A stretch of DNA of 64,000 nucleotides, taken from Lachnospiraceae bacterium. Its GTDB lineage: Bacteria; Bacillota; Clostridia; Lachnospirales; Lachnospiraceae. A model generated the notes under the pieces. That model ran no database searches. It was not told the origin of the DNA and worked only from the letters and a program-made list of their open reading frames with translations. Shown one piece after another: positions 1 to 64,000 of the stretch; within the stretch, counting starts at the first letter, position 1, and each line of letters opens with the position of its first letter. The position numbers were made by a program, and so were the translations under genes. The stretch covers positions 64,657 through 128,656 of the forward strand of contig JAILNS010000031.1 of assembly GCA_024691305.1 (NCBI GenBank). Reading direction: 5' to 3'.

Positions 1-1
1 T

Positions 2-118
2 GACTGGTACGGATTCCTTAACTGGGGTTATGCCATGGGGGCTGTAATATTTGCCGGAATAGTCTTCGTTAACTTCCTGATAGCGTGTCTTCTGGGACGC
101 CCTTGGAGTAAAAAATAA
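2..118 (+). CDS. 3' end of a gene truncated by the window edge; only a C-terminal hydrophobic segment is visible (DWYGFLNWGYAMGAVIFAGIVFVNFLIACLLGRPWSKK*)
   Basis: Open frame from the window edge to TAA at 116-118. The hydrophobic tail suggests a membrane protein. No family can be assigned. Confidence 0.35.
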   Translation, partial: DWYGFLNWGYAMGAVIFAGIVFVNFLIACLLGRPWSKK

Positions 119-126
119 TCTTTTTG

Positions 127-194
127 CATTTCGTGTATTTTTTTCATACATCTCGTGCGCAGATTCGTATTAGCTTGATTTACCATGATACATT
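127..194 (+). promoter_or_regulatory. LytTR-type direct-repeat operator plus extended -10 promoter for the surface-protein gene
   Basis: 9-bp direct repeats CATTTCGTG (127-135) and CATCTCGTG (149-157) with a 13-bp spacer, then ATTCGTAT (163-170) and TGaTACATT (186-194). The same layout, with the same 31-nt distance from repeat 2 to the -10 hexamer, recurs at 3646-3712. Confidence 0.55.
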
Positions 195-202
195 AACATC
201 GG

Positions 203-233
203 TTTGAGTGGTTTGGCATAAATACCGCTCAAA
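203..233 (+). promoter_or_regulatory. Stem-loop at the predicted 5' end of the surface-protein mRNA (possible 5' stabiliser)
   Basis: TTTGAGTGGT (203-212) pairs with ACCGCTCAAA (224-233): 10 bp including one U-G, with an 11-nt loop and no U tail. It lies a few nt downstream of the predicted -10, in a ~125-nt 5' UTR. Confidence 0.3.
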
Positions 234-325
234 GGAATCATATAAATCTATAATTCTTGGAACGCCCGCTCCATCGAGCCAAGTCTATAGTCCATCAACT
301 TTACCTATTATAGGAGGGATTTAAA

Positions 326-3300
326 GTGAGAAAAAAGAACTTGGCAAGTCAGAAAGTTATCAAAGCGATCACAATCGGTTTATCGGCATTCATGGCACTT
401 TCACAGCCTATGGCTATTTTTGCGGAAGGTGATACCAATCAGGATGTATCTCAGTCTGACAGCCAGCAGAAAGTGGATCAGACTGCTGCTACTCCGAGTA
501 CTGCCACCGTTACTTCCGGTAATGCAGTTACAGCCACTGTAGAAGCAGATGAAGCCGTAAAAGCAGCAATGGGTGGAAATTATGAAGAAACTGCACAAAC
601 GCAACCGGAAGTGTCTATGGTTGAGACTTTAGACGGTGTTGTACCGGTGACTCCGCCAGTGTCACAGGATACAGTAGCTACGCCTGACACAGCTAAGCCT
701 GACCCATCAGCAGTTAAGGATGCAACGGATTCTAAGATTGAGAAAATAGATAAGAAGCTGACCGATGCTGATTTAGCATTGGAGGGCAAGGATGCAACAG
801 AAGGAAATACAGAGATTGAAGGTATCAAAGATCAAGTAGAGGATCTTTATAAACTCAATGCTGATGCTGACAAGGCTGTAAAGAATTATGAAGATAAATT
901 AGATAACGTTGAAGGGACAAATATAACATTAACAGGTTCCCTGGCGTACACTGCAGCGACAGCGGCGACTACAGCTGAAGGAGCAGCTAGTGCAGCAGTC
1001 ACAAATATGAATACAGCAAAAACAGATGCAGATAAGGTCGAAAGTATGGCTTCTGCAACATATGTGGGCCAGGCTGCTGCAATACAGGCACAAAATGAGG
1101 CTGCAAAGATAGCCGGCGATGCAAAGGACAAGGCTGATGCGGCAAAGGCAGAACAAGCCAAGGCTGAGCAGGCTGTGACTGATGCACAAGGTGCTGTTGA
1201 TGAGGCTACACAGAAAGTCGAAGCAGCACAGAAAGCATTTGATGATGCTACAGGTAAAGTCGAAGCAGCACAGAATAAGTTTGATGAACTCATAAAAGCA
1301 TATGGCTTGGAAAATGTTCTTTTGGATGAGAAAGGCAACCTGATTCTTGACGACAACGGAAATCCCAAGGGTATCGGTGACGGGTTGGTTAAAGCAGCAA
1401 TTTCCGCTTCATGGGATGCACTTCAGCTGGCTAAAGGCGATCAGAGTGAGGCAAAGACCGGGCTTGAGACGGCAAAGAGCGAGCAGTCGAAAGCAGCAGA
1501 TGCTGTAACCAAAGCAGAGAAGGCTCTTGAGGATGCAGAGAAACTAGCCCAGGATAATCAGGCAGCTTATGCAAAGGCAGCAAAAGACCTTGAAAGGGCT
1601 AATCTTATAGTCGAAGTTAATGAGTCGGAAAAGAAAAAGAGTGATGCTTATAAAGATTACATCAACTTTTATTATATACCTTATCTTAATGTTGTTGCTT
1701 CTAGCAACCTATCGTCAGCCAATGATGAACTGGCCCAAAAGCTGATCAAGTTCAAGCTGTATGAAGAGGGAATAGACACTAATGATATAAGATTTGGTAA
1801 TGAAGGAAGCAATATAACCGTTACTTACGGACCTGATGATGCACTTGTTACCAGGCGTTTTACCTATGCATCATATTATGGGTGGCTTGATGTCAGTGAG
1901 ATTAAACAGACTAAAGTCGGAAATAAGGAGGTAATAATAAGATCTTACTATACTGATAAATCCGGAACAGAAGTAACAATTCCTGAAAATGCAAAATTAA
2001 AAGAGGATAAAGAATCACAGCCACAAAATGATTACTATTATAAAAGCGAAATAAGCATTAAACAGCCGGTAAGTGAGAGAACGATTCTTGTAGATGCTTA
2101 TTATAATGGACGAAAGCTTAAAAAGGAAAACTATAAATATGTGGAAAAGGATCAGTATGGATATTATATCCCGGACCAGTGGGGATTTGGAAAAAATTAT
2201 CTTTATAATGTCGAAACACGTACTGAATACTATTATACTGATGATAATGGCGAAGAGCATATAGTTAAAGATAATAAATTGGATAGAGTAACTGAATATT
2301 ATTATGTAGATTCATATATAGATAATAGTACCGGACAAACGAAAACTAAAATTTGTGTTGTCAATAAAGATGACACATTAGTAGATCCAATATTTGGCCA
2401 TAGAACCATTATTGTAAATGGACAACCTAAAGACGTTTTAGAGAGACCAGCTTACTATACAAATATTAAACAAGAACGCAAAGTAGTTGTGTATCTGCAT
2501 AATGTTACCGAACAAATACCGATATATACGGATACATACACTTCATTATGCAAGGAATGGGATTACTATAAAGCCAATAAAGACATAACAGCTGACACTG
2601 TAAATAATAAGGAGAAAAAGTTATATGATGATTTAAATGCTATAGTAAATTATAACAAGACAGAACTCCAGAATGCATCAGACAATGCTAAACAAAAAAA
2701 GGCTGAAGCAGACCAGAAAGTTGCAAATGCAACAGCGGCATTAGATGTTCTTACAGCTAAGAATGAAAAAGTGCAGAAAGCATATGATAAAGTCATGGAG
2801 GCAATTAACGCACTTAAGGCAATGCAGAAGATAGCAGGAGTCAGCGAAGAAGCACTTCAGAATATGAAGAATAATCTTGCGGCAGCTGAGACCAGTTTAG
2901 AGAAGGCTCAGGAAGAAGCAGGTAAAGCTGAAGAAGCAGCAACTGCAGCCGTGAAAGAAGCAGATAGGGCAGCAGAAGCAGCCAAGGCTACATTTAAGTT
3001 CGTTACTCCCGCAACTCCTTCAACAGGCGAAGATATACAGACAGAGGTTTCCGGTGATATTAATGCCGGTGGCAGTACATCAACAACTCCTTCCGTAACT
3101 CCTTCAACCGTACCCACACGTGTAGCAGGTTCAGTACCGGAAGGCACTGGTGCACTACTTACTCCTAACGTAGAAGCAGGTGTGGCAGGAGCACGAACAG
3201 GAAGAAATGCAGGTGCAGGAAGAGCCGTTGCAGCAAACGGTAACGGAAATGTACGGATCGGAGATGATCAGGTAGCTCTTGCAGGCGATCTTGAAGAAGC

Positions 3301-3520
3301 TAAGGCTGATGTGGCTGAGGAGGCCGTTGCAGAAAGCACAGATAATAAGCCTGCAACAGCAATTATAGAAGAAGGAGAGATTCCTGCGGCTCAGTCTATA
3401 GAAGAAGGAGCCCTCACCTGGTGGATATGGCTTCTTGTGGTAATGGCAGCTGCAGCCGGCCTGGGTGTCTATAAATATACTGATAATAAGAAAAAGAATC
3501 AGAATCAGCCTACTGAATAA
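326..3520 (+). CDS. Large secreted, membrane-anchored coiled-coil surface protein (1064 aa)
   Basis: GTG start preceded by AGGAGGG. N-terminal signal peptide (…LSAFMALSQPMAIFAEGD). Two long Ala/Lys/Glu-rich coiled-coil blocks flank a Tyr/Asn/Lys-rich central region. A Pro/Thr/Ser linker leads to a C-terminal TM helix (WWIWLLVVMAAAAGLGVY) and a basic tail. No LPXTG motif. Confidence 0.85.
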   Translation: MRKKNLASQKVIKAITIGLSAFMALSQPMAIFAEGDTNQDVSQSDSQQKVDQTAATPSTATVTSGNAVTATVEADEAVKAAMGGNYEETAQTQPEVSMVETLDGVVPVTPPVSQDTVATPDTAKPDPSAVKDATDSKIEKIDKKLTDADLALEGKDATEGNTEIEGIKDQVEDLYKLNADADKAVKNYEDKLDNVEGTNITLTGSLAYTAATAATTAEGAASAAVTNMNTAKTDADKVESMASATYVGQAAAIQAQNEAAKIAGDAKDKADAAKAEQAKAEQAVTDAQGAVDEATQKVEAAQKAFDDATGKVEAAQNKFDELIKAYGLENVLLDEKGNLILDDNGNPKGIGDGLVKAAISASWDALQLAKGDQSEAKTGLETAKSEQSKAADAVTKAEKALEDAEKLAQDNQAAYAKAAKDLERANLIVEVNESEKKKSDAYKDYINFYYIPYLNVVASSNLSSANDELAQKLIKFKLYEEGIDTNDIRFGNEGSNITVTYGPDDALVTRRFTYASYYGWLDVSEIKQTKVGNKEVIIRSYYTDKSGTEVTIPENAKLKEDKESQPQNDYYYKSEISIKQPVSERTILVDAYYNGRKLKKENYKYVEKDQYGYYIPDQWGFGKNYLYNVETRTEYYYTDDNGEEHIVKDNKLDRVTEYYYVDSYIDNSTGQTKTKICVVNKDDTLVDPIFGHRTIIVNGQPKDVLERPAYYTNIKQERKVVVYLHNVTEQIPIYTDTYTSLCKEWDYYKANKDITADTVNNKEKKLYDDLNAIVNYNKTELQNASDNAKQKKAEADQKVANATAALDVLTAKNEKVQKAYDKVMEAINALKAMQKIAGVSEEALQNMKNNLAAAETSLEKAQEEAGKAEEAATAAVKEADRAAEAAKATFKFVTPATPSTGEDIQTEVSGDINAGGSTSTTPSVTPSTVPTRVAGSVPEGTGALLTPNVEAGVAGARTGRNAGAGRAVAANGNGNVRIGDDQVALAGDLEEAKADVAEEAVAESTDNKPATAIIEEGEIPAAQSIEEGALTWWIWLLVVMAAAAGLGVYKYTDNKKKNQNQPTE

Positions 3521-3550
3521 ATGCTTATACATAGGTTAAAGGGATGGAGT

Positions 3551-3586
3551 AAAAGGGAACTGCTCATTTGAGTGGTTCCCTTTTAC
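3551..3586 (+). terminator. Rho-independent terminator after the surface-protein gene
   Basis: AAAAGGGAAC (3551-3560) pairs with GTTCCCTTTT (3575-3584); the T-rich 3' side runs into the tail. Confidence 0.7.
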
Positions 3587-3645
3587 ATGAAATGAATATA
3601 TAAAAGCATGAATTCAACAAAAGAGCCTGTATTCAAACGTTTTCG

Positions 3646-3712
3646 CATTTTGTGCACACAAAGCAGCATTTCGTGCACAGTTTCGTATGGGATCATGTTA
3701 TGATGGTACATT
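3646..3712 (+). promoter_or_regulatory. LytTR-type direct-repeat operator plus extended -10 promoter for the phosphorelay operon
   Basis: CATTTTGTG (3646-3654), a 12-bp spacer, CATTTCGTG (3667-3675), TTTCGTAT (3681-3688) and TGgTACATT (3704-3712). This is near-identical in architecture to 127-194. Confidence 0.6.
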
Positions 3713-3754
3713 AGAAACAGTTTAGTGTAGTTTTTTGATAAACAGGTGATTCAT

Positions 3755-4465
3755 ATGCGTATAGCGATATGTGATGACAGCAAGATAGATGCCAAGAGGA
3801 TCAATTGGGCTCTTATGGATCTGAGTAATGATCTGGAAACGGATTATTATCCTTCCGGACATGATCTTATCGATGCACTTAAAAACGGCGAGAAATTCGA
3901 CGCGGTATTTCTTGATGTGTATATGCCCGGTGAATTCGGTGTTGATGTTGCGGAGCAGTTAAAAGCGATCTCTCCAAGGACAGATATCATCTTTTGCACA
4001 TCAAGTAAGGAACATGCAGTCGATGCGTTCAAGGTTGAGGCTATAGATTATCTGGTTAAACCTTTTGAAGAGATCGATGTGGTCAAGGCTCTGGCACGAG
4101 TTAATCTGGCAGCGGAGATGAGAAGCAACTCCCCTATCATGCTAAAGAGCGGTTCGGAGATCCTTATTTTCCCTCCCGAAAGTGTCCTCAGGATAGAGAG
4201 TGATAAGCATTATACGATCATAACCAAAGCGGATGGCGATTCCGAGAGAGTCCATATGGGTTTCTCGGCTGTATATGATCTTTTCCGGGACAGGTTCATG
4301 CTGATCAAGAGAGGTCTTAGTGTATGCATGGATCATGTTGAGAAGATAGTCGGAGACGTTGTCTATATGAACGATGGCTCATCTTACATCATGAGCAGGG
4401 CAAATAAAGACCAGATCATAAATCAATTCCTGGGATATATGGAGAATAAGAAATACAACAAGTAA
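3755..4465 (+). CDS. LytTR-family response regulator (REC + LytTR DNA-binding domain)
   Basis: Receiver residues are present: CDD, FLDVYMP, CTSS, LVKPF. The C-terminal ~100 aa has a LytTR-like pattern (…VLRIESDKHYTIITKADG…LIKRGLSVCMDHV…). SD AGGTGA (3744-3749) favours ATG 3755 over the GTG at 3746 listed in the ORF track. Confidence 0.85.
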   Translation: MRIAICDDSKIDAKRINWALMDLSNDLETDYYPSGHDLIDALKNGEKFDAVFLDVYMPGEFGVDVAEQLKAISPRTDIIFCTSSKEHAVDAFKVEAIDYLVKPFEEIDVVKALARVNLAAEMRSNSPIMLKSGSEILIFPPESVLRIESDKHYTIITKADGDSERVHMGFSAVYDLFRDRFMLIKRGLSVCMDHVEKIVGDVVYMNDGSSYIMSRANKDQIINQFLGYMENKKYNK

Positions 4466-4481
4466 GGGAGAGTAAACAGTA

Positions 4482-4943
4482 ATGGCCAAATTTGATGACG
4501 AGATAATGGAGTTTGCACCGGCAGGGAATGATGATAGCACTTCCGGTTATCCGGAAGGATATGAAGACGATATTATAAATGCAGTTGCAGGCATAGGACT
4601 CGATACCGAAGCCGGACTTAAATACAGCTACGGGGATAAGGCTTTCTATGTTGAGATAATGGGAGATTATATAAACGAATACGCAGATAAGAGTACCAGA
4701 CTTGAATCCTATTATGAAGGAAATGTATACAGGGAATATCAGGTGCTCGTACATTCCATCAAGAGCACATCAAGAACAATAGGCGCTACGGCACTTTCGG
4801 AAGAAGCCAAAAGACTTGAAGATGCGGCCGCAGAGGAAAATGCTTCTTATATTAAAGAACATCATGAGCCTTTTATGAAAGAGTATGCCAAACTGGCCGG
4901 TGAACTGTCGGCTGTCATGAATAAGGAGAGGATTAGTGGCTGA
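4482..4943 (+). CDS. Stand-alone Hpt (histidine phosphotransfer) protein
   Basis: Hpt signature VLVHSIKSTSRTIGATALSEEAKRLEDAA. SD AAGGGAGAG lies upstream. Confidence 0.8.
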   Translation: MAKFDDEIMEFAPAGNDDSTSGYPEGYEDDIINAVAGIGLDTEAGLKYSYGDKAFYVEIMGDYINEYADKSTRLESYYEGNVYREYQVLVHSIKSTSRTIGATALSEEAKRLEDAAAEENASYIKEHHEPFMKEYAKLAGELSAVMNKERISG

Positions 4944-7317
4944 TTGGGTAATAGTCGTTGATGATGATACCGAAAATCTGAAACTTGCGGGGAGTATATT
5001 AAGTAAGAACGGGATGCGCGTTACTGCACTTAAATCGGGAAACACATTCCTTGAATATATTAAGGAACACGGTGAACCGGATATCGTGCTTCTTGACATA
5101 ATGATGCCCGACATGGACGGGTTTGATACGCTCATCCGTTTGAGAAACTATGAAGAGAGCAGCGGATCGGGGTCTGTTCCGGTCGTATTTCTTACTGCAG
5201 ATGAGAACCGTCAGCATGAAATGCGCGGTTTCCAGATGGGGGTCTCGGACTTTATTCATAAGCCTTTCGATCCGGATATCTTTGCACAGAGAGTTGCCAA
5301 TATAATCGCATCAAGCAAAAAGATGATAAGCATCGAAGAAAAGGCAACTCATGATGACCTTACGGGATTTCTGACCAAGGATCCCGCAAATGAACAGATA
5401 TCTTCCATGTGTCTGAAGGAATTCGGAAGTCTGTGTATGATAGATCTTGATTCTTTTAAGCTTGTAAACGATATGTACGGTCATGAAATGGGAGACCGCG
5501 TTCTGGTCAAGTTTGCGGATGTTTTGCGCGCAAATATGACAGAAGGCAGCATCTGCGGACGAATAGGCGGCGATGAGTTTTTGCTTTTTGCCCTGAACAT
5601 GCAAAGAGAAAGCGATATAGCCTCATTTACAGGAAGGGTAAATGACGGATTTACGGATGCGGCCAAGGAACTGCTCGGAGAAGATCACAGGATACCGCTC
5701 GGTGTTTCTATAGGTGCCGTATCCGTTCCAAAACAGGGAACCGAACTGGATGAGCTTTTTAACATGGCCGACAAGGCTTTGTATACGGTAAAAGATAACG
5801 GAAAGCACGGTTATGCTCTGTATCATGACGAACACTTAAATGCCATGACGGATGCATCCGGAGCCTATATGGATCTTAAGACCCTGTCCAAAATGCTTGA
5901 GGAAAGAAGCATTCCCCAAAGCGTTATGTGGATGGGACGTGAGGCGTTTGGAAATGTATACCGTTATATGATGCGCTACCTGGAAAGATATGATATTTCC
6001 GCATATAAGGTTCTGTTTACTCTGTGTCACAAGGACAAGGATATTACGGATGAGCAAAGGGAAGAAGTGGCGGATTCTTTCAGGGAAGTCATACAGACCA
6101 CCTTACGAAACAGCGATATCATGGTCAGGATAGGCATCGACCAGTTTTTTCTGCTCCTGCCCGAACTTAATCCCGAACATATAGACAGAGTCATAAACAG
6201 GATGTCGGGAGCATGGAAAAAGAGTAACCAGGGCCCTGCGACCGAACTTGAACTTGAGTATGACAGGATAGCCTCAGACTCACGTCATGATATTAAAAGT
6301 TCAGGCAGCGATTCAGATCTTGTGGTAGTCGTGGATGATGATCACAGCAATCTCATGATGGCGGAACGTATCCTCAAAAAAGAAGGCATGAATGTCGAAT
6401 GCATAGGGTCGGGTACCGAACTCCTCGAATATGTTCAGGATCATGATCCCGCACTCATACTTCTTGATGTAAATATGCCCGGAATAGACGGCTTTGAGAC
6501 CATGCAGCGTCTTACATCCAGGGGAGGGCGGATCGCCAGGATACCCGTCATCTTCCTTACCGCAAATGATGATGATGAGACCGAGACACAGGGTTTTGTC
6601 ATGGGGGCCATGGACTTTATACGTAAGCCTTTTGTTCCGGAGATACTTATAATGCGTGTAAAACATGCGATCAGTCTGATAAGGCTCCAGAACCATCTAA
6701 AGAGTGAAGTCAGTGAGAAGACAGAAGAGAACGAAAGCCTGTCGCTTCATATAATCCAGGCACTTGCATCTGCGGTCGATGCCAAGGACATGTATACGAG
6801 CGGTCATTCCGGAAGAGTGGCTGAATATGCGCGCATGATCTCAGCAAGATACGGATATGATGAGGAAGCTCAGGATAAGATATATATGATAGGCCTGCTC
6901 CATGATGTGGGCAAGATCGGTATATCGGATGCGATCATCAACAAGGTCGGAGCTCTTGATGATAAGGAATATGAGATCATCAAGACTCACCCTGTACAGG
7001 GGGCCAAGATACTTGGCAAGATCAAGGAGATGCCCGAACTTGTGATAGGCGCTAAATGGCACCATGAAAGATATGACGGCAAAGGTTATCCCGACGGACT
7101 TACCGGTGAAGATATACCTGAAGAAGCCAGGATAATAGCAGTAGCCGATTCATACGATGCAATGACCAGCAGAAGGAGTTATCGTGATGCACTTCCTCAG
7201 GAGAAGGTCAGATCCGAGATAGTCAACGGAAAAGGTACTCAGTTCGATCCTAAATTCGCTGAAATAATGCTTGAACTGATCGATGAAGATACTCAGTACA
7301 GTATGCGGGAAGAATGA
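4936..7317 (+). CDS. REC - GGDEF - degenerate GGDEF-like - REC - HD-GYP protein (dual-receiver c-di-GMP synthase/phosphodiesterase)
   Basis: GTG start after AAGGAGAGG, overlapping the Hpt gene by 8 nt. REC1 (VVDDD…LLDIMMPDMDG…FLTAD…HKPF). Intact GGDEF at 5566-5580. A second GGDEF-like block carries GIDQF at 6133-6147. REC2 (VVDDD…LLDVNMPGIDG…FLTAN…RKPF). HD-GYP motifs HDVGK (6901-6915) and HHERYDGKGYP (7060-7092). Confidence 0.9.
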   Translation: MADWVIVVDDDTENLKLAGSILSKNGMRVTALKSGNTFLEYIKEHGEPDIVLLDIMMPDMDGFDTLIRLRNYEESSGSGSVPVVFLTADENRQHEMRGFQMGVSDFIHKPFDPDIFAQRVANIIASSKKMISIEEKATHDDLTGFLTKDPANEQISSMCLKEFGSLCMIDLDSFKLVNDMYGHEMGDRVLVKFADVLRANMTEGSICGRIGGDEFLLFALNMQRESDIASFTGRVNDGFTDAAKELLGEDHRIPLGVSIGAVSVPKQGTELDELFNMADKALYTVKDNGKHGYALYHDEHLNAMTDASGAYMDLKTLSKMLEERSIPQSVMWMGREAFGNVYRYMMRYLERYDISAYKVLFTLCHKDKDITDEQREEVADSFREVIQTTLRNSDIMVRIGIDQFFLLLPELNPEHIDRVINRMSGAWKKSNQGPATELELEYDRIASDSRHDIKSSGSDSDLVVVVDDDHSNLMMAERILKKEGMNVECIGSGTELLEYVQDHDPALILLDVNMPGIDGFETMQRLTSRGGRIARIPVIFLTANDDDETETQGFVMGAMDFIRKPFVPEILIMRVKHAISLIRLQNHLKSEVSEKTEENESLSLHIIQALASAVDAKDMYTSGHSGRVAEYARMISARYGYDEEAQDKIYMIGLLHDVGKIGISDAIINKVGALDDKEYEIIKTHPVQGAKILGKIKEMPELVIGAKWHHERYDGKGYPDGLTGEDIPEEARIIAVADSYDAMTSRRSYRDALPQEKVRSEIVNGKGTQFDPKFAEIMLELIDEDTQYSMREE

Positions 7318-7318
7318 T

Positions 7319-9850
7319 ATGAATAATAATTCCGAAGAGAACGAACTGTATAAATCTTCTCATATAATGATCCTCTTAAGCTATACCATGTTTTCCGTGA
7401 TACTGACCGCAGAGTCTCTTATCATGGGTTGGGAAAAATGGGCGATCCTGCTTATTGGCGCAGGTATTACGGGTGCATGGATCATACATATACAGAGCCG
7501 CTTAAGCAATAAGGGAAGGCTCTGGGTCTATTCCGTGCTTATGATGGTCACGTATTTCTTCTACGGGATACATCTTACGAGTACCTTTGATATAGCCATA
7601 GTCATGAGCATAGTCATTATGCTCTACACCATGTCCGGCGAAAAGGCGTTCATAGCGCTGTGCCAGGTGACTTTCTTCATAACATTTGCTTATGATATCA
7701 TCGCCATGATCATAGCGGGTGAGAAGTTTGACAGCCTGATCGTGACCAGGGCAATGCTTCATGTAGCCATGATCCTTATGGCGGGCTGGATCGCACGTAC
7801 GATCATAGATAAATGGAATGAGATGATCCGCCGCACAGGCTCAGAGATAAATCAGCTTAAGGTCCAGACTGACAGGTTGAATAACTTCCTTGCAAATGTC
7901 TCGCATGAGATCAGAACGCCTGTCAATGCCGTAATGGGCCTTTCTTCCATTCTGGAAAAAGCAGATCTGCCTGAAGATATACTTGATGACGTATCCGCAA
8001 TTTCCAAAGCGGGGCACCGTGTTGCCGAGCAGATGGGGGATATCCTTGATTACACCGAGATCGATATGGGCAAACTATCTGTCAGCAACGAACGCTACAT
8101 GATCGGTTCGCTCGTAAATGACTGCCTGACACAGTTGTCTTTTGCCGATGATCACGGAGTGGATCTGGTAGTTGACATGGAGGCGCAGACTCCGTCGGAA
8201 CTTATCGGAGACGCCGACAAGATCAAGAAGATACTCTGGCATCTGATCGTAAACGGATATAAATTCACCTCGGAAGGGGGCGTATATGCCCATGTATTTC
8301 CCGTTAAAAGAGAATACGGTATAAACCTGATCATTGAGGTGAAGGATACAGGAATAGGTATCGGTGAAGAGGAACTTGAGCATATATATGAAAGGTTCTA
8401 CCAGTCGGATTCCGGACAGACCAGAGCGGTCGGAGGCCTGGGACTCGGGCTGTCTATCGTTAACGGGTTCGTGAGCAGCATGGGCGGAGTCATGACTATA
8501 GAAAGCACTCCAAACGTCGGTACCACGGTCAGAGTAAGCATTCCCCAGCAAATATCGGATGAAGATCCATGTCTGTCTGTAGGAGATAAGGATAATTGTA
8601 AGGTTGCAGGATTCCTTGGTTTCATGACGACCGGTCATACGGAAGTCAGGGAATACTATATGAAGATGATCGCTCATCTCGTATCCGGGCTTTCTGTTCC
8701 GTTTAGCAGGGTGCAATCCATTGAAGACTTAAGATCGCTGGTCGAACGATCTGAGATAACCCATCTGTTTGTAGGGACCGGAGAGTATCTGGAAAACCGC
8801 AGTTATATAGAATCACTTACAGATAAGATGAATGTAGCGGTTGTTGCCGACAGGGGATTTGATGGAAAAACAGGACCGAGGATCACCCTTCTTGCCAAAC
8901 CTTTTTACGGGGCTCAGGTGGCTAACTTCTTAAATCATGCGTTTGAGATGGGTATATTCCTTGCGGAAGAGAAGATGAGGTGCCCGGGGTTAAAAGCCCT
9001 CGTTGTGGACGACGAGCCGATGAATCTGCTCGTTGCAAGAGGGATATTTGAAAGTTACGGAATGGAAGTCGAAACTGCCGCAAGCGGAGAAGAGTCCGTC
9101 GTAAAATGCAAGGAAAATACATACGATGTGGTCTTCATGGATCACATGATGCCCGGTATGGACGGAGTTGAAGCCATGAAGAGGATCAGAAATGAGATGG
9201 CTCATTCGGGAAAAGATATTTCCGTGATCGCTCTTACCGCAAATGCTATAAGCTCCGCCAAGGAAATGTTCATGGCCGAAGGATTTGACGGTTTTGTACC
9301 CAAGCCCATAGAACTGCCCGAACTTGAGCGGGTTCTTAAGCATGTACTTCCAAAATCTGCGATAGTATACGAGAAGATGATAGGTGAAGAACATGAATCC
9401 GGGGCCGAAACAGGAGAGACGGACGAGGCCCTTAAACCGGACGAGGCACTTAAACCGGATGAGGCACTTATACTGGACGAGGCTTTGGCACTCAAATACT
9501 GCATGGGTGACAGAGATCTGTATAATGCGCTCATTGCAGAATACGTTAATGACAGGGAGACCAAGGTCAAAACACTGAATGAACTGTACGAGGCACGTGA
9601 ACTTAAAGATTATGCGATAAAAGTTCATGCGATAAAGAGTACCTCCAAGACCATAGGCGCCATGAAGGTTTTTGAGGAAGCAAAGGACTTAGAAGCAGCT
9701 GCCAAGTCAGGTGATGAAGCATATGTTGATTCAAATCATCCCGGATTTATTAAGGATTACGAGAATCTTATGATAAGTCTTAGTCCCGGTGAAGATGGCG
9801 GGGACGAAGTCTTAGAGTTTGAACCCGAAGGAAGTTCTGATGACGAGTAA
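7319..9850 (+). CDS. Hybrid sensor histidine kinase (5-6 TM sensor, HisKA, HATPase_c, receiver-like spacer, REC, Hpt)
   Basis: H-box FLANVSHEIRTPVNAV. G-boxes DTGIGI and GGLGLGLSIV. REC (VVDDEPMN…FMDHMMPGMDG…ALTAN…VPKP). Hpt (HAIKSTSKTIGAMKVFEEAKDLEAAA). ATG 7319 lies 1 nt after the upstream stop; the ORF track's ATG at 7283 is the alternative start. Confidence 0.9.
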   Translation: MNNNSEENELYKSSHIMILLSYTMFSVILTAESLIMGWEKWAILLIGAGITGAWIIHIQSRLSNKGRLWVYSVLMMVTYFFYGIHLTSTFDIAIVMSIVIMLYTMSGEKAFIALCQVTFFITFAYDIIAMIIAGEKFDSLIVTRAMLHVAMILMAGWIARTIIDKWNEMIRRTGSEINQLKVQTDRLNNFLANVSHEIRTPVNAVMGLSSILEKADLPEDILDDVSAISKAGHRVAEQMGDILDYTEIDMGKLSVSNERYMIGSLVNDCLTQLSFADDHGVDLVVDMEAQTPSELIGDADKIKKILWHLIVNGYKFTSEGGVYAHVFPVKREYGINLIIEVKDTGIGIGEEELEHIYERFYQSDSGQTRAVGGLGLGLSIVNGFVSSMGGVMTIESTPNVGTTVRVSIPQQISDEDPCLSVGDKDNCKVAGFLGFMTTGHTEVREYYMKMIAHLVSGLSVPFSRVQSIEDLRSLVERSEITHLFVGTGEYLENRSYIESLTDKMNVAVVADRGFDGKTGPRITLLAKPFYGAQVANFLNHAFEMGIFLAEEKMRCPGLKALVVDDEPMNLLVARGIFESYGMEVETAASGEESVVKCKENTYDVVFMDHMMPGMDGVEAMKRIRNEMAHSGKDISVIALTANAISSAKEMFMAEGFDGFVPKPIELPELERVLKHVLPKSAIVYEKMIGEEHESGAETGETDEALKPDEALKPDEALILDEALALKYCMGDRDLYNALIAEYVNDRETKVKTLNELYEARELKDYAIKVHAIKSTSKTIGAMKVFEEAKDLEAAAKSGDEAYVDSNHPGFIKDYENLMISLSPGEDGGDEVLEFEPEGSSDDE
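9422..9487 (+). repeat. In-frame 18-bp tandem repeat (DEALKP x ~3.5) in the REC-Hpt linker of the kinase
   Basis: GACGAGGC(C/A)CTTAAACCG is repeated head to tail at 9422, 9440 and 9458, with a partial copy at 9476. Confidence 0.9.
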
Positions 9851-12500
9851 GGAAACCGGATATAAAAATAATACAGAGATGCTCCATTTTCTGATAATGT
9901 CGTTTCTTACCCTTCCCGCGATGTTTTTATATTATTTTGCGTCTTTTATATGGGATGTGAGACAGCGGGAAAAAGGCAATGAAATGCTTATTATGATAGG
10001 GATAATGATCATCTGTCTTGTTCTTGTCATAGTTGCCTTAAAAAGAGGTAATCCCGGGATCATTCCTGTTTTGATAGCGCTGATAGAGATCGTAGTGATA
10101 ATCCCGGAGAATGCACTCAGGGGGAACTTTAACCTCGGAGTAACGATGTGGTATGCAGCCGGAGTATTATATATAGTCACGCTCATAAAAGGCAGGATCA
10201 AATATGTTCTTTTTGCGATAGAGGCTGTGACTGCTGTGGTTGTTCATTATATGTTCTATACGAATGCATCCGGAGGAACAGCGCTTGCAGTAACAGAGTA
10301 TATCGCCGCATACATAGCAGCACTCATGGTCTGTGTGATGATAATAGTCATGGTCGAATATGAGATATATCTGCAAAAGACCGCAGTCCGTGATGCCGAA
10401 GAAAGACGGCGTGAGATAGAAGAATTAAACATGGCGCAGAATCGCTTTTTCTCAAGTATGAGCCATGAGATCAGAACACCCATAAATACGATAATCGGAT
10501 TCAATGAGATGATCTTAAGGGATGCTGTGTCGGAAGAAGTCGCAAACGATGCCGAGAATATCAAGTCGGCTTCCAAGATACTCTTATCTGTCATAAATGA
10601 TATCCTTGATATGTCCAAGATTGAGTCGGGACAGATGGAGATCGTTAATGAAGCATACGATGTAGGAGAGATGCTCTCTGAGATAGTTAATATGATGTGG
10701 GGAAGGGCTCATGAGAAGGGGATAGAGTTTAAGCTTGATATAGATCCCACACTTCCCGGGATGCTCTTCGGTGATGAGGTCCGTATTAAGCAGATACTCA
10801 TAAATCTGCTTAATAACGCCGTAAAATACACACGTGAAGGAAGCATAACACTGTCGATACACTGTGAAAAAAAGGCCGGGGACAAGGTTAAGGTCATATA
10901 TTCGGTCGAGGATACGGGCATGGGTATCCGCAGGGAGAATATCCCATATCTCTTCAATGCCTTCAGGCGTGTTGAAGATGAAAAGACCAGATATATAGAA
11001 GGAACAGGACTGGGACTTTCGATCGTTAAACAGCTCACGGACCTTATGGGCGGAGAGGTATCGGTAAACAGTATATATACCAAAGGATCTACTTTTACAG
11101 TGAGTCTGGAACAGGAAGCTGCGGGAGAAGAACTACTGGGTGAGTTTGATCCCAAACGGATCGGAAACGTTCATACGGAACACAGACACCACAGCAGGTT
11201 TGAAGCTCCGAATGCACGTGTGCTCATAGTGGATGATAACCGTGCGAATCTTATGGTCGCAGTTAAACTGCTTAAGGAAACACAGGTTCAGACCGTAACT
11301 GCCCAAAGCGGTGCGGAATGTCTGGAGCTTACCCTGGAGTCTCATTATGATGCTATTCTTATGGATCATCTGATGCCTGAAATGGATGGTATAGAATGCC
11401 TTAAATCCATACGTGAGCAGGCGGGTGGTATGTGCCGGGAAACACCGGTAGTGGTGCTTACGGCAAACGCGGCCACGGAAGACCAGAAGATGTACAAAAG
11501 TGCCGGGTTTGACGGGTACCTGACCAAGCCCGTAGAACCTGACAGGCTTGAAGAAATGCTCGCTGCTGTTCTACCTAAGGATCTTATCCATAACGAAGGT
11601 ACGGATAATGATGAATCCGAAAATGTCGATCAGATCAGAAGAGCCGGACGTAAGAGAGCTCTCATCATAACCACGGATTCGGTATGTGACCTTCCGCCCA
11701 GGCTCTTGCAGAGCTTTAAGGTGCCTGTGCTTTCATATAAGGTATATACGGATACAGGTATCTTTACGGACGGATATGAGGCCGAGGGCGATGTTATGGT
11801 CAGATATATGGCTGATACGGGAAGAACCGCCAGAAGCCGTGCTCCCGAAGTATCCGACTATGAGAATTTCTTTGCGGAACAGCTGTCTTATTCGCAGCGT
11901 ATCATACATATAACGATGGCACGCGGGTCAAGTAACGGCTATGCAAACGCATGTGAGGCCGCAAGGTCTTTTGCCAATGTCAAGGTATTTGATTCCGGAC
12001 ATCTTTCAAGCGGTATGGGACTTATGGTACTTACTGCAGCCGGGATGGTTGATTCGGGGCAAACAGATCCCGATGTGATATTAGATGCACTTCTTAAGAA
12101 AAAAGAACGTATATCGACTAGCTTCATGGTTGAAAGTACCGATTATCTCTACCGGGGTGGCAGGATGCCCGAGCGGATAAACAGGCTGTGCACGTCTCTT
12201 ATGATCCACCCTGTGATATCTCTTAAGGACAGCCGCATGCGAATATCCGCGGCCGTGATCGGAGGAAAAGAAAGAACCAGAAGACAGTATATGAAAAGAA
12301 CTTTCCGTGATGCGGGCAATATAGACAGGAGTATACTGTTTATCACTTATGCCGGCATGAAAAAGGCCGAGCTTGAGGAGATCAAAAAAGAAGTATCCAG
12401 GATGATCATTTTTGATAAGGTATGTATCCAGAAAGCCTCTCCTGCGATATCAATAAACTGCGGACCGGGAAGTTTCGGACTGATATTTGCAAGAAAATAG
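9840..12500 (+). CDS. Hybrid sensor histidine kinase with C-terminal DegV (FakB-like fatty-acid-binding) domain: TM sensor - HisKA - HATPase_c - REC - DegV
   Basis: H-box FFSSMSHEIRTPINTI. G-boxes DTGMGI and GTGLGLSIV. REC (IVDDNRAN…LMDHLMPEMDG…VLTAN…LTKP). From ~11658 the DegV motifs appear: TTDSVCDL, FDSGHLSSGMG, YLYRGGRM, NCGPGSFGL. No Hpt domain. ATG 9840 overlaps the upstream gene by 11 nt; the ORF track's 9819 start is non-ATG. Confidence 0.85.
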   Translation: MTSKETGYKNNTEMLHFLIMSFLTLPAMFLYYFASFIWDVRQREKGNEMLIMIGIMIICLVLVIVALKRGNPGIIPVLIALIEIVVIIPENALRGNFNLGVTMWYAAGVLYIVTLIKGRIKYVLFAIEAVTAVVVHYMFYTNASGGTALAVTEYIAAYIAALMVCVMIIVMVEYEIYLQKTAVRDAEERRREIEELNMAQNRFFSSMSHEIRTPINTIIGFNEMILRDAVSEEVANDAENIKSASKILLSVINDILDMSKIESGQMEIVNEAYDVGEMLSEIVNMMWGRAHEKGIEFKLDIDPTLPGMLFGDEVRIKQILINLLNNAVKYTREGSITLSIHCEKKAGDKVKVIYSVEDTGMGIRRENIPYLFNAFRRVEDEKTRYIEGTGLGLSIVKQLTDLMGGEVSVNSIYTKGSTFTVSLEQEAAGEELLGEFDPKRIGNVHTEHRHHSRFEAPNARVLIVDDNRANLMVAVKLLKETQVQTVTAQSGAECLELTLESHYDAILMDHLMPEMDGIECLKSIREQAGGMCRETPVVVLTANAATEDQKMYKSAGFDGYLTKPVEPDRLEEMLAAVLPKDLIHNEGTDNDESENVDQIRRAGRKRALIITTDSVCDLPPRLLQSFKVPVLSYKVYTDTGIFTDGYEAEGDVMVRYMADTGRTARSRAPEVSDYENFFAEQLSYSQRIIHITMARGSSNGYANACEAARSFANVKVFDSGHLSSGMGLMVLTAAGMVDSGQTDPDVILDALLKKKERISTSFMVESTDYLYRGGRMPERINRLCTSLMIHPVISLKDSRMRISAAVIGGKERTRRQYMKRTFRDAGNIDRSILFITYAGMKKAELEEIKKEVSRMIIFDKVCIQKASPAISINCGPGSFGLIFARK

Positions 12501-12619
12501 AGATGACTTTATATACTTTTTTGGCATGGTTTTTTGTGATAGAATAAACAGGTAGGTTTCGGATACACTCGTATCCGTATGAAGATTAAAAAACTATAAC
12601 AGATTAAAGGGGACTATCC

Positions 12620-14338
12620 ATGATCAAAGAAAACAAGATCTTTTTGGGAATGGCAGACGGTGAGGAAGTCGATTTTGAACTGAAGATGAGTAACCGTCAC
12701 GGACTTATAGCAGGTGCCACAGGTACCGGTAAGACAGTCAGTCTTAAGGTTCTGGCTGAAAGTTTTAGCGATGCGGGCGTACCTGTATTTATGGCAGATG
12801 TCAAAGGCGATATCGCCGGCATGTGTGCTGCAGGCGAGTCAAAGGACTTCATAAAGACCAAGGTCGAGCAGTACGATCTTATGAGCCAGGGATTTGAATT
12901 TAAGGGTTATCCCGTAAACTTCTGGGATGTATACGGCAAAGGCGGCATGCCGCTTAGAACTACCGTATCCGAGATGGGTCCGCTTCTCATGTCCAGGATC
13001 CTCGGACTTACCGAGACTCAGGAAGATGTTCTTACCGTAGTATTTAAGATAGCAGATGACAACAAACTGCTCCTTATCGATACCAAGGATCTCAAGGCAA
13101 TGCTTGCATATGTAGAAGAGAATTCCGCAGAACTTGCGCTTGACTACGGTAATATGTCCAAGCAGAGTCTTGCAGTTATAGTACGAAGTATCGTTGCACT
13201 TGAGAGCCAGGGCGGAGACCAGTTCTTCGGAGAGCCTGCGCTTGATATAAATGACTGGCTTAAGACGGATCTTGACGGTAAGGGAATGATCCAGATCCTT
13301 GATGCAAGAGAACTGGTTAATTCTCCCGATATGTATTCGACATTCTTACTCTGGATGATATCCGAACTATACGAAGCACTTCCCGAAGTAGGTGACCTTG
13401 AGAAACCCAGGATGGTATTCTTCTTTGATGAGGCACATCTTCTTTTTGATACCGCTTCCAAGTCACTGCTTGAGAAGATAGAGCAGATAGTTAAGCTTAT
13501 AAGATCCAAGGGTGTCGGCATCTTCTTTGTAACCCAGTCTCCCAGAGATATTCCCGATTCCGTACTGGCACAGCTTGGTAACAAGGTCCAGCATGCACTT
13601 CATGCGTACACACCCGCAGAGATCAAGGCTGTTAAGCAGGCGGCTGAATCATTCCGTGCAAATGATGCTTTTGATACCTATGATACACTGATCAATCTCG
13701 GTATCGGTGAAGCACTTGTATCAACGCTTGAGGCAGACGGTGTTCCTACCGTGGTTAAGAGGACCTCGATCCTTCCTCCTCAGTCACATCACGGTGCCAT
13801 AGAAGATTCTACCAGAAAACAGATTATAGAAGGCAGCGCACTCTATAAGAGATACAATGACTTCTTTGACAGAGATTCCGCATATGAATTCCTGACCAGG
13901 AAGAATATGGAAGCAGAAGCTGAAGCCGAGAGATTAAGAGCTGAGGCAGATAAGAAGAAACAGGAAGAGATAGAAGCCAAGGAAGCAGAGAAGGAAGCTG
14001 CCGAGAAGGCTAAACAGGCCGAGAAGGAAGAAGCCGCAGCAGCGAAGCAGGCAGAAAAGGAAGCGGCCGCAGCAGCAAAGCAGGCAGAGAAAGAAGCCAA
14101 AGAAGCCGAGAAGGCAGCTCTTGCAGCTGAGAAAGCAGCCGAAAAAGAAGCAGCAGCCAAGAAGAAAAAGGTTAAGAATGTCATATCCTCTACTGCAGGC
14201 AGTGCCGGCAGTACGGTAGGACGTGAACTTGGTAATGCACTCGGAAGCGCAGTAGGCGGTAAGTTCGGTAAGAAGATCGGCGGTAACGTGGGATCTACAC
14301 TTTTCCGCGGCATATTAAAGACTCTGTTCTCACTTTGA
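12620..14338 (+). CDS. DUF853 / HerA-like P-loop NTPase (YjgR-like) with an Ala/Glu/Lys-rich C-terminal extension
   Basis: N-terminus …NRHGLIAGATGTGKTVSLKVLAESFSDAGVPVFMADVKGDIAG matches the YjgR-type Walker A region. Walker B is at VFFFDEAH. The C-terminal low-complexity coil ends in a Gly-rich amphipathic tail. Confidence 0.8.
   Translation: MIKENKIFLGMADGEEVDFELKMSNRHGLIAGATGTGKTVSLKVLAESFSDAGVPVFMADVKGDIAGMCAAGESKDFIKTKVEQYDLMSQGFEFKGYPVNFWDVYGKGGMPLRTTVSEMGPLLMSRILGLTETQEDVLTVVFKIADDNKLLLIDTKDLKAMLAYVEENSAELALDYGNMSKQSLAVIVRSIVALESQGGDQFFGEPALDINDWLKTDLDGKGMIQILDARELVNSPDMYSTFLLWMISELYEALPEVGDLEKPRMVFFFDEAHLLFDTASKSLLEKIEQIVKLIRSKGVGIFFVTQSPRDIPDSVLAQLGNKVQHALHAYTPAEIKAVKQAAESFRANDAFDTYDTLINLGIGEALVSTLEADGVPTVVKRTSILPPQSHHGAIEDSTRKQIIEGSALYKRYNDFFDRDSAYEFLTRKNMEAEAEAERLRAEADKKKQEEIEAKEAEKEAAEKAKQAEKEEAAAAKQAEKEAAAAAKQAEKEAKEAEKAALAAEKAAEKEAAAKKKKVKNVISSTAGSAGSTVGRELGNALGSAVGGKFGKKIGGNVGSTLFRGILKTLFSL
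14033..14098 (+). repeat. In-frame 33-bp tandem duplication (AAAAKQAEKEA x2) inside the DUF853 gene tail
   Basis: Units at 14033-14065 and 14066-14098 differ at only a few positions. Confidence 0.8.
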
Positions 14339-14366
14339 TCCATACGGCAGGATACTTTGACACCTT

Positions 14367-15953
14367 ATGGATATTATGGATAACGGGAACGGGCGTACAA
14401 ACATAAACAGAATATCCGATGCAGTCGGTTTGATATGTTTCATTATCGGAGCAGGTGTCCTTTTTAGGACTGCCTGCTTCGTTTTGTCAGAAGATATCTG
14501 GTTTGACGAACTGTTTACCGCACAGCTTGCATCCAAACCATTCGGGCAGATGATAGAACTGGATTCTGCAGATGTGCATCCTCCGCTTTATTATTTGATA
14601 GTCAGGCTGGTTTACATAATCTTGCATCCGCTGACCGGTATGAGCAGTGTTGTTGCTTCCAAGATCGCATCCATCATTCCGTATGTATTTACTTTTGCTT
14701 ATCTGCTCACATATGTACGCAAACGCTTCGGGCTGCTTGCGGGCGGTATTGCCTTTTTACTTATGGAGACAATGCCCCATATGAGTGAATATATGGTCGA
14801 AGCAAGGATGTACTCATGGAGCGCATTTGTTCTTCTTGCTATGTTCATACATGCGATGGAGTTTTTGGATGAGGGCAGATACCGTCATATGATATTTATG
14901 CTTATTTACGGTATAGCGGGTATGTATCTTCATTATTATGCTTTGATAGGAGCCGGTATCATAGCTGTCGGAACGACCGTGATAAGTTTTGTCAGGGGAG
15001 CCGGACGTAAGGTGAGGATATCCTTGTGCGTATGTATGGCAATTGCACTGATTGCTTATATTCCGTGGATAGGAGCCATGTCAGGGCAGGTCGGACAGGT
15101 TTCCGCAAGCTATTGGATCCAGCCGGTTTCCGTAAGGACGATCGCGGGAAGTGCCAAATATATTTTTATGCCGCAGTTTGAAAACAGCATTCTAAGTTAT
15201 GCATGTGCGGTAGTGATGATCCTTGCATATGTATTTACGGTTGGAAGATTCATATTTATCCATGCCCGTAAGAAACAGTTCTTTGAATGTACTTATGTGG
15301 CGGGTTCTGTGATGATCCTGATACTTCTTGTTTTGGCAGGGATCGTGGCATCGGTTATTATAAGGCCTGTTTTCGTATACAGATACATGTTTCCGGCCAT
15401 GTTTATTTTTTGGCTGGGAGCTGCAGTGTCGCTTGCTTATAATGTGACATCCGACATATCAAGATACGGTGTCAGGGGTGTTTTGTGGATAGCAGTTATT
15501 GCGGTTTACATAATTTCGTGCGTGCGCTGCTTTAATCTGTTCAGGTGGGAAGAAGCACGTAAAAATCAGGGAATGAAAGATTTTGGCACTGTGATCGAAG
15601 AGGTCCAAAATGAATATCCGGATACGATGGTAGTATGCAATTTTAATCAGGTTCAGGCGATCATGTGGAACTATCTGGATAATGACAGTATCCTCTGGGG
15701 ATATACCGACGAGACCCTGATCGGGGATATATGTGACAGATCGCCCATGGTAATGACGGAAGATATTGATGAACTAAAAAGCACGGTAGAAGCCGGCGGA
15801 CAGGACAGTTTTCTTTTCTTTGGAAGCGGTAATGCCAGAGAGGAAATTTTGGACTATTGGGAATCTAACGGAATGTTTACAAAAATGTTACAAGATAGTT
15901 GCTTTTTAGAGCGGTATTATATTAATATATATGAAGTTAGGTTCGAAAGGTAA
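14367..15953 (+). CDS. Polytopic membrane glycosyltransferase, GT39/GT83 (ArnT/PMT-like) type
   Basis: ~12 predicted TM helices. N-terminal loop motif DIWFDELFT…DVHPPLYY is typical of GT-C lipid-linked-sugar transferases. A soluble C-terminal domain follows. Confidence 0.6.
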   Translation: MDIMDNGNGRTNINRISDAVGLICFIIGAGVLFRTACFVLSEDIWFDELFTAQLASKPFGQMIELDSADVHPPLYYLIVRLVYIILHPLTGMSSVVASKIASIIPYVFTFAYLLTYVRKRFGLLAGGIAFLLMETMPHMSEYMVEARMYSWSAFVLLAMFIHAMEFLDEGRYRHMIFMLIYGIAGMYLHYYALIGAGIIAVGTTVISFVRGAGRKVRISLCVCMAIALIAYIPWIGAMSGQVGQVSASYWIQPVSVRTIAGSAKYIFMPQFENSILSYACAVVMILAYVFTVGRFIFIHARKKQFFECTYVAGSVMILILLVLAGIVASVIIRPVFVYRYMFPAMFIFWLGAAVSLAYNVTSDISRYGVRGVLWIAVIAVYIISCVRCFNLFRWEEARKNQGMKDFGTVIEEVQNEYPDTMVVCNFNQVQAIMWNYLDNDSILWGYTDETLIGDICDRSPMVMTEDIDELKSTVEAGGQDSFLFFGSGNAREEILDYWESNGMFTKMLQDSCFLERYYINIYEVRFER

Positions 15954-15957
15954 TCCC

Positions 15958-16773
15958 ATGCGAAAGATCAAAAGAAAGACAAAAAAAGTGATAATAGGCG
16001 CTGCGATAGGAACTATGATCACAGCAGCTTTGTTACTCAGTGCCTTTGCCTTTTCCGATGTTGATGTATCTGCATCCGAAAGAGTAGTGGAAGAAATGGC
16101 AGGAGACGGCACTTATATGACAGCCCAGGCTGCAGAACTTGATACAGTCATATCCGAAGAGGGCGTGACCGAGAATCCGTTAGGCGACTTGGAAGAAGCC
16201 ACAGAAGAAGATGTTGTACGTAATGTGGAAAATCTTGGCGCCGATAAGGATTATCTGTCAGAGATGGATAAGGAAGAGATCAAGGATCTGTCTGCGGAGG
16301 CACTTAATAACGAAGGGCTTGATACTTCGGTAGCCGACGGTGCAGTTGTTACAAGAGGTATCACATATAATCTTCCCGAAGGTTTCATAGAAGATCCGGA
16401 TTATCCCGGAATGTATGTGACCGAGAGATATCCGATCGATGCCAGCAATATGGTTTATACCGAACTTGATGCGGATTATACCCTTCAGCTTATGGATGAA
16501 GCGTATTTTGAAGAGACTGTCGAGAATATCTTTGCAAGCAGATACGGTCAGGCCATAGATGTTACGATCACAGAATATACTTCTTATGAAATAGACAATA
16601 TACCCGCACTCAGGGTTAAGGTTGAATATGATCTTGCGGATAATCATGTGACAAGTCTTATGATCATCGTAAACGGTACAAAGACTTATACCGTAATATA
16701 TACACAGAACCATGACTACGACCGCATGGAACTTTTTGAGGCAAGTGCGGCAAGCATTCATGTGCAAAGATAG
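15958..16773 (+). CDS. Membrane-anchored extracytoplasmic protein of unknown function
   Basis: N-terminal basic stretch plus a TM helix (VIIGAAIGTMITAALLLSAFAF), an acidic linker, and a ~140-aa beta-rich C-terminal domain. ATG 15958 lies 4 nt after the upstream stop; the ORF track's 15931 start overlaps that gene. Confidence 0.6.
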   Translation: MRKIKRKTKKVIIGAAIGTMITAALLLSAFAFSDVDVSASERVVEEMAGDGTYMTAQAAELDTVISEEGVTENPLGDLEEATEEDVVRNVENLGADKDYLSEMDKEEIKDLSAEALNNEGLDTSVADGAVVTRGITYNLPEGFIEDPDYPGMYVTERYPIDASNMVYTELDADYTLQLMDEAYFEETVENIFASRYGQAIDVTITEYTSYEIDNIPALRVKVEYDLADNHVTSLMIIVNGTKTYTVIYTQNHDYDRMELFEASAASIHVQR

Positions 16774-16776
16774 TCA

Positions 16777-16785
16777 TGTTATAAT
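16777..16785 (+). promoter_or_regulatory. Extended -10 promoter element (TGtTATAAT) ahead of the YbjN-like/AAA+ gene pair
   Basis: Perfect TATAAT at 16780-16785 with an upstream TG, 38 nt before the ATG at 16824. SD AAAGGAGAAGG lies in between. Confidence 0.45.
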
Positions 16786-16823
16786 TGGGGATAGTATAAG
16801 TTTTTTCTGAAAGGAGAAGGTTA

Positions 16824-17240
16824 ATGAACAGTCAGGCTATGGAATTATTTATGGCATATCTTTCATCTAATGAGATCAATCCTGATGTAATAGATGAAGA
16901 AAGAGGTATCATCAGGGTAGGTTTCAGACTTAAGAATACTTCCGTTTCTTTGTTTATGTATTTCGAGGATGAGGATAAGTATGCTCATATCGAGGGCAGA
17001 AATTTTGTTAACATCCCTTCCAATCAGATAGATAAGATATTTAAGATATGTAATGATCTGAACGATTCATACAGATGGGTCAAGTTCGTGTGGGATCCAA
17101 ATGCGAATGATGTATGCTGCAGATGCGATGCAGTCGTTCAGCTTGACAGCTGCGCCGAAGAAATGTATGAACTTATGGCACGTATGTCTACTATCATCGA
17201 TGAGGCATATCCTGAGATAATGAAGGGACTATGGGGATAA
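16824..17240 (+). CDS. YbjN-like (type III secretion chaperone-like fold) small cytoplasmic protein
   Basis: 138 aa, acidic, no signal peptide. The pattern (…GIIRVGFRLKNTSVSLFMYFEDEDKYAHIEG…WVKFVWDPNANDVCCRCDAVV…) resembles YbjN-family proteins. Assignment is from memory of the family only. Confidence 0.5.
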   Translation: MNSQAMELFMAYLSSNEINPDVIDEERGIIRVGFRLKNTSVSLFMYFEDEDKYAHIEGRNFVNIPSNQIDKIFKICNDLNDSYRWVKFVWDPNANDVCCRCDAVVQLDSCAEEMYELMARMSTIIDEAYPEIMKGLWG

Positions 17241-17243
17241 ATA

Positions 17244-19436
17244 ATGAGCGGAATGTATGAATGTATATACGATCTGGCTAAATCTCTGTTTAAAAGCCTT
17301 CCGGACGATTATCCGGAAGGCCTTTTGTACGGTTTTATCAAACTAAATGAGATGGGACCGGATAAACGAAGTGATTTTTATAAGCGAAACAATATTTCAG
17401 ATACCGATCAGGTCGAAAAGGATATCCGGGAAGCCTATAAGATAATGACCGATCATAATATCGATCCGGAACTTCTAAAGAACGGTCTTCAGCTTGTTAT
17501 CATGAAGAGAAAAGCCGTACTTGATGAGGGATGCGAAAATGCGCTTATACAGAGTGAATTCGGGCAGAGCAATCTGACGGTTCCGATGATCGTGGAATAT
17601 GCACTGGGAGCTATACCCAAAGAAGAGGCCGAAGCATTTTCGGTCGGCAAAAAGATTCCTGACGTTGTGGCATTTACCAAAATGATCGAGCCCGGAAGCA
17701 ATCTTATATATAAGCAGGGTACGATCAAAGAAGATGATGATATAAACACGGCAGAACCCGGTCAGAATGATAGGCCCGGGGTAAAGACCGAGTTTTACTG
17801 TGATGTGCTGAATGATTATCTTGAGAGTCTGAAAAATGCAGTCCCCAGATTTAAAGAGGCCGGAAATAAGGACCTGTTATGGTCCAGAAGTCTGCTTGTT
17901 TCAATAGATGACGGATATGGATTCAGAACATTCGTCCGGGAGATCGCTAAGGTTTATTTTGCCGATAAGAATGTTGATGAAGAAGAATTGGACCGGTTTG
18001 CGACCGTATTTAAGGTAGATGAAAGAGATGACTCCAGGGAAGAGCGTTATGCAGACTGGGATACGCTGGTTGGCCTGTATGAAAAATTACACTCCGTAAG
18101 AAGGGAAGTTATTATTTTGGGCATCGATCTGACCAAATGGATGTCTGAGTTAAACACTCCGAAGATCAAAGAATATCTGATAAAACTAAGCAAACCGCAT
18201 AAGGATCTTCAATACGTTTTTAAAATCCCTTATATGGAACCCGGAATAGTAAGTGATACGGCTAAAGTATTAAACGATGTCATGTCTGTTAAAACACTTG
18301 TTGTTCCTCCTGCCGATAATTCACAACTGATAGATTATATGTTCAGGAAGGTCAAAGAGTACGGGTATTCATTCTCCGAAGATTGTTCGGATATCTTAGA
18401 GCAGGCGATAGTTGCTGAAAAAAATGACGGATACTTCTACGGTTTTAATACTCTTTCCAAGATGGTTGAGTCTGTTATATATGAAAAAATCAGCAACACA
18501 TCCATCGATCTTGACAGTAAGGAGATAAAGGCCGAAGAACTGAAAGGTTATATAGATTTAGGCGGGGCAGATAAGACTTCAGATGAACTGATCGCGGGTA
18601 TGGTCGGTGTAGAACCTGTGATAGAGAAGATAAATACCCTTATCCATCAGATCGAGGTACAAAAGGAAATGGCGGTACAGGGTAAGGATATCGAGCGACC
18701 TACCATACATATGGTCTTTAGCGGAAGCCCCGGAACGGGCAAGACAACGATAGCCAGGATCATTGCCAAGAAGATGAAAGAGACCGGAATACTCAGCAAG
18801 GGTAACTTCTACGAGATAAAAGGCAGGGATCTGTGCGGCCGCTATATAGGAGAGACTACCCCCAAAACCTGCGGATACTGCAGGGCTGCTTACGGGTCGG
18901 TGCTGTTTATAGACGAAGCATATGAATTATACAGATCCGGAGAGGATTCCAAAGATTACGGAAGAGAAGCCATAACGGCTCTTATAGCGGAGATGGAGAA
19001 CCACAGGGATGATCTGTGCGTCATCATGGCCGGATATACGGATGAGATGAATGCGATGCTTGAATCAAATCCGGGATTAAAGAGCAGGGTTCGTACGACG
19101 ATCGAATTCCCTAATTATTCACGAAGCGAACTTGAAGGCATCTTCTATAATATGATAGGAGAGGACTTCAGTTATGACAGCAAGTTCAAGGAAAAAGTTC
19201 ATGAATATTTTGAAGGGCTTTCCGATGAGATCATAGAATCAAAGACCTTTGCAAACGGAAGATTCGTCCGTAATCTCTATGAAAATACCTGGGGTATCGC
19301 AGCTCTTAGAAACGAGTTTGATGACCAGGGCCGCATTAAACTTACGGCTATGGACTTTACCCAGGCGACCGAAAAAACAGATGCCAGGGGAACTGAAGAG
19401 TTTAAGAGAAGACCTATGGGATTCGGAGCATTTTGA
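17244..19436 (+). CDS. 730-aa AAA+ ATPase of the CbxX/CfxQ-SpoVK type with a large N-terminal extension
   Basis: Walker A GSPGTGKTT (18723-18749), Walker B VLFIDEAY, and MAGY…NPGLKSRV, characteristic of CbxX/SpoVK/EccA-type modules. The start lies 3 nt after the YbjN-like gene stop. Confidence 0.85.
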   Translation: MSGMYECIYDLAKSLFKSLPDDYPEGLLYGFIKLNEMGPDKRSDFYKRNNISDTDQVEKDIREAYKIMTDHNIDPELLKNGLQLVIMKRKAVLDEGCENALIQSEFGQSNLTVPMIVEYALGAIPKEEAEAFSVGKKIPDVVAFTKMIEPGSNLIYKQGTIKEDDDINTAEPGQNDRPGVKTEFYCDVLNDYLESLKNAVPRFKEAGNKDLLWSRSLLVSIDDGYGFRTFVREIAKVYFADKNVDEEELDRFATVFKVDERDDSREERYADWDTLVGLYEKLHSVRREVIILGIDLTKWMSELNTPKIKEYLIKLSKPHKDLQYVFKIPYMEPGIVSDTAKVLNDVMSVKTLVVPPADNSQLIDYMFRKVKEYGYSFSEDCSDILEQAIVAEKNDGYFYGFNTLSKMVESVIYEKISNTSIDLDSKEIKAEELKGYIDLGGADKTSDELIAGMVGVEPVIEKINTLIHQIEVQKEMAVQGKDIERPTIHMVFSGSPGTGKTTIARIIAKKMKETGILSKGNFYEIKGRDLCGRYIGETTPKTCGYCRAAYGSVLFIDEAYELYRSGEDSKDYGREAITALIAEMENHRDDLCVIMAGYTDEMNAMLESNPGLKSRVRTTIEFPNYSRSELEGIFYNMIGEDFSYDSKFKEKVHEYFEGLSDEIIESKTFANGRFVRNLYENTWGIAALRNEFDDQGRIKLTAMDFTQATEKTDARGTEEFKRRPMGFGAF

Positions 19437-19473
19437 TCTTATGAACAATTTTGATCTTATGAATAATTAGTTC

Positions 19474-19502
19474 TTGACATCCCATGAACTACATGATAGT
19501 TT
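19474..19502 (+). promoter_or_regulatory. Sigma-A type promoter of the infC-rpmI-rplT operon
   Basis: TTGACA (19474-19479), a 17-nt spacer, and extended -10 TGaTAGTTT (19494-19502). Confidence 0.55.
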
Positions 19503-19509
19503 ATGTAAG

Positions 19510-19653
19510 TACGCAATAGCGTTTGTTAACAAAGCAGAGTATCCGCTCTCACCCGTCGGTCATATGCATCGCACGGTGTCAACATATCAAACGGAGTATG
19601 ATCCGTGTGAGTTTTGACTTTGAAGTGGATAGGTATGCTATCCACTTTTTTTT
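19510..19653 (+). ncRNA. Ribosomal-protein L20 leader (infC operon 5' leader) ending in an intrinsic attenuator
   Basis: ~145-nt untranslated leader between the promoter and infC. It ends in a perfect hairpin GTGGATAG (19625-19632) / CTATCCAC (19638-19645) followed by T8 (19646-19653). Position and layout match the Firmicute L20-leader attenuation mechanism. Confidence 0.6.
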
Positions 19654-19668
19654 ACGGAGGGAACAACA

Positions 19669-20193
19669 ATTAACAACAATAACAATAATGACCTGTACAT
19701 AAACGGACAGATCAGGGACAAAGAAGTACGTGTTATCGGTGAGGAAGGAGAACAGCTCGGTATTATGGATATCGCTTCGGCTATGAGACTTGCGGAAGAA
19801 GCCGGAGTGGATCTTGTTAAGATCGCGCCCAATGCCAATCCTCCGGTATGCAGGATCGTTGATTACGGTAAGTTCAAATACGAACAGGTCCGTAAGGAGA
19901 AAGAAGCCAAGAAGAAACAGAAGGTCGTTGAGATCAAAGAGATCCGTCTTTCACCCAATATCGATACCAATGATCTTAATACCAAGACTCAGAATGCCCG
20001 CAAGTTTCTTGAAAAAGGCAACAGAGTAAAGGTGACACTCAGGTTCAGAGGTCGTGAGATGGCACATATGGCCCAGTCCAAACATATCCTGGATGATTTT
20101 GCCGAGGCGCTTGCCGATGTGGCGGTGATCGACAAAGAGCCCAAGGTTGAAGGAAGATCCATGACTATGTTCTTAGCCGAAAAGAAAAAGTGA
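19669..20193 (+). CDS. infC: Translation initiation factor IF-3, ATT start codon
   Basis: SD GGAGGG (19657-19662), then ATT at 19669. The frame reads INNNNNNDLYINGQIRDKEVRVIGEEGEQLGIM…, the conserved IF-3 N-terminus. The ORF track starts only at the internal ATG 19765. Confidence 0.9.
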   Translation: MNNNNNNDLYINGQIRDKEVRVIGEEGEQLGIMDIASAMRLAEEAGVDLVKIAPNANPPVCRIVDYGKFKYEQVRKEKEAKKKQKVVEIKEIRLSPNIDTNDLNTKTQNARKFLEKGNRVKVTLRFRGREMAHMAQSKHILDDFAEALADVAVIDKEPKVEGRSMTMFLAEKKK

Positions 20194-20220
20194 TCAATCG
20201 CAATATAGGAGGAAAAAGAA

Positions 20221-20418
20221 ATGCCCAAGATGAAAACAAGCAGAGCCGCAGCAAAGCGCTTTACCAAGACCGGCTCAGGTAAGCTTAAACGTAACAAAGC
20301 CTACAGACGTCATATTCTGACTAAGAAGACTACAAAGAACAAGAGACAGCTGCGTCATCCCGCTATGGCAGATGCAACCAATGTAAAGAATATGAAGAAG
20401 ATACTGCCCTACGCATAA
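20221..20418 (+). CDS. rpmI: 50S ribosomal protein L35
   Basis: [24 protein letters not shown]…; 65 aa, with SD GGAGGA upstream. Confidence 0.97.
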
Positions 20419-20460
20419 TCTGCGGGTTTAGGACATTCATCATTTGTAGGAGGAAATAAA

Positions 20461-20823
20461 ATGGCTAGAATCAAAGGCGGATTAAACGCCAAAAAGAAAC
20501 ATAACAGAGTGCTTAAACTCGCTAAGGGTTACAGAGGTGCTCGTTCAAAACAGTACAGAGTAGCTAAACAGTCAGTTATGAGAGCTCTTGCTACAGCATA
20601 TGCAGGACGTAAGGAGCGCAAGCGTCAGTTCAGACAGCTTTGGATCGCACGTATCAATGCAGCAGCAAGACTTAACGGTATCTCATACAGCAAGTTTATG
20701 TTTGGTTTAAAGAATGCAGGCGTAGATATGAACCGTAAGATGCTTGCAGAGATGGCAGTCAATGACGCAGAGGGATTTGCTTCTCTTGCAGAGATCGCTA
20801 AGGCTAACCAGACACCCGCATAA
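20461..20823 (+). CDS. rplT: 50S ribosomal protein L20
   Basis: [37 protein letters not shown]…; 120 aa. Confidence 0.97.
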
Positions 20824-20854
20824 ACAATAAATTAAGATCATATCGAAATTTTTG

Positions 20855-20888
20855 GAAACCGTCATTATATGGCGGTTTCTTTTTTTTG
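20855..20888 (+). terminator. Rho-independent terminator after rplT
   Basis: GAAACCG (20855-20861) / CGGTTTC (20873-20879) followed by a T run (20880-20887). Confidence 0.8.
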
Positions 20889-21008
20889 CTCCCGGGGTAT
20901 ATTTACTTGTGCGGTGGGTCGTGCCCGTGCTGACGCTGTATTCTCAGAGGGGTTATACTTGCCCATTTTACGTCATAAGATGTATCATATACTCCGGAGG
21001 AGACAGTC

Positions 21009-23219
21009 ATGACTAACTACGATGTAAAAGGTATGAGTTGCGCCGCTTGTCAGGCCAGGGTCGAAAAGGCGGTAAACGGTGTGGACGGAGTAACTTCCTG
21101 TGCGGTAAGTTTACTTACAAATTCAATGAGCGTTGAGGGTGATGTTTCACCCGATGTGATAATAAATGCGGTCAAGGCGGCAGGTTACAAGGCTAAGGTG
21201 AGTTCGGGAAAGATCAGTTTTGACGATGACACTTCACGTATCAGAAACCGCCTCATCATATCGGCTGCGGTGCTTTTGGTCCTTATGTATTTTTCCATGG
21301 GCGTAATGATGTTTGGCTGGCCCATGCCCCCTTTTATTCCGGATTCACATATTGCGGTTGGCATAATAGAGATGATACTGTCGGGTGCGATAATATTTAT
21401 AAACCGGATATTCTTTATCAGGGGATTCGGAGGTCTGATACACAAAAGCCCCAACATGGATACGCTCGTTTCTCTGGGCAGCGGGGTTTCCTATGTATGG
21501 AGTCTGTATGTTCTTATTTCAATGATAATCGCACACAATGCGGGAGATATGGATAAGGTCGTAAGACTTGGCATGAACCTGTATTTTGAATCCGCTGCGA
21601 TGATACTTGTCCTTATCACTATCGGTAAACTTCTTGAAGCCGTATCCAAGGGGCGTACCACGGATGCACTCAAAAGTTTGATGGCGCTTGCTCCCAAAAC
21701 GGCTAATGTTATACGTGACGGTGCAGAAGTTACCGTGCCTGTTGAAGAAGTCAAAGTCGGTGATGAATATGTTGTAAGAGCAGGGGATGCGATCCCGGTC
21801 GACGGAGTGATCGTTGAGGGAAACTGTGCCGTGGATGAATCAGCGCTGACGGGAGAATCGATCCCGGTTGATAAGACTTCGGGAGATACCATCAGTGCAG
21901 CAACCATAAGTAAATCGGGATATGTAAGATGCAGGGCAGAGAAGGTCGGTCAGGATACCACACTTTCACAGATAATCAAACTCGTATCGGATGCTGCTAC
22001 TACCAAGGCTCCGATAGCAAGAGTGGCAGATAAGGTTTCGGGCATCTTTGTTCCGACCGTAATAGGTATAGCGATAGTCACTTTTATCGTATGGATGCTT
22101 ATCGGCCGTGAATTTGCTTTTTCACTCGAAAGAGCGATATCGGTGCTGGTGATAAGCTGTCCCTGTGCACTCGGACTTGCAACCCCGGTGGCGATCATGG
22201 TGGCAAACGGAAGGGGAGCAAGGTGCGGGATACTCTTTAAGACTTCTGAAGCACTTGAAGTTACGGGGCGCACCAAAACAGTTGTCCTTGATAAGACCGG
22301 AACGATAACCCGCGGAGAACCCGCAGTGACAGATACGGTGCCCGCAGGTATGCACAGTAAAGAAGACCTTATGCGCCTTGCATATGTTCTTGAATCTCAC
22401 AGTGAGCACCCGTTGTCCCGTGCTATAACCGAGGCTTATGATTCCGATAAGATCCCTGATATAGATGATTTTGAAGTCTTAAGCGGGAGCGGGCTAAGAG
22501 GGGTATATGAAGGCCGTACGCTGACAGGCGGAAGCCTTAAATATATATCACAGGAAGTAAATGTACCGGAGGATATTAAGGGGCGAGCCGATGAACTGTC
22601 CGCACAGGGTAAGACACCGTTGCTTTTTGCGTACGATAACGAACTACTGGGTATGATAGCCGTAGCGGATATCGTAAAAGAGGATTCCGCGCAGGCGATC
22701 GCCGCACTTAATGATATGGGAATTCGCACAGTTATGTTAACCGGAGACAACGAACGGACCGCGCGTGCGATAGGAGAGAGTGTCGGCATAAAAGAGGTTG
22801 TTGCGGGCGTTATGCCCTCCGATAAAGCCGATATGGTAAAACGGTTTAAATCTTCGGGCCATACTGTTATGATAGGAGACGGAATAAATGATGCACCGGC
22901 GCTTACTGTGGCTGATGTCGGGATAGCCATCGGCGCAGGTACGGATGTTGCTATAGACGCTGCTGACGTGGTACTTGTTAAGAACAGCCTGATGGATGCG
23001 GTCACGGCGATAAGGTTAAGCAGGAAAACCCTGACCAATATTCACGAGAATCTGTTCTGGGCATTTATCTATAACTGCATAGGCATACCGCTTGCAGCAG
23101 GGTGTTTTATCCATCTGTTTGGATGGGAACTTACGCCTATGTTTGGTGCCGCAGCGATGAGCATGTCGAGTTTTTGCGTGGTCATGAACGCTCTTAGGTT
23201 AAACTGGGTCAGGTTATAA
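21009..23219 (+). CDS. copA: Copper-translocating P1B-type ATPase
   Basis: One N-terminal HMA domain (GMSCAACQARVE), CPC motif (SCPCALGLATP), DKTGTIT, GDGINDAPAL. Confidence 0.93.
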   Translation: MTNYDVKGMSCAACQARVEKAVNGVDGVTSCAVSLLTNSMSVEGDVSPDVIINAVKAAGYKAKVSSGKISFDDDTSRIRNRLIISAAVLLVLMYFSMGVMMFGWPMPPFIPDSHIAVGIIEMILSGAIIFINRIFFIRGFGGLIHKSPNMDTLVSLGSGVSYVWSLYVLISMIIAHNAGDMDKVVRLGMNLYFESAAMILVLITIGKLLEAVSKGRTTDALKSLMALAPKTANVIRDGAEVTVPVEEVKVGDEYVVRAGDAIPVDGVIVEGNCAVDESALTGESIPVDKTSGDTISAATISKSGYVRCRAEKVGQDTTLSQIIKLVSDAATTKAPIARVADKVSGIFVPTVIGIAIVTFIVWMLIGREFAFSLERAISVLVISCPCALGLATPVAIMVANGRGARCGILFKTSEALEVTGRTKTVVLDKTGTITRGEPAVTDTVPAGMHSKEDLMRLAYVLESHSEHPLSRAITEAYDSDKIPDIDDFEVLSGSGLRGVYEGRTLTGGSLKYISQEVNVPEDIKGRADELSAQGKTPLLFAYDNELLGMIAVADIVKEDSAQAIAALNDMGIRTVMLTGDNERTARAIGESVGIKEVVAGVMPSDKADMVKRFKSSGHTVMIGDGINDAPALTVADVGIAIGAGTDVAIDAADVVLVKNSLMDAVTAIRLSRKTLTNIHENLFWAFIYNCIGIPLAAGCFIHLFGWELTPMFGAAAMSMSSFCVVMNALRLNWVRL

Positions 23220-23247
23220 GTTTTGTATGAGATCATGGAGGTAAATT

Positions 23248-25146
23248 ATGCCGGGACCGGGACCCGGGCTGGGGCCGAGAGGCTTTCTGACCGATGAAGA
23301 AAAAAACAATCTTCCCAAGGTAGACGCTAAACTCATAAAGAGGATACTGTCATATCTTAAACCGTATTGGATCCAGTTCGTGTTTGTTTTTGCTGCGATC
23401 CTTTTATCCGCAGTCATAGGACTTCTGCCGTCCATAATCACGGGACGGATAGTGGATGAAGCGCTCATAAACAAGGACATGTCGCTTCTGATAAAACTCC
23501 TGTTTGCCGCTTTTGCCACACTCATAGCTTCCCAGGTCATAGGAGTTCTTGAATCTTATATCAATGCGTGGATCTCGCAGCGTATCATCTTTGATATGAA
23601 AAATCAGATGTATCATCATCTGCAGTACATGCCGCATTCTTTTTTTACCACAGAGAAACAGGGTGATATCATCACTCGAATGAACACCGATATAAGCGGC
23701 GTGAGTACCGTTATATCAAACACATTATCCAATGTGGTATCAAACGCAGCCACGGTCATAACCACGCTCGTTGCACTCTTTACGATGAGCTGGCAGCTTG
23801 CGATCGTGGGGATCCTTATCATTCCGCTTCTCATACTTCCAACCAAAAGAGTAGGCAAGAACCAGTGGAAGATAAGGACGGATTCGCAGGCCGAAAACGA
23901 CAGGATGAACCAGCTCATAAACGAAACCTTGAGTGTGAGCGGATCCATGCTCGTTAAGCTTTTTACAAGAGAAGAAAAAGAGTATGACAGGTTCGTTAAG
24001 GTAAACGAGAATGTTACGAAACTTAACTTAAAAGAACAGCGGAGCGGAAGCTGGTTTCGGGTCGTGATGGGCATGTTTACGCAGGTAGGTCCGCTCCTTA
24101 TATATTTTGCGGGCGGATATCTTATCATCACTAAGATGGATGAGTCGCTTACCGTAGGTACGATAACCGCGATGGTAGCCCTTATAAACAGGCTCTACAG
24201 GCCAGTTCAGCAGCTCCTTGACTTACAGGTGGACTTTACGAGATCGCTCGCACTCTTTACCAGGATATTCGGGTATTTTGATATGAAGAGCAATATCGTA
24301 AGCCCCGAAAACGGAGTAAGACCGGATGTTACCTGCAAGGACATAGTGTATGAACATGTTGCTTTTTCCTATGTTCCTGAGGTACCGATCCTCACCGATG
24401 TGAATTTTACGGTACCGGGCGGAAGGATGTATGCGGTCGTAGGCCCTTCGGGTTCGGGCAAGTCGACGGTCGTTAATCTTATTCCGAGGCTCTATGATGT
24501 ATGCGGCGGAAGAGTTCTTATAGGCGGGACGGATGTCAGGGATTTTGACCTTGCATATCTGAGATCCAATATCGGTGTCGTAACTCAGGAAACTTATCTT
24601 TTTAACGGAACGATACGTGATAACCTCCTGTATGCCAAAGATGATGCCACGGAAGATGAACTCATAGCTGCCTGCAAATCTGCGAGCATACATGACATGA
24701 TAATGGCACTTCCTAACGGATATGATACCGAGGTCGGAAACAGGGGACTTAAACTCTCCGGCGGAGAAAAGCAGAGGATATCGCTTGCAAGAGTGATCCT
24801 TAAGGATCCGAAGATACTGATCTTGGATGAAGCGACGAGTGCTCTTGATTCCATATCGGAGAATGCGATCCAGGATGCACTTGAAATGCTCATGGAAGGC
24901 AGGACGAGCATAGTCATCGCACACAGATTATCCACGATACTTAAGGCGGATGAAATACTTGTCGTAAAAGACGGTGTGATAGCCGAGCAGGGATCTCACG
25001 AAGATCTTCTTGCACTTGGCGGTATATATAAGGAACTGTATGAAACACAGTTTAGGCTGGTTCTTGATATGGAAGGAAACCAGGCACCCGACATAACCGA
25101 AACTGATTACTATGGAATCGTCGAAGAAGATTACCTTGGAAATTGA
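23248..25146 (+). CDS. ABC exporter, fused permease/ATP-binding protein (MsbA/type I exporter-like)
   Basis: Six-TM N-terminal half. Walker A GPSGSGKST, signature LSGGEKQR, Walker B ILILDEATS. Confidence 0.92.
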   Translation: MPGPGPGLGPRGFLTDEEKNNLPKVDAKLIKRILSYLKPYWIQFVFVFAAILLSAVIGLLPSIITGRIVDEALINKDMSLLIKLLFAAFATLIASQVIGVLESYINAWISQRIIFDMKNQMYHHLQYMPHSFFTTEKQGDIITRMNTDISGVSTVISNTLSNVVSNAATVITTLVALFTMSWQLAIVGILIIPLLILPTKRVGKNQWKIRTDSQAENDRMNQLINETLSVSGSMLVKLFTREEKEYDRFVKVNENVTKLNLKEQRSGSWFRVVMGMFTQVGPLLIYFAGGYLIITKMDESLTVGTITAMVALINRLYRPVQQLLDLQVDFTRSLALFTRIFGYFDMKSNIVSPENGVRPDVTCKDIVYEHVAFSYVPEVPILTDVNFTVPGGRMYAVVGPSGSGKSTVVNLIPRLYDVCGGRVLIGGTDVRDFDLAYLRSNIGVVTQETYLFNGTIRDNLLYAKDDATEDELIAACKSASIHDMIMALPNGYDTEVGNRGLKLSGGEKQRISLARVILKDPKILILDEATSALDSISENAIQDALEMLMEGRTSIVIAHRLSTILKADEILVVKDGVIAEQGSHEDLLALGGIYKELYETQFRLVLDMEGNQAPDITETDYYGIVEEDYLGN

Positions 25147-25155
25147 TATTATTGC

Positions 25156-25184
25156 TTGTTATCGGTATAGTTTTTTTATATAAT
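25156..25184 (+). promoter_or_regulatory. Candidate sigma-A promoter for the MCP gene
   Basis: TTGTTA (25156-25161), a 17-nt spacer, TATAAT (25179-25184). Confidence 0.45.
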
Positions 25185-25224
25185 AATTAGACAACTATTT
25201 ACTTGTCATTATGAGGTGGATTTA

Positions 25225-26985
25225 ATGAAAAAAAAGAAAACAATAAGTGTGAGATTTACCGTAGCAGGTCTGGGAGTGATGTTGCTTGCTCTTGTTATCA
25301 TCAGCATAACATATTTTTCTATCAAGCTTAACAAGACGGTACAGGAAGACGAAGAGTTATACTTCGAGACACTCTATGATGTGAGTCAGAATCTGCTAAA
25401 TGCAGACAGAGATTTCTATCAGTCCATGATGGGTGCAACTCAGTATTATGACCTGTTCTCAGCTCCGGAGGGTGATATTCCCGCAGAAGAGGTGGCAAAT
25501 GTAGCCCCGATTAAGCTTGATGATTATAACACAAATTATGAACAGGTTTTAGAAAGACTTGATGCTGCCATAGCAGTTGCCAGCACCAATGCCGATCTTT
25601 ATACCGGTACAACGCTTGACGGTGAGACTACGACATTTGAAAGCTACGCATCCGTATTTAAGGCAGAGATCGTTGCATGGCATAATTCATACAACGTGGA
25701 AGCATTGGACGGTGACTGGACCGCTTTCATCAATGACTTTGAAGAAACCCGTACGACTCTTTCTTCACTTTCCGATATTACTGAAAAGTGGGCAGTTGAA
25801 GAAAAAGACGCACGTATGAGCCAGATGAAAAAAGAAGTTATCAACTGCATCGTATGGTTCTTCATAATCGTCCTTTTCATAGCCGGATTCTATGTATTCG
25901 TTATCAGAAATATGCGACTCAGCATAAGCAGCATGCAGAAATCCATCCAGAATGTTGCTTCCGGTGATTTTGCAAATAAGATAGAGGCGGATAGTGCATT
26001 TACCGAGTTTAGAGATGTTGAGAGCAATATAGAAGATATGCGTGCAACATTACAGGATGCACTCGTACTGGTTACCCAGTGTGCCGATGATGTTGATCTT
26101 AAGGCTGAAAATACCAAGACAAGCATCGGAGATTCACAGGAGACCACAAGTAACATCACCGCAGCTTCCAACGATCTTGCACAGGGTGCCATGGTCATGG
26201 CAGAGGATGTACAGAATACATCGGGTATCACTGTTAACTTAGGTGAGAGCATCGACAGAGTTCAGGAAGCAGCGGATATAAACCTTAACAAAGTTAAGGA
26301 ACTTTATGATGAATCCGTTAAGATCCAGAAGCAGCTTGAACAGATCAGACTTGCCGATGAGGCTACCAACGAGAAGGCCGGATATGTGGCTGATTCCGTT
26401 GGAAAGACTGCTGACGTGGTTGAAGAGATCTCCAAGGCTGCAGAAGGCATCATCGCTATAGCAAGCCAGACCAATCTCCTTGCACTCAATGCTTCCATTG
26501 AGGCAGCAAGAGCCGGAGAAGCAGGTATGGGATTTGCGGTTGTTGCGGATAATATCAAGAGCCTTGCGGAAGAATCCAATGAGATGGCAGGCGAGATCAC
26601 CAACATGCTAAACACCATTACCCAGTATTCCGAAGAGAACAAGAGCCTGACAGCCAGCATCAAGGATGCGACCACATCAGAGTCTGCAGCACTTGAAGAT
26701 ATGACTGCCAAGTTTGATGATATGCTTAACAAACTCGATGAGATGCGTGACGGTAATGAGCAGATCGCAAGCCTTGTTGATGTGATGTCACAGGGCAAGG
26801 ATCAGATCGTTAACTCTGTTGAATCTCTTTCAAGTATATCCGAAGAGAACGCAGCATCCACACAGGAGACAAGCGCATCTATCGCTCAGCTTAATGCGAA
26901 TATGGAAAGCGTTGTTTCAGAGGCTCAGGCACTCGGAGAGATCGCATCACAGCTTAAGGCAAATGTATCCAAGTTCAGAGTATAA
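25225..26985 (+). CDS. Methyl-accepting chemotaxis protein
   Basis: Two TM helices bracket an extracytoplasmic sensor domain, followed by HAMP. The highly conserved signalling hairpin is [43 protein letters not shown] 25225 follows SD GAGGTGG; the ORF track's 25216 start is a GTG inside the SD. Confidence 0.92.
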
Positions 26986-27050
26986 GATATGGTTTAATAT
27001 TTGAGAGACGACGGTTCGGATACGTACGATCTCGATAAGATTTACAGATA

Positions 27051-27082
27051 CCCCTCCGAATTATTTTGGAGGGGTTGTTTGT
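27051..27082 (+). terminator. Rho-independent terminator after the MCP gene
   Basis: CCCCTCC (27051-27057) / GGAGGGG (27068-27074) followed by TTGTTTGT. Confidence 0.7.
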
Positions 27083-27133
27083 ATAAATGGGATAATCTGT
27101 TAAGTAAAATGCGTAAATGGAGAACTTACATAA

Positions 27134-30100
27134 ATGGATAAAGCGCAGCGCAAAGAACTTAAAGAACAATTCATAGCAAATAAGGACAATCGCAGAAAAA
27201 GGCTTAAGGAATATCGTAAATGGACACTTGAAAGCCTGTTCGGGGATATCACTTTCACCAAGCTCACTCCCGAGGAAAGGAGAAGGCATATAGTCAGGGC
27301 GTGCATAGTGGCAGCCATGGCGCTCATCAGTATTTTCCTGTACTGGTTTTGCTTTGTTTATTCCGATACGACCAGGGCGGCATCGGTAATGGCCTTTTTG
27401 ATGTACCTTTTACCGATATCCATCGTGACAGTCATGTACGGCTGGTACGGTGGTATGGCCTGCTTTACACCGACATTTGTTGCAGCGATGCTCATATCGC
27501 CGGGGAATGCATATTTTCTTTTTTATCACCTGGTGACTATTTATATCATTAGCTATATAAGTATCCGCAAATCGTGCAGAACGATCCTTAGGACGATCGT
27601 AGCCGGTATAATATCGGGACTTATACTGTCATGGCTTTACTATCTGATATTTGTGCTTGTTACGGCCGAATCTTTCTCACAGGCAAGTGCATCATCGCTT
27701 CTTACAAATATAACCAATATAGTGCCTCAGGCTATCCTCATATGCTTTTTTATATACTGGTTTGATTATAAGTGCAGTGACGAATTAAAGTTAAAGATCG
27801 GATGTGTTCCGTTATCTTCCAAAACTTTTGTGAGCATGGTAAGCAGATCGATAAGGTCCGGATACAGGGGACTTGCGGGTAAGATCTTTGCACTGCTTCT
27901 TATTGAAGCCATATTTATGGGCGTGGCTGCGGCGTTTTTTGCAAACAGCCTGGTTCCAAAGATGATGGAAGACTATCATGCAAACATGATGGAAGACTAT
28001 CATGCAAACATGATGGAAGGTATTGTCGTACAGGAGGGTGCGGAAGAAAACGTGACAACCTCGGATTCGGACGATTCGGCTGTGGAAGGAACAGACTCCG
28101 GGAGCGGAGCACCCATGAACGGACAAATGCCTGCCATTGGATTTAAACCTCTAACAGAAATATCTGATTTTTCCGAAGCTTTTGAAACAGCCAGAAATAC
28201 AGGCGATTACAGTAAGTTCCAGATGAACGATCAGGGTATATCTTTTGACCTTAAGCTCATAATGCTTCTTATGTGCGTGATACATCCCATAGTTTTCGTG
28301 GCCAATTATGTCGGACAGAGGCTGATAGTCAAGCCCATCATAGACATGACAGACATAATGGAGACTTTCAGTGATGATGTGGATCAGAGGGTTCTGGTTG
28401 AGAACAAACTTGCGGAACTTGACCTTCACAGTGAGGATGAGATACAGGCACTCCATGATGTCATTACCAAAATGGCTACGGAGTTAAACAGTTATATCGA
28501 TGAGATAAAGCGCGAGCAGCAGTTAAAAGAGGATCTGCGTGTAGCCAAGGCTGCATCCGAGGCCAAGAGCAATTTCTTATCTAACGTATCCCACGAGATA
28601 AGGACTCCCATCAATGCGGTTCTGGGGTTTGATGAGATGATCCTACGCGAGAGCGATGACAAGGATATACGTAAATATGCAATAGATATAAGAAACTCCG
28701 GAAAAACGTTGCTTAGCCTTATAAACGACCTTCTTGATTTCTCCAAGATAGAAGCAGGTAAAATGGAGATCATACCTACCGAATACGAACTCAGTTCAAC
28801 AATAAATGACCTGATAAATATGGTAGCGGTCAAGGCTTCTGACAAAGGACTCGATCTTAAGATCGATGTGTCATCGGATATCCCGCACAAACTTTACGGA
28901 GATGAGATCCGCATAAAACAGTGCGTGCTTAATATCTTAAATAATGCGGTTAAGTACACACCCGAAGGAAGCGTGACCATGAGTGTTTCCGGAGAACGCA
29001 TTTCCGATGAAGAGGTATCGGTAAGATTCCGTGTGGTTGATACAGGTATAGGTATCAAGGAAGAGGATCTGGTCAAACTGTATTCGCCTTTTGAAAGGAT
29101 AGAAGAGTCGAGAAACCGTACCATAGAAGGTACCGGTCTTGGAATGAGCATAGTTAAGCAGCTGCTTGATATGATGGGATCGGAACTTGAGGTATCAAGC
29201 GTGTACGGAGAGGGATCCGATTTTTCATTTAAGATCACGCAAAAAGTAATAGACTGGGAGCCTATAGGCGACTTCAACGAGACATACCAGAAATCCCTTG
29301 ACAGCATGGAGCAGTATCATGTAAGTTTCGTGGCACCGGATGCCGAGATCCTGGTCGTTGATGATACACCGATGAATCTGACCGTAATAAAGGGGCTTCT
29401 TAAGCCTACAAGAGTTAAGGTTGATACGGCAACCAGCGGTTCAGAGAGTCTGGATAAGGTTAAAAATAAGACTTATGACATCATTTTCATGGATCAGCGT
29501 ATGCCGCAGATGGACGGAACAGAGACGCTTCATGCGATGGAAGCCATGTCCGAAGATGAGAACAAGAGCCATGCTACTCCTGTCATATGCCTTACAGCGA
29601 ATGTTCTTCCCGGAGCTAAGGAAGGCTTTATCAAAGAAGGGTTTGCGGATTTCCTGGGTAAGCCGGTTGACGCCGTGAAACTTGAGAAGATGATCGCCGA
29701 CTATCTGCCGGGTGATAAGCTGCTCGATCCCGATAAATATGCTGCAGAAAACGGAGAGGGTCTGGCTGGTGGTGATGCGGCGGCTTCTGAATTCTTAAAG
29801 ACATATTCCGAAATAGACGGTATAGATGCAAAAGCGGCACTTGCAAACTGCATGAACGAGGAAATCCTAAAAGAAGCCGTAGGTGATTTTATGGTCGCCC
29901 TAAAGACCGGCCCCGATCAGATAGAGCAGCTCTGGAAAGAAGAAAACCTGCGTGAATATACGATCAAGGTACATGCACTTAAGAGTTCCGCAAGACTTAT
30001 CGGTGCTCTGGGGCTTAGTGAACTTGCCGCAAATCTAGAAAAAGCCGGGGATGCGGAAGATAAAGAGATCATAAACAAAGATACTCCGAAGCTTTTATCG

Positions 30101-30376
30101 GATTATCGTGACTATGCGACCAAACTGTCTGTGTTGTATAATGATAAAGCGGATGAACAAACAGATGATCGCGAGGTCATTCCGGTTGATTCTCTAAACG
30201 AAGCGTATATGGCTTTGAAGGAGGCTGTAAGCGCTTTCGATTTTGACACCGCGGATGAGATAATGGGTATGCTTAAAGATTACCGGATGCCCGAAGGCGA
30301 GCAGGAGCGGTATGAACGTCTTAAAGATATGGTCACTGCACTGGACAGAGACGGCATATTAAAGGAAGGATCGTAA
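27134..30376 (+). CDS. Hybrid sensor histidine kinase (multi-TM sensor, HisKA, HATPase_c, REC, Hpt)
   Basis: H-box FLSNVSHEIRTPINAV. G-boxes DTGIGI and GTGLGMSIV. REC (VVDDTPMN…FMDQRMPQMDG…CLTAN…LGKP). Hpt (HALKSSARLIGALGLSELAANLEKA). Confidence 0.9.
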   Translation: MDKAQRKELKEQFIANKDNRRKRLKEYRKWTLESLFGDITFTKLTPEERRRHIVRACIVAAMALISIFLYWFCFVYSDTTRAASVMAFLMYLLPISIVTVMYGWYGGMACFTPTFVAAMLISPGNAYFLFYHLVTIYIISYISIRKSCRTILRTIVAGIISGLILSWLYYLIFVLVTAESFSQASASSLLTNITNIVPQAILICFFIYWFDYKCSDELKLKIGCVPLSSKTFVSMVSRSIRSGYRGLAGKIFALLLIEAIFMGVAAAFFANSLVPKMMEDYHANMMEDYHANMMEGIVVQEGAEENVTTSDSDDSAVEGTDSGSGAPMNGQMPAIGFKPLTEISDFSEAFETARNTGDYSKFQMNDQGISFDLKLIMLLMCVIHPIVFVANYVGQRLIVKPIIDMTDIMETFSDDVDQRVLVENKLAELDLHSEDEIQALHDVITKMATELNSYIDEIKREQQLKEDLRVAKAASEAKSNFLSNVSHEIRTPINAVLGFDEMILRESDDKDIRKYAIDIRNSGKTLLSLINDLLDFSKIEAGKMEIIPTEYELSSTINDLINMVAVKASDKGLDLKIDVSSDIPHKLYGDEIRIKQCVLNILNNAVKYTPEGSVTMSVSGERISDEEVSVRFRVVDTGIGIKEEDLVKLYSPFERIEESRNRTIEGTGLGMSIVKQLLDMMGSELEVSSVYGEGSDFSFKITQKVIDWEPIGDFNETYQKSLDSMEQYHVSFVAPDAEILVVDDTPMNLTVIKGLLKPTRVKVDTATSGSESLDKVKNKTYDIIFMDQRMPQMDGTETLHAMEAMSEDENKSHATPVICLTANVLPGAKEGFIKEGFADFLGKPVDAVKLEKMIADYLPGDKLLDPDKYAAENGEGLAGGDAAASEFLKTYSEIDGIDAKAALANCMNEEILKEAVGDFMVALKTGPDQIEQLWKEENLREYTIKVHALKSSARLIGALGLSELAANLEKAGDAEDKEIINKDTPKLLSDYRDYATKLSVLYNDKADEQTDDREVIPVDSLNEAYMALKEAVSAFDFDTADEIMGMLKDYRMPEGEQERYERLKDMVTALDRDGILKEGS
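27962..28019 (+). repeat. In-frame 24-bp perfect tandem duplication (MMEDYHAN x ~2.5) in the kinase sensor region
   Basis: ATGATGGAAGACTATCATGCAAAC occurs at 27962-27985 and again, identical, at 27986-28009, with a partial third copy to 28019. Confidence 0.95.
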
Positions 30377-31134
30377 TGGATAAAAAAGTACTGATCATAG
30401 GCGAGAACGGTTTTATGATGAATGCCATCATAAACGGCCTGAAAAAAGAAGATTATGATGTTGAACAGGCAGAGGCAAAAGTCAATGTCATAAGCAAGAT
30501 AGAAGAACTGCCCAAGCTTATAGTTTTGTATCTTGATGCGGATATAACCGGAGACAATGAGTTTTTGGTATATCTCAAAGACCATGTACTTGAGAATGAG
30601 ATAGAACTGTTTGTTGTGGGAAATGATCTTGAGATCGAGGATGTAACAAAGATACTTCCTGAGAATGTACTTAAGCATGTGATGACAAGACCTCTTAATG
30701 TCAAGGATCTTGCAATCGAACTCGATAAGGCCGTAGAAGCAGGAAATTCGATCGAAGCACGCAAAAAGATCCTCATAGTCGATGATGATCCTACGATGCT
30801 CAGGATGATCAAGACACTGTTAAGTTCAAGTTACCGCGTGTATGTAGCAAATTCCGGCATGAACGCCATAACCTTTCTTGCAAATAATAAGGTCGACCTG
30901 ATACTGCTCGATTATGAGATGCCTGTTATCTCGGGAGCCAAGGTACTTGAGATGATCAGGAGCGAAGTATCCACTGCGTCCATCCCCGTGATGTTTCTTA
31001 CTTCCAAGAATGACAAGGAAAGCGTTATGCAGGTACTTGCCCTTAAGCCTGAAAAATATCTGCTTAAGACGATGCCCCCTGCCGAATGGCTTAAGAATAT
31101 CGATGAGTATTTTGAAATGCATTTAGGAGACTGA
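30376..31134 (+). CDS. Output-less response regulator: degenerate receiver + canonical receiver
   Basis: The start ATG overlaps the kinase stop (TAATG). The C-terminal REC is intact (IVDDDPTM…LLDYEMPVISG…FLTSK…LLKT). The N-terminal REC-like half has lost the acidic pocket (IIGENG) and the conserved T/K. Confidence 0.85.
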   Translation: MDKKVLIIGENGFMMNAIINGLKKEDYDVEQAEAKVNVISKIEELPKLIVLYLDADITGDNEFLVYLKDHVLENEIELFVVGNDLEIEDVTKILPENVLKHVMTRPLNVKDLAIELDKAVEAGNSIEARKKILIVDDDPTMLRMIKTLLSSSYRVYVANSGMNAITFLANNKVDLILLDYEMPVISGAKVLEMIRSEVSTASIPVMFLTSKNDKESVMQVLALKPEKYLLKTMPPAEWLKNIDEYFEMHLGD

Positions 31135-31135
31135 T

Positions 31136-31921
31136 ATGACTCATTCCGAGCGACGTATATGGCTTATAGATTATCTTAGAAACGAAGCGGGTGAAAAAGA
31201 CGATATGAAGATCCCACTGGACGAGCAGAAGCAGAAAGATATGCTCCGGGCGTTTATGAATGTGCGTGAACCCAAGCCCATCAGCGATGAATTCATACGT
31301 ATTCAGGATGAATATTTAAGTACGGAAAATGAGAATGCGGGAATTACGGATGTGGAGGATCTTACACCTTTTGGAAAGGATGAAAGGATCATACTCTGGC
31401 AGGGAGATATCACGACACTTCGCGCCGATGCCATCGTAAATGCCGCTAATTCGCAGATGCTCGGCTGCTTTATACCGCTTCATAACTGCATAGATAATGC
31501 GATCCATTCAAAGAGCGGAGTCCAGCTTCGACTTAAATGTAAAGAACTGATGGATAAGCAGGGGTATGAGGAACCCGTGGGCGGAGCAAAGATAACACCC
31601 GGATACAATCTGCCCTGTGAATATATAATCCATACCGTAGGACCGATGGTTTCGGATGAACTGGAAGACGAGCATAAGGAACAGCTTGCAAGGAGTTACA
31701 GGACATGCCTTGAAGTGGCAGACATATATGAGCTTAAGAGCATAGTTTTTTGCTGCATATCCACGGGAGTCTTCGGGTTCCCCAATAAAGAAGCGGCAAA
31801 GATCGCAGTCTCGACGGTGAGGGACTACTTAAAGAATACCAAGACAACCTTGGAAAAAGTGGTCTTTAACGTATTCAAAGATGAAGACAGGGAGATTTAT
31901 ACATATTTGTTGGGACGGTAG
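31136..31921 (+). CDS. Macrodomain protein (protein-ADP-ribose / O-acetyl-ADP-ribose hydrolase type) with an ~80-aa N-terminal helical extension
   Basis: ILWQGDITTLRADAIVNAANSQMLGC…NCIDNAIHSKSG…IIHTVGP…CCISTGVFGFP are macro-domain signatures. The start lies 1 nt after the regulator's stop. Confidence 0.85.
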   Translation: MTHSERRIWLIDYLRNEAGEKDDMKIPLDEQKQKDMLRAFMNVREPKPISDEFIRIQDEYLSTENENAGITDVEDLTPFGKDERIILWQGDITTLRADAIVNAANSQMLGCFIPLHNCIDNAIHSKSGVQLRLKCKELMDKQGYEEPVGGAKITPGYNLPCEYIIHTVGPMVSDELEDEHKEQLARSYRTCLEVADIYELKSIVFCCISTGVFGFPNKEAAKIAVSTVRDYLKNTKTTLEKVVFNVFKDEDREIYTYLLGR

Positions 31922-31935
31922 AAGTTAATCGCTGA

Positions 31936-31982
31936 ATTATGTAAACCAATAAGACGCATTGACCATCACATTATGTAAACCA
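31936..31982 (+). repeat. Two perfect 13-bp direct repeats ATTATGTAAACCA just upstream of the next gene (possible operator)
   Basis: Copies at 31936-31948 and 31970-31982 (34-bp period). The second ends 7 nt before ATG 31990. Confidence 0.6.
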
Positions 31983-31989
31983 TTATTAT

Positions 31990-33612
31990 ATGAAAGAGAA
32001 ACCATTAATATTAAAAAATAAGATATATCTGTACCTGACCGAATTCTTCGCAGGTATGAGTGTTATGGCGGTTGAACTTGGAGCAAGCCGTTTGCTTGCT
32101 CCATATTTTAGTTCCTCACAGATAGTGTGGACTATAATCATTGGGACCATCATGATCGCGATGGCTCTCGGAAACATATACGGCGGAAGAAGCGCCGACA
32201 AGGATCCCGATCCCGACAGGCTTTACAGACGCATCGTTGTAGCGGGCCTTTGGATCGCACTTATTCCGGTTGTCGGCAAATACATAATCATCGGTATCGC
32301 GGGTGTCCTGATCTTTGCGGTAAACAATAATTTCCTTATCATAGCTGCATTCGCCGCTTGTATGGTGATCTTTGTATATCCTCTTTTTCTGCTGGGTACC
32401 GTGACTCCGTCTCTTGTAAAATATACCGTGGACAGCCTGGATGACAGCGGCAAGACCGTGGGAATGCTCGGGGCATTTAACACGATCGGAAGCATAATCG
32501 GTACATTCGTGCCTACATTTATCAGTATCCCGGCAGTCGGGACATCGGTGACGTTTCTTATCTTCGCGGGGATCCTCCTCGTTCTTGCACTTGTTTATTT
32601 TGTGAGTGCCCATATGAGCAAAAAGGGCATTATCAAGGCGGCCGTAACCGGAGTGATATATCTTTTTTGCATCATATTCGGTCACAGTTCGAGCTTTGCT
32701 TTTTGGCAAAATGATCTTACAGTTGAGGATGAGTCCGTATATAACTATCTCCAGGTCTATGAATCCGGAAACAGGGTAGTGCTTTCGACGAATGTGCTGT
32801 TTGGAGTGCAGTCGGTTTATCTTAAGGATGAGGGCCTCACGGGGATGTATTATGACTACGCCATGGCGGCTCCTCTTATGGCCGGATTTTATGAGAAAGA
32901 TTCTCCCATGAGCATGCTGATACTCGGCATGGGAACCGGTACTTATGCGACACAGTGTAACCGGTATTTCGGTGAGATGGATATAGAAGGCGTTGAGATC
33001 GACCAGAAGATCACGGACCTCGCCAGAGAGTATTTTGAGCTCGACGATTCCGTGCCGGTGACCACTTATGACGGGCGCGCTTATCTTAATGCGATAGATG
33101 AGAAGTATGACGTGATCATGGTAGATGCATATCAGGATATCACGATCCCGTTTCAGATGTCTTCGGTCGAGTTTTTCACACTTGTAAAAGACCATTTGAA
33201 TCCGGGCGGAGTCATGGTGGTAAATATGAATATGCGCGGGTCGAGTGAAGGAAGCATCAACGATTATCTGGCTGATACGATATCGTCGGTGTTTAGCGAG
33301 GTTTATACTGTGGACGTATCAGGATCTACGAATCGTGAGCTTTTTGCATCGGATGATCATGATATCCTAAATAAGATGCAGACCGGTATTGCATGTGAGA
33401 ATAATGAAGAACTGAATGCAATGATGAACCATATATATGAGAATCTGGTTCCTTATGCAGCCGGAAAGAGAGTTATGACGGATGACAAGGCTCCGGTAGA
33501 ACTCCTGGGTATGCGTGTGATAGATGAACTTATCCAGGGCGAGGTGGCATATTATAAGAATATTTATGACGAGCAGGGGATAAAAGGTATTTTATCGCTT
33601 ATATCGGGTTAA
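31990..33612 (+). CDS. Membrane-fused spermidine-synthase-like (aminopropyl/methyltransferase-fold) protein
   Basis: ~7 N-terminal TM helices, then a Rossmann domain LILGMGTGTYA…IEGVEID…YDVIMVDAY…PGGVMVVN typical of spermidine-synthase-like proteins. Confidence 0.75.
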   Translation: MKEKPLILKNKIYLYLTEFFAGMSVMAVELGASRLLAPYFSSSQIVWTIIIGTIMIAMALGNIYGGRSADKDPDPDRLYRRIVVAGLWIALIPVVGKYIIIGIAGVLIFAVNNNFLIIAAFAACMVIFVYPLFLLGTVTPSLVKYTVDSLDDSGKTVGMLGAFNTIGSIIGTFVPTFISIPAVGTSVTFLIFAGILLVLALVYFVSAHMSKKGIIKAAVTGVIYLFCIIFGHSSSFAFWQNDLTVEDESVYNYLQVYESGNRVVLSTNVLFGVQSVYLKDEGLTGMYYDYAMAAPLMAGFYEKDSPMSMLILGMGTGTYATQCNRYFGEMDIEGVEIDQKITDLAREYFELDDSVPVTTYDGRAYLNAIDEKYDVIMVDAYQDITIPFQMSSVEFFTLVKDHLNPGGVMVVNMNMRGSSEGSINDYLADTISSVFSEVYTVDVSGSTNRELFASDDHDILNKMQTGIACENNEELNAMMNHIYENLVPYAAGKRVMTDDKAPVELLGMRVIDELIQGEVAYYKNIYDEQGIKGILSLISG

Positions 33613-33750
33613 GTTTTTGGGATTACAGGCCGATATATAATCAGAGGTATATGTATTACTGCAGACAATAACATATGATCGCTGCGGACAACGGAGTGTT
33701 TGCGGTGCATATCACAGGGTATGCGTTTTTAGTAACAAGGAGGTTATCGT

Positions 33751-35028
33751 ATGAGCAATATTTCTTTTGATCCCTATCAGGGAGTGCCGGGAAGGGTTCA
33801 ATCCGATCGTAAACCGGGCATTGATCACAAACAGCAGGAAGTTAAAACCGAAGGATCATATTGGAGCAAAGAGGCGGGAAGTGTTTCTTTTTCTCAGGAA
33901 AGATACTTAAGAGCCGACGCTTACGGAAGGCAGGGCCAGGCCGTAACAAACGGTACCTATGAAGATGAGTCCGCAAAGGCCGGGCGCTACGCGGATGAAG
34001 CTGCTAAGGCCGGGCGCTACGCGGATGAAACTGCTAAGGCCGGACACTACGCGGATGAAGCTGCTAAGGCCGGGCGCTACGCGGATGAAGCTGTGAAATA
34101 TGAATATTACAGTCCCGAGTCGGTTAATGATGCGCTTAAGAAGGCATGGAACAGTTTCAGACCTTCGATCACCGACCATGCAGACTATGGACGGGTGATC
34201 GGTGAAGTTTCACTGTCCGAAACGGCTGCTTCGTATTATAAAGAGCTTAAGAGTAAGTTCGGAAATCTTGATTTTGTACTCGTGGGCAAGGATTCCCTTG
34301 CAGCTGCCAAATCCAATGCGGCAAGTTACGGAAATGCCAATAAAATGGTCGTACTTATCGATGAAGAGAAACTTGAACGCATGGCTACAGACGAGAATTT
34401 CCGTAAGAAATATGAGACACTTATATCACAGGCTCAGTCCAAAGGAAGCGAACTTAGCCAGATAGCCGCACAGAATCCTTATATCAAAAAGATCGGTATG
34501 AAGGATAACGGTGATGGCACGACATCTTTCATGGCAGCATGTGCGAAGGGTAATGCCGAGGCATCGGAGCGTGTAGCAAGGAGACGTGCAGAGAGAAAGG
34601 CCGAGAAGAAGGCTTCCGAGGCAAAAGCCGAGAAGAAGCATGCAAAGGAAGTACGCGAAGAAAAGATCGAGAGTAAACGTGCACAGGAAAGAGCTAAGCG
34701 AGATGAGTTCATAGAAGAGAGCCGCGAGAATGCTCATGAGCGTATGGAAGAGCGTGAATTCGACCGCGATAGGATGCCTGATCGTTACCACGATGAGTGG
34801 TTTGAAAAGAGTGTAATAGACGAAGACGGTTTTGATAAGTATCTTAACAACGATGACTATGAGATCATAACCGCAGACAGCATGGAAGAACTGGTTTCCA
34901 AACTCAAAGCATACAATGAGAGCATGGGATTTGGGGTCAGCGCTGAGGCCGGTGTTTCGGCTGGGGTTTCGAGTGGAGATTCTGTAGGCACTTCGGCTGG
35001 TGGAGTCCATATGGATTTTAGAGCGTAA
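33751..35028 (+). CDS. Hypothetical cytoplasmic repeat protein (charged, no signal peptide)
   Basis: SD AAGGAGG upstream. Contains DE(A/S/T)AKAG(R/H)YA decapeptide repeats and a Lys/Glu/Arg-rich helical segment. No motif I can assign with confidence. Confidence 0.7.
   Translation: MSNISFDPYQGVPGRVQSDRKPGIDHKQQEVKTEGSYWSKEAGSVSFSQERYLRADAYGRQGQAVTNGTYEDESAKAGRYADEAAKAGRYADETAKAGHYADEAAKAGRYADEAVKYEYYSPESVNDALKKAWNSFRPSITDHADYGRVIGEVSLSETAASYYKELKSKFGNLDFVLVGKDSLAAAKSNAASYGNANKMVVLIDEEKLERMATDENFRKKYETLISQAQSKGSELSQIAAQNPYIKKIGMKDNGDGTTSFMAACAKGNAEASERVARRRAERKAEKKASEAKAEKKHAKEVREEKIESKRAQERAKRDEFIEESRENAHERMEEREFDRDRMPDRYHDEWFEKSVIDEDGFDKYLNNDDYEIITADSMEELVSKLKAYNESMGFGVSAEAGVSAGVSSGDSVGTSAGGVHMDFRA
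33964..34104 (+). repeat. In-frame 30-bp tandem repeat x ~4.5 (DEAAKAGRYA)
   Basis: Units start at 33964, 33994, 34024 and 34054, with a partial unit at 34084. Copies 2 and 4 are identical. Confidence 0.95.
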
Positions 35029-35043
35029 GGTACATCGTAAGGC

Positions 35044-35445
35044 ACAACGGTAATAGAGAAATCTTGAATTTTCGATGTTGTTTTTGAGACTTGATTGGGT
35101 GGGAACATCGATAATAGCGGAATCTTTTAGTATCGATGTCTATTTTTGAAACTAAATTGAGAGCGAACATCGAGAATAAGCAGGACATGAATTTCCGATG
35201 TAAAATCATATGTAAATCAAGTCGGAAATAACCAAGATATGAAGGAAAATACATCGGGATTAGTAAAAAAAGCTTATCCCGATGTATTTATTATTGGGAA
35301 GCGAGTGTAGAGAACAGCGGGATTAGTAAAAAAAAGCTGATCCCGCTGTATTTATTATTGGGAAGCGAGTGTAGAGAACAGCGGGATTAGTAAAAAAGCT
35401 TATCCCGCTGTATTTATTATCGGGGTCTGAGTGTATTGAATACAG
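35044..35445 (+). repeat. Intergenic array of six tandem hairpin modules (~61-84 nt period)
   Basis: Units start at 35044, 35105, 35167, 35251, 35314 and 35378. Each begins ACA(A/T/G)CG…, forms a stem (for example ACATCGATA/TATCGATGT, ACATCGGGAT/ATCCCGATGT, ACAGCGGGAT/ATCCCGCTGT) and, except for unit C (tail AAAATCAT), is followed by a T-rich tail. The last three units are near-identical. Confidence 0.85.
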
Positions 35446-35528
35446 AAATAGTTCGGAAGGGTTATGTATGCAATCGGTGCATACATCGTGCATTTGGGGG
35501 ATATTTTTATTCTCTGAATCGTTTTATG

Positions 35529-35537
35529 TGTTATACT
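35529..35537 (+). promoter_or_regulatory. Extended -10 element TGtTATACT immediately upstream of the next ATG (possible leaderless mRNA)
   Basis: TATACT at 35532-35537 and ATG at 35545, a 7-nt gap. No Shine-Dalgarno sequence lies between them. Confidence 0.4.
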
Positions 35538-35544
35538 ATTGCGT

Positions 35545-37263
35545 ATGAAAATTTATCCGAGGGACAAATTGTTTAAACTGAAGAATAAAAAAGAAAAAGA
35601 ATTGAATACTGATATGGTTGAGAAAAATGAATCAGGATTACCTGAAACACCTGAAAACAGTGTTGTAAATACGACAGAGGCTGCAAACGCGGAGCCGGCT
35701 GAAACGGCAGAGACTGAGGGTGTAAGTCAGGCCGAAACAGAAGCAACCGAAGCCGCAGCAACTGTTGCGGCTACAGCCGAACCTGTTGCGGATACAGCAG
35801 CGCCCGCAGAAGACACAGCAGTGCCTATAGAAGATACTACAGCACCTGCAGAAGGCACAGCCGAACCCGAACAGAATAAAGATAAAAAGACGGGTAAGAA
35901 GAACAAAAAGAAAAGCAAAAAGCGGAAGAAAAAGATCGGCAAGGTTATTGCCGGAATCGTTATTGCTTTGGGAGTTATAGGTTTAGCTTTCGCAGCAGTT
36001 GCTTTTATGCGTACCAAATTACTGGATACCCAGCTTGATATGGCTAAGTCATATATGGAAGCCGAGGAATGGGATAAGGCTGAAGATGCTTATAATCAGG
36101 CACTTAAGATATTCCATAACAGCGCAGATGCATATCTTGGTCTTGCAGAAGTGTCGATAGGGCGCGGAGAACTAACCGAGGCTATTAAGATACTGGAGGA
36201 TGGTATAGCTAAAACCGGATCCGCTAACCTTGAGAAATCCAGGGATGTTATCATGGATCAGGTTTTTGCCACTTATGTGCTGGATTCATATCTTGTAAAT
36301 ATCCTTCCGGGTGAGACTGCCAAACTTACAGTTGAACACCGAAGCGAAGATATGGATTTCAAGGTCAAATGGTCCAGTGCCGACGAAACGATAGGTACCG
36401 TAGACGAAGACGGTAATATCGAAGCACTTAAGGAAGGCACCACCAAGATCGTTGCAAACATAGGAAACGAGACCTGGGGATACAGGGATGTGTCCGCTAC
36501 TTTGATAGTCGGTGTGGTTGTTACATATCTTGAAGAGCAGGGATGTGATTATGTAAGTTCCGCTACAGGACTTATGGCACCTTGTTTTGTATACCAGCAG
36601 ACGGAAGACGGATTCCGTAAATACGACGGAACCCTGGAGATAGAGCAGGGTAATGCGACATATTCACTTAGTAAGTGTAAGGTATCGGATCCCGATCCGG
36701 ATGGCTATGTAACATACGATATTGAGTATACCGTTAACGTACCTACCAAATTCGGTATATTGGCGAATTCGACAGAGTCTAAACATAAGTGGTATTACAA
36801 CTGGATGGCTGAGGAAATGTTCCTGTGTGATGATTATACAGGTCAGATCTTTAGCGTTCAGGATCTGTACGGCGAAGAAGGACTTATATACGATTCGACC
36901 GTAACATGGAATGATATGGATTATCATATAACCGGCACGACGGAATCCGAATGGGTCAATGAAGAAGAATGGGCGGTAACTTACAGTCCGCTTACGACCA
37001 TTACTTGGGCAGAAGCTCCTGTTATCGGTACGTTCAAATTACAGGTCAAAGTTCCTGCGGAGTATGAGGGACTGGTACTTGCTCTTGACAAAAAAGGAGT
37101 GACCGACTATACGGATCCCGAGACAGACGAAACCGATGAGTACGATGCTGCAGAGACATTTACTGATACATTCTTTTTTGATCCGCTGGAAGACGGCAGC
37201 GTGCGTAAGCCTCAGGAGTTCTATATAGTACGTCTTAAGGATTTTGCTCAAAAAAAGCAATAA
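35545..37263 (+). CDS. Single-pass membrane protein with extracytoplasmic TPR-like and Big_2 (bacterial Ig-like) domains
   Basis: Low-complexity Ala/Glu/Thr/Pro N-terminus, a poly-Lys stop-transfer, and a TM helix (VIAGIVIALGVIGLAFAAVAF). A TPR-like segment follows (AEEWDKAEDAYNQALKI…AYLGLAEV), then Big_2-like KVKWSSADETIGTVDEDGNIEALKEGTTKIVA. The ORF track starts at TTG 35539. Confidence 0.75.
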   Translation: MKIYPRDKLFKLKNKKEKELNTDMVEKNESGLPETPENSVVNTTEAANAEPAETAETEGVSQAETEATEAAATVAATAEPVADTAAPAEDTAVPIEDTTAPAEGTAEPEQNKDKKTGKKNKKKSKKRKKKIGKVIAGIVIALGVIGLAFAAVAFMRTKLLDTQLDMAKSYMEAEEWDKAEDAYNQALKIFHNSADAYLGLAEVSIGRGELTEAIKILEDGIAKTGSANLEKSRDVIMDQVFATYVLDSYLVNILPGETAKLTVEHRSEDMDFKVKWSSADETIGTVDEDGNIEALKEGTTKIVANIGNETWGYRDVSATLIVGVVVTYLEEQGCDYVSSATGLMAPCFVYQQTEDGFRKYDGTLEIEQGNATYSLSKCKVSDPDPDGYVTYDIEYTVNVPTKFGILANSTESKHKWYYNWMAEEMFLCDDYTGQIFSVQDLYGEEGLIYDSTVTWNDMDYHITGTTESEWVNEEEWAVTYSPLTTITWAEAPVIGTFKLQVKVPAEYEGLVLALDKKGVTDYTDPETDETDEYDAAETFTDTFFFDPLEDGSVRKPQEFYIVRLKDFAQKKQ

Positions 37264-37306
37264 GACTCTTAATATAAAAACAAAAAAGGAATCAGGGAAA
37301 AGGTAA

Positions 37307-38191
37307 ATGAAAAAGTTTGGAAGGAAAAGGATGTCAGGCCGTATTGCATCGGTGATACTGGCATTGGTTATTCTTGCGGGATTTACATGGGTTGACACCT
37401 GCAACGTGTATGCAGCTGAGATATCGGATGAGCAGGCAGTCAAAAAAGTATTTGATGCGACCTACTATGCCGCACATAACCCCGATGTTGTGATAGCAAG
37501 AGGGGACAGTGAGGCAGCTTTATTAAATCATTTTATGGAAAACGGTCTAGCTGAAGGCCGCAGCGCCAGTGCTGATTTTAATGTACGCGCATACAGAGCA
37601 AGATATGCTGATCTGGATGCAGCTTTCGGAGATGACTGGTTTAGATATGTAAGACACTATGTGACCAAAGGAATAGCAGAGGGAAGAGATGCATCTCCGC
37701 TGCCTGCAAATTCCGGTGCAGGTAATTCTTCAGACAAAAAAGAATACACCCTGCTTGGCACTTATACGACAAGATACACGGATAATGTTCCGAGGGCCAT
37801 AAACGTAGGGATAGCGGCAGCAGGCATCAACGGTGTTATAGTTCAGCCCGGGGCACAGTTTTCTTACACAAATACAATTCCCGCAAGGACCGTTGAAAAC
37901 GGTTATCAGGAAGCGACTATATTTGTGAACAAGGAAAAAGTACAGGGACTCGGAGGCGGAATATGCCAGGTTTCATCTACGCTTTATGCATGCATGAAAA
38001 CAGTGGGCCTGGCTGCAACCGAAAGACATCCTCATTCATTACCTGTTGATTATGTACCGGAAGGATGGGATGCAACGATATCCGGTCAGAGCGTGGATCT
38101 TAAGTTTATAAACACTTACAGCACACCACTCATGATCGTATCCAGGGCGGATCACGGAAAATTATCGGTGAGCCTCTACCTGCAGAAATAA
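37307..38191 (+). CDS. Secreted VanW-family protein
   Basis: Signal peptide, then two copies of a (Y)xxxNPDV…HFxxxGxxEGR-type module. The VanW core is PGAQFSYTNTI…GGGICQVSSTLY…ERHPHSLPVDYV…GWDATI. Confidence 0.85.
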   Translation: MKKFGRKRMSGRIASVILALVILAGFTWVDTCNVYAAEISDEQAVKKVFDATYYAAHNPDVVIARGDSEAALLNHFMENGLAEGRSASADFNVRAYRARYADLDAAFGDDWFRYVRHYVTKGIAEGRDASPLPANSGAGNSSDKKEYTLLGTYTTRYTDNVPRAINVGIAAAGINGVIVQPGAQFSYTNTIPARTVENGYQEATIFVNKEKVQGLGGGICQVSSTLYACMKTVGLAATERHPHSLPVDYVPEGWDATISGQSVDLKFINTYSTPLMIVSRADHGKLSVSLYLQK

Positions 38192-38197
38192 AATGAA

Positions 38198-38225
38198 CCC
38201 CGGAGCATAGTGCTTCGGGGTTTTT
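38198..38225. terminator. Hairpin terminator shared by the convergent VanW gene (+) and tRNA-Glu (-)
   Basis: CCCCGGAGC (38198-38206) / GCTTCGGGG (38212-38220) with one G-U pair. TTTTT follows on the + side and a T-rich stretch follows on the - side. Confidence 0.7.
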
Positions 38226-38228
38226 AAG

Positions 38229-38300
38229 TAGCCCGTAGCGGAATCGAACCGCTGTTTCCGCCGTGAGAGGGCGGCGTCTTAACCGCTTGACCAACGAGCC
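38229..38300 (-). tRNA. tRNA-Glu (anticodon CUC)
   Basis: The reverse complement reads GGCTCGTTGGTCAAGCGGTTAAGACGCCGCCCTCTCACGGCGGAAACAGCGGTTCGATTCCGCTACGGGCTA. It has a D-arm, an anticodon stem CCGCC/GGCGG with loop CUCUCAC, and a T-loop GGTTCGATTCC. It is very close to the Firmicute tRNA-Glu scaffold. CCA is not encoded. Confidence 0.9.
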
Positions 38301-38340
38301 ATAGTCTTTTTTATGCATCCGATATTTGTGACGCTTAAAT

Positions 38341-38369
38341 ATAATAACAAGGACCGGCACAAAATGCAA
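38341..38369 (-). promoter_or_regulatory. Sigma-A promoter for tRNA-Glu
   Basis: The - strand reads TTGCAT, a 17-nt spacer, then TATTAT. The -10 ends ~35 nt upstream of the tRNA 5' end. Confidence 0.55.
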
Positions 38370-38386
38370 GAATTATTTTATTTTTC

Positions 38387-38415
38387 TTGCAAACATAGTA
38401 TTTCGGGTGTATATT
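38387..38415 (+). promoter_or_regulatory. Sigma-A promoter for the rimP-nusA-infB operon (divergent from the tRNA promoter)
   Basis: TTGCAA (38387-38392), a 17-nt spacer, TATATT (38410-38415). Confidence 0.55.
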
Positions 38416-38444
38416 AGATAAAGGTTTTATATGTTAAATGTTTG

Positions 38445-38466
38445 AGTGGGCTTGCAAGAGCCCACT
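38445..38466 (+). promoter_or_regulatory. Leader hairpin upstream of rimP (candidate weak/NusA-dependent attenuator)
   Basis: AGTGGGCT (38445-38452) / AGCCCACT (38459-38466) form a perfect 8-bp stem with a 6-nt loop, followed by TAATTATT (a poor U tract). Confidence 0.4.
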
Positions 38467-38553
38467 TAATTATTGCCCGGACATGAGTATGGAGTTTGAG
38501 CGGAAGTTCATACGTATGTACATGTACAAAAGATCATAAACAGGGATGACGAT

Positions 38554-39024
38554 ATGGCCAAACATACGGAATACGAAAACAAGACAGAAGAGATCCTACG
38601 CCCGATCGCGGAAGAATGCGGAGTGGAGATATATGATGTCGAGTATGTAAAGGAAGGCCCCGATTATTATCTTCGTGCCTATATCGACAAGGAAGGCGGG
38701 GTAAATATCGGAGACTGCGAAACTGTGAGCAGGGCATTGTCCGATGCACTTGACCGGGATGACTTCATTCCCGATGCATATATCCTGGAAGTATCCAGCC
38801 CGGGGCTTGGAAGAAAGCTTACCAAAGACAGGCATTTGGAGAAGAGTATCGGCGAGGAGATAGAGATCAAATTCTATAAGCCGCCCGAAGGAATGAAATC
38901 CAAGGAAATATCAGGAATCCTTAAGGGGTATGATGCAGATCATATCACGGCGGAGACCGAAGAAGGGGAAATGACTTTTGATAGAAAACAGGTAGCCCAG
39001 ATAAGACTGGCTCTTGATTTTTAA
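38554..39024 (+). CDS. rimP: Ribosome maturation factor RimP
   Basis: …YDVEYVKEGPDYYLRAYIDKEGGVNIGDCETVSRALSDALD…LEVSSPGLGRKL…; it also sits directly before nusA. Confidence 0.92.
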   Translation: MAKHTEYENKTEEILRPIAEECGVEIYDVEYVKEGPDYYLRAYIDKEGGVNIGDCETVSRALSDALDRDDFIPDAYILEVSSPGLGRKLTKDRHLEKSIGEEIEIKFYKPPEGMKSKEISGILKGYDADHITAETEEGEMTFDRKQVAQIRLALDF

Positions 39025-39062
39025 TAGATCAAACGCTCTAAAGGTTAAGGAGGAGAAACAAA

Positions 39063-40316
39063 ATGAGCAGTGATAATACCGCAACCGAGTTAAAGCTTGC
39101 CTTAGACATGCTTGAGAAGGAAAAAGAGATAAGCCGCGATGTGCTTTTTGATGCGATCGAAGGTTCTCTTTTACGAGCATGCGCAAACCATTTCGGTAAA
39201 TCAGACAACTTCAGTGTGGAGATCGACAGAGATACCTGTGAGTATCACGTATACCTTGAGAAAGAAGTTGTGGAAGAAGTATTTGATGATACGATCGAGA
39301 TAACCGAAGAGGATGCAAAAGAGATAGATCCCAAGGCTAAGATCGGAGATATGGTTAAATGTGAAGTGCAGTCCAAGGAGTTCGGACGTATAGCCGCACA
39401 GAATGCCAAGAGTTATATCCTGCAGATGATCCGCGAGAAAGAGCGTGATGCTATCTACAGCCAGTACTCAGGAAAACAGAGAAGTATAGTGACCGGTGTC
39501 GTTCAAAGGCGTGTAGGTGAAAACCTTACCATCAATCTGGGCAAGACCGATGCGATACTCAATGAGAACGAGCAGGTCAAGGGTGAGAACTTAAAACCCA
39601 ATGACAGAGTCAAGGTATATGTTCTTGAAGTTAAGAAGACCGAAAAAGGATCAGCCAGGATCCTTGTAAGCCGTACACATAAGGATCTTGTTAAATGCCT
39701 TTTTGAATCAGAGGTTGCAGAGATCCAGGACGGAACAGTGGAGATCAAATCCATAGTAAGAGAGCCCGGAAGCAGAAGTAAGATCGCCGTATGGAGCAAC
39801 AATCCCGATGTTGATGCTGTAGGTGCCTGCGTAGGTGTCAACAGTACGAGAGTTAATTCCGTAGTCGACGAACTCAGAGGAGAAAAAGTAGATATAGTAA
39901 ACTGGGATGAAAACCCCGGTCGTATGATAGAGAATGCTCTTAGCCCCGCAAAGATCGTTGCGGTATTTGCGGATCCCGAGACCAAGATCGCCAAGGTGGT
40001 CGTTCCCGACGGACAGCTTAGCCTTGCTATCGGATTAAAGGGCCAGAATGCAAGACTTGCAGCTAAACTTACCAATTACAAGATAGACATCAAGTCGGAG
40101 ACTCAGGCTAAGGATGCTCCCGGATTCAGATATGAGGATTACATGTTTGATGATGATGAGTATGATGAAGAATACGATGAAACATACGATGAGGCATATG
40201 ATGAAGGATACGAAGGCGAAGATGCCGAGTATGTAGAAGACGAAGCAGGTGAAGCTTACACAGAGGAAGTTGATGAAGCTCCCGCAGATGATGTATCCGA
40301 AGACAGCGAAGAATGA
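39063..40316 (+). CDS. nusA: Transcription termination/antitermination factor NusA
   Basis: N-terminal domain, S1 (GVVQRRVGENLTINLG) and KH domains (GACVGVNSTRV…, LAIGLKGQNARLA), plus an acidic C-terminal tail. Confidence 0.95.
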   Translation: MSSDNTATELKLALDMLEKEKEISRDVLFDAIEGSLLRACANHFGKSDNFSVEIDRDTCEYHVYLEKEVVEEVFDDTIEITEEDAKEIDPKAKIGDMVKCEVQSKEFGRIAAQNAKSYILQMIREKERDAIYSQYSGKQRSIVTGVVQRRVGENLTINLGKTDAILNENEQVKGENLKPNDRVKVYVLEVKKTEKGSARILVSRTHKDLVKCLFESEVAEIQDGTVEIKSIVREPGSRSKIAVWSNNPDVDAVGACVGVNSTRVNSVVDELRGEKVDIVNWDENPGRMIENALSPAKIVAVFADPETKIAKVVVPDGQLSLAIGLKGQNARLAAKLTNYKIDIKSETQAKDAPGFRYEDYMFDDDEYDEEYDETYDEAYDEGYEGEDAEYVEDEAGEAYTEEVDEAPADDVSEDSEE

Positions 40317-40573
40317 GAATCCCCGAAAGATGTTGTGTGGCATGCAGGAATCGCAGTGATAAAGCCGGTCTTATCAGACTTGTAAAAGACCATGACGGAA
40401 ACGCCATTATCGATATAAGACAAAGAGAAGACGGCAGGGGTGCATATATATGCAGAAACACTGAATGCATAGAGACAGCGCGCAAAAGACACAGTATAGA
40501 CAGAGCACTTAAATGTCACACATCCGATGATTTATACGATAGATTAAAGGAATTGACCAATGAGCAGACCTGA
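40313..40573 (+). CDS. ylxR: YlxR/RnpM family RNA-binding protein (DUF448)
   Basis: RCCVACRNRSDKAGLIRLV…GRGAYIC motif. The ATGA start overlaps the nusA stop. Confidence 0.88.
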   Translation: MRIPERCCVACRNRSDKAGLIRLVKDHDGNAIIDIRQREDGRGAYICRNTECIETARKRHSIDRALKCHTSDDLYDRLKELTNEQT

Positions 40574-40874
40574 CAAAGTATTGTCGATGCTTGGCATAGC
40601 CATGAAGGCGGGTAAAGTGGTTTCGGGAGAGTTTGCTACCGAAAACGCCATCAAAAGTTTTCAGGCATGTCTGGTGGTAGTTGCGGCCGATGCGTCTGAC
40701 AATACACGAAAACACTTTAATGACATGTGTGTATATCGTGATATTCCGATTATGATCTATTCTACAAAAGAGGAACTCGGAAAGGCCATAGGTAAGGATA
40801 TAAGATCCAACCTAGCGGTTACGGATGAGGGACTGGCAAAAGCGATATACAAGAGTATAGAGTCGGATCCTTAA
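40560..40874 (+). CDS. ylxQ: L7Ae-family ribosome-associated protein (YlxQ-like)
   Basis: LGIAMKAGKVVSGEFATENAIKS…VVVAADASDNT… together with its conserved position between ylxR and infB. Confidence 0.85.
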   Translation: MSRPDKVLSMLGIAMKAGKVVSGEFATENAIKSFQACLVVVAADASDNTRKHFNDMCVYRDIPIMIYSTKEELGKAIGKDIRSNLAVTDEGLAKAIYKSIESDP

Positions 40875-40922
40875 TTCACCGAATAACGCGTTAGATTTTG
40901 CGGTTTATGAGGAGGAAAGTAT

Positions 40923-43661
40923 ATGAGAGTACATGAACTAGCCAAACAACTTGATAAAGAAAGTAAAGAAATTATCAGTTGGATGAAAGATAACGGTATA
41001 GATGGAAAGACTGCATCCAGTTCCGTTGATGACGAAACTGCGCAGAAGATCAAGGCTGCATTTGGAAAGGGTGAGCCCAAGGCAAAGGCAGAGCCCAAGG
41101 CAAAGGCAGAACCCAAGGCAAAGGCAGAACCCAAAGCTAAAGAAAAAGCGGAAGAGCCTAAGGCAAAAGAAGTAAAGGAAGCCCCCAAGGCTGAGCCTGC
41201 CAAAAAAGAAGGCCCTAAGAAGGAAAATTCCGGGAACGCAAACGGCTCCGGAGATAACAGGCAGGAAGCTCCCAAAAAGAAAAAAAGCAAGATAATCATA
41301 GTAAGTAACTCCAATAATTCGAGGCTTGGAGGAAATCAGTCCAGACCGGCTCAGGGCAATCGTCCCGGAGGGAACAGACCGGGCAGAGATGACGGACATC
41401 ATACCCTGATAAGGTCAAGTGTTCGTCCCAGCCAGGTAAATGATGAGCCTTATGATGTAAGACAGCGGCAGATGCAGGAGAAAAAAGAAGCAGAGAGAAG
41501 AGCCGCAAAGACAGGTCCTGCGGAGGTGGTAACCAATGAAACGCACAGGAAACAAGATAAAAGCTCAAGTACAGTTGTTACAGCGACTCTCAAAGAAGGC
41601 ACTAAGCCTGAAGCTCCTCGTCCTCGTGCTGATAGGGGCGATAAAGGTGGCGACAGAGGTGGCAGACAGAATGCAGGGTCGGACAATAGATTTAAGCAGG
41701 ATAAATCTGCCGGGTTCAACAACCAGCCCCAGCCTCAAAACCAGAACAAAGACAGCGGAAGAAGAGGCAAAGGACAGGGAGTAGCAGCCAAAGAGCAGCG
41801 CTCGCGCAAAGACCATATATACGAGGATGAAGATTTCGGAAAGAATCTTTCCAAGGCTAACAAGTTTGTTAAGCCCGAAAAGAAAGAAGAAGTCGTAGAA
41901 GAAGAACAGATCAAGGTGATCACTCTTCCCGAAAGCATGACACTTAAGGAACTGGCCGACAAGATGAAGATGCAGCCTTCGGTGATCATCAAGAAACTTT
42001 TCCTACAGGGACAGGTTCTTACGGTCAACTCCGAGATATCATATGAAGACGCCGAGAATATTGCGATAGAGTACGATATCATTTGCGAAAAAGAAGTTAA
42101 AGTCGATGTTATCGAAGAACTCCTTAAAGAAGAGGAAGAGTCGACCGAGGATATGTCTCCCAGACCTCCGGTAATCTGCGTAATGGGTCATGTAGACCAC
42201 GGTAAAACTTCACTTCTTGATGCCATACGTAAGACCAATGTTACCGATAAGGAAGCAGGCGGTATCACACAGGCTATTGGTGCGTATACCGTAAATATTA
42301 ACGGAAGAAGCATAACCTTCCTTGATACACCCGGACATGAAGCGTTCACGGCCATGCGAATGAGAGGCGCGAACTCTACCGATATAGCAGTGCTTGTTGT
42401 AGCTGCGGACGACGGTGTAATGCCTCAGACCATAGAGGCCATAAATCATGCTAAGGCAGCAGGTATCGAGATAATAGTTGCGATCAATAAGATAGATAAG
42501 CCCAATGCCAATGTTGACAGGGTTAAACAGGAACTTACCGAATATGAACTCATCCCCGCAGACTGGGGCGGATCGACCGAATTTGTAAATGTTTCCGCCA
42601 AGTCAGGTGAAGGTATAGAAGATCTGCTTGAAACGATACTTCTTACCGCAGATATCCTTGAACTCAAGGCTAATCCGAACCGTAAGGCAAGAGGTCTTGT
42701 TATCGAGGCAGAACTTGATAAGGGACGCGGTCCCGTAGCAACAGTCCTGGTTCAGAAGGGAACTCTTCACATAGGTGATTTCATATCCGCAGGTGCATGT
42801 CACGGTAAGGTGCGTGCAATGGTGGATGATAAGGGCAGACGCGTAAAGGCTGCAACACCTTCCACGCCTGTTGAGATACTCGGACTTTCCGATGTTCCTT
42901 CCGCAGGTGAAGTATTTATAGCACATGAGAATGATAAGACAGCACGTAACTTCGCACAGACTTATCAGGCTCAGCACAAGGAAGAGATGCTTGCCGAGAC
43001 CAAGAGCCGCATGAGTCTTGATGACCTGTTCAACAAGATCCAGGAAGGCAACTTAAAGGAACTCAATGTCATCATAAAGGCTGATGTTCAGGGATCAGTT
43101 GAAGCCCTTAAGACATCTCTTATGAAGCTTTCAAATGATGAGGTTGTCGTTAAATGCATACACGGTGGAGTCGGTGCGATCAATGAATCCGATGTTATCC
43201 TTGCCAGTGCATCAGATGCCATAATCATAGGATTTAACGTACGTGCAGATGCCCAGACCAAGGATACCGCAGATCGTGAAGGTGTAGATATAAGGCTTTA
43301 TAAGGTCATTTATCAGGCGATCGAAGATATCGAAGCCGCCATGAAGGGCCTGCTTGCACCGGTATATGAGGAAAAGATCATAGGTCATGCAGAGATACGT
43401 CAGATATTCAAGGCATCGGCACTCGGAAATATCGCGGGATCTTATGTGCTTGACGGTGAGATCGTAAGAGGCTGCAAGGTACGTGTGACCAGAGAAGGAG
43501 AGCAGATATTCGAAGGAAATCTGGCATCCTTAAAGAGATTTAAAGATGATGTCAAAGAGGTTAAAGCCGGATTCGAATGCGGTCTTGTATTTGAAGACTT
43601 CGGTGATATAGCCGAGTTCGATCAGGTTGAAGCATATACAATGGTTGAGGTACCCAGATAA
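40923..43661 (+). CDS. infB: Translation initiation factor IF-2
   Basis: N-terminal [10 protein letters not shown], a long basic low-complexity linker, G domain [14 protein letters not shown]…DTPGHEAF…NKID, and conserved C-terminal domains. Confidence 0.97.
41073..41144 (+). repeat. In-frame 18-bp tandem repeat x4 (EPKAKA) in the infB linker
   Basis: GA(G/A)CCCAAGGCAAAGGCA units at 41073, 41091 and 41109, with a diverged unit at 41127. Confidence 0.9.
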
Positions 43662-44032
43662 TGCGTAAGAACAGTATCAAAAATACACGTATAAACGCTG
43701 AAGTACAAAAGGAACTTGCGGATATCATAAGAAGTGAGATCAAGGACCCCAGGATAGCAGAGTTTACCTCTGTTACCGCAGTTGAAGTGGCTCCCGATCT
43801 TAAGACCATGAAGGCATGGATCAGCGTACTCGGTGATCAGAAAGCTCTGGATGATACCATGAAAGGACTTAAGAGCGCGGAAGGCTTTGCAAGACGTGAA
43901 CTTGCAAGGAGGATCAACCTTCGTAACACACCTGAAATTACTTTTATAGCCGATGATTCCATTTCATACGGTATTGAGATGTCTCATAAGATAGATGAGG
44001 TTATGGAAGCGGATAAACATGGACATATTTAA
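43661..44032 (+). CDS. rbfA: Ribosome-binding factor A
   Basis: R(I/V)N…ELADIIRSEIKDPR…TSVTAVEVAPDLKTMKAWISV…LRNTPEITF. The TAATG start overlaps the infB stop. Confidence 0.93.
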   Translation: MRKNSIKNTRINAEVQKELADIIRSEIKDPRIAEFTSVTAVEVAPDLKTMKAWISVLGDQKALDDTMKGLKSAEGFARRELARRINLRNTPEITFIADDSISYGIEMSHKIDEVMEADKHGHI

Positions 44033-44978
44033 GGAATGTGCAGGCGCAAAAACTATAGCGGTAAGCGGACATGTCAGACCTGACGGGGACTGTATAGGTT
44101 CCTGTACGGCATTGGCTTTGTATCTGCGTAAACGTATGCCGGATGTACAGGTAGATGTCTATCTGGACCCGATAGCAGATTATTTTGATTGTATCAAAGG
44201 ATCCGAACTTATCATGCATGAACCGAAGACAGGCATAAAATATGATGTCTTCATATGTGTTGATTGTGAGCCCGGACGAATGAGTTTCGGACACGAACTG
44301 TTTGAGTCGGCCGGAAAGACTATAAATATAGATCATCATGTTACGAATCTGCCAGGGGGCGGCGATGTTAATTACGTTTATCCCGAGTCCGCATCCGCAG
44401 CGGAACTTGTATATCAGGTCATAGATCATGATCATATGGATGCAGATATAGCACTGCCGATATATATAGGCATAATCCATGATACCGGCGTACTTCAGTA
44501 TTCAAATGTCAGTCCCGATACACTTAGGACTGTTGCGGAACTGATCGGTTACGGTATCGATTTTCCGAATGTCATCCAGAAGACTTTCTATGAGAAAACA
44601 TATATCCAAAGCCAGATACTCGGACGTGCACTTCTTGAAAGTATGCTCTTTATGGACGGAAGATGTGCTGTCAGTGTTGTAGACAAAAAGACCATGGAGT
44701 TCTACGGTGCAGACAGCCGTGACCTTGAGGGTATAGTTAACCAGCTTAGGAATATCCGCGGAGTTGATTGTGCGATTTTTATGTACGAGATCGGTGTTTT
44801 GGAGTACAAGGTGAGTCTGCGTACTTCCGAGGCAGTTGATGCATCCGTTGTAGCATCCGTATACGGCGGCGGCGGACATGCAAGAGCTGCAGGTGTCACG
44901 ATGCAGGGCACCTATCATGATGTTATAAATAACTTAAGCAAAGAGATAGCCAAGCAGCTTAAGAACAGTGCGGGTTAA
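44019..44978 (+). CDS. nrnA: DHH/DHHA1 phosphoesterase (NrnA-type oligoribonuclease / pAp phosphatase)
   Basis: GHVRPDGDCIGS, IDHH and GGGHARAAG motifs. ATG 44019 is preferred; the ORF track's 43995 start lies deeper inside rbfA. Confidence 0.88.
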   Translation: MDIFKECAGAKTIAVSGHVRPDGDCIGSCTALALYLRKRMPDVQVDVYLDPIADYFDCIKGSELIMHEPKTGIKYDVFICVDCEPGRMSFGHELFESAGKTINIDHHVTNLPGGGDVNYVYPESASAAELVYQVIDHDHMDADIALPIYIGIIHDTGVLQYSNVSPDTLRTVAELIGYGIDFPNVIQKTFYEKTYIQSQILGRALLESMLFMDGRCAVSVVDKKTMEFYGADSRDLEGIVNQLRNIRGVDCAIFMYEIGVLEYKVSLRTSEAVDASVVASVYGGGGHARAAGVTMQGTYHDVINNLSKEIAKQLKNSAG

Positions 44979-45020
44979 ACTGTGCAAACGCTGTCGATAT
45001 AAAGAGGATACCGGCCCGAT

Positions 45021-45920
45021 ATGATAAACGGGATCATAAATGTATATAAAGAACCCGGCTTTACTTCACACGATGTTGTGGCAAAGCTAAGAGGGATCAC
45101 TCATCAAAAGAAGATAGGTCATACGGGAACTCTCGATCCGGACGCAGAAGGCGTCTTATGTGTTGCACTCGGAGCTGCCACAAGAGTCTGCGATATGCTG
45201 ACGGATGAGACCAAAGAGTATGAAGCCGAAATGCAGCTTGGCATCACGACGGATACTCAGGATACTTCCGGAGAGATCCTTTCCGGGAAAGAAGTAAATG
45301 TCACTGCAGAGCAGTTAAGGCAGTGTATATCCTCTTTTACAGGCGATATTGATCAGATACCGCCTATGTATTCCGCACTTAAACAAAACGGAAAGAAATT
45401 ATATGAACTGGCCAGGGCGGGAATAACCGTTGAGAGAAAGGCCAGACATATAACGATATATGACATACAGATCGTAAGTATGGACCTGCCCAGGGCGGTT
45501 ATCAGGGTAAAGTGCTCAAAGGGGACATATATACGTACTCTTTGTAACGATATAGGCGAAAAACTCGGGTGTGGTGCGGCTATGTCGCATCTTTTAAGAA
45601 CCCGTGTCGGACGTTTCAAGGTAGAAGATTCACTGAAGCTTAAGGATATAGAGAAGATCGTAAGAGAAGACAGGATAAATGATGCCCTGGTAACGCTTGG
45701 GGAATTCTTTTCCGATCTGAAGCAGATAAAGGTAACTGAAACAGGTATAAAAAAAGCATCCAACGGAAATGTGCTTACAACATCGGATATAGGTTTACAT
45801 AATACATTATCCGATTCCGAAGAAGTAGCGATATCCGGGGAGGATGGTTTTTTTTATGGGATTTACAGATATGACATCGGTGATGGACTGCTTCACCCAT
45901 CCAAGATGTTTTTGTGCTGA
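45021..45920 (+). CDS. truB: tRNA pseudouridine(55) synthase
   Basis: GIINVYKEPGFTSHDVVAKLR…GHTGTLDPDAEGVL…PPMYSALK…. Confidence 0.95.
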   Translation: MINGIINVYKEPGFTSHDVVAKLRGITHQKKIGHTGTLDPDAEGVLCVALGAATRVCDMLTDETKEYEAEMQLGITTDTQDTSGEILSGKEVNVTAEQLRQCISSFTGDIDQIPPMYSALKQNGKKLYELARAGITVERKARHITIYDIQIVSMDLPRAVIRVKCSKGTYIRTLCNDIGEKLGCGAAMSHLLRTRVGRFKVEDSLKLKDIEKIVREDRINDALVTLGEFFSDLKQIKVTETGIKKASNGNVLTTSDIGLHNTLSDSEEVAISGEDGFFYGIYRYDIGDGLLHPSKMFLC

Positions 45921-45922
45921 TC

Positions 45923-46864
45923 ATGCAGATCATTTCGGGAATAACTGATTTTCAACTGAATAATGATTCGGCCGTGGCTATAGGTAAGTTTGACGGTGTT
46001 CATCTTGGTCACAGGATACTTATAGAGGATATCGTCGGAGTATCATGCAAGGATCCGGGACTTAAGAGTGTGGTTTTTACATTTAATCCTTCACCGGAGA
46101 GCCTTTTTGTGGGACATGCCCTTCCGGAACTTACTACCACGAACGAGAAAAGATTCATTTTTGACCGTATGGGAGTCGATGTCCTTATAGAATTTCCGAT
46201 GAATCAGAACACGGCTGCCATCACAGCGGAAGAATTCGTGACGGATTATCTGGTTAAGCGTATGCGTGCCGGGGTCATCACGGCGGGTGTCGACCTGTCA
46301 TTTGGGTATAAGGGACTTGGAAACGCTGACCTTCTTGAAAGACTCGGAAAAGATAATTCTTATGAGTGTCATATAATCGACAAGGTTACTTATAAAGGAG
46401 AGGAGATCAGTTCCACAAGGATAAGGAATGCGTTATCCGACGGTGATATGGAGACTGTAAGTGCGCTTCTTGGCTCACCCTACAGGGTTTCCGGGGTTGT
46501 GGCTCATGGGCGTAAACTCGGCCGTACCATAGGTATGCCTACTGCCAATGTGATAATACCTCCCGATAAGATGACAGGCCCCAAAGGCGTATATTACTCC
46601 AAAGTATATACCGCTGAGGGCGTATATCCGGCAATAAGCAATGTCGGAGTTAAGCCTACGGTGATAGATGATGAGCTGCTTTGCTGTGAAAGCTATATAT
46701 ACGGCTATGACAGGGATATTTACGGACAATATATCGAAGTCGAACTTATGCATTTCGTTCGTCCGGAGCGTAAGTTTGAAGGCATAGAAGAACTGAAGGA
46801 TCAGATGCAGCACGATATCGCAGGCGGGATGTCATATCATCATCTTTTGAAAAAAGAAGAATGA
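45923..46864 (+). CDS. ribF: Bifunctional riboflavin kinase / FMN adenylyltransferase
   Basis: AIGKFDGVHLGHR…, FTFNPSP…, RISSTRIR…, GRKLGRTIGMPTANV…. The start is ambiguous between GTG 45914 and ATG 45923. Confidence 0.92.
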   Translation: MQIISGITDFQLNNDSAVAIGKFDGVHLGHRILIEDIVGVSCKDPGLKSVVFTFNPSPESLFVGHALPELTTTNEKRFIFDRMGVDVLIEFPMNQNTAAITAEEFVTDYLVKRMRAGVITAGVDLSFGYKGLGNADLLERLGKDNSYECHIIDKVTYKGEEISSTRIRNALSDGDMETVSALLGSPYRVSGVVAHGRKLGRTIGMPTANVIIPPDKMTGPKGVYYSKVYTAEGVYPAISNVGVKPTVIDDELLCCESYIYGYDRDIYGQYIEVELMHFVRPERKFEGIEELKDQMQHDIAGGMSYHHLLKKEE

Positions 46865-46873
46865 TGGTATAAT
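46865..46873 (+). promoter_or_regulatory. Extended -10 promoter (TGgTATAAT) for the D-lactate dehydrogenase gene
   Basis: TATAAT at 46868-46873 with an upstream TG, immediately after the ribF stop. TTGAAA at 46847-46852 is a possible -35. Confidence 0.45.
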
Positions 46874-46956
46874 TAACTTTACTGCGCGTATTGTGACGTG
46901 ATCAGAGAATCCATATAGACCGATCTGATATAAGGTATGAATTAACAGGAGGAATA

Positions 46957-47946
46957 ATGAAACTTCTTTTTTATGCAGCAAAAACATATGATAAGAAATC
47001 TTTTGATCCGGTTTGCGAAGCTTCTTTTCCTGATATCGATATAGATTATATCGATCATGAGCTTGAGCCGAGAACCGCTACTCTTGCAAAAGGATATGAT
47101 GCGATATGTGCTTTTGTAAGTGCAAATGTCGGTGCGGATACTCTTACGATACTTAAGGATTGCGGAGTTAAGGCCGTACTCATGAGATGTGCCGGATTTA
47201 ATAATGTCGATACCGACAAGGCCAAAGAACTGGGAATAGTCGTAAAACGTGTTCCCGCATATTCACCCGAATCGGTTGCGGAACTTGCGATGGCACTCGC
47301 AATGGCTGTTAACCGCCGTATATATAAGGCATATAACAAGGTACGTGAGAATGATTATACTTTAAAAGGTCTTCGCGGCGTTTTAATGTATGGAAAGACA
47401 GCAGGTATAGTAGGTACCGGTAAGATCGGGGCAGCTATGTGCAGGATCTGCCGGGGATTTGGCATGAATGTCATAGCATATGATGTTTACGAGAATCCTT
47501 CCCTTAAGGATTTTGTGGAGTATGTATCGCTTGATGAACTGCTTGAGCGAAGCGATCTTATCTCCCTTCACTGTCCTCTCATGGATAATACCTATCACAT
47601 GATAAATATCGAAAACATCAGGAAAATGAAAGACGGAGTCATCCTGGTCAATACGTCCAGGGGAGCGCTTGTCAATACCGAAGAACTTATAGAGGGAATC
47701 CGTTTAAATAAATTCCTCGGAGTAGGCCTTGATGTATATGAAGAGGAAACAGGTAATGTATATGAGGACAGATCAGATGAAATAATGATGCATTCGGTTA
47801 CATCACGACTGTTATCATTCCCGAATGTACTGATCACATCACATCAGGGATTCTATACAATGGAAGCACTTGAGTCCATAGCAGAGACTACGCTTCAGAA
47901 TATGAAGGATGCAGCCGAAGGAGTAAGTACTCCGAACGATTGCTGA
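46957..47946 (+). CDS. ldhA: D-lactate dehydrogenase (D-isomer-specific 2-hydroxyacid dehydrogenase)
   Basis: N-terminus MKLLFYAAKTYDKKSF, NAD site GIVGTGKIGAAM, and the catalytic R/E/H context (…NTSRG…, …TSHQGFYT…). Confidence 0.85.
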   Translation: MKLLFYAAKTYDKKSFDPVCEASFPDIDIDYIDHELEPRTATLAKGYDAICAFVSANVGADTLTILKDCGVKAVLMRCAGFNNVDTDKAKELGIVVKRVPAYSPESVAELAMALAMAVNRRIYKAYNKVRENDYTLKGLRGVLMYGKTAGIVGTGKIGAAMCRICRGFGMNVIAYDVYENPSLKDFVEYVSLDELLERSDLISLHCPLMDNTYHMINIENIRKMKDGVILVNTSRGALVNTEELIEGIRLNKFLGVGLDVYEEETGNVYEDRSDEIMMHSVTSRLLSFPNVLITSHQGFYTMEALESIAETTLQNMKDAAEGVSTPNDC

Positions 47947-47962
47947 ACGGATACGGTAATTT

Positions 47963-48826
47963 ATGACACAGGTTCTGGTTAACTTTAATACCTGGCTTGA
48001 GAGCGTCGGCATATTAGGTGGGATCATAAGGTTCGTTATCGCTGCTTTATGGGCGGTTTTGGCAGTAACTGTAGTATTTAGGATCGAACGTTATTTTTTC
48101 TCCAAGCGCCTCAAGTCAAACAATAAGATACAGGTCAGGTTTGTTGAGAATATCCTGCGTATCGTGATAATCATAGTTGCGGTATTCTGGGTATTTAATA
48201 ACAGCGGTACAACCGATAATTTCGGTAAGGTCCTGTTTCAGGGAACTGCCATAGTCGGTGCAGTGGTAGGTCTTGCGGCACAGTCCGTTATATCGGACTT
48301 GTGTTGCGGTATCATGATAAGTGTCTGCAAACCGTTTGATATCGGAGACCGTATAGAGCTTGAGTCCGGTATTGTCGGAATAGTCAAAGACATAACCATA
48401 AGACATGTTGTACTGCAGAGCATAGGCACTACGGACATCATCATACCCAACAGTGTGATCAATTCCATGGCCGTGACCAACATGAGCCACGGAACATCTA
48501 CATCGATCATGTCCGTATATATGAAGTTTAATATCGCATATGGCAGCGATGTTGAACTTGCCATGGAACTTATCAAGAAGGCTGTTTTAGACAGCACATT
48601 TACGATCCCGGCACATCCGGGCGGAACAGGCATAGATTACAGTCCGGTATATTTTATTGAATATGCCGATTCGAGTCTGGTGCTTGCAACTACGGTTTAT
48701 TATCTTCCGGAAGTTATTACAGGTGAAGTCAGAAGTGATATAAACCTGCGGATAAACCGTGCGTTTAAGGAGAATGGTATCGAGATACCTTATAATTATA
48801 TGAACGTAGTAATGCGTGATTCATAA
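47963..48826 (+). CDS. Small-conductance mechanosensitive channel (MscS family)
   Basis: Three TM helices, the pore helix GTAIVGAVVGLAAQSVISDLCCGIMI and KPFDIGDRIEL, followed by the beta domain. Confidence 0.85.
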   Translation: MTQVLVNFNTWLESVGILGGIIRFVIAALWAVLAVTVVFRIERYFFSKRLKSNNKIQVRFVENILRIVIIIVAVFWVFNNSGTTDNFGKVLFQGTAIVGAVVGLAAQSVISDLCCGIMISVCKPFDIGDRIELESGIVGIVKDITIRHVVLQSIGTTDIIIPNSVINSMAVTNMSHGTSTSIMSVYMKFNIAYGSDVELAMELIKKAVLDSTFTIPAHPGGTGIDYSPVYFIEYADSSLVLATTVYYLPEVITGEVRSDINLRINRAFKENGIEIPYNYMNVVMRDS

Positions 48827-48837
48827 TGGTAGGATGT

Positions 48838-50184
48838 ATGAAAAAGAAAAATAGATATTATGTAAACTTAATCACGGCTGCGGCTTTGGCTGTATCGGTA
48901 TTTACAGGTGGAGCATCAGAGGCTTATGCCATAAATACCATAAGCGTGATCCCCCTTGTTCCGACTTCTACGGCAAGTACTTCGGGCTCCGGATACGGTT
49001 CAAACGATCCTCTTATATCGGGACTTGGAGCAGGAGCATCCTCGCAGAATACGGGGGCTGACACTTCGAAGGAAGACTCAAACACAGGTTTAGGTACTGA
49101 GAAAACCGGTACTGATAATACTGCTTCTGTGCACGAAGCGTTAAGTGTATTAGGCACATCAGCACTTGGGAGTATTAAATCAACCGAAACAACAGATGAG
49201 AATAATTCCGAAGATACGGAAGATGATCAGATACAAACGGCCAAGGATGCGTTTGATGTATCTGCCGGTGCAGGAGCAGGCACCCTGTTTGGGCGTAAGA
49301 CAGAAGAAGAATATATAGCTGCCAGAGAAGCCATGGAAGGTGCAAACTGGGGATATACGAATCTGGGTATATCCAATGTCAGCGATAATCTGAATATACG
49401 TGCTCTTCCCGGAGAAGACGGCAAACTGGTGGGTAAACTACCCAAGAATGCCGCATGTGAGGTACTTGAAGAAGAAGGAGACTGGACACATATAACTTCC
49501 GGTGAAGTGGATGGATATGTTAAGAGTGAATACCTTTTGACAGGACTACAGGCCAAGACCAGAGTACGTGAATTTGTAACGGATATCGTAAAAGTCGGTG
49601 CTGATGGCTTAAATGTACGAGAGGAGCCTAATACCGATTCCCCGGTAGTAACTCAGGTTGCCACCGGAGAGATACTCGACTATATAAGCACTGAAGGCGA
49701 CTGGGTTGCAGTTATGCTGGATGATGAGACTGTATATGTTTCTGCCGATTATGTCGAAGTTACCAGCGAACTTAACACCGCTCTTACCATGACCGAAGTA
49801 TTATATGGAGAGGGCGTTTCGGATGTAAGAGCCGATCTGTGTAATTACGCACTTCAGTTTGTCGGAAATCCTTATGTATGGGGTGGAGTAAGCCTGACTA
49901 AAGGGGCTGACTGTTCAGGCTTTGTTCTGAGCGTATTTAAGAATTACGGGGTATCACTTCCGCATTCTTCAAGGGCTCAGGCCAATATGGGCACCAAGAT
50001 AAGCCTTGGTGAGGCCAAGGCCGGCGATCTGGTCTTTTACGGAAACGGCAGGAGGATCAACCATGTAGCAATATACCTTGGAGGCGGAAGAGTTGTGCAT
50101 GCATCGAATCCAAGAACGGGTATTAGAGTGTCCAATGTCGGATACCGAACCCCTGTCAAGGTAGTCAGGATATTACAGGATTAA
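48838..50184 (+). CDS. Secreted NlpC/P60 (C40) cell-wall peptidase with two SH3b domains
   Basis: Signal peptide MKKKNRYYVNLITAAALAVSVFTGGASEAYA. SH3b-like repeats (LNIRALPGEDGKLVGKL…, LNVREEPNTDSPVV…). Catalytic core GADCSGFV…INHVAIYLG…HAS. The ORF track's 48826 start is 4 codons upstream. Confidence 0.88.
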   Translation: MKKKNRYYVNLITAAALAVSVFTGGASEAYAINTISVIPLVPTSTASTSGSGYGSNDPLISGLGAGASSQNTGADTSKEDSNTGLGTEKTGTDNTASVHEALSVLGTSALGSIKSTETTDENNSEDTEDDQIQTAKDAFDVSAGAGAGTLFGRKTEEEYIAAREAMEGANWGYTNLGISNVSDNLNIRALPGEDGKLVGKLPKNAACEVLEEEGDWTHITSGEVDGYVKSEYLLTGLQAKTRVREFVTDIVKVGADGLNVREEPNTDSPVVTQVATGEILDYISTEGDWVAVMLDDETVYVSADYVEVTSELNTALTMTEVLYGEGVSDVRADLCNYALQFVGNPYVWGGVSLTKGADCSGFVLSVFKNYGVSLPHSSRAQANMGTKISLGEAKAGDLVFYGNGRRINHVAIYLGGGRVVHASNPRTGIRVSNVGYRTPVKVVRILQD

Positions 50185-50187
50185 TAT

Positions 50188-53100
50188 ATGTCCATTCAGT
50201 TTGTGTGCGGCCCTTCGGGGTCAGGTAAAAGTACATATATTCAGCGTAAACTGATAGAAGAATCCATTAATGATCCGGGACGGAAGTATTTGCTGATCGT
50301 TCCGGATCAGTTTAATATGCAGACACAGCGCAGGATGATAGAACTGCATCCGGATCATGCATTTTCTTCTATAGAAGTTCTTAGTTTTTCGCGTCTTTCT
50401 CACCGCATACTTGAAGAAGTGGGTGGAGAAGATATTCCGGTTTTGGACGACACGGGCAAGAGCCTTATAATCAGGCGGATCGCTTCGGAAGTTGCTCCGG
50501 ATCTTGGTGTCATGTCTTCAAAACTTGACCGCTACGGTTTCATTCATGAGATAAAGTCAGTTATATCCGAGTTTATGCAATATTCCGTTACTCCGGACGA
50601 TCTGCACCTTATGATCGAAAAGACTAAGGAACGCATATCCCTTACCGCTAAGTTGATCGACATAGAAGTCATATATCGTGCTTTTATGGCATATAAGGCG
50701 GATAATTATATTACCAGGGAAGAGACACTTGAACTTGTCCGTAGCAGTTTACATAAATCAGAACTGGTTAAAAATGCGGTTATTGCTTTTGATGGATTCA
50801 CGGGCTTTACTCCGATCCAGGAGAGGGTGATCCAGGAACTCATGTCGCTGGCAGGACATATATATTTCACATTTACTTTTGAACATGGAAGGAATATATA
50901 CGATAACCTTTCCCGTGAAGATATGTTTTATCTGTCATACCGGTCCGTTGACAGGTTAAAGAAACTTGCAGACGAGGCTTCTGTTATTGAAGAGGATCCT
51001 ATCTATACCGATCATTTAGGGCATACCCCCGAAGATCTTGATCATCTTGAAAGATCCTTATTTCGATATAAGGTTACGCCTTACGATAAGAATCCCGATC
51101 ATATCAGTATTTACAAAGCCGGCAGCGTAGCTGCAGAGGTTTCCGATACTTTTGACCGTATCAGGAGCCTGATAATAGATAAAGGATACAGATACAGGGA
51201 TATAGCAGTCGTTGTAGGCGATATGTCCTTGTACGCTGATGAGATAGCCAGGCAGGCTGTGGCATTCGGAATGCCGGCCTATATGGATTACAGCCGGTCG
51301 ATACTTTTATCTCCTTTCATAGAAGCCATAAGCTCAGCATATGATGTTATTAAATATGACTATTCAAGAGAGACGGTAATAAGACATTTACGAACAGGCT
51401 TTGGGCCCCTTTCGGCAGAGGAAACCGATGAGCTGGAAAACTTTTTATTAAAAACCGGGATCAGGGGACGGGTTTCATATGAACATACATGGACGACCGG
51501 TCAGGCTGACAGGGAACTCTCTGATGCGGAACTTAAAATACAGGCAGAGACTCTTGAACGGATAAATTCCATACGCAAGAAAGTTTATGATCATTTTATA
51601 AGTTTACATAACACTGACAACAAGGTAAGCTCATATGCATCCTCTTTATATGCATTCATGAGCAAAACCGGAATGTATGAACGCCTTATATCAATGTCAG
51701 AGGCGTTTAAGGAAACCGGCGATCATGTACGTGCGATGCAGTATGAACAGGTCTTTACTAAGGTTTGCGAACTCCTTGATCAGATAGTCACTCTTTGCGG
51801 TGACGAATCGATGGAAAGGGATGAATTTGTTCATATCTTCGAAGCCGGCCTTGGCGAGATCAGACTCGGCGTTATCCCCGCGGGAGCCGATGAAATTGTA
51901 GTGGGAGATATAGTCCGTACACGTCTTGAGGCTGTTAAGGCATTGTTCCTGCTCGGTGTCAGCGACGATAACATTCCGGGTAATATTTCGTCCGGAGGGA
52001 TCATTTCAGATCTGGACAGGGAGTTTTTGAGTGATTCTTATGGGATTGAGCTTGCGCCTACGCCCAGGGAGCAGATCTTTACACAAAGACTTTATCTGTA
52101 TATGAATATGTGTAAGCCTGCAGAGGAACTTATCATTTCCTATGCTTCTGCGGATGAAAAGGGAACAGCTATACAACCGTCATATCTGATTTCTACATTA
52201 TGTAAACTATATCCCAAACTTACAGTCCGCTCATCGTTTTCAACTCATACATACGGAAGATATACGGTACCTACCGACGAGAGTACCATAATCACGGTTT
52301 GCGCGGATATGATGCGTGAATATATAGCCGGAAGACTTGAAAAGGAAGATCAGGACAGACTTATCGATCTTATCGGAGCCATCAGCGATCATGGGAAAAA
52401 AGAAGAATTCAAAAAAGTATATAACATGAGTACCATGCATTATGAGCATACACCGCTTTCACACCAAATAGCCCGCGCTCTTTACGGCAGTGTTATGCAG
52501 ACGTCGGTAAGCAGATTTGAGAAATTTGCGGCCTGCGCATATGCTCATTTTTTAAACTACGGTCTGAGATTATATGAACGTCCCGAGTTTTCTTTTGAAC
52601 GGTCAGATATGGGAGATGTATATCATAAGGCTTTGGAAGCATTTTCCGTAAAAATGGCTGAAGAAAAGATAACATGGGACATCATAGACGATAAACAGGC
52701 TAACGAATGGGCCGATGATATATTAGAAAAGCTGATGTCGGTATACGGCGACAATATCCTTGTATCCAGCCACAGAAACATTGCTCTTAGCGGGCGTATA
52801 GGACGTGTGATCAAAAGAAGTATCGATACATTAAAATACCAGATCACTTCAGGTGATTTTATCCCTAAGTATTTTGAAAAAAAGTTCGGTGCCGACAGGA
52901 AGTTGACTCTTCCGGATGGAACGGCCCTTGATTATAAAGTTACAGGTAAGATCGACCGGATGGATGTTTATGAAAAGGATGAAAAGAAATACTTAAGAAT
53001 CGTGGATTATAAGTCGGGAAATAAGGATTTTGACATAACGTCTCTGTACTATGGTCTTATGATGCAGCTTGCAGTATATATGAGCAGAGCTGTGGAAGAG

Positions 53101-53613
53101 GAAGAAGGATCCGTGCCTGCCGGAATGCTGTACTACCACATAGATGATCCCATGACAGATTCCGACCATGAACTGACCTGTGAAGAATCCATTGAGAATG
53201 TCCGTAAGAAACTTAAGATGAAGGGTGTTGTGAACAGTGATCCGGAAATCGTATCCATGATGGATAAGGCCCTGGAAACGGCGTCGGGTTCTTCGGTTGT
53301 ACCGGTGGGATACAAAAAGGACGGATCATTTACATCCGAATCAAAGGTTTATGATACCAAAGATTTTGAAACTATCCTTAAGTATGCCGAACATAAGATG
53401 GATGAACTTGCTTCAGAGATAATGAACGGTGATATAAGTGTAAGACCGTCTGTTGTCGGAAACGGAGATCTGCCGTGTAAATACTGCGATTATGCATCTG
53501 TATGTCACATTGCATCCGGAATCCCGGGGTATAACGGCGTGAGGTATAGCGGCGAGGATAATGATACTGTCATTAAGAAAATGAAAGAAGAGCTTGGAGA
53601 GAGCGAATCTTAA
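50188..53613 (+). CDS. addB: ATP-dependent helicase/nuclease subunit B
   Basis: N-terminal CGPSGSGKST. C-terminal PD-(D/E)xK nuclease (…IDRMD…VDYKSG…) with Fe-S cysteines CKYCDYASVC. It lies directly upstream of addA. Confidence 0.92.
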   Translation: MSIQFVCGPSGSGKSTYIQRKLIEESINDPGRKYLLIVPDQFNMQTQRRMIELHPDHAFSSIEVLSFSRLSHRILEEVGGEDIPVLDDTGKSLIIRRIASEVAPDLGVMSSKLDRYGFIHEIKSVISEFMQYSVTPDDLHLMIEKTKERISLTAKLIDIEVIYRAFMAYKADNYITREETLELVRSSLHKSELVKNAVIAFDGFTGFTPIQERVIQELMSLAGHIYFTFTFEHGRNIYDNLSREDMFYLSYRSVDRLKKLADEASVIEEDPIYTDHLGHTPEDLDHLERSLFRYKVTPYDKNPDHISIYKAGSVAAEVSDTFDRIRSLIIDKGYRYRDIAVVVGDMSLYADEIARQAVAFGMPAYMDYSRSILLSPFIEAISSAYDVIKYDYSRETVIRHLRTGFGPLSAEETDELENFLLKTGIRGRVSYEHTWTTGQADRELSDAELKIQAETLERINSIRKKVYDHFISLHNTDNKVSSYASSLYAFMSKTGMYERLISMSEAFKETGDHVRAMQYEQVFTKVCELLDQIVTLCGDESMERDEFVHIFEAGLGEIRLGVIPAGADEIVVGDIVRTRLEAVKALFLLGVSDDNIPGNISSGGIISDLDREFLSDSYGIELAPTPREQIFTQRLYLYMNMCKPAEELIISYASADEKGTAIQPSYLISTLCKLYPKLTVRSSFSTHTYGRYTVPTDESTIITVCADMMREYIAGRLEKEDQDRLIDLIGAISDHGKKEEFKKVYNMSTMHYEHTPLSHQIARALYGSVMQTSVSRFEKFAACAYAHFLNYGLRLYERPEFSFERSDMGDVYHKALEAFSVKMAEEKITWDIIDDKQANEWADDILEKLMSVYGDNILVSSHRNIALSGRIGRVIKRSIDTLKYQITSGDFIPKYFEKKFGADRKLTLPDGTALDYKVTGKIDRMDVYEKDEKKYLRIVDYKSGNKDFDITSLYYGLMMQLAVYMSRAVEEEEGSVPAGMLYYHIDDPMTDSDHELTCEESIENVRKKLKMKGVVNSDPEIVSMMDKALETASGSSVVPVGYKKDGSFTSESKVYDTKDFETILKYAEHKMDELASEIMNGDISVRPSVVGNGDLPCKYCDYASVCHIASGIPGYNGVRYSGEDNDTVIKKMKEELGESES

Positions 53614-53616
53614 ACT

Positions 53617-56600
53617 ATGGAATTTACAAAAGACCAGCAAAACATTATAGATGCAAGGGATTGCAGTCTGATCGTCTCTGCAGCAGCCGGAAGCGGAAAG
53701 ACAGCAGTGCTTGTCGAGAGGATAATCAGGCTTGTCACTGATCCGGAGGCACCTGTTGATATCGACAGCCTGCTTGTGGTCACATTTACCAATGTAGCAG
53801 CTTCCCAGATGAGGGAGAAGATCAGGAATGAACTTGCCAAAAGAGCGGAAGCTTATCCGGACGATGATAATATCAAAAGACAGGCTACCTTGTTACACAA
53901 TGCACGTATAACGACCATTGACTCATTCTGTCAGTTTGTCCTGAGGAATTCTTTTGCCGATATTGATATAGATCCGGGCTTCAGGATCGCCGAAGAAGGA
54001 GAGAATAAGCTGATCGAAGCTGATGTGCTCGATGAGATCATTGAGAAGAACTACGAAAGTGGTGATGAGGATTTTCTGTATCTGTCGGATCATATAGCAA
54101 CCGGGGCGTCTGACTCGTCGCTTGCTGAGGCCATTTATTCGGTGTATACCAAGGCAATATCGGATCCCTGGCCGTACAGATGGCTGGATAAACACTCCCG
54201 CGACTATGAATGTGACAGTGACGCTAAATTGTCGGGGTGGATCGTGGATATGGTAAGAAAGAGAGCCATATCAAAGCTTGAAATAACGTTTGATATCTAT
54301 AAAAAAGCAATAGAAACAGCTGAAACCGGTGGCGTACATCAGGATTATATCGATTTCCTGGAGTCAGAATATGAACTCATACAGGGTGTAGCCGACAGGC
54401 TGAAAGAAGATGATGAGGCGGATTATGATACAGTCCGGGACCTTGTCTTTTCCATTCCTTTCGACAGACTCCCTTCAAAGAAAGATTCCGGTGAAAACAA
54501 AAGTTTAAGGGATAAGGCCAAGTCATATCGCGACCGGGCAAAAGATACCGTAAATTCCCTAAAAACCAGATATTTAAGTGGCAGTGAAGAAGATGCGGTA
54601 CGTCATATACAAAACAGCGGCAGGGCAATTAAGGCTTTGTGCAAGGTGACTGCCGAATATATGGATGCGTTAAGAGCTGCAAAAGCCGATAAAGGAATAT
54701 TGTCTTTTTCCGATTGCGAACATTATGCTCTGGATATCCTGGTTCATGTAAATGATGATGGAAGTATTGAACTAACCGATACGGCGGCTTCATACAGATC
54801 GCATTTTAAGTATGTATTTATCGATGAATATCAGGATTCGAACATGATACAGGAATTGCTCCTGTCAGCGGTGTCCGGTGAATCCGAGGGTATATACAAC
54901 AGGTTCATGGTGGGTGATGTTAAGCAGTCGATATACCGCTTCAGACAGGCAGAACCCGAGATATTCATATCCAAATATCGTGAGTATAAGTACGACGATC
55001 CCAGAGAACGTAAGATAGACTTAAATAAGAACTTCAGAAGCAGAAAACAGGTTATAGACTCCTGTAATTCTCTTTTTGAAAAGATAATGAATGAGAGCAG
55101 TGCGGGCTGTGACTACGATGAGCATTCCGCACTTAAAACGGGTGCGGATTATCCCGACCCTGACAACGATGACTATATCACTGAGCTCATCTTTACGGAT
55201 GTGAATGACTGTGAGGATGATGCAAAGTCCGAGGGTGAAGTGATAGCTGAGCGGATAATTGAAATGATGGAAAGCAGGATGCAGATCAGAGATCCCGAAA
55301 CCAAAGAGATGCGTCCGGTTAGATACGGAGATATCGTCATTTTGTACCGCGCCGGGATAAATGATGCAGTCACATATAAAAAGGCACTCGAAAAGCGTCT
55401 GATACCTGCTGTTCTTACCGGAAGTACAGGGTATTTTGAAACTTATGAGATCCGTACACTGATGAATTTTCTTCGGATCGTTGTAAATCCGCTTCAGGAT
55501 ATCCCTTTTTACGGAGTACTGAATTCTGTCATAGGAGGCTTCGATACCGAAGATATTGCTCTAATAAGCACTTTATACAGGGATTCGCTCGAAGCCGGGG
55601 TGCGCCCGGGTAAAGGATATCTGTACGCTGCGTGCAAATATGTCGCTGATAAAGATACAGACAGTGAAGAAGCTAAGGCCGGTAAAGATAATAAGGACAG
55701 TAATGACAGTAAGGAACGGGATCTGACCGACAGGATCAGGGATTTTCTTGAAATGATAGAAAAATACCGTGGTTACTCGGAATTTTTAACCGTACCGGAA
55801 TTGCTGGTAAAACTTCTTGATGAAACGGATTATAAGGCACTTGTGACTTCCATGCGCGGCGGGGTAAGGCGTGCTGCAAATGTGGATATGCTCGTGCGTA
55901 AGGCTTCGGATTATTCCGGGACTTCGTATTTTGGACTGTATAATTTCATACGATATATCGATAATCTTGAACAGACCGCCACACAGGATGCTGAAGCCGA
56001 GACCAACGGAGAAATGACACAAACTGTCCGCATCATGACCGAACATAAGAGCAAGGGCTTAGAATTTCCCGTGGTGTTTATAGCAAGAATCGGGAACATG
56101 TTCAACATGACGGATACCAAAGGAAATGTTATCTGTGATCACGGTGTGGGAATAGGCATCAAAGACAATGATATAGAAAACCGTGTAAAATACGATAATC
56201 TCATGTACAGATATATTTCAGACCATATACATGATCAGACGCTGGCTGAAGAAATGCGTATTTTATATGTATCAATGACCCGCGCCATGGAGAAGCTGAT
56301 AATCGTATGTGCGGTAAAACCCGAGCATATACTTGATGATGATAATGTACTTACCTCTAAGGTGATCAAAAGACCAAAGTCTAATTTAAGATACATAGAC
56401 TGGTATCTGCAGTGTATATGCGATGAAGAGGGTGAAGACAGCATTGTGTTTGATGACGAACACGGTGAACGTGTTATAGCCTCCATGCATATTAAGATCT
56501 CCATGACCGAAGAGCATGAAGAAAGTGAGTTGGAGAAGGCTGTGGATGCTTCACTTGCCGAAACTATGGTACATTCCGTTTTGGAAGCAGGTGCTGCGGT

Positions 56601-57402
56601 TAAGGACAGTGAGTACAGAAAACTGATAGATGCCATATATGAGTACGAATATCCCCATGATGACCTTAAGGGATTATATACCAAAACCTCGGTATCGGTG
56701 CTTAAGCATGCTGCGATGCCCGACGATGCGGACAGACCATATGAAATGATCAGTGGAGAAGCCTCTGATATCGATGATACGGATAAAGCGGCTGGAGAAG
56801 GTGCGGCTCATAAGAGCGCATTCGATATACCGGTTCCCAGATTCATATCGGGAACAGTCGATGTGCCCGGAGCTACCGTACGCGGATCTGCTTTCCACAG
56901 GATACTCGAGTTATGTGATTTTGCCGGTTTACATAATTCGGTGAACAAGGAAGAAGATATTGATAAACAGATCGCATCATTTTTGGCAGACAAACGTATT
57001 TCTCTTCTCGAAAAGCGTATATTTGATAAAAGAACCGATCATGAGATGCTGATGAACTTCATAAACAGTGAGACAGCGGGAAGGATGGCCAAAGCTCAAC
57101 AGACAGGCAGACTTTTCAGAGAAGCACCTTTCATGATGGGAATACCTGCATCTGCATTGGGAGAGCAATATCCCGAATATGAAACTGTACTTATACAAGG
57201 TATAATAGATGTATACTGGATAGAAGAAGACGGTGCGGTAATACTTGATTATAAGACCGACAGGGTTCATACCAAAGAGCGCTTTATCGAACTGTATAAG
57301 ACACAGCTTGATTATTATGAAGAAGCGCTTGTCAAAATGCATATCCCGGTCAAGGAGAAACTGATCTATTCGTTTGAAATGGATAAGATCATCAGAGTTT
57401 GA
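53617..57402 (+). CDS. addA: ATP-dependent helicase/nuclease subunit A
   Basis: UvrD-type motifs: AAAGSGKTAVLVERI, VDEYQDSN-like FIDEYQDSN, TEHKSKGLEFPVVF, YVSMTRA. The C-terminal RecB-type nuclease reads GIIDVYW…ILDYKTD. Confidence 0.95.
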   Translation: MEFTKDQQNIIDARDCSLIVSAAAGSGKTAVLVERIIRLVTDPEAPVDIDSLLVVTFTNVAASQMREKIRNELAKRAEAYPDDDNIKRQATLLHNARITTIDSFCQFVLRNSFADIDIDPGFRIAEEGENKLIEADVLDEIIEKNYESGDEDFLYLSDHIATGASDSSLAEAIYSVYTKAISDPWPYRWLDKHSRDYECDSDAKLSGWIVDMVRKRAISKLEITFDIYKKAIETAETGGVHQDYIDFLESEYELIQGVADRLKEDDEADYDTVRDLVFSIPFDRLPSKKDSGENKSLRDKAKSYRDRAKDTVNSLKTRYLSGSEEDAVRHIQNSGRAIKALCKVTAEYMDALRAAKADKGILSFSDCEHYALDILVHVNDDGSIELTDTAASYRSHFKYVFIDEYQDSNMIQELLLSAVSGESEGIYNRFMVGDVKQSIYRFRQAEPEIFISKYREYKYDDPRERKIDLNKNFRSRKQVIDSCNSLFEKIMNESSAGCDYDEHSALKTGADYPDPDNDDYITELIFTDVNDCEDDAKSEGEVIAERIIEMMESRMQIRDPETKEMRPVRYGDIVILYRAGINDAVTYKKALEKRLIPAVLTGSTGYFETYEIRTLMNFLRIVVNPLQDIPFYGVLNSVIGGFDTEDIALISTLYRDSLEAGVRPGKGYLYAACKYVADKDTDSEEAKAGKDNKDSNDSKERDLTDRIRDFLEMIEKYRGYSEFLTVPELLVKLLDETDYKALVTSMRGGVRRAANVDMLVRKASDYSGTSYFGLYNFIRYIDNLEQTATQDAEAETNGEMTQTVRIMTEHKSKGLEFPVVFIARIGNMFNMTDTKGNVICDHGVGIGIKDNDIENRVKYDNLMYRYISDHIHDQTLAEEMRILYVSMTRAMEKLIIVCAVKPEHILDDDNVLTSKVIKRPKSNLRYIDWYLQCICDEEGEDSIVFDDEHGERVIASMHIKISMTEEHEESELEKAVDASLAETMVHSVLEAGAAVKDSEYRKLIDAIYEYEYPHDDLKGLYTKTSVSVLKHAAMPDDADRPYEMISGEASDIDDTDKAAGEGAAHKSAFDIPVPRFISGTVDVPGATVRGSAFHRILELCDFAGLHNSVNKEEDIDKQIASFLADKRISLLEKRIFDKRTDHEMLMNFINSETAGRMAKAQQTGRLFREAPFMMGIPASALGEQYPEYETVLIQGIIDVYWIEEDGAVILDYKTDRVHTKERFIELYKTQLDYYEEALVKMHIPVKEKLIYSFEMDKIIRV

Positions 57403-57423
57403 CATGTTCGGAAACAGGAGTTT

Positions 57424-58344
57424 ATGGGAAGATCATTAAAAAAAGCGATATATGTTCTGACCCCGTTTGTGGTGTATTATCTGGTCCATGGGATAACCAG
57501 ATTCCTTATGATGTTCCTGCTTCAGCTGTTATCTTCATATTCCACCGGGATTTATTCTGTTATAAAAGCGCATGATGCGCTGTTTTCGGGCATTATTTCC
57601 CTGTTGGATATGTCGATCGGGGCGATCGCGCTTATTTTTCTTATGAAGCGTGACTTTGAAGAACTGTCAATTTGGGATTATGTAAACCTAAACGGTATAT
57701 CCTTTTACCGTTCCGACAGGATCCACAGTTATGCATTCGGCTGGATCCTTATAGCCGTACAGGCTGTGAGCATGGCTATAGGATTAAACGTACTGATCGG
57801 ACTCTCCGGGCTCATGAAGATATCGTCATATGAAGATAGCGCCCAGGCGCAGTATTCCATTCCTATATGGCTTGGACTGGTTTTGTACGGCCTCGTATCA
57901 CCCGCTGTTGAGGAACTGCTTTTCAGGACTGTCATTTACGGCAGGATGAAGAGGAGATTTGCCGTAATTTTATCCATGATCATGAGTTCATTGTTTTTTG
58001 GCTTATATCACGGAAATCTTGTGCAGGGCATATACGGGTTTATAATGGGCTTTTTGATGTGCATGGCATGTGAATACCTGCACACCGTGACAGGGGCGTT
58101 TCTTATGCATTCAGCTGCCAATATAACCATATATCTGCTCGGAATGAGCGGGCTTCTTTTAAAGCTTTCTACACCGCTGTTTTGTTGTGTTTTTATTGCC
58201 ATAGGTCTGATAACTATAGCGTGTGAGGCCGGATTCAGTTATAAAACATATAAGACCATGGGGCATATCGAAGGGATCGCTCCTGTCGGTTGTTTTTACA
58301 GGGATCCGACGCTTTTTGAAGATGAAGAAGATATATATACATAA
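57424..58344 (+). CDS. CPBP-family intramembrane glutamic endopeptidase (CAAX protease-like)
   Basis: EELLFR, FFGLYH and HSAANI motifs on a polytopic scaffold. Confidence 0.85.
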   Translation: MGRSLKKAIYVLTPFVVYYLVHGITRFLMMFLLQLLSSYSTGIYSVIKAHDALFSGIISLLDMSIGAIALIFLMKRDFEELSIWDYVNLNGISFYRSDRIHSYAFGWILIAVQAVSMAIGLNVLIGLSGLMKISSYEDSAQAQYSIPIWLGLVLYGLVSPAVEELLFRTVIYGRMKRRFAVILSMIMSSLFFGLYHGNLVQGIYGFIMGFLMCMACEYLHTVTGAFLMHSAANITIYLLGMSGLLLKLSTPLFCCVFIAIGLITIACEAGFSYKTYKTMGHIEGIAPVGCFYRDPTLFEDEEDIYT

Positions 58345-58403
58345 CACTTGATATTCTGCTATACTTAATAAAATGCGGCTTGAATGACCAGGGGGGTAAT
58401 TAC

Positions 58404-59813
58404 ATGGAGAATAAAAGAAAGCTAACCGGAAAAGAAAAATTCGCATACGGAATAGGTGCTGTCGGAAAAGACATGGTCTACATGCTCTCGGCAAGCTATA
58501 TTCTGTATTATTATCAGGATATAATGGGCGTGAGCGCGGCGGCAATGGGTGCCATACTGCTTATCGCCCGTGTCTTTGATGCATTTAATGATCCCATCAT
58601 GGGAATAATAGTAGCCAAGACCAGGACCAAATGGGGTAAATTCCGTCCCTGGCTCATGATAGGTACTGTGACCAATGCCGTGATTTTGTTTGTGATGTTT
58701 TCCGCACCGCCTTCACTTGACGGGGCCGGACTTACAGCTTATGCGGCAATCTTTTATATCCTCTGGGGTGTGACTTATACCATGATGGATATCCCTTACT
58801 GGAGCATGGTTCCCGCATTTACCGAGAGCGGTAAGGAGAGAGAGGGACTTTCCGCACTTGCCAGATCATGTGCCGGTGTCGGTTCTGCGATCATATCGAT
58901 AGTGACCGTTAAGATGGTATCCATGCTCGGACATGCCTTCGGCGGAGATGAGAGCAATTATGAACGCATAGGTTACAGCAAGATGGCTTTGATAGTAGCG
59001 CTGCTTTTCATCATCTGTATTGTGATAACATGCGTTTTTATAAAAGAAAAATCTACCGTAGATATGGAAACAGCCTCTATCGGAGATATGTTCAGGGCTC
59101 TTATCCAAAACGATCAGGCGATCACTATGGTCATTGCGATAGTTATGGTCAATACTGCTTTGTATGTTACAAGCAATCTTGTGATCTACTTTTTTAAATA
59201 TGATTTTTCACCTGCCAACTGGGAGAACAATTATACATTGTTCAACGTAGCCGGCGGCGGATTCCAGATACTTGCCATGATGCTCTTGTTCCCGCTTCTT
59301 CGTAAGTTCATGAACACGATGAAGATATTCTATACATGTTTTATCATGGCATTTGCGGGATATGCCATTCTCCTTATTGAAGCGTTCTTTATTCAGGATA
59401 ATGTATACTTCCTGCTTGTACCGGCATTTCTCATCATGAGTGCGATCGGTATGTTAAATGTAGTCATCACCGTATTTTTGGCAAATACCGTCGATTACGG
59501 TGAACTTAAGAATAACAGGAGAGATGAGTCGGTCATTTTTTCCATGCAGACATTCGTTGTAAAGCTTGCTTCGGGTGTTGCGGCATTTGTTGCAGGTATT
59601 GTTTTACAGGTATGTAATATAAGCAAAGACACCGAGAGTCAGGTGGTGGGTCAGATAGCGCAGGGCTCAAGGATGGGACTTCGTATGAGCATGACCATAA
59701 TACCTATAGTAGTCCTTGTTATCGGACTTATGGTATTTATGCGTAAATACATACTTACTGATGAAAAACTTCAGGAAATATCAGCCCAGTTAGAGGCGAG
59801 GAAACAGGCATAA
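58404..59813 (+). CDS. Glycoside-pentoside-hexuronide (GPH) family cation symporter-like transporter
   Basis: KFAYGIGAVGKDMVYM…LIARVFDAFNDPIMG…KWGKFRPW is a typical GPH N-terminal signature, with 12 TM helices. ATG 58404 is preferred over the TTG at 58380. Confidence 0.85.
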   Translation: MENKRKLTGKEKFAYGIGAVGKDMVYMLSASYILYYYQDIMGVSAAAMGAILLIARVFDAFNDPIMGIIVAKTRTKWGKFRPWLMIGTVTNAVILFVMFSAPPSLDGAGLTAYAAIFYILWGVTYTMMDIPYWSMVPAFTESGKEREGLSALARSCAGVGSAIISIVTVKMVSMLGHAFGGDESNYERIGYSKMALIVALLFIICIVITCVFIKEKSTVDMETASIGDMFRALIQNDQAITMVIAIVMVNTALYVTSNLVIYFFKYDFSPANWENNYTLFNVAGGGFQILAMMLLFPLLRKFMNTMKIFYTCFIMAFAGYAILLIEAFFIQDNVYFLLVPAFLIMSAIGMLNVVITVFLANTVDYGELKNNRRDESVIFSMQTFVVKLASGVAAFVAGIVLQVCNISKDTESQVVGQIAQGSRMGLRMSMTIIPIVVLVIGLMVFMRKYILTDEKLQEISAQLEARKQA

Positions 59814-60755
59814 ATGACTAAGATTTCATACGTTATACCGTGCTACAGGTCGGAAAAAACGATAAAAGGGGTTGTAAATGAGATCATAGAGACTGTCTCG
59901 GGTTTGCCTGACAGTACCTGTGAGATAATCCTTGTCAATGATTCATCCCCGGATAACACCTTATCCGTCATTGAAGAACTTGCAGCTGCTCACGATGAGG
60001 TCACAGGAATAGATATGACCAAAAATTTCGGGCAGCATGCAGCTCTTATGGCAGGGTTTCATTTTGTGACCGGAGATTATGTGGTATGTCTTGATGATGA
60101 CGGACAGACACCTCCGTGTGAGTCTGTTAAGCTTATTGATAAATTAAAGGAAGGCTATGATGCGGTATATGCCCGTTATGACCATAAGGCACATTCTGCA
60201 TTTCGGAATTTCGGAAGCCGTGTGAACAGTTATATGGCTGAAACGATGCTCAATAAGCCCAAAGAACTTTATATATCAAGTTATTTTGCGGCCAAAAGAA
60301 TCATAATAGATGAAATATTAAGATATCAGAATCCGTATCCGTATATTCAGGGACTGGTACTTCGCTCTACAAATAAGATATGCAATGTGGATGTGGAACA
60401 CAGGGCAAGACAGGAAGGAAGGAGCGGATATTCCTTTGGCAAACTCATGGCGCTTTGGATCAACGGATTTACTTCTTTTTCGGTAAAGCCGTTAAGGATC
60501 GCTATGTATTGCGGTCTTTTCACCGCTTTTGTCGGTTTCCTGTTTTTGATATATGTATTGATAGTCAAACTTTCAAATAATCCCAATACCCCTTTGGGCT
60601 GGAGCTCTACCATGGCGGTCATCCTTCTTATCGGAGGCATGAATCTGATAGTACTTGGCATGATAGGAGAATATATAGGCAGAATGTATATCAGTATGAA
60701 TAATTCTCCACAGTATGTGATCCGAAAAGTTATTTCCGGCAAAGAAGAAAAGTAA
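59814..60755 (+). CDS. Family-2 glycosyltransferase with two C-terminal TM helices (polyprenyl-phosphate glycosyltransferase, GtrB/ArnC-like)
   Basis: SYVIPCYRSEKTI…LVNDSSPDNT…CLDDDGQ (DxD), followed by two TM helices. The start abuts the transporter's stop codon. Confidence 0.82.
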   Translation: MTKISYVIPCYRSEKTIKGVVNEIIETVSGLPDSTCEIILVNDSSPDNTLSVIEELAAAHDEVTGIDMTKNFGQHAALMAGFHFVTGDYVVCLDDDGQTPPCESVKLIDKLKEGYDAVYARYDHKAHSAFRNFGSRVNSYMAETMLNKPKELYISSYFAAKRIIIDEILRYQNPYPYIQGLVLRSTNKICNVDVEHRARQEGRSGYSFGKLMALWINGFTSFSVKPLRIAMYCGLFTAFVGFLFLIYVLIVKLSNNPNTPLGWSSTMAVILLIGGMNLIVLGMIGEYIGRMYISMNNSPQYVIRKVISGKEEK

Positions 60756-60766
60756 AACAGTGTAAT

Positions 60767-61816
60767 ATGATAAGATCGGCTGATGTAGTAAAAAGCATAG
60801 CGGTGCTCTTGTTATGTGCAGGCATTATAACAGGCTGCGGCAGTGAAGAGGTTTCAAATATCGATACAGGAATGACTGCGATAGAGGAACTCAATTACAC
60901 GGGAGCGCTTGAAGCGTTTGCGGCAGCAACAGAGGCAGGAGAAGATGAAAGACTTATCCTTCGCGGACAGGGCATGGTCTATATGGCCCAGCTTCAGTAT
61001 GAAGAGGCTATAGATGCTTTTGTAAAGGCTTTGAATCTCAGCGACGGTGTGCCTGAAGAACTGGACTATGATATCAATTATTACCTTGCTGCCGCTTATT
61101 ATAAGTCCGGACGTCTGGATGAGGCGCGGGCGGTATATGATGCGATACTCACATTAAGACCGGATGAATTTAATGCATATTATCTAAGAGGTGTGGTAGA
61201 ACTTGAGAGCGGTGATTTTGACTCGGCAAATACAGACTTTCACACGGCCATAGATCTTAACAAAGGCGACAATGATATGGTCGTTGATATATATCAGATA
61301 CTGGCGGCACAGGGATACAAGGAGGCAGGAAGAGAGATCATAAGTGAGTGTATAGCCTCGGATTCAGGTATCTCAGATTATGATTATGGCAGGTTTGAGT
61401 ATTACCTTGGAAACTACGAATCCGCAAAAAACTATCTTGAACAGGCGGACAAGGGTGACCAGGCCCAGATAACCCTTTTCCTGGGGAGAACTTATGAATC
61501 TCTGGGAGATTATAATTATGCCATAAGTCTTTATAATACTTATCTTGATAAGAATCATAACTCTCCGAATATCTATAATCAGATGGGTTTGTGCCAGATG
61601 AAGATGGAACGGTATGCAGAAGCATTAAGTTCCTTCCAGGCCGGTATGAATACCGAAGACAAATCCATATTACAGACACTCAAATATAACGAGGCCATAG
61701 CATATGAATATATGCACGAATTTGATACGGCTTCCTCACTTATGCGTGAGTATATATCACTGTATCCCGATGATACGGCCGCACAAAGAGAATATGAGTT
61801 TTTACAGACACGATAA
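60767..61816 (+). CDS. TPR-repeat lipoprotein
   Basis: Signal peptide with lipobox LLCAGIITGC, followed by multiple TPR-like A..A…Y..G units. Confidence 0.8.
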   Translation: MIRSADVVKSIAVLLLCAGIITGCGSEEVSNIDTGMTAIEELNYTGALEAFAAATEAGEDERLILRGQGMVYMAQLQYEEAIDAFVKALNLSDGVPEELDYDINYYLAAAYYKSGRLDEARAVYDAILTLRPDEFNAYYLRGVVELESGDFDSANTDFHTAIDLNKGDNDMVVDIYQILAAQGYKEAGREIISECIASDSGISDYDYGRFEYYLGNYESAKNYLEQADKGDQAQITLFLGRTYESLGDYNYAISLYNTYLDKNHNSPNIYNQMGLCQMKMERYAEALSSFQAGMNTEDKSILQTLKYNEAIAYEYMHEFDTASSLMREYISLYPDDTAAQREYEFLQTR

Positions 61817-61862
61817 TTGAATCATGATTTAATAAATATACATCATAAACAGAGGTATGACC

Positions 61863-62798
61863 ATGATAAACAAGCTGATATCCAATATAAAGCGTACCGG
61901 AGCACCGATCGTAGTAGGCCTTGATCCTAATCTTAAGTTTGTCCCCTCACATATTTTAAATAAGGCATATGAGGCTAAAGGAGAGACCCTTGAAGGTGCT
62001 GCCGAAGCTATATGGAATTTTAACAAGGGGATCGTTGATCATGTATATGATCTTATCCCGGCTGTAAAACCTCAGATCGCTATGTATGAACAGTTTGGTC
62101 TGCCCGGAATTGAGGTCTACAAGAAGACGGTTGATTATTGTAAGGAAAAAGGACTTGTAGTCATAGGAGATATAAAGAGAGGCGATATAGGCTCCACTTC
62201 CGAATCTTATGCTATAGGACATTTGGGACATGCACAGGTCGGAAGCCGGTTGCTTGCAGGATTCGATGAGGATTTTGCTACTGTAAATCCTTATCTTGGA
62301 TCAGACGGTGTTAAGCCTTTTATAGATGTTTGCCGTAAAGAAGGTAAGGGCATATTTGTGCTGGTTAAGACGTCTAATCCGTCGAGCGGTGAGTTTCAGG
62401 ACAGAGAAGTTTTGTGCGATGACGGCAAGATGCGCAGATTATATGAGATAGTCGGTGCCAAGGTCACGGAATGGGGCATGGATATAATGGGGGATACATA
62501 CAGTTATGTAGGTGCCGTGGTCGGTGCAACATATCCAGAAGAGGGACGCATATTACGTGATATCATGCCAAAGGCTTATATACTCGTGCCCGGATACGGT
62601 GCACAGGGCGGAAAGGGCGCAGATCTGGTCCATTTCTTTGATAAGGACGGGCTTGGCGCCATAGTAAACTCTTCCAGAGGCATAATCGCAGCTTATAAGA
62701 ACGAGAAATATGCTTCTTACGGAGAGGAAAATTATGCGGATGCTTCAAGAGCAGCCGTAGAAGATATGATCGAGGATATAAGGACGGCGTTGGGATGA
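61863..62798 (+). CDS. pyrF: Orotidine-5'-phosphate decarboxylase, type 2
   Basis: PIVVGLDP…KPQIAMYE…VIGDIKRGDIGST…VPGYGAQGG. SD AGAGG (61851-61855) favours ATG 61863; the ORF track's ATG 61857 is the alternative. Confidence 0.9.
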   Translation: MINKLISNIKRTGAPIVVGLDPNLKFVPSHILNKAYEAKGETLEGAAEAIWNFNKGIVDHVYDLIPAVKPQIAMYEQFGLPGIEVYKKTVDYCKEKGLVVIGDIKRGDIGSTSESYAIGHLGHAQVGSRLLAGFDEDFATVNPYLGSDGVKPFIDVCRKEGKGIFVLVKTSNPSSGEFQDREVLCDDGKMRRLYEIVGAKVTEWGMDIMGDTYSYVGAVVGATYPEEGRILRDIMPKAYILVPGYGAQGGKGADLVHFFDKDGLGAIVNSSRGIIAAYKNEKYASYGEENYADASRAAVEDMIEDIRTALG

Positions 62799-63052
62799 AG
62801 AAGAGGATAATAGCCATAATAGGTGTGGTTTTAATTGTGATCATGGTACTTGCCACACTTATAACTGCTTTTGTCGACAAGAGCGGTGTTTACTTTAGGA
62901 GCTGTCTTATCGTTACGATAGCACTTCCGATAGCGCTGTGGGTATTTTTGTGGGCATATGGTGCGATGATGCACAAACACACCCCTGCCAGTTTTGACAT
63001 GGGCGGTGAAGCAAAGGCCGATAACGAAAACACACCGGATGATAATGAGTAA
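62795..63052 (+). CDS. Small two-TM membrane protein of unknown function
   Basis: 85 aa, with two hydrophobic helices. The ATGA start overlaps the pyrF stop. Confidence 0.55.
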   Translation: MKKRIIAIIGVVLIVIMVLATLITAFVDKSGVYFRSCLIVTIALPIALWVFLWAYGAMMHKHTPASFDMGGEAKADNENTPDDNE

Positions 63053-64000
63053 ATACGATAACACTTCTTATAAAAATAAACTGAGCCTGACCGTACATCA
63101 AAACCGGTTCAGGCTTATCTTTATATTTGCAGGGTTATTATTGATCCTAGCATATAAAATCCTTACCCATATTCCCGGACAGGGAAGGGCTGTCCAGGCC
63201 AAATATATAGATCCTTTGCATGAGACTCTGGCTTCTTTATGTGACCGGACAGATATAGCGGTTTGTGAGTGGCTTATTGTTTTGATCGTTACTTGTTTTT
63301 TGGCTTATTTACTTGGCACACTGGTTTACATAATTCGTTACAAGTCCATCATAAGACCTGTAATATCCGTGCTTGTGACCGTATGCATGATCATATCGCT
63401 CATATACGGAGGATTTTGTATCCTATGGGGATTTACCTATGATGCTCCGGGTGTTGAGGAAATCTGCGGTATCACTCCCGATCCCGACGGGATACTCCAT
63501 GAGGATCTTGTGAGGGTGGACCGGTTTTTTGTTCAAAAAGCGAATGAGTATTCCGTATTGGTCGAAAGAGATCCGGACGGACACTATATCTATCCAAAAG
63601 GAGACGATCTTAATGTGATCACGGATCATTCAAAGATACTCTATGATAAAATATCCCAAACCTTCCCGGGACTTGCCGGGACAAGTCATTGTCCTAAAGG
63701 AATTTGTTTTTCCAAAGTTATGAGTCATTTGGATTTTACCGGATTCTACAGTCCGTTTACCGGGGAAGCATGTTTTAATACAGATTCACCTGAATGCATG
63801 GTTCCTTCTACCATAGCACATGAACTTGCTCATCAGAGGGGAATAGCGGCAGAGGATGAAGCAAATTTTATCGCAGTAGTTTCAAGTCTTGAAGACGGTG
63901 ATCCGGATTATGTATATTCCGCATGTCTTCTTGCCCTGATCCATCTTCAGAATGCACTATATAAAAGCGGTGACGCCGATCAGTGGAAGGCGATAAAAGA
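63045..64000 (+). CDS. DUF3810-like membrane protein with HExxH motif (putative zinc metallopeptidase), 3'-truncated by the window edge
   Basis: Not in the ORF track because no stop is reached. My translation from ATG 63045 runs MSKYDNTSYKNKLSL…, shows 3 TM helices, then FYSPFTGEACFNTD…STIAHELAHQRGIAAEDEANFIAV. The start overlaps the upstream gene by 8 nt. Confidence 0.7.
   Translation, partial: MSKYDNTSYKNKLSLTVHQNRFRLIFIFAGLLLILAYKILTHIPGQGRAVQAKYIDPLHETLASLCDRTDIAVCEWLIVLIVTCFLAYLLGTLVYIIRYKSIIRPVISVLVTVCMIISLIYGGFCILWGFTYDAPGVEEICGITPDPDGILHEDLVRVDRFFVQKANEYSVLVERDPDGHYIYPKGDDLNVITDHSKILYDKISQTFPGLAGTSHCPKGICFSKVMSHLDFTGFYSPFTGEACFNTDSPECMVPSTIAHELAHQRGIAAEDEANFIAVVSSLEDGDPDYVYSACLLALIHLQNALYKSGDADQWKAIK

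Follow-up and report, generated by a model that had tools for sequence, protein, structure and literature searches.

The window analyzed here is a 64,000-nt stretch from an uncultured rumen Lachnospiraceae bacterium, lying on a contig no shorter than 236 kb, and it opens with a surface-protein gene followed by a response regulator operon, both on the forward strand. The surface-protein gene (nt. 326–3520) encodes a 1064-a.a. product with a signal peptide-like N-terminus, Ala-rich coiled-coil regions, a Tyr-rich center, and a C-terminal hydrophobic membrane anchor with a basic tail. The protein matched no family in Pfam and NCBIfam, and a homologue search returned the self-match alone because low-complexity words crowded the candidate list; against its positional orthologues, alignment was limited to the N- and C-termini. 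A strong terminator hairpin (nt. 3549–3586, forward strand; −26.6 kcal/mol, z −7.2) keeps the surface gene transcriptionally apart from the operon behind it. This hairpin was missed by a simple scanner.

The first gene of the operon (nt. 3755–4465) encodes a 236-a.a. REC+LytTR response regulator, assigned via Pfam, profile comparison, and AF2/Foldseek. Its receiver domain matched Pfam Response_reg (E 4.3e-18), its LytTR domain scored marginally above the cut-off (23.2 vs. 22.6 bits), and its orthologues carry PF04397; NCBIfam gave weak matches to BtsR and LytR, confined to the receiver domain. The family profile matched full-length ComE (4cbv) over positions 1–220 (E 1.6e-14), and the AF2 model (pLDDT 89.7), with ten beta strands across residues 128–212, likewise had full-length ComE as its top Foldseek matches (E 3e-15). 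Residues D8, D54, T82, and K102 were invariant across 38 regulator homologues, with family identity lower in the LytTR domain (44–50%) than in the receiver domain (59–70%). These profile and model comparisons indicate a bona fide ComE-like REC+LytTR protein with intact phospho-acceptor residues. In line with the preliminary description, no second LytTR protein was found among the large ORFs of the window.

Further along the operon lie a stand-alone Hpt phosphotransfer protein (nt. 4482–4943; Pfam Hpt), a REC-GGDEF-REC-HD-GYP protein for c-di-GMP synthesis and breakdown (nt. 4936–7317; conserved in relatives), and two hybrid histidine kinases (nt. 7283–12500; HisKA-HATPase-REC-Hpt and HisKA-HATPase-REC-DegV) conserved in the related metagenomic loci L004 and L006. 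The Hpt protein aligned with the C-terminal 145 a.a. of a 1255-a.a. dCache hybrid kinase found in relatives; by this alignment, the dCache kinase appears to have been reduced to an Hpt fragment in the window lineage and the locus remodelled. An Agr/Com-type HPK10 (HATPase_c_5) kinase adjoining the regulator was not found in the operon, such kinases occurring solely beside regulator homologues of 33–38% identity.

Ahead of both the surface gene (site A) and the regulator operon (site B) lies a pair of direct repeats, or boxes, with the consensus TTTGCATTTCGTGCACA. At site A, the distal box A1 (CATTTCGTG, nt. 127–135) is followed after 13 nt by the proximal box A2 (CATCTCGTG, nt. 149–157); at site B, box B1 (CATTTTGTG, nt. 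3646–3654) is followed after 12 nt by box B2 (CATTTCGTG, nt. 3667–3675), all on the forward strand. The two intergenic regions thus read CATYTYGTG, a 12–13-nt spacer, CATYTCGTG, 31 nt, and TGnTACATTA, and the resulting repeat period of 21–22 bp would put the two boxes of each pair on one face of the DNA. The preliminary description had reported this twin architecture, with exactly 31 nt between repeat 2 and TACATT at both sites, and on rechecking the coordinates we found it correct to the base. Similarity between the sites is patchy, being kept in the boxes, in a CRCAG-WTTCGTAT stretch that starts directly after repeat 2 (CGCAG at site A, CACAG at site B), and in the −10, while the inter-box spacers are unrelated.

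The putative extended −10 elements, recognized by sequence, are TGATACATTA (TGaTACATTA, nt. 186–195) at site A and TGGTACATTA (TGgTACATTA, nt. 3704–3713) at site B, the latter 42 nt upstream of the regulator start codon. In L006, L077, and L078, TACATT or TTCATT occurs 30 nt past box 2; L072 and L073, whose regulator promoters carry no box, likewise have TGGTACA as the −10 core. The TG extension, present at both sites as first described, is common to these two window sites alone. No TTGACA-like −35 was present at site A or B. The expected −35 position is instead overlapped by the third motif of the preliminary description, ATTCGTAT at site A (nt. 163–170) and TTTCGTAT at site B (nt. 3681–3688), which occurs at both sites as stated and is confined to the window, with no counterpart in relatives. 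As a third regulator box it was rejected, given that its likeness to the boxes stops at TTCGT, that the box matrix gives it less than 8 bits, and that relatives lack it; WTTCGTAT more probably belongs to the −35 region as an element peculiar to this lineage. Two other candidates were also set aside: a sigma-70 promoter at nt. 213–241 (9 of 12 positions matched, such matches being no commoner than in shuffles) and a Spo0A 0A box (TTCGNCA), which by eye showed two mismatches at the specific positions of that box.

The repeats stand well clear of background. Same-strand pairs of the box 9-mer (≤1 mismatch, 10–15 nt apart) numbered two, against a mean of 0.01 in 200 dinucleotide shuffles; CATYTYGTG occurred eight times in the window (2.3 expected; no shuffle reached eight); and the 22-mer CATYTCGTGCRCAGWTTCGTAT, allowing ≤3 mismatches, was present solely at sites A and B (0.01 expected). 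Aligned locally with each other, the two intergenic regions scored 30 at best (null 12.7 ± 2.0, maximum 20). A matrix scan had been suggested as a check; using a matrix trained on the boxes of related metagenomic loci alone, we found the four repeats to be the top four of ~128,000 window positions, in the order B2 (19.8 bits), B1 (19.6 bits), A1 (18.4 bits), and A2 (14.4 bits). By these sequence statistics, the repeats qualify as a genuine conserved cis-element for which chance does not account.

In L006, L077, and L078, surface genes are likewise preceded by two boxes 12 nt apart, with T(A/T)CATT 30 nt further on. L004/5, L040, L048, and L077 show a variant with one box, in which the second, also 12 nt away, has degenerated into a T-rich stretch, and many relatives have a single good box. 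In the window, L004/5, L006, and L077, a two-box or one-box promoter lies before a surface gene adjoining the orthologous regulator operon. The order of surface gene, terminator, and regulator operon extends to L076 (five lineages in total); there the contig stops short of the promoter, so that the view is limited to the succession of leader, gene, and regulator. The LytTR regulator is the sole DNA-binding protein in this conserved syntenic block, and the box layout persists while regulator orthologues are 53–57% identical. The promoter of the regulator itself differs: in L001–006, L072–075, and L077, the terminator is followed immediately by a box-less TGnTA(A/C)AAT promoter. The more distant L081 (a 33%-identical homologue) has a perfect 13-bp direct repeat with a 21-bp period before its own gene, 22 nt upstream of TGaTATAAT; the reverse complement of this repeat contains a TTCGTGC core in common with the box. 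Across the clade, this distribution indicates that the link between box promoter and surface gene is ancestral, and that the site B copy was acquired in the window lineage alone.

Between the site A promoter and the surface gene lies a leader element (nt. 248–290, forward strand), in which an invariant 21-nt core (TGGAACGCCCGCNNCATCGAG, nt. 258–278) sits between complementary arms (CTATA at nt. 248–252 with TATAG at nt. 286–290; CTTGG at nt. 256–260 with CCAAG at nt. 279–283). The core was exact in 11 leader copies from eight loci; the inner stem showed one compensatory pair, and the outer helices vary by type (shuffle p = 0.15, 0.04, 0.006, and 0.13). The core probably forms a hairpin loop in the RNA. 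Rfam 15 covariance models at gathering thresholds found one tRNA and nothing else in the whole window, with nothing relevant in the leader or either promoter and no match in the leader (nt. 196–325) even at E ≤ 10. Scanning the genome collection for the core gave 65 loci, of which only L040 and L048 were relevant; among the other 63, the 16 inspected lay within ORFs (including all Agathobaculum and Alistipes matches) and the remaining 47, mostly high-G+C, were classed as unrelated by taxon. An anti-Shine-Dalgarno switch formed by the 5′ arm was rejected, given duplex energies no better than those of shuffled arms (z 0 to −1.6). The presence of the element on the surface mRNA suggests a second layer of control. 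That the TGGAACGCCCGCNNCAUCGAG hairpin-loop element is an undescribed cis-regulatory RNA, acting post-transcriptionally by reading, for instance, a protein or a small-molecule signal such as c-di-GMP, is a speculative reading to which we give little weight; c-di-GMP enters it given the REC-GGDEF-REC-HD-GYP enzyme in the same operon as the regulator. If true, one phosphorelay would govern the surface coat both at transcription, via the LytTR boxes, and at the mRNA level.

Published LytTR operators consist of two direct (or inverted) repeats of 9–11 nt with spacers of 11–13 nt (PMC4847170). The window spacers (13 nt at A, 12 nt at B), like those of L006, L077, and L078 (12 nt), fall within this definition, and the LytTR-type geometry first proposed fits known operators. 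The boxes end 30–31 nt before the conserved T(A/T)CATT, a putative −10 assigned by sequence, and lie just upstream of an apparently poor −35. LytTR sites lack a common consensus (PMC4847170), so geometry alone cannot name the binder. With synteny added, we consider it reasonably probable that the four repeats are two bipartite operators, bound by the adjacent REC+LytTR regulator, which would drive both the surface gene and its own operon. As to which protein binds, whether it activates, where transcription begins, and how phosphate travels, we infer the following scheme: the two hybrid kinases would relay phosphate via their receiver domains and an Hpt module, and it would reach the regulator at Asp54; the phosphorylated regulator would then bind as a tandem dimer to boxes centered near −70 and −48 and recruit RNA polymerase to promoters with a usable −10 (TACATT, TG-extended here) and no recognizable −35. 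Site A would yield the mRNA of the rapidly diverging, membrane-anchored surface protein, and site B that of the operon encoding the regulator, the Hpt protein, the GGDEF/HD-GYP enzyme, and the kinases, leading to positive feedback.

Direct control of the surface protein, as previously proposed, gains support from the box promoters before the surface genes of the window, L004/5, L006, and L077, and remains putative. The proposed autoregulation would be specific to the window lineage, where a box pair lies directly before the regulator gene; it is not ancestral, and given the box-less regulator promoters of relatives, it is no general feature of such loci. To call the surface protein "the" output of the phosphorelay was an overreach, since the box scan covered the 64-kb window (out of 236 kb or more of contig) and ~90 kb of relatives, and the conserved leader element suggests control beyond the promoter.

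Other readings of the boxes were weighed. A chance likeness, or a duplication with neither regulatory role nor function, might be entertained for a short, AT-rich motif in AT-rich intergenic DNA, but is contradicted by the shuffle statistics, by the independent relatives-only matrix, and by the retention of sequence, spacing, and −10 distance across several related lineages; we strongly disfavor it and regard it as highly improbable. The boxes could also be a real operator bound by another transcription factor encoded elsewhere, with the LytTR linkage reflecting shared physiology. Tandem direct repeats on one helix face serve other regulator families too; in addition, the box is nearly constant though the LytTR domain falls to 44–50% identity, and orphan boxes in L040, L048, and L078 lie away from the regulator operon, beside an unrelated cytoplasmic protein gene. 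This reading is nevertheless unlikely in our view, given the synteny with the LytTR operon in five lineages, a conserved block holding no other DNA-binding protein, the match of repeat and spacer lengths to the published LytTR pattern, and the placing of the second window copy right before the gene for the regulator.

Site B, in turn, could be a left-over surface-gene promoter cassette (e.g., after deletion of a paralogue), either inactive or a fortuitous driver, with feedback as a by-product of shuffling. In L077, surface genes in tandem, every one preceded by a box promoter of its own, lie directly upstream of the regulator; box or leader cassettes with no gene occur in L006 (at 1753), L040, L048, and L078; and the locus is otherwise remodelled, the dCache kinase having been cut to an Hpt fragment. 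Moreover, only sites A and B have CRCAG-WTTCGTAT and the 31-nt distance, which points to common descent within the window lineage. Their similarity does not, however, extend beyond the boxes, the motif at the −35 position, and the −10; the spacers are unrelated, as would be expected from selection on function. Site B also lies close to the regulator start codon, past a strong terminator and with no rival promoter candidate, and would therefore, if active at all, drive the regulator operon. We consider an origin as a left-over cassette improbable and retain the operator reading for both sites.

If the operator reading is correct, it provides, from sequence, a concrete assignment of regulator, operator, and target for an uncultured rumen Lachnospiraceae clade, and makes a hypervariable cell-surface protein a readable output of a multi-kinase phosphorelay that includes a c-di-GMP enzyme. 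It would also represent a case of rewiring, in which the output link is ancestral and positive feedback was added in one lineage, the one in which a kinase also lost its dCache sensor part. Regulon mining in rumen metagenomes could start from two probes, the box consensus and the leader element.

Among known systems, ComE of Streptococcus pneumoniae (comCDE/comAB) is, full-length (4cbv), the closest solved structure to the window regulator, at ~16% sequence identity. Its operator comprises two imperfect 9-bp direct repeats 12 bp apart, and it is positively autoregulated; its box sequences are unrelated to those of the window, and unlike the window system it works in a competence quorum-sensing circuit with the ComD kinase. 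AlgR of Pseudomonas aeruginosa is a LytTR regulator of pili with ties to c-di-GMP physiology; it recognizes the 9-mer CCGTTCGTC, which occurs singly and at varying distances. The AlgR 9-mer and the window box have a TTCGT core in common and both are linked to surface structures, but AlgR is proteobacterial and lacks the 12-nt-spaced pair. AgrA of Staphylococcus aureus (agr P2/P3) activates its own operon and an effector transcript from repeats upstream of suboptimal promoters (PMC4227749). It differs in box sequence, in the center of the proximal box (~−60, vs. an estimated ~−48 in the window), in output (a regulatory RNA rather than a surface protein), and in its partner, an AgrC-type (HPK10) peptide-sensing kinase rather than hybrid HisKA kinases with an Hpt relay; no AgrB-like genes were found in the window regulator operon. 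YpdB of E. coli (PyrR; yhjX promoter) binds cooperatively to a direct repeat of GGCATTTCAT (PMC4847170), a motif that agrees with the window box TGCATTTCGT in eight positions out of ten. Since LytTR sites share no consensus (PMC4847170), this resemblance may be coincidental, and YpdB is partnered by a LytS-type kinase and targets a transporter, unlike the window system. The paired repeats are most likely the docking site of the neighboring LytTR regulator, a switch of an ordinary bacterial type that leaves the current understanding of LytTR regulators unchallenged; what is new here is its placement ahead of a fast-evolving surface protein in an uncultured rumen Lachnospiraceae.

The surface-protein gene, with locus tag K6G12_06310, is carried on a 236-kb contig of a Lachnospiraceae MAG and occupies nt. 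326-3520 on the forward strand (1064 a.a). Its product has an N-terminus resembling a signal peptide, coiled-coil segments rich in Ala, a central part rich in Tyr, and, at the C-terminus, a hydrophobic anchor followed by a basic tail, with no family matched in Pfam or NCBIfam. A strong terminator hairpin (nt. 3549-3586; -26.6 kcal/mol, z -7.2) lies downstream. Across the surface proteins compared, namely that of the window and those of the related loci L004 (nt. 6046-9882), L006 (nt. 2062-4500), and L072 (nt. 1-318), only the signal peptide (48% identity, 58 a.a) and a C-terminal stretch (IGDxxxALAG ... (D/E)(T/I)P(L/A)A ... Trp-rich membrane helix, basic tail) are conserved; the middle is unalignable, and an LPXTG motif is absent. 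A large protein without a Pfam match is encoded directly upstream of the regulator operon in the window, L004/5, L006, L076, and L077. Its similarity to the window protein is confined to the signal peptide and the anchor region at the C-terminus. These proteins are fast-diverging positional orthologues.

Site A, the promoter before this gene, and site B, before the regulator gene, each carry two ~9-nt direct repeats (boxes) on the forward strand. At site A, repeat 1 (CATTTCGTG, nt. 127-135) and repeat 2 (CATCTCGTG, nt. 149-157) are separated by a 13-nt spacer and followed directly by CGCAG, an 8-nt third motif (ATTCGTAT, nt. 163-170), and a putative extended -10 (TGATACATTA, nt. 186-195). The equivalent elements at site B are repeat 1 (CATTTTGTG, nt. 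3646-3654), a 12-nt spacer, repeat 2 (CATTTCGTG, nt. 3667-3675), CACAG, the third motif (TTTCGTAT, nt. 3681-3688), and the putative extended -10 (TGGTACATTA, nt. 3704-3713), with repeat 2 lying 31 nt from TACATT at both sites. Every element listed in the preliminary description was thus found in place. No -35 was recognisable upstream of the putative -10 at either site and, were transcription to start ~7 nt past the -10, the boxes would be centred near -70 and -48.

Regulator orthologues (53-57% identical) were located on metagenomic contigs, and a scan of genome and metagenome collections with the conserved leader sequence added the loci L040, L048, L076, L077, and L078. The box TTTGCATTTCGTGCACA is present in every available promoter of such surface genes. 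The two-box architecture is complete in L006 (nt. 1908), L078 (nt. 536), and the first L077 surface gene (nt. 7116, minus strand), in the order CATTTCGTG, 12 nt, CTTTTCGTG, 30 nt, and TACATT or TTCATT. In L004/5, L040, L048, and the second L077 gene, the distal box alone is intact, with a T-rich remnant (CTTTTTTTC) at the same 12-nt spacing. As promoter elements, the boxes are conserved in relatives, and the third motif and the TG extension are not. Given a weight matrix trained on the relatives' boxes alone and scanned over all window positions on both strands, the four repeats ranked first to fourth (19.8, 19.6, 18.4, and 14.4 bits; next match 13.7 bits), which, within the 64-kb window, answers the concern that the motif might be scattered at random frequency. 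The third motif fell below 8 bits on this matrix and was ruled out as a third box.

Between the promoter and ribosome-binding site of the surface gene lies a leader element (nt. 248-290) with a 21-nt core, TGGAACGCCCGCNNCATCGAG (nt. 258-278). The core is exact in 11 copies from 8 loci (the window, L004 nt. 5978, L006 nt. 1752 and 2009, L040, L048 nt. 2039, L076 nt. 32, two copies in L077, and L078 nt. 632), except that the first of the L077 copies has a single A-to-G change. Complementary arms flank the core, with one compensatory UA-to-CG pair in the inner stem, and the core probably forms the loop of an RNA hairpin. The outer helices differ among four sequence types (shuffle p 0.15, 0.04, 0.006, and 0.13; ~0.002 by our own Fisher combination), and the folding energy of the window hairpin alone is not unusual (z -1.5). 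The element had no match in Rfam, and its core was not found in the literature searched. In Agathobaculum, Alistipes, and the other unrelated genomes that were examined, exact matches to the core fall inside open reading frames and are unrelated; the element is restricted to the rumen Lachnospiraceae clade of the window. No support was obtained for a switch of the anti-Shine-Dalgarno type. The presence of the element suggests that transcription is not the sole control point of the surface protein, and the significance of the locus would rise only if this is a new regulatory RNA.

The regulator gene (nt. 3755-4465, forward strand) encodes a REC+LytTR protein and begins an operon that continues with a stand-alone Hpt protein (nt. 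4482-4943), a REC-GGDEF-REC-HD-GYP protein, a HisKA-HATPase-REC-Hpt hybrid kinase, and a HisKA-HATPase-REC-DegV kinase. Its LytTR domain is marginal in Pfam (23.2 bits vs the 22.6 cut-off). A 38-homologue profile aligns with full-length ComE (4cbv) over positions 1-220, and the top five Foldseek matches to its AlphaFold2 model (pLDDT 89.7) are full-length ComE (E 3e-15). Every homologue in the family keeps the phospho-acceptor residues D8, D54, T82, and K102. As the preliminary description had it, this is the only LytTR regulator of the window, with no second LytTR protein found among the large ORFs. Homologues at 33-38% identity adjoin AgrC-type HATPase_c_5 kinases, which indicates that the LytTR regulator of the window clade is of Agr/Com-like type and has changed partners to a HisKA/Hpt phosphorelay. 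The wiring of this operon (nt. 3755-12500) is unusual in joining a ComE/AgrA-like regulator to HisKA hybrid kinases and Hpt rather than to an AgrC/LytS-type kinase. Also encoded here are the REC-GGDEF-REC-HD-GYP enzyme and a kinase to which a DegV (fatty-acid-binding) domain is fused.

The remainder of the window comprises housekeeping genes. At nt. 12620-19436 lie a HerA-like ATPase gene and two genes that match no Pfam family, and then genes for a YbjN-like protein and an AAA ATPase; the first three of these also follow the regulator operon in L001 (nt. 7215-11442), making this block, seen in the window and L001/L002, a conserved neighbour. Further downstream, nt. 27134-31921 encode, in this order, a second HisKA-HATPase-REC-Hpt hybrid kinase (1080 a.a), a 252-a.a protein whose C-terminal part is a receiver domain and whose N-terminal half has no assigned domain, and a Macro-domain protein. 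One tRNA gene (nt. 38229-38300) is on the minus strand; all ORFs treated as genes are on the plus strand.

No box was found upstream of the regulator gene in any relative examined (L001-L006, L072-L075, and L077), where a TGnTA(A/C)AAT extended -10 comes immediately after a terminator. In the window lineage, a ~120-nt insert bearing both boxes separates the two. The autoregulation proposed earlier would thus be an addition peculiar to this lineage and not part of a conserved design. Given that CRCAG-WTTCGTAT and the 31-nt distance (30 nt in relatives) are common to sites A and B and absent from relatives, site B probably arose, within the window lineage, from the promoter cassette of a surface gene. 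Such cassettes appear mobile, as relatives carry tandem surface genes with their own box promoters (L077 nt. 4530-7120) and orphan cassettes, of box or leader, with terminators after them (L006 nt. 1690-1890; L040 nt. 1860-2035, minus strand; L048 nt. 1180-1400; L078 nt. 4-20). A conserved cytoplasmic protein of 293-301 a.a, 81-84% identical from locus to locus and unmatched in Pfam, adjoins the cassettes, and together these features suggest recombinational shuffling of surface-gene cassettes. The Hpt protein matches the last 145 a.a of the relatives' 1255-a.a dCache-HisKA-HATPase-REC-Hpt kinase (42% identity, 146 aligned positions, E 4e-33), so the dCache sensor kinase part was lost here; it was also in this lineage that boxes were gained before the regulator gene.

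Chance similarity between the two sites is very improbable. The degenerate 9-mer has 8 copies in the window (2.3 expected), the 22-mer from repeat 2 through the third motif occurs at sites A and B only (<=3 mismatches; 0.01 expected), same-strand 9-mer pairs spaced 10-15 nt number 2 vs 0.01 in 200 dinucleotide shuffles, and local alignment of the two intergenic regions scores 30 (null 12.7 +/- 2.0, maximum 20). Identical positions cluster in the boxes, the 13 nt past box 2, and the -10, and the inter-box spacers are unrelated, a mosaic that argues for selection on function rather than recent neutral duplication. Site B could still be the relic of a cassette, inactive or active only incidentally, a reading that partly overlaps the one we prefer and that we consider improbable.

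By comparison, we hold with high confidence that the boxes serve some factor as a functional operator. The fuller chain, in which the phosphorylated LytTR regulator would bind the tandem boxes and activate the surface-protein gene (the ancestral link) and, in the window lineage, its own operon as positive feedback, is much less certain, though on the sequence evidence we lean towards it. Binding by an unlinked factor is unlikely, if less so than a relic site B; across lineages, the boxes are linked with the surface gene and with a genuine LytTR regulator. The earlier reading is supported in part, with any autoregulation confined to one lineage.

A perfect 13-bp direct repeat (CGCACGAATGGTC; 21-bp period) lies in locus L081 (nt. 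7659-7692), 22 nt upstream of TGaTATAAT. The gene that follows encodes a LytTR homologue (33% identity) and adjoins that of an AgrC-type kinase. The reverse complement of the repeat has the box core TTCGTGC, which is suggestive only. LytTR operators are known to comprise two 9-11-nt repeats with 11-13-nt spacers and no common consensus, the YpdB target being a direct repeat of GGCATTTCAT (PMC4847170), and the promoters downstream of the paired repeats that AgrA binds are suboptimal (PMC4227749). Sites A and B fall within these published repeat and spacer ranges, bearing out the proposed LytTR-type geometry.

What the first reader, a model, noticed from the sequence alone, without database searches (positions are those of the whole stretch)
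3646..12500. Five-gene translationally coupled, multi-branch phosphorelay operon linking a LytTR regulator to c-di-GMP turnover
Gene junctions are +16 nt (4465/4482), -8 nt (4943/4936), +1 nt (7317/7319) and -11 nt (9850/9840). I see no terminator before 12500. The five genes therefore read as one transcript from the promoter at 3646-3712.

Together they encode:
- 2 kinase cores
- 5 receivers with intact acidic pocket/T/K residues
- at least one degenerate receiver-like spacer
- 2 Hpt domains
- three outputs (LytTR DNA binding, GGDEF, HD-GYP) plus the DegV module

The kinase that lacks its own Hpt (9840-12500) is complemented by a free Hpt gene (4482-4943). This is far more branched than a two-component pair. 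It joins transcriptional and second-messenger control in one operon.
Basis: partly seen in the sequence, partly recalled or inferred. Interest (0 to 1): 0.75.

Follow-up and report, generated by a model that had tools for sequence, protein, structure and literature searches.

The report
Two-kinase relay with fatty-acid-binding domain
The five-gene signalling operon is real, and its last two genes are a pair of membrane kinases, one fused to a fatty-acid-binding-type (DegV) domain, that is kept together in at least 69 species' genomes of gut and rumen Clostridia and has apparently never been described.

Summary
Five same-strand genes (3755-12500) have junctions of +16, -8, +1 and -11 nt. They encode two kinase cores, five intact receivers, two Hpt domains, LytTR, GGDEF, HD-GYP and DegV.

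The five-gene block is not conserved as such.
- **Conserved core:** g4 (6TM-kinase-pseudoreceiver-REC-Hpt) lies directly upstream of g5 (6TM-kinase-REC-DegV) in 69 of 71 informative species loci. It is usually preceded by a g3-REC2-type receiver, alone or fused to HD-GYP.
- **g3:** a fusion of two regulators that are separate genes elsewhere. Its degenerate GGDEF domain keeps an invariant RxxD c-di-GMP site.
- **g2:** the free Hpt matches the C-terminus of a third hybrid kinase that occupies its position in the nearest relatives, so it is probably a deletion remnant.
- **g1:** LytTR occurs only in the closest clade. The same 21-22-nt-period direct repeats precede both the operon and the upstream surface-protein gene.
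- **DegV domain:** it carries a family-wide change, with the carboxylate-binding His replaced by Asn and two new His residues.

Best model: a LadS-to-GacS-type two-kinase relay that switches c-di-GMP turnover and LytTR transcription, with DegV linking it to fatty acids, as in Rpf/DSF. I found no paper on this architecture.

The parts
126..161 (+). Pair of direct repeats (GCATTTCGTGTATT / ACATCTCGTGCGCA, 22-nt period) upstream of the surface-protein gene. Putative LytTR-regulator boxes.
   Evidence: The core CATYTYGTG occurs 8 times in 64 kb against 2.3 expected (0 of 100 shuffles reach 8). Four of the eight form the two tandem pairs. L086 has an exact GCATTTCGTGCACAG upstream of its positional orthologue.
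326..3520 (+). 1064-aa secreted, C-terminally anchored protein with no Pfam or NCBIfam family. Likely target of the LytTR regulator.
   Evidence: A positional orthologue lies upstream of the LytTR gene in L086/L087 and is similar only at the signal peptide and the anchor. NCBI annotates it as a hypothetical protein.
3549..3586 (+). Terminator-like hairpin that closes the upstream gene.
   Evidence: 18-nt arms, 89% complementary. (-26.6 kcal/mol, z -6.7).
3645..3704 (+). Operon promoter region: two 14-nt direct repeats (3645-3658 and 3666-3679, 21-nt period) followed by an extended -10 element, TGTTATGAT (3696-3704).
   Evidence: It aligns with the 118-200 region.
3755..4465 (+). g1: REC-LytTR response regulator (D54, T82, K102).
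   Evidence: the 100%-identical NCBI protein is named LytTR family, and homologues carry PF04397.
4482..4943 (+). g2: free Hpt protein (His91, HSIKSTSRTIGA) with an N-terminal acidic DEIMEFAP motif. Probable remnant of a third hybrid kinase.
4936..7317 (+). g3: REC1 (D54) - GGDEF (GGDEF intact, no RxxD) - degenerate GGDEF (GIDQF, RNSD I-site; nt ~5833-6285) - REC2 (D511) - HD-GYP (HD, HHERYDGKGYP).
   Evidence: The fusion of two genes that are separate elsewhere is shown.
7319..9850 (+). g4 (HK4): six predicted TM segments - HisKA (H196) - HATPase - pseudo-receiver (aa ~425-540, nt ~8591-8938) - REC (D608) - Hpt (H770) - acidic DEVLEFEP tail.
9840..12500 (+). g5 (HK5): six predicted TM segments - HisKA (H209) - HATPase - REC (D509) - DegV (aa 610-885, nt ~11667-12497). 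No Hpt.

Best explanation
This is an autoregulated signalling operon of a rumen- or gut-type Lachnospiraceae bacterium. It is built around a conserved, undescribed two-kinase module.

**Shown**
- g4 and g5 are membrane-embedded hybrid kinases. Each has six TM segments with short loops and no periplasmic domain.
- Their catalytic and phospho-acceptor residues are invariant across 70 and 78 orthologues.
- g4 and g5 are translationally coupled almost everywhere.
- The gene upstream of g4 nearly always begins with a receiver of the g3-REC2 type.

**Inferred mechanism**
1. Each kinase autophosphorylates and passes the phosphoryl group to its own receiver.
2. g5 has no Hpt, so it hands the phosphoryl group to the Hpt of g4, as LadS does to GacS and PvrS does to RcsC. 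In this genome it may also use the leftover Hpt, g2.
3. Hpt~P then phosphorylates g3-REC2, which switches on the HD-GYP c-di-GMP phosphodiesterase.
4. In this lineage Hpt~P also phosphorylates g3-REC1, which controls the GGDEF cyclase, and the LytTR regulator g1.
5. The degenerate GGDEF domain of g3, with its invariant RxxD, senses c-di-GMP and gives feedback.
6. g1~P binds the paired direct repeats and activates both the operon and the neighbouring surface-protein gene.
7. The DegV domain behind the g5 receiver binds a fatty acid or a related lipid. This couples the relay to fatty-acid or membrane-lipid status, either as an input that gates the receiver or as an output that the receiver controls.

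The net logic resembles the fatty-acid-responsive RpfC/RpfG (DSF) switch of Xanthomonas, but the parts are different.
For: **Anatomy and motifs:**

**Synteny:** HK4 lies directly upstream of HK5 in 69 of 71 informative loci, mostly with a 4-nt overlap. The upstream gene is REC-only in 26 loci, REC-HD-GYP in 23, and the fused REC-GGDEF-dGG-REC-HD-GYP in 8. A REC-GGDEF-dGG gene lies downstream in 6 loci. The upstream receiver is g3-REC2-like in 25/26 and 19/23 cases.

**Breadth:** at least 193 stretches in the species-representative genome set encode a relative of the REC-DegV part.

**Ancestral arrangement:** L086 reads surface protein - LytTR - HK3 - g3 - HK4 - HK5. L005 reads HK3 - g3 - HK4 - HK5 - HerA.

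**I-site:** RxxD is invariant in 18/18 degenerate GGDEF domains and absent from the active one.

**Repeats:**. AgrA, a LytTR-domain regulator, binds as a dimer to paired direct repeats next to its promoters (PMC4227749).

**Precedent for the Hpt hand-over:** hybrid kinases that lack Hpt use the Hpt of an unorthodox kinase (PMC5812489).

**DegV:** 142 bits. The equivalents of the FakB fatty-acid contacts Thr, Ser and Arg are kept: S666, S698 and R775.

**Rpf precedent:** RpfC senses the fatty acid DSF (title and abstract of PMC5391125). That RpfG is a REC-HD-GYP regulator rests on established knowledge.
Against: - No phosphotransfer, ligand binding or transcript has been measured. Every arrow after 'domains present and conserved' is inference.
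- The carboxylate-binding His of FakB (His270 in FakB1, His266 in FakB2) is Asn in 77/78 family members. Fatty-acid binding is therefore not assured.
- g1 and the repeats are confined to the nearest clade, and L086 shows only one clear box.
- In 26 loci the partner is a bare receiver with no c-di-GMP domain, so c-di-GMP is not the universal output.
- The 3' end of the transcript is open.
- No profile similarity links the two TM domains convincingly (hhalign probability 9%).
Confidence: 0.55

Rival explanations
1. g5 is a self-contained fused two-component system. Its kinase phosphorylates its own receiver, and that receiver's only job is to control the attached DegV domain, for example the release or presentation of a fatty acid to the Fak/PlsX pathway. 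It does not feed any Hpt. g4 alone drives g3 and g1.
For: - DegV sits where response-regulator output domains normally sit, directly C-terminal to REC.
- The REC-DegV junction is conserved throughout the family.
- g5's kinase and receiver are only 30% identical to those of g4.
Against: - g5 is welded to the Hpt-bearing g4 in 69/71 loci, usually with overlapping stop and start codons. That is hard to explain if the two do not interact.
- Its closest paralogue (HK3, 41-42% identity) has an Hpt exactly where g5 has DegV. The receiver lineage is therefore one that talks to Hpt domains.
Confidence: 0.25
2. The free Hpt (g2) is the dedicated partner that completes the Hpt-less kinase g5, which makes the five genes an integrated, co-evolved unit.
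For: - g2 is intact and has a start codon and a ribosome-binding site.
- It derives from the Hpt of HK3, whose kinase and receiver are the closest paralogues of g5's (41-42% identity). g5-REC to g2 transfer is therefore plausible.
- L003 also keeps a free Hpt upstream of g3.
Against: - A free Hpt is present in only 2 of about 75 loci that have g5.
- In the nearest relatives the position is occupied by a whole third kinase.
- g2 is only 42% identical to that kinase's tail, whereas g3 and g4 are 64-67% identical to their L086 orthologues. This fits relaxed constraint or new function, not an ancestral partnership.
Confidence: 0.15
3. The genes are merely neighbours. They are several independent signalling proteins of the kind that is abundant in Lachnospiraceae, each with partners elsewhere, and internal promoters split the block.
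For: - Weak sigma-70-like matches exist inside g4 and g5.
- The same window holds another HK-REC-Hpt gene plus a receiver gene at 27134-31134, so such genes are common here.
Against: - Overlapping or 1-nt junctions.
- Promoter-like and terminator-like hits are at or below chance level.
- The order of g4-g5 and of the upstream receiver is conserved across at least 69 species.
- Partners that are separate elsewhere are fused in g3.
Confidence: 0.05

Closest known systems
RpfC/RpfG (DSF) system of Xanthomonas
   Same: Both have a polytopic membrane hybrid kinase with REC and Hpt encoded next to a REC-HD-GYP c-di-GMP phosphodiesterase. In both, fatty acids are the proposed or known cue. RpfC senses the fatty acid DSF (title and abstract of PMC5391125). 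That RpfG is the REC-HD-GYP regulator rests on established knowledge.
   Different: No sequence family links the membrane sensors: Pfam found nothing for either TM region. No RpfF-type synthase was seen. Here there are two kinases, a pseudo-receiver, and a cytoplasmic DegV domain as the candidate lipid-binding part. The organisms are Gram-positive Clostridia.
LadS-to-GacS and PvrS-to-RcsC kinase-to-kinase phosphorelays of Pseudomonas aeruginosa
   Same: A hybrid kinase without Hpt is paired with an unorthodox kinase whose Hpt connects it to the output regulators (PMC5812489). The best structural match of the g4 receiver is the GacS D1 domain (7qz2).
   Different: Here the two kinases are encoded head to tail and are translationally coupled. 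The Hpt-less one carries a DegV domain. Transfer is inferred, not shown.
ShkA of Caulobacter (kinase - pseudo-receiver - receiver)
   Same: The predicted g4 pseudo-receiver plus receiver aligns over 268 columns with full-length ShkA (6qrj). In ShkA the pseudo-receiver binds c-di-GMP and activates the kinase (PMC7010744 and PMC6969517). The present operon also makes and breaks c-di-GMP.
   Different: ShkA is cytosolic and has no Hpt. Sequence identity is about 20%. c-di-GMP binding by the g4 pseudo-receiver is untested.
FakB / DegV fatty-acid-binding proteins
   Same: The g5 C-terminus is a full-length DegV domain (142 bits). It matches TTHA DegV 2dt8 and S. aureus FakB2 4x9x. The equivalents of Thr, Ser and Arg in the carboxylate network are kept.
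   Different: Known members are free-standing soluble proteins that work with FakA. This one is fused behind a kinase and a receiver. It has Asn for the carboxylate-binding His (77/78) and two family-specific His residues, H721 and H790.
AgrA/ComE-type LytTR response regulators
   Same: REC-LytTR architecture. Paired direct repeats lie next to the promoter of the regulator's own operon and of a target gene. AgrA binds paired direct repeats (PMC4227749). The ComE comparison rests on established knowledge.
   Different: g1 is fed, by inference, through an Hpt rather than by a dedicated peptide-sensing kinase. No peptide-pheromone genes were seen.

Membership tests
His-Asp-His-Asp phosphorelay (hybrid/unorthodox histidine kinases) | H-box His, N/G1/G2 ATP-binding boxes, receiver DD/D/T/K, and Hpt His in an HxxKxxxxxxG context | tested here: met
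   These residues are invariant in 70 (g4) and 78 (g5) orthologues. g2 His91 and g4 His770 lie in the motif H(S/A)IKSTS(R/K)TIGA.
His-Asp-His-Asp phosphorelay (hybrid/unorthodox histidine kinases) | Actual phosphotransfer between the encoded domains | not testable with these tools
   This needs in vitro profiling of two kinases against two Hpt domains and five receivers.
LytTR-family response regulator | REC plus a LytTR DNA-binding domain above the Pfam threshold | tested here: met
   PF04397 scores 23.2-25.2 bits against a cut-off of 22.6. Homologues carry PF04397, and NCBI names the identical protein LytTR family.
LytTR-family response regulator | Paired direct-repeat binding sites adjacent to the regulated promoters | tested here: inconclusive
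   Candidate sites are present and non-random. One box is conserved in L086. Binding itself is untested.
GGDEF diguanylate cyclase | Intact GG(D/E)EF active-site motif | tested here: met
   RIGGDEF at g3 residues 209-215. The motif is conserved in all orthologues.
GGDEF diguanylate cyclase | RxxD inhibitory site five residues upstream of the active-site motif | tested here: not met
   The active domain has TEGS at that position. The second, degenerate domain has RNSD at the canonical spacing, invariant in 18/18.
HD-GYP c-di-GMP phosphodiesterase | HD dyad and the HHExxDGxGYP motif | tested here: met
   PF13487 scores 113 bits. HDVGK and HHERYDGKGYP are present.
DegV / FakB fatty-acid-binding proteins | Full-length DegV (EDD-fold) domain above the curated thresholds | tested here: met
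   PF02645 scores 142 bits and TIGR00762 151 bits. There are PDB matches to DegV and FakB structures.
DegV / FakB fatty-acid-binding proteins | Carboxylate hydrogen-bond network Thr62-Ser95-His270 plus Arg173 (FakB1 numbering, PMC8892158) | tested here: not met
   S666 (S/T in 73/78), S698 (66/78) and R775 (50/78, otherwise Q/K) are kept. The His is Asn873 in 77/78.
DegV / FakB fatty-acid-binding proteins | Bound fatty acid, and function with the FakA kinase | not testable with these tools
No FakA gene was looked for beyond the genes scanned.
Rpf/DSF-type signalling | Hybrid sensor kinase with Hpt encoded next to a REC-HD-GYP regulator | tested here: met
   REC-HD-GYP, alone or within the g3 fusion, lies directly upstream of g4 orthologues in 31-32 loci.
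Rpf/DSF-type signalling | Homology of the sensor region to RpfC, and presence of an RpfF-type signal synthase | tested here: not met
   There is no family hit for either TM region at E up to 10. No crotonase-type gene was found among the neighbours scanned.
ShkA-type kinase with a c-di-GMP-binding pseudo-receiver | Receiver-fold domain without a phospho-acceptor, located between the catalytic domain and the true receiver | tested here: met
   AF2 models have pLDDT 87-89.5. Foldseek finds 6qrj over 268 columns and CheY-like folds at TM 0.60-0.65. The acceptor position is G/A, and K-P is kept in 69/70. A profile-profile test against REC gave no signal.
ShkA-type kinase with a c-di-GMP-binding pseudo-receiver | c-di-GMP binding by the pseudo-receiver | not testable with these tools
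   This needs a binding assay.

The most novel reading that the evidence does not exclude
The kinase-REC-DegV protein defines a new class of receiver-coupled lipid-binding module. Together with its obligate Hpt-bearing partner kinase, it would form a fatty-acid-responsive c-di-GMP switch in gut and rumen Clostridia, a Gram-positive functional counterpart of DSF/Rpf signalling built from unrelated parts.

A more extreme version is also not excluded. The family-wide replacement of the FakB carboxylate His by Asn, and the gain of two conserved His residues, could reflect new chemistry at the lipid head group. One example would be phosphoryl transfer from the adjacent Asp~P to the bound carboxylate, which would make acyl-phosphate without FakA.
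Probability: 0.25. Interest if true: 0.8.

Novelty: new variant of a known kind. Interest (0 to 1): 0.6.

Why it matters
Long-chain fatty acids are major, often toxic, cues in the rumen and gut. How Lachnospiraceae and Oscillospiraceae sense them is largely unknown. This locus points to a module, conserved in at least 69 species, that physically joins a DegV-type lipid-binding fold to a His-Asp relay, and in many lineages to c-di-GMP enzymes.

If the DegV domain binds fatty acid, three consequences follow:
- It would give a testable route from diet or host lipids to c-di-GMP-controlled traits such as surface proteins, adhesion or motility in abundant commensals.
- It would add DegV to the list of receiver-linked domains.
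- It would extend the 'hybrid kinase borrows its neighbour's Hpt' design from Pseudomonas to Firmicutes.

The locus also shows stepwise rewiring. Two regulators fuse into g3. A third kinase collapses to a free Hpt. In one relative the kinase pair is lost altogether.

Tried and rejected
**Riboswitch upstream of the surface-protein gene.** Rfam found nothing at E up to 10 on 1-400. Only one tRNA appears in the whole window. The leader does not fold better than shuffles.

**Spacer in g4 as a receiver by sequence.** Pfam gave nothing. hhalign against the REC profiles gave probability 0.3%. Only predicted structure shows the fold.

**Are the g4 and g5 TM domains paralogous?** hhalign probability is 9%, so this is unresolved. 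No Pfam family was found for either.

**Closer relatives with the exact five-gene order.**
- The metagenome scan with g2 found none.
- Apart from the identical NCBI protein, the nearest g1 homologues are 53-57% identical.
- The exact-protein contig look-ups for g2 and g1 failed, although the cluster look-up finds the NCBI MAG proteins.

**Is the hybrid kinase at 27134-30376 the missing third kinase (HK3)?** No. It is a 42-44% paralogue, and its Hpt is only 30% identical to g2.

**PF24896 (Receiver_CRE1) as a label for the spacer.** It hits the true receiver, not the spacer.

**Literature.** There are no papers on DegV joined to a histidine kinase, a receiver or c-di-GMP signalling.

**Protein-database hits to g4 and g5 pieces.** All were shorter than about 600 aa. 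Two were inspected. One lay beside a separately called kinase gene and one overlapped a sensor-domain ORF, so they look like gene fragments. They were not used for architecture counts. The genome loci were used instead.


Full report
**1. Observation**

- g1 3755-4465
- g2 4482-4943, a 16-nt gap after g1
- g3 4936-7317, an 8-nt overlap with g2
- g4 7319-9850, a 1-nt gap after g3
- g5 9840-12500, an 11-nt overlap with g4

The NCBI call for g5 is also 886 aa.

HMM scans confirm the inventory.
- g1: REC-LytTR
- g2: Hpt
- g3: REC-GGDEF-(degenerate GGDEF)-REC-HD-GYP
- g4: HisKA-HATPase-(135 aa without a family)-REC-Hpt
- g5: HisKA-HATPase-REC-DegV

All five receivers have the acidic pair, the phospho-acceptor Asp, and the Thr and Lys. 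The g4 Hpt is below the Pfam threshold. It is nonetheless 37% identical to g2 over 115 residues (E 7e-24), and its His is invariant.

Promoter-like and terminator-like matches inside the block are at or below the number found in shuffled sequence. A strong hairpin (-26.6 kcal/mol, z -6.7) ends the upstream gene at 3549-3586. Nothing comparable follows g5 (z -0.9). The block is therefore bounded at its 5' end but open at its 3' end.

The source is an NCBI MAG labelled Lachnospiraceae bacterium, on a 236-kb contig. Four of the proteins have accessions between MCR5595441 and MCR5595446. They are annotated only as hypothetical protein, Hpt domain-containing protein, response regulator and DegV family protein. 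The identical g1 protein is named LytTR family.

**2. What is conserved**

I scanned one genome per species with a profile of the REC-DegV part of g5. This gave at least 193 relatives, of which 80 loci were kept. They are almost all Lachnospiraceae and Oscillospiraceae from rumen, rabbit, mouse and human gut.

I classified all ORFs in these loci with the window's own domains.
- A g4-type gene (TM-kinase-spacer-REC-Hpt) lies directly upstream of the g5-type gene in 69 of 71 informative loci. The commonest junction is a 4-nt overlap.
- The gene upstream of g4 is a bare receiver in 26 loci, REC-HD-GYP in 23, and the full g3 architecture in 8.
- A REC-GGDEF-degenerate-GGDEF gene lies just downstream of g5 in six loci.

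g3 is therefore a fusion of two regulators that are separate genes elsewhere. This is classical evidence that both belong to the same pathway.

The first receiver of the upstream gene is most similar to g3-REC2 in 25/26 bare receivers and 19/23 REC-HD-GYP genes. This points to one conserved cognate receiver lineage.

Catalytic and phospho-acceptor residues of both kinases are invariant in 70 and 78 orthologues. Each N-terminus has six predicted TM segments with short loops and matches no known sensor family.

**3. What is lineage-specific**

LytTR genes and free Hpt genes are absent from nearly all of those loci.

The closest g1 relatives are 53-57% identical and show the ancestral arrangement of this clade.
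- **L086:** a 1278-aa protein with no family, then REC-LytTR, then a 1255-aa dCache-kinase-REC-Hpt (HK3), then g3 (67% identical), g4 (64% identical) and g5.
- **L005:** HK3-g3-g4-g5, followed by the same HerA-like ATPase, membrane protein and 280-aa protein as in the window.
- **L083/L084:** LytTR, a split HK3, and g3, then go straight to HerA. Here the kinase pair is missing.

g2 aligns over residues 7-149 with the last 145 residues of HK3 (42% identity, E 2e-32). The alignment includes the acidic D-I-I-E-F-A-P linker motif. g2 matches HK3 better than it matches the g4 Hpt.

There is no room for more between g1 and g2, only 16 nt. The simplest history is a clean deletion that removed sensor, kinase and receiver and left an expressible Hpt. 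g5's kinase and receiver are 41-42% identical to HK3 but only 30% identical to g4. A g5-REC to g2 transfer is therefore conceivable, but it cannot be the conserved solution.

**4. The two degenerate modules**

*The g4 spacer.* It has no sequence-level similarity to receivers. AlphaFold2 with a 55- or 26-sequence alignment gives a confident beta-alpha repeat fold (pLDDT 89.5 and 87.1, pTM 0.83).
- Together with the true receiver, it aligns over 268 columns with full-length ShkA and with the tandem receivers of PleD.
- Alone, it matches CheY-like folds at TM 0.60-0.65 and 10-14% identity. These include the wing domain of lysine decarboxylases, NtrC1, PhoB and TadZ.
- It has Gly or Ala where the phospho-acceptor would be. 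It keeps the receiver Lys-Pro (69/70) and an invariant Glu-Tyr.

It is a pseudo-receiver.

*The second GGDEF-like domain of g3.* Its signature is variable and degenerate (GIDQF, SSEQF, YSSRQ and others). It has an invariant L-R-x-x-D exactly five residues upstream in 18/18 orthologues. The catalytically intact GGDEF has no RxxD. This is the layout expected for a c-di-GMP-binding regulatory domain.

**5. The DegV domain**

It is a full-length DegV domain (142 bits). Its closest solved relatives are 2dt8 and FakB2 4x9x.

I mapped the FakB carboxylate network (Thr62, Ser95, His270 and Arg173 in FakB1; PMC8892158) through the FakB2 alignment.
- Thr maps to S666 (S/T in 73/78).
- Ser maps to S698 (66/78).
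- Arg maps to R775 (50/78).
- His maps to N873 (Asn in 77/78).

Two further positions are His in this family: H721 (73/78) and H790 (71/78). In the three solved DegV proteins whose alignments I could see, these positions are K, Q or L, and K. The kinase-fused DegV domains thus form a distinct subfamily with an altered head-group site. I could not model it because I had no structure jobs left.

**6. The promoter**

Two 14-nt direct repeats (GCATTTTGTGCACA and GCATTTCGTGCACA) lie 21 nt apart at 3645-3679. They sit just upstream of an extended -10 element.

A similar pair with a 22-nt period lies at 126-161, upstream of the surface-protein gene. The two regions align beyond the repeats, through CAG(A/T)TTCGTAT, then ATGAT, then ACATTA.

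The 9-nt core CATYTYGTG occurs 8 times in 64 kb against 2.3 expected (0 of 100 shuffles reach 8). Four of those eight copies form the two tandem pairs. L086 has an exact GCATTTCGTGCACAG upstream of its positional orthologue of the surface protein.

Paired direct repeats next to the promoter are how the LytTR regulator AgrA binds (PMC4227749). That the family in general binds repeats of about this period is my own knowledge, not a result read here.

**7. Mechanism (inferred)**

The most economical model is a two-kinase relay. g5 has no Hpt and uses the Hpt of its invariable neighbour g4. This is documented for LadS to GacS and for PvrS to RcsC (PMC5812489).

Hpt~P then goes to the REC2-type receiver. 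Depending on lineage this is a bare receiver, REC-HD-GYP, or the fused g3. In this clade it also goes to g3-REC1 and to g1.

The degenerate GGDEF I-site, and possibly the pseudo-receiver, would feed c-di-GMP levels back. The precedent for the pseudo-receiver is ShkA (PMC7010744).

DegV ties the relay to a fatty acid or related lipid, as input or as output.

The overall logic resembles RpfC/RpfG: a membrane hybrid kinase with Hpt plus REC-HD-GYP, with a fatty-acid cue (PMC5391125).

The main rival is that g5 is a closed kinase-receiver-DegV unit that does not use any Hpt. I rate that at about 0.25.

**8. Novelty and verdict**

Every individual domain is known, and multi-kinase relays with c-di-GMP outputs are a known kind. 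Three things appear to be undescribed:
- the kinase-REC-DegV architecture,
- its obligate pairing with a pseudo-receiver-containing, Hpt-bearing kinase across many Clostridia,
- its His-to-Asn DegV subfamily.

Full-text searches for DegV with histidine kinase, receiver, output domain or c-di-GMP returned nothing relevant. I class the finding as a new variant of a known kind, of moderate to high interest.

The operon is real and branched. Its evolutionary unit, however, is the g4-g5 pair plus a receiver, not the five genes, and the free Hpt is a remnant rather than the designed partner of g5.

Noticed in passing
window 4494-4520 (g2 N-terminus) and 9797-9823 (g4 C-terminal tail); also L003, L005, L006, L009, L010, L011, L043, L056, L064, L074, L079, L080, L082, L086: A short acidic motif, D-(D/E)-(I/V)-(L/M/I)-E-F-x-P, recurs in three places. 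It lies at the C-terminal tail of many rumen-clade g4 orthologues (up to 4-5 copies in L009 and L010), in the REC-Hpt linker of the third kinase HK3, and at the N-terminus of the free Hpt proteins. It looks like a docking peptide. Its function is unknown.
   Followed up: partly
window 255-290; L086 about 5985-6020: A leader element, TTCTTGGAACGCCCGC(T/A)CCATCGAGCC, lies about 40-70 nt upstream of the surface-protein start codon. It is conserved between the window and L086, although the proteins themselves differ in most of their length. It has no Rfam match, and the leader has no significant predicted structure.
   Followed up: partly
window 25216-31134: The same window holds a second, separate signalling cluster. 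It comprises an MCP-signal protein (25216-26985), a 1080-aa HK-REC-Hpt kinase (27134-30376) that is 42-44% identical to the HK3 and g5 kinase cores, and a 252-aa protein (30376-31134) with a C-terminal receiver and a receiver-like N-terminal half. A Macro-domain protein follows.
   Followed up: partly
L083 and L084 (contigs holding P0249): In this relative the order is LytTR, a split dCache kinase, then g3, which runs straight into the HerA-like gene. The whole g4-g5 pair is absent, and the third kinase is broken into two ORFs. The locus is therefore being remodelled by deletions in several lineages.
   Followed up: partly
g4 orthologues in L012, L017, L019-L023, L026, L029, L036, L039, L042, L045, L046, L048, L050, L053, L068, L069, L075, L078, L081: In the clade whose upstream gene is REC-HD-GYP, the g4 orthologues are 900-1000 aa long. 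They carry an extra C-terminal region of about 100 aa after the Hpt, with a conserved D-F-E-(F/Y) ... A-x-E-K pattern. The window's g4 lacks it. The region was not identified.
   Followed up: no
window 12620-16773: A HerA-like ATPase (HerA_C, 667 bits) with a long Ala/Glu/Lys-rich C-terminal tail is followed by a 528-aa polytopic membrane protein and a 280-aa protein without a family. This trio follows the signalling genes in the window, in L005 and in L083/84. No terminator separates it from g5.
   Followed up: partly
searches: No hit of the large protein search to pieces of g4 and g5 was longer than about 600 aa, although the genomic loci encode 800-1000-aa proteins. Two hits were inspected. 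P0071 lies 24 nt after a separately called kinase gene, and P0008 overlaps an upstream sensor-domain ORF and starts inside the ATPase domain. Domain architectures read from that table would be misleading.
   Followed up: partly
L001, L016 and L002: There are variations on the theme. L001 is interrupted or flanked by serine recombinase genes. L016 has a free-standing DegV gene just upstream of the receiver-g4-g5 block. L002 has a g5-type gene with an MCP-like PDC sensor domain and a divergent LytTR gene next to it.
   Followed up: no

Follow-up and report, generated by a model that had tools for sequence, protein, structure and literature searches.

A Lachnospiraceae hybrid histidine kinase carrying a divergent, Asn-type DegV/FakB-like module

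A gene of a gut/rumen Lachnospiraceae bacterium, here named HK-B, codes for a hybrid histidine kinase whose C-terminal ~280 residues are, according to the structural model, a complete two-domain DegV/FakB fold of the EDD type. Domains are arranged in the order six-helix (6-TM) sensor, HisKA, HATPase_c, REC and full-length DegV/FakB fold. To our knowledge, FakB/DegV proteins have so far been described only as separate proteins that carry fatty acids of the host or of the membrane to FakA; moreover, a literature search found no paper describing a fusion between DegV and a histidine kinase, in line with a preliminary description of this DNA, whose author knew of no characterised phosphorelay kinase with DegV as its terminal module. 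It is quite possible, although we would not yet call it probable, that the module serves as a cytoplasmic lipid sensor tethered to the kinase, with free fatty acid as the likeliest ligand, and modulates a two-kinase phosphorelay controlling c-di-GMP, and that it is not a FakB feeding FakA.

The gene and its elements are listed below by their position in the window, i.e. the whole 64-kb stretch of DNA that was analysed; residue numbers of HK-B, here and throughout, count from the alternative start TTG 9819 (893 aa).

9827..9834, + strand: Shine-Dalgarno GAAGGAAG of HK-B, 5 nt 5' of ATG 9840, read from the sequence
9840..12500, + strand: HK-B gene, hybrid histidine kinase with C-terminal DegV-like module (ORF, domains, GenBank MCR5595446.1)
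9861..10364, + strand: membrane-embedded sensor of six predicted helices, both ends cytoplasmic, no extracytoplasmic domain (AlphaFold)
10434..10631, + strand: HisKA/DHp (Pfam HisKA, residues 206-271, E = 4e-18)
10770..11114, + strand: HATPase_c (Pfam, residues 318-432, E = 4e-27), with intact N box NNAVKY, G1 DTGMG and G2 GTGLGL
11220..11561, + strand: REC (Pfam Response_reg, residues 468-581, E = 1e-25), with acidic pocket D472/D473, D516, T548 and K570
11562..11666, + strand: REC-DegV linker, 27-30 aa and 32% pairwise identity in 121 homologues
11667..12494, + strand: DegV/FakB-like two-domain fold, 'Asn type' (Pfam, TIGR00762, AlphaFold, Foldseek)

The ORF runs from 9819 to 12500 (+) in a single frame without interruption, and its translation from ATG 9840, the likely start codon, gives a protein of 886 aa identical to GenBank MCR5595446.1. 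The possibility that a frameshift or an assembly artefact had joined two genes, raised together with the original proposal, can be dismissed: the frame is continuous, the GenBank protein is exact, and at least 120 independent clusters (90% identity, 868-907 aa) match HK-B in length and in its four Pfam domains; the catalytic residues of kinase and receiver, invariant in 121 homologues, likewise argue against an artefact. The fusion of DegV to a hybrid kinase is thus real, and the same cluster counts rule out the idea that the HK-REC-DegV architecture is unique or rare. Indeed, the family is large, with Lachnospiraceae, Oscillospiraceae and Ruminococcus among the matches listed; in GenBank its members bear only the name 'DegV family EDD domain-containing protein', an annotation blind spot that extends to hundreds of sensor kinases.

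The kinase core and the receiver are intact, as first described. His216, the phospho-acceptor (H209 when counted in the 886-aa protein; nt 10464-10466), lies in the motif SHEIRTP and is kept in 121/121 sequences, and so are N333, DTGMG, GTGLGL, D472/D473, the REC phospho-acceptor D516 (nt 11364-11366), T548 and K570; HK-B possesses the entire residue set of hybrid histidine kinases (H box, N/G1/G2 boxes, REC DD/D/T/K) and, judging from these motifs, is a catalytically competent membrane enzyme. The sensor, proposed earlier to be wholly membrane-embedded, was modelled by AlphaFold with pLDDT 87.3 and pTM 0.83 as six helices joined by loops of 4-7 residues, in agreement with that proposal. No relative of it was found in the PDB by Foldseek (best E 0.9, TM ≤ 0.32) and no significant match in Pfam; DUF6057 and MASE11 gave weak matches in some homologues, under threshold, and were rejected as its identity. 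Among the homologues the sensor has 32% pairwise identity, its invariant positions being P and W only, and the receiver 68%. The linker that follows the receiver is weakly conserved in sequence and near-constant in length.

The C-terminal module scores well above the family thresholds: 142 bits against Pfam PF02645 (cut-off 27; E = 2.8e-41, residues 617-892, profile positions 4-279 of 280) and 151 bits against NCBIfam TIGR00762 (cut-off 99.7). Its AlphaFold model is confident (pLDDT 91.1, pTM 0.89), and the best 45 Foldseek matches are all DegV/FakB proteins (TM 0.78-0.89), among them fatty-acid-loaded structures (0.82-0.89), on which the model superposes over its full length; identity with solved structures is 15-24% at most. 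Both the profile search and the structure prediction, proposed as checks in the preliminary description, therefore uphold the assignment. The 'full DegV motif set' reported there stood in part: TTDSVCDL (618-625), SRAPEVSDY (673-681), HITMARGSSNGY (697-708), FDSGHLSSGMG (724-734), YLYRGGRM (776-783) and NCGPGSFGL (880-888) are all present in the stated order, but NCGPG has Asn in place of the His of FakB. With a pairwise identity of 53-54%, the module lies between REC and the sensor; the two sub-domains that enclose the predicted acyl tunnel are equally conserved (53-54%), and 28 positions, among which G815, are invariant in 121 sequences.

The roles of single residues in FakB, i.e. carboxylate network, catalysis and docking, are known (PMC8892158, PMC10848957). 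In HK-B the equivalent of Thr61/62 is S673 (Ser in 120/121, hydroxyl retained), that of Ser93/95 is S705 (Ser in 115/121) and that of Arg170/173 is R782 (Arg in 107/121, 88%), the retained Fak-catalysis residue that forms a latch over the fatty acid. N880 (nt 12456-12458) replaces His266/270 and is Asn in 119/121, while His stands there in all three references, 4X9X, 2DT8 and 3PL5; a search of PDB sequences for an Asn-type structure, using the C-terminal 99 aa, returned only 2DT8, which bears His. Broussard et al. 2016 reportedly observed a ~1000-fold loss of activity in the FakB mutant H266A. The second divergent site is Arg202/205, 'completely conserved in the FakB family' and needed for FakA binding (PMC8892158; PMC10848957), to the point that R202A abolishes it (PMC10848957). 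The corresponding loop of HK-B, I814-G815-G816, placed between strand q200-208 and helix q211-222 in an alignment that differs by one or two residues from reference to reference, contains no Arg; position 814 is taken by a hydrophobic residue and 815 by Gly in 121/121, and the closest basic residue, 817, is R/K in 72/121.

A carboxylate-type head-group site is thus plausibly kept (S673, S705, R782, with Asn for His), whereas the FakA- and membrane-docking features of FakB appear to be lost. Since His266/270 is Asn and Arg202/205 is replaced by a hydrophobic-Gly loop, the hand-off of fatty acids toward FakA, one of the outputs originally envisaged, is disfavoured, and the module probably does not carry substrate to FakA. 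Nevertheless, K817, which comes right after the docking loop in HK-B, may represent residual FakA docking, and the His-to-Asn exchange might have altered or abolished carboxylate binding. In a wider clade of 149 representatives, Asn is found at the His266/270 position in 123/149; Arg occupies that of Arg170/173 in 65/149 (44%), and the site of Ser93/95 carries Ser in ~55% and Gly in 26%.

The position of the module within the polypeptide is not constant in this Asn-type clade. HK-REC-DegV-Hpt, dCache-HK-REC-DegV and DegV-6TM-HK-REC-Hpt proteins also occur, and in relatives of ~1150 aa Hpt comes after DegV; the permuted DegV-6TM-HK-REC-Hpt proteins carry the 6-TM sensor of HK-B (E = 1e-14 to 1e-22), which places DegV in an input position. 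Of the 149 closest representatives at 50% identity, 98 exceed 330 aa, with DegV C-terminal in 68, N-terminal in 14 and internal in 16; several of the shorter ones are likely contig-end fragments. Three proteins (P0130, P0138 and P0127) that resembled short REC-DegV or REC-DegV-Hpt architectures begin or end within a domain; they are therefore probably fragments of this kind and were not counted. Pfam typing of ten clade members detected kinase, receiver or Hpt domains in 10/10, and the clade seems to consist mostly of phosphorelay fusions, which suggests that Asn-type DegV was recruited repeatedly, in several domain orders, into hybrid histidine kinases. A scan of a genome collection with HisKA and REC motif patterns taken from the family alignment found the DegV part only in L005-L008, L036 and L038 among the 80 loci listed; since these patterns are generic, most of the 80 are regarded as unrelated hybrid kinases.

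The REC-DegV-Hpt and permuted forms do not fit the view that DegV simply occupies the Hpt or output slot. Of the two ideas that had accompanied it, they favour a ligand feeding back on the kinase over a receiver that controls lipid delivery. In the latter case the module would be a working FakB, and receiver phosphorylation would govern presentation of the fatty acid to FakA for acyl-phosphate formation, hence the passage of exogenous fatty acid into phospholipid. The complete fold, the conserved Ser/Thr and Ser hydroxyls, the catalytic R782 and a location C-terminal to REC, the customary place of output domains, are all consistent with it; however, throughout the family the docking Arg is absent and His has become Asn, neither the N-terminal position nor the one between REC and Hpt suits an output, neither fakA nor plsX occurs in the vicinity of the 10 loci and the neighbours are instead c-di-GMP enzymes, so that a metabolic output of this kind is quite unlikely.

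The preliminary description did not report the gene context of HK-B, namely a partner hybrid kinase with Hpt (HK-A), a stand-alone Hpt and c-di-GMP enzymes:

3746..4465, + strand: REC-LytTR response regulator (Pfam)
4482..4943, + strand: stand-alone Hpt, His91 in HSIKSTSRTIGA (Pfam Hpt E = 1.5e-7)
4936..7317, + strand: REC-GGDEF-REC-HD-GYP protein (Pfam; intact GGDEF and HHERYDGKGYP motifs)
7283..9850, + strand: HK-A, partner hybrid kinase (Pfam, motifs)

HK-A is composed of a multi-TM sensor, HisKA, HATPase_c, a ~135-aa region without domain assignment, REC and Hpt (residues 750-812, H782 in HAIKSTSKTIGA); a sensor common to the two kinases was ruled out (E = 1.8). At 10/10 loci an orthologue of HK-A (420-1090 bits) immediately precedes the gene of the DegV kinase, and the two form an obligate gene pair. 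The start of HK-B, ATG 9840, overlaps the end of HK-A (TAA 9848-9850), suggesting translational coupling; overlaps of 4 nt or similarly short occur likewise in L001, L002 and L004. A scan for promoters and terminators as limits of the operon was uninformative, giving fewer matches than shuffled sequence. Pfam detects no Hpt in cis in HK-B; in trans, Hpt domains are available on HK-A and on the stand-alone ORF, which is paralogous to the former (67 bits). In L008 the Hpt sits at the C-terminus of the DegV kinase instead of on HK-A.

The REC-GGDEF-REC-HD-GYP protein is likely, from its domains, to be the last to accept the phosphoryl group and to provide the c-di-GMP output. It is encoded upstream of the pair in the window, L001 and L004, with a REC-HD-GYP-like gene at the same place in L038, and an EAL gene lies downstream in L002 and L004. 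DegV kinases share operons with GGDEF, HD-GYP and EAL enzymes, and the pair is usually flanked by c-di-GMP genes, although not in every case: L005 and L036 have a single REC, and L006 and L007 none on the contig. Ruminococcus sp. YE71 is one isolate in which the operon is present. REC-LytTR, a possible transcriptional output of the cluster, is present in the window only and is not conserved at the other loci. No fakA, plsX or other lipid gene was found within the window.

In the lipid-sensor reading, HK-B and the translationally coupled HK-A, given their intact motifs, would each autophosphorylate at the HisKA His; the phosphoryl group would then move to the Asp of their own REC, to an Hpt (the C-terminal one of HK-A or the stand-alone one) and to the REC domains of REC-GGDEF-REC-HD-GYP, possibly also to the LytTR regulator in this genome, setting the c-di-GMP level and gene expression. 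The tether of fixed length (27-30 aa) would keep the DegV module by the inner face of the membrane, where it could take up and release fatty acid of the bilayer, as FakB does, through the opening of helix alpha-8'; the liganded and the apo forms would differ in their effect on REC phosphorylation, dephosphorylation or transfer from REC to Hpt. We infer the identity of the ligand, the direction of regulation and the route of phosphotransfer. This reading is favoured by the full, confident DegV fold and by the conservation of S673, S705, R782 and N880, 88-99% in the close family; against it, R782 belongs to Fak catalysis and would be superfluous for pure sensing, yet it is kept in 88%.

The module could alternatively have the DegV fold without binding fatty acids, serving as a platform for interaction or dimerisation (e.g. 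one to which HK-A, Hpt or the HD-GYP protein docks) or binding a small molecule of another kind. The relaxed signature residues of the wider clade (Ser, Arg and His positions), the obligate pairing with HK-A, the Hpt that shifts between the two kinases and the constant length of the linker, which suggests that geometry matters, would all agree with such a role; conversely, the conserved carboxylate-site residues of the close family, the similar conservation of the two tunnel-enclosing sub-domains and the match of the model to lipid-loaded structures along its full length speak against it, and overall it appears rather unlikely.

A further possibility is that the aspartyl-phosphate of REC and a fatty acyl-phosphate bound to DegV exchange the phosphoryl group directly; HK-B would then either act as a fatty-acid kinase that is gated by a signal and needs no FakA, or sense the acyl-phosphate pool. 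Receivers autophosphorylate from small acyl phosphates, e.g. acetyl phosphate. A tether of fixed length joins REC and DegV, and R782, whose FakB equivalent is proposed to contact the acyl-phosphate (PMC8892158), is retained in 88% of the family. However, no precedent is known for such chemistry, the Arg is poorly kept in the wider clade, and in the permuted forms the membrane sensor and the entire kinase core lie between DegV and REC, leaving the proposal highly improbable. If true, the pool of acyl-phosphate supplying phospholipid synthesis would be read directly, coupling membrane biogenesis to c-di-GMP.

Returning to the lipid sensor, little is established, as far as we know, about the sensing of free fatty acids in Gram-positive anaerobes. 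For rumen and gut Lachnospiraceae and Oscillospiraceae, long-chain unsaturated fatty acids serve as major cues, both toxic and dietary, and abundant members of these families host the DegV kinases; if the module binds fatty acids, a directly testable path would connect the lipid status of the cell with c-di-GMP and, further on, with motility, adhesion or biofilm behaviour. For the Fak field, the module may be a useful natural separation-of-function variant of FakB, in which binding residues seem to be kept and FakA-docking residues lost.

Among known systems, the closest are the FakB/DegV proteins themselves (PF02645; S. aureus FakB1/FakB2, S. suis FakB2, T. thermophilus DegV 2DT8), which share with the HK-B module the EDD-type fold, scores above cut-off, the hydroxyl pair and the Arg170/173 equivalent; they differ in being stand-alone proteins of ~280 aa with His266/270 and Arg202/205, whereas the module is fused to a kinase and has Asn and no docking Arg. 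Recruitment of a substrate-binding subunit of the Dak/Fak (EDD-fold) superfamily as a sensor is also seen in DhaQ/DhaS of Lactococcus lactis (PDB 2IU4, 2IU6; Foldseek TM about 0.5-0.57), which we take to be a DhaK paralogue turned into a ligand-sensing co-activator; there, however, the sub-family is another one, the ligand is dihydroxyacetone, the output is a TetR-type regulator and there is no kinase fusion. In S. aureus, fatty-acid accumulation in a fakA mutant or added oleate lowers the output of the kinase SaeS (PMC12327003 and references therein), so that a FakA/FakB system is functionally tied to a histidine kinase whose sensor likewise lies wholly in the membrane; the connection there is an indirect one, works in trans and needs the SaeS transmembrane helices, while in HK-B the kinase and the FakB-like domain form one covalent chain.

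The RpfC-RpfG system of Xanthomonas conveys a fatty-acid signal (DSF) through a hybrid kinase with Hpt to a REC-HD-GYP protein that hydrolyses c-di-GMP (PMC5391125, PMC4504480). The cluster described here likewise has multi-TM hybrid kinases, HK-A with REC and Hpt in addition to HK-B, a co-encoded REC-HD-GYP acceptor with intact HD-GYP (ORF 4936..7317) and a candidate fatty-acid ligand. Conversely, no homology of the HK-B sensor to RpfC was detected; RpfC reads its ligand by an N-terminal periplasmic/membrane region, whereas HK-B would do so by the cytoplasmic DegV; the Rpf system has an RpfF-type synthase and one kinase, whereas the HK-B locus has two kinases and no such gene nearby; and the HK-B hosts, differently from those of Rpf, are Gram-positive Clostridia. 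Since no crotonase/ECH family gene was found among the scanned ORFs of the window and neither Pfam nor the PDB gave a relative of the sensor, the resemblance is best seen as a functional analogy and not as membership. That the cluster of two kinases, DegV and HD-GYP is a Gram-positive counterpart of DSF-type cell-cell signalling by fatty acids seems unlikely, albeit likelier than direct acyl-phosphate chemistry.

The DegV-bearing hybrid histidine kinase, hereafter HK-B, is encoded by a single uninterrupted ORF on the + strand (window 9819..12500). Its start is probably ATG 9840, which is preceded by GAAGGAAG at 9827-9834; the beginning of the gene overlaps the TAA of the upstream one (9848-9850). 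The 886-aa product from this codon is identical to GenBank MCR5595446.1, which lies on a 236-kb contig and is entitled 'MAG: DegV family EDD domain-containing protein [Lachnospiraceae bacterium]'. Residues are numbered here from TTG 9819, so that numbers in the GenBank protein are lower by 7.

Domains of HK-B (Pfam)
Residues 206-271, HisKA, E = 4e-18
Residues 318-432, HATPase_c, E = 4e-27
Residues 468-581, Response_reg, E = 1e-25
Residues 617-892, DegV, E = 2.8e-41, profile positions 4-279 of 280 matched

The C-terminal region also scores 151 bits against the NCBIfam DegV model TIGR00762 (cut-off 99.7), and the six motifs by which the preliminary description had recognized a DegV domain are all present in the order indicated there. 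Residues 1-202, modelled with AlphaFold (pLDDT 87, pTM 0.83), form six long helices with connecting loops of 4-7 residues, the last helix continuing into the DHp; this geometry points to a sensor that is membrane-embedded throughout, as initially proposed, with both termini predicted in the cytoplasm.

A search of 5.8 billion proteins revealed at least 120 clusters (90% identity) that share HisKA, HATPase_c, Response_reg and DegV with HK-B; they are 868-907 aa long, display 48-57% identity to it, and their named sources are Lachnospiraceae, Ruminococcus and Roseburia. In the alignment of HK-B with 120 homologues (121 sequences), the H-box H216, the ATP-site N333, DTGMG and GTGLGL, and the receiver residues D472/D473, D516, T548 and K570 are invariant, indicating that the gene is under selection and encodes a functional hybrid kinase. 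An artefactual fusion is ruled out by the clusters of identical architecture together with the invariant catalytic residues. The intact kinase core and receiver of the preliminary description are thus confirmed, and the uninterrupted ORF, the identical GenBank entry and the clusters agree with its single polypeptide rather than two frameshifted genes; as the number of clusters shows, the kinase-DegV architecture is not rare. Mean pairwise identity within the family is 84% for DHp, 76% for CA, 68% for REC, 53-54% for DegV and 32% for both the 6-TM sensor and the REC-DegV linker, which is variable in sequence and nearly constant in length (27-30 residues). Public annotation of HK-B and its homologues is only 'DegV family EDD domain-containing protein'; thus, the fusion is already visible in databases, masked by its annotation, and hundreds of sensor kinases are missed by name-based searches.

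The AlphaFold model of the DegV module (pLDDT 91.1, pTM 0.89) superposes on all solved DegV/FakB proteins with TM 0.78-0.89 (e.g. 2DT8, 4X9X, 7W7H chain E, 5UTO), the next matches being FakA_C and DhaK-like proteins at about 0.5. In FakB1, the fatty-acid carboxylate is bound by the hydrogen-bond network Thr62-Ser95-His270 (T61, S93 and H266 in FakB2); catalysis requires Arg173/170, while Arg205/202, reported as 'completely conserved', is part of the membrane-encounter patch and essential for FakA binding (PMC8892158, PMC10848957). These residues were mapped using pairwise HMMER to 4X9X, 2DT8 and 3PL5, the family alignment, and hmmalign with PDB references.

FakB signature residues and their HK-B equivalents (121 sequences)
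Thr61/62: S673, Ser in 120/121
Ser93/95: S705, Ser in 115/121
Arg170/173: R782, Arg in 107/121
His266/270: N880, Asn in 119/121
Arg202/205: loop I814-G815-G816, 814 hydrophobic, 815 Gly in 121/121

In the modelled module this loop is placed between strand q200-208 and helix q211-222 (q, module positions), and the closest basic residue is at position 817, R/K in only 72/121. Conservation of S673, S705 and R782 makes a retained head-group site plausible, while N880 takes the place of the network His and the loop is devoid of the arginine for FakA docking and membrane docking. The module is therefore DegV/FakB by profile and fold; since it departs from two of the five signature residues, it represents a divergent DegV subfamily and is not a FakB by function.

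With the module as query, exhaustive phmmer analysis of 1.84 billion representatives (50% identity) gave 5823 matches at E <= 1e-3, of which 220 reach E <= 1e-30. Among the 149 best representatives, 98 exceed 330 aa and carry the module at the C-terminus (68), at the N-terminus (14) or internally (16); some of the shorter clade entries are evidently contig-end fragments. The His266/270 position is Asn in 123 of the 149, and only 65 have Arg at the position equivalent to Arg170/173. Stand-alone proteins of ~285 aa from this Asn-type clade (P0123, P0128, P0152, P0154 and others) share up to 49% identity with the module.

Architectures in the DegV clade (Pfam typing of ten diverse members)
HisKA-HATPase-REC-DegV
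dCache-HisKA-HATPase-REC-DegV
HisKA-HATPase-REC-DegV-Hpt, about 1150 aa
DegV-...-HisKA-HATPase-REC-Hpt
DegV-dCache-HisKA-HATPase-REC-Hpt, 1568 aa

In P0127, P0160, P0213, P0241 and P0265 an N-terminal DegV is followed by an HK-B-type 6-TM sensor (family sensor HMM, E = 1e-14 to 1e-22); given the six helices between it and the kinase, this DegV would be cytoplasmic too. DegV can thus co-occur with Hpt and occupy an input position beside the same sensor-kinase. The suggestion that it fills the slot of an Hpt or output domain holds for one arrangement and fails for those where DegV and Hpt occur together or DegV is N-terminal. These permutations, together with the absent docking Arg and network His, also disfavour a receiver-gated hand-off of fatty acid to FakA, as first envisaged, which we consider quite unlikely; direct chemistry between REC~P and an acyl-phosphate seems very improbable.

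The genes upstream of HK-B are on the same strand, with ORFs overlapping or nearly abutting.

Genes upstream of HK-B
3746..4465, +, REC-LytTR regulator
4482..4943, +, stand-alone Hpt, motif HSIKSTSRTIGA
4936..7317, +, REC-GGDEF-REC-HD-GYP, GGDEF and HHERYDGKGYP intact
7283..9850, +, second hybrid kinase (HK-A): multi-TM, HisKA, HATPase, ~135 aa without Pfam match, REC, Hpt (HAIKSTSKTIGA)

The ~135-residue segment of HK-A, between HATPase_c and REC (window 8570-8990), shows a beta-alpha-beta-like pattern, possibly that of a pseudo-receiver; just before the Hpt (9425-9495), a short peptide is repeated in tandem (EALKPD, EALKPD, EALILD, EALAL). No relatedness was detected between the membrane sensors of HK-A and HK-B.

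Ten DegV-kinase loci (window, L001, L002, L004-L008, L036, L038) were compared by calling ORFs and searching them with the window proteins. An HK-A orthologue is the immediate upstream gene in 10/10, with 420-1090 bits, where generic similarity between kinases gives about 130 bits. In L008 (138-5721, rumen Lachnospiraceae MAG) the upstream kinase has 689 aa and no Hpt, and the DegV kinase has 1165 aa with a C-terminal Hpt; the Hpt has been relocated between the partners, as expected if the pair is one functional unit. Upstream of the pair, the window, L001 and L004 carry REC-GGDEF-REC-HD-GYP, L038 a REC-HD-GYP-like gene, and L005 and L036 a single REC; downstream, EAL genes are present in L004 and in L002/L003, which are from Ruminococcus sp. 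YE71 (GCA_900103235.1), a cultured organism with this operon.

Window 27134-31134 encodes a third hybrid kinase (1080 aa, HisKA-HATPase-REC-weak Hpt) and, after it, a REC-containing protein. This kinase has a multi-TM N-terminus of about 470 aa with no assigned family, and in the kinase core it is the paralogue nearest to HK-B (344 bits); similar pairs of a kinase and a single REC come shortly after the DegV pair in L005 (18018-21307) and L036 (11819-15147). Immediately upstream of the signalling cluster, window 326-3520 encodes a 1064-aa Ala/Glu/Lys-rich protein without Pfam match, probably a cell-surface protein, which begins with a signal peptide and ends in a membrane anchor. Consecutive ORFs of 528 aa (multi-TM) and 280 aa (14367-16773), located after a HerA-like ATPase (12620..14338), matched no Pfam family. 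No fakA, plsX, stand-alone DegV or lipid-metabolism genes were found within the 64-kb window, the rest of which is ordinary chromosome, including rimP-nusA-infB-truB-ribF and addAB. Its large ORFs (1-64000) all lie on the + strand, with a positive GC skew over the entire length; such strong co-orientation with the leading strand is typical of Bacillota chromosomes.

Histidine kinases are well known to have gained ligand-binding domains in evolution. HK-B emerges from the analysis as a competent hybrid kinase whose FakB-like fold is under constraint and lacks the FakA-docking features; its neighbours are an obligate second kinase supplying Hpt and REC-bearing c-di-GMP enzymes. We tentatively propose, with somewhat less than even confidence in the whole model, that the DegV module is a tethered fatty-acid sensor modulating a two-kinase relay to c-di-GMP; that it is a ligand-independent scaffold, or binds a different ligand, appears rather doubtful. 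In the fatty-acid sensor model, HK-A and HK-B would feed a His-Asp-His-Asp relay in which Hpt modules lead on to REC-GGDEF-REC-HD-GYP and possibly, in the source genome, also to the LytTR regulator; the output of this relay would set c-di-GMP. The fixed-length linker would tether the module at the inner membrane face, where, like FakB (PMC8892158), it would take up fatty acid from the bilayer and return it, and its liganded state would modulate receiver phosphorylation or transfer to Hpt. Tethering would explain why the arginine for membrane and FakA docking is dispensable.

HK-B is a genuine and conserved DegV fusion, informative and so far uncharacterised; literature searches turned up neither a fusion of DegV to a kinase nor a connection between DegV and c-di-GMP. 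New elements are an Asn-type DegV clade specialised for phosphorelays, the obligate two-kinase partnership and the association with c-di-GMP enzymes. Functionally, the cluster most resembles Xanthomonas RpfC-RpfG, where a multi-TM hybrid kinase with Hpt, once activated by a fatty-acid signal, acts on a REC-HD-GYP phosphodiesterase (PMC5391125, PMC4504480). The HK-A/HK-B cluster also pairs a multi-TM hybrid kinase and Hpt with REC-HD-GYP; however, it has neither a homologous sensor nor an RpfF synthase, and thus the likeness is by analogy only. A precedent for the influence of fatty acids and the Fak system on a membrane kinase is SaeS of S. aureus, where, differently from HK-B, it is exerted in trans (PMC12327003).
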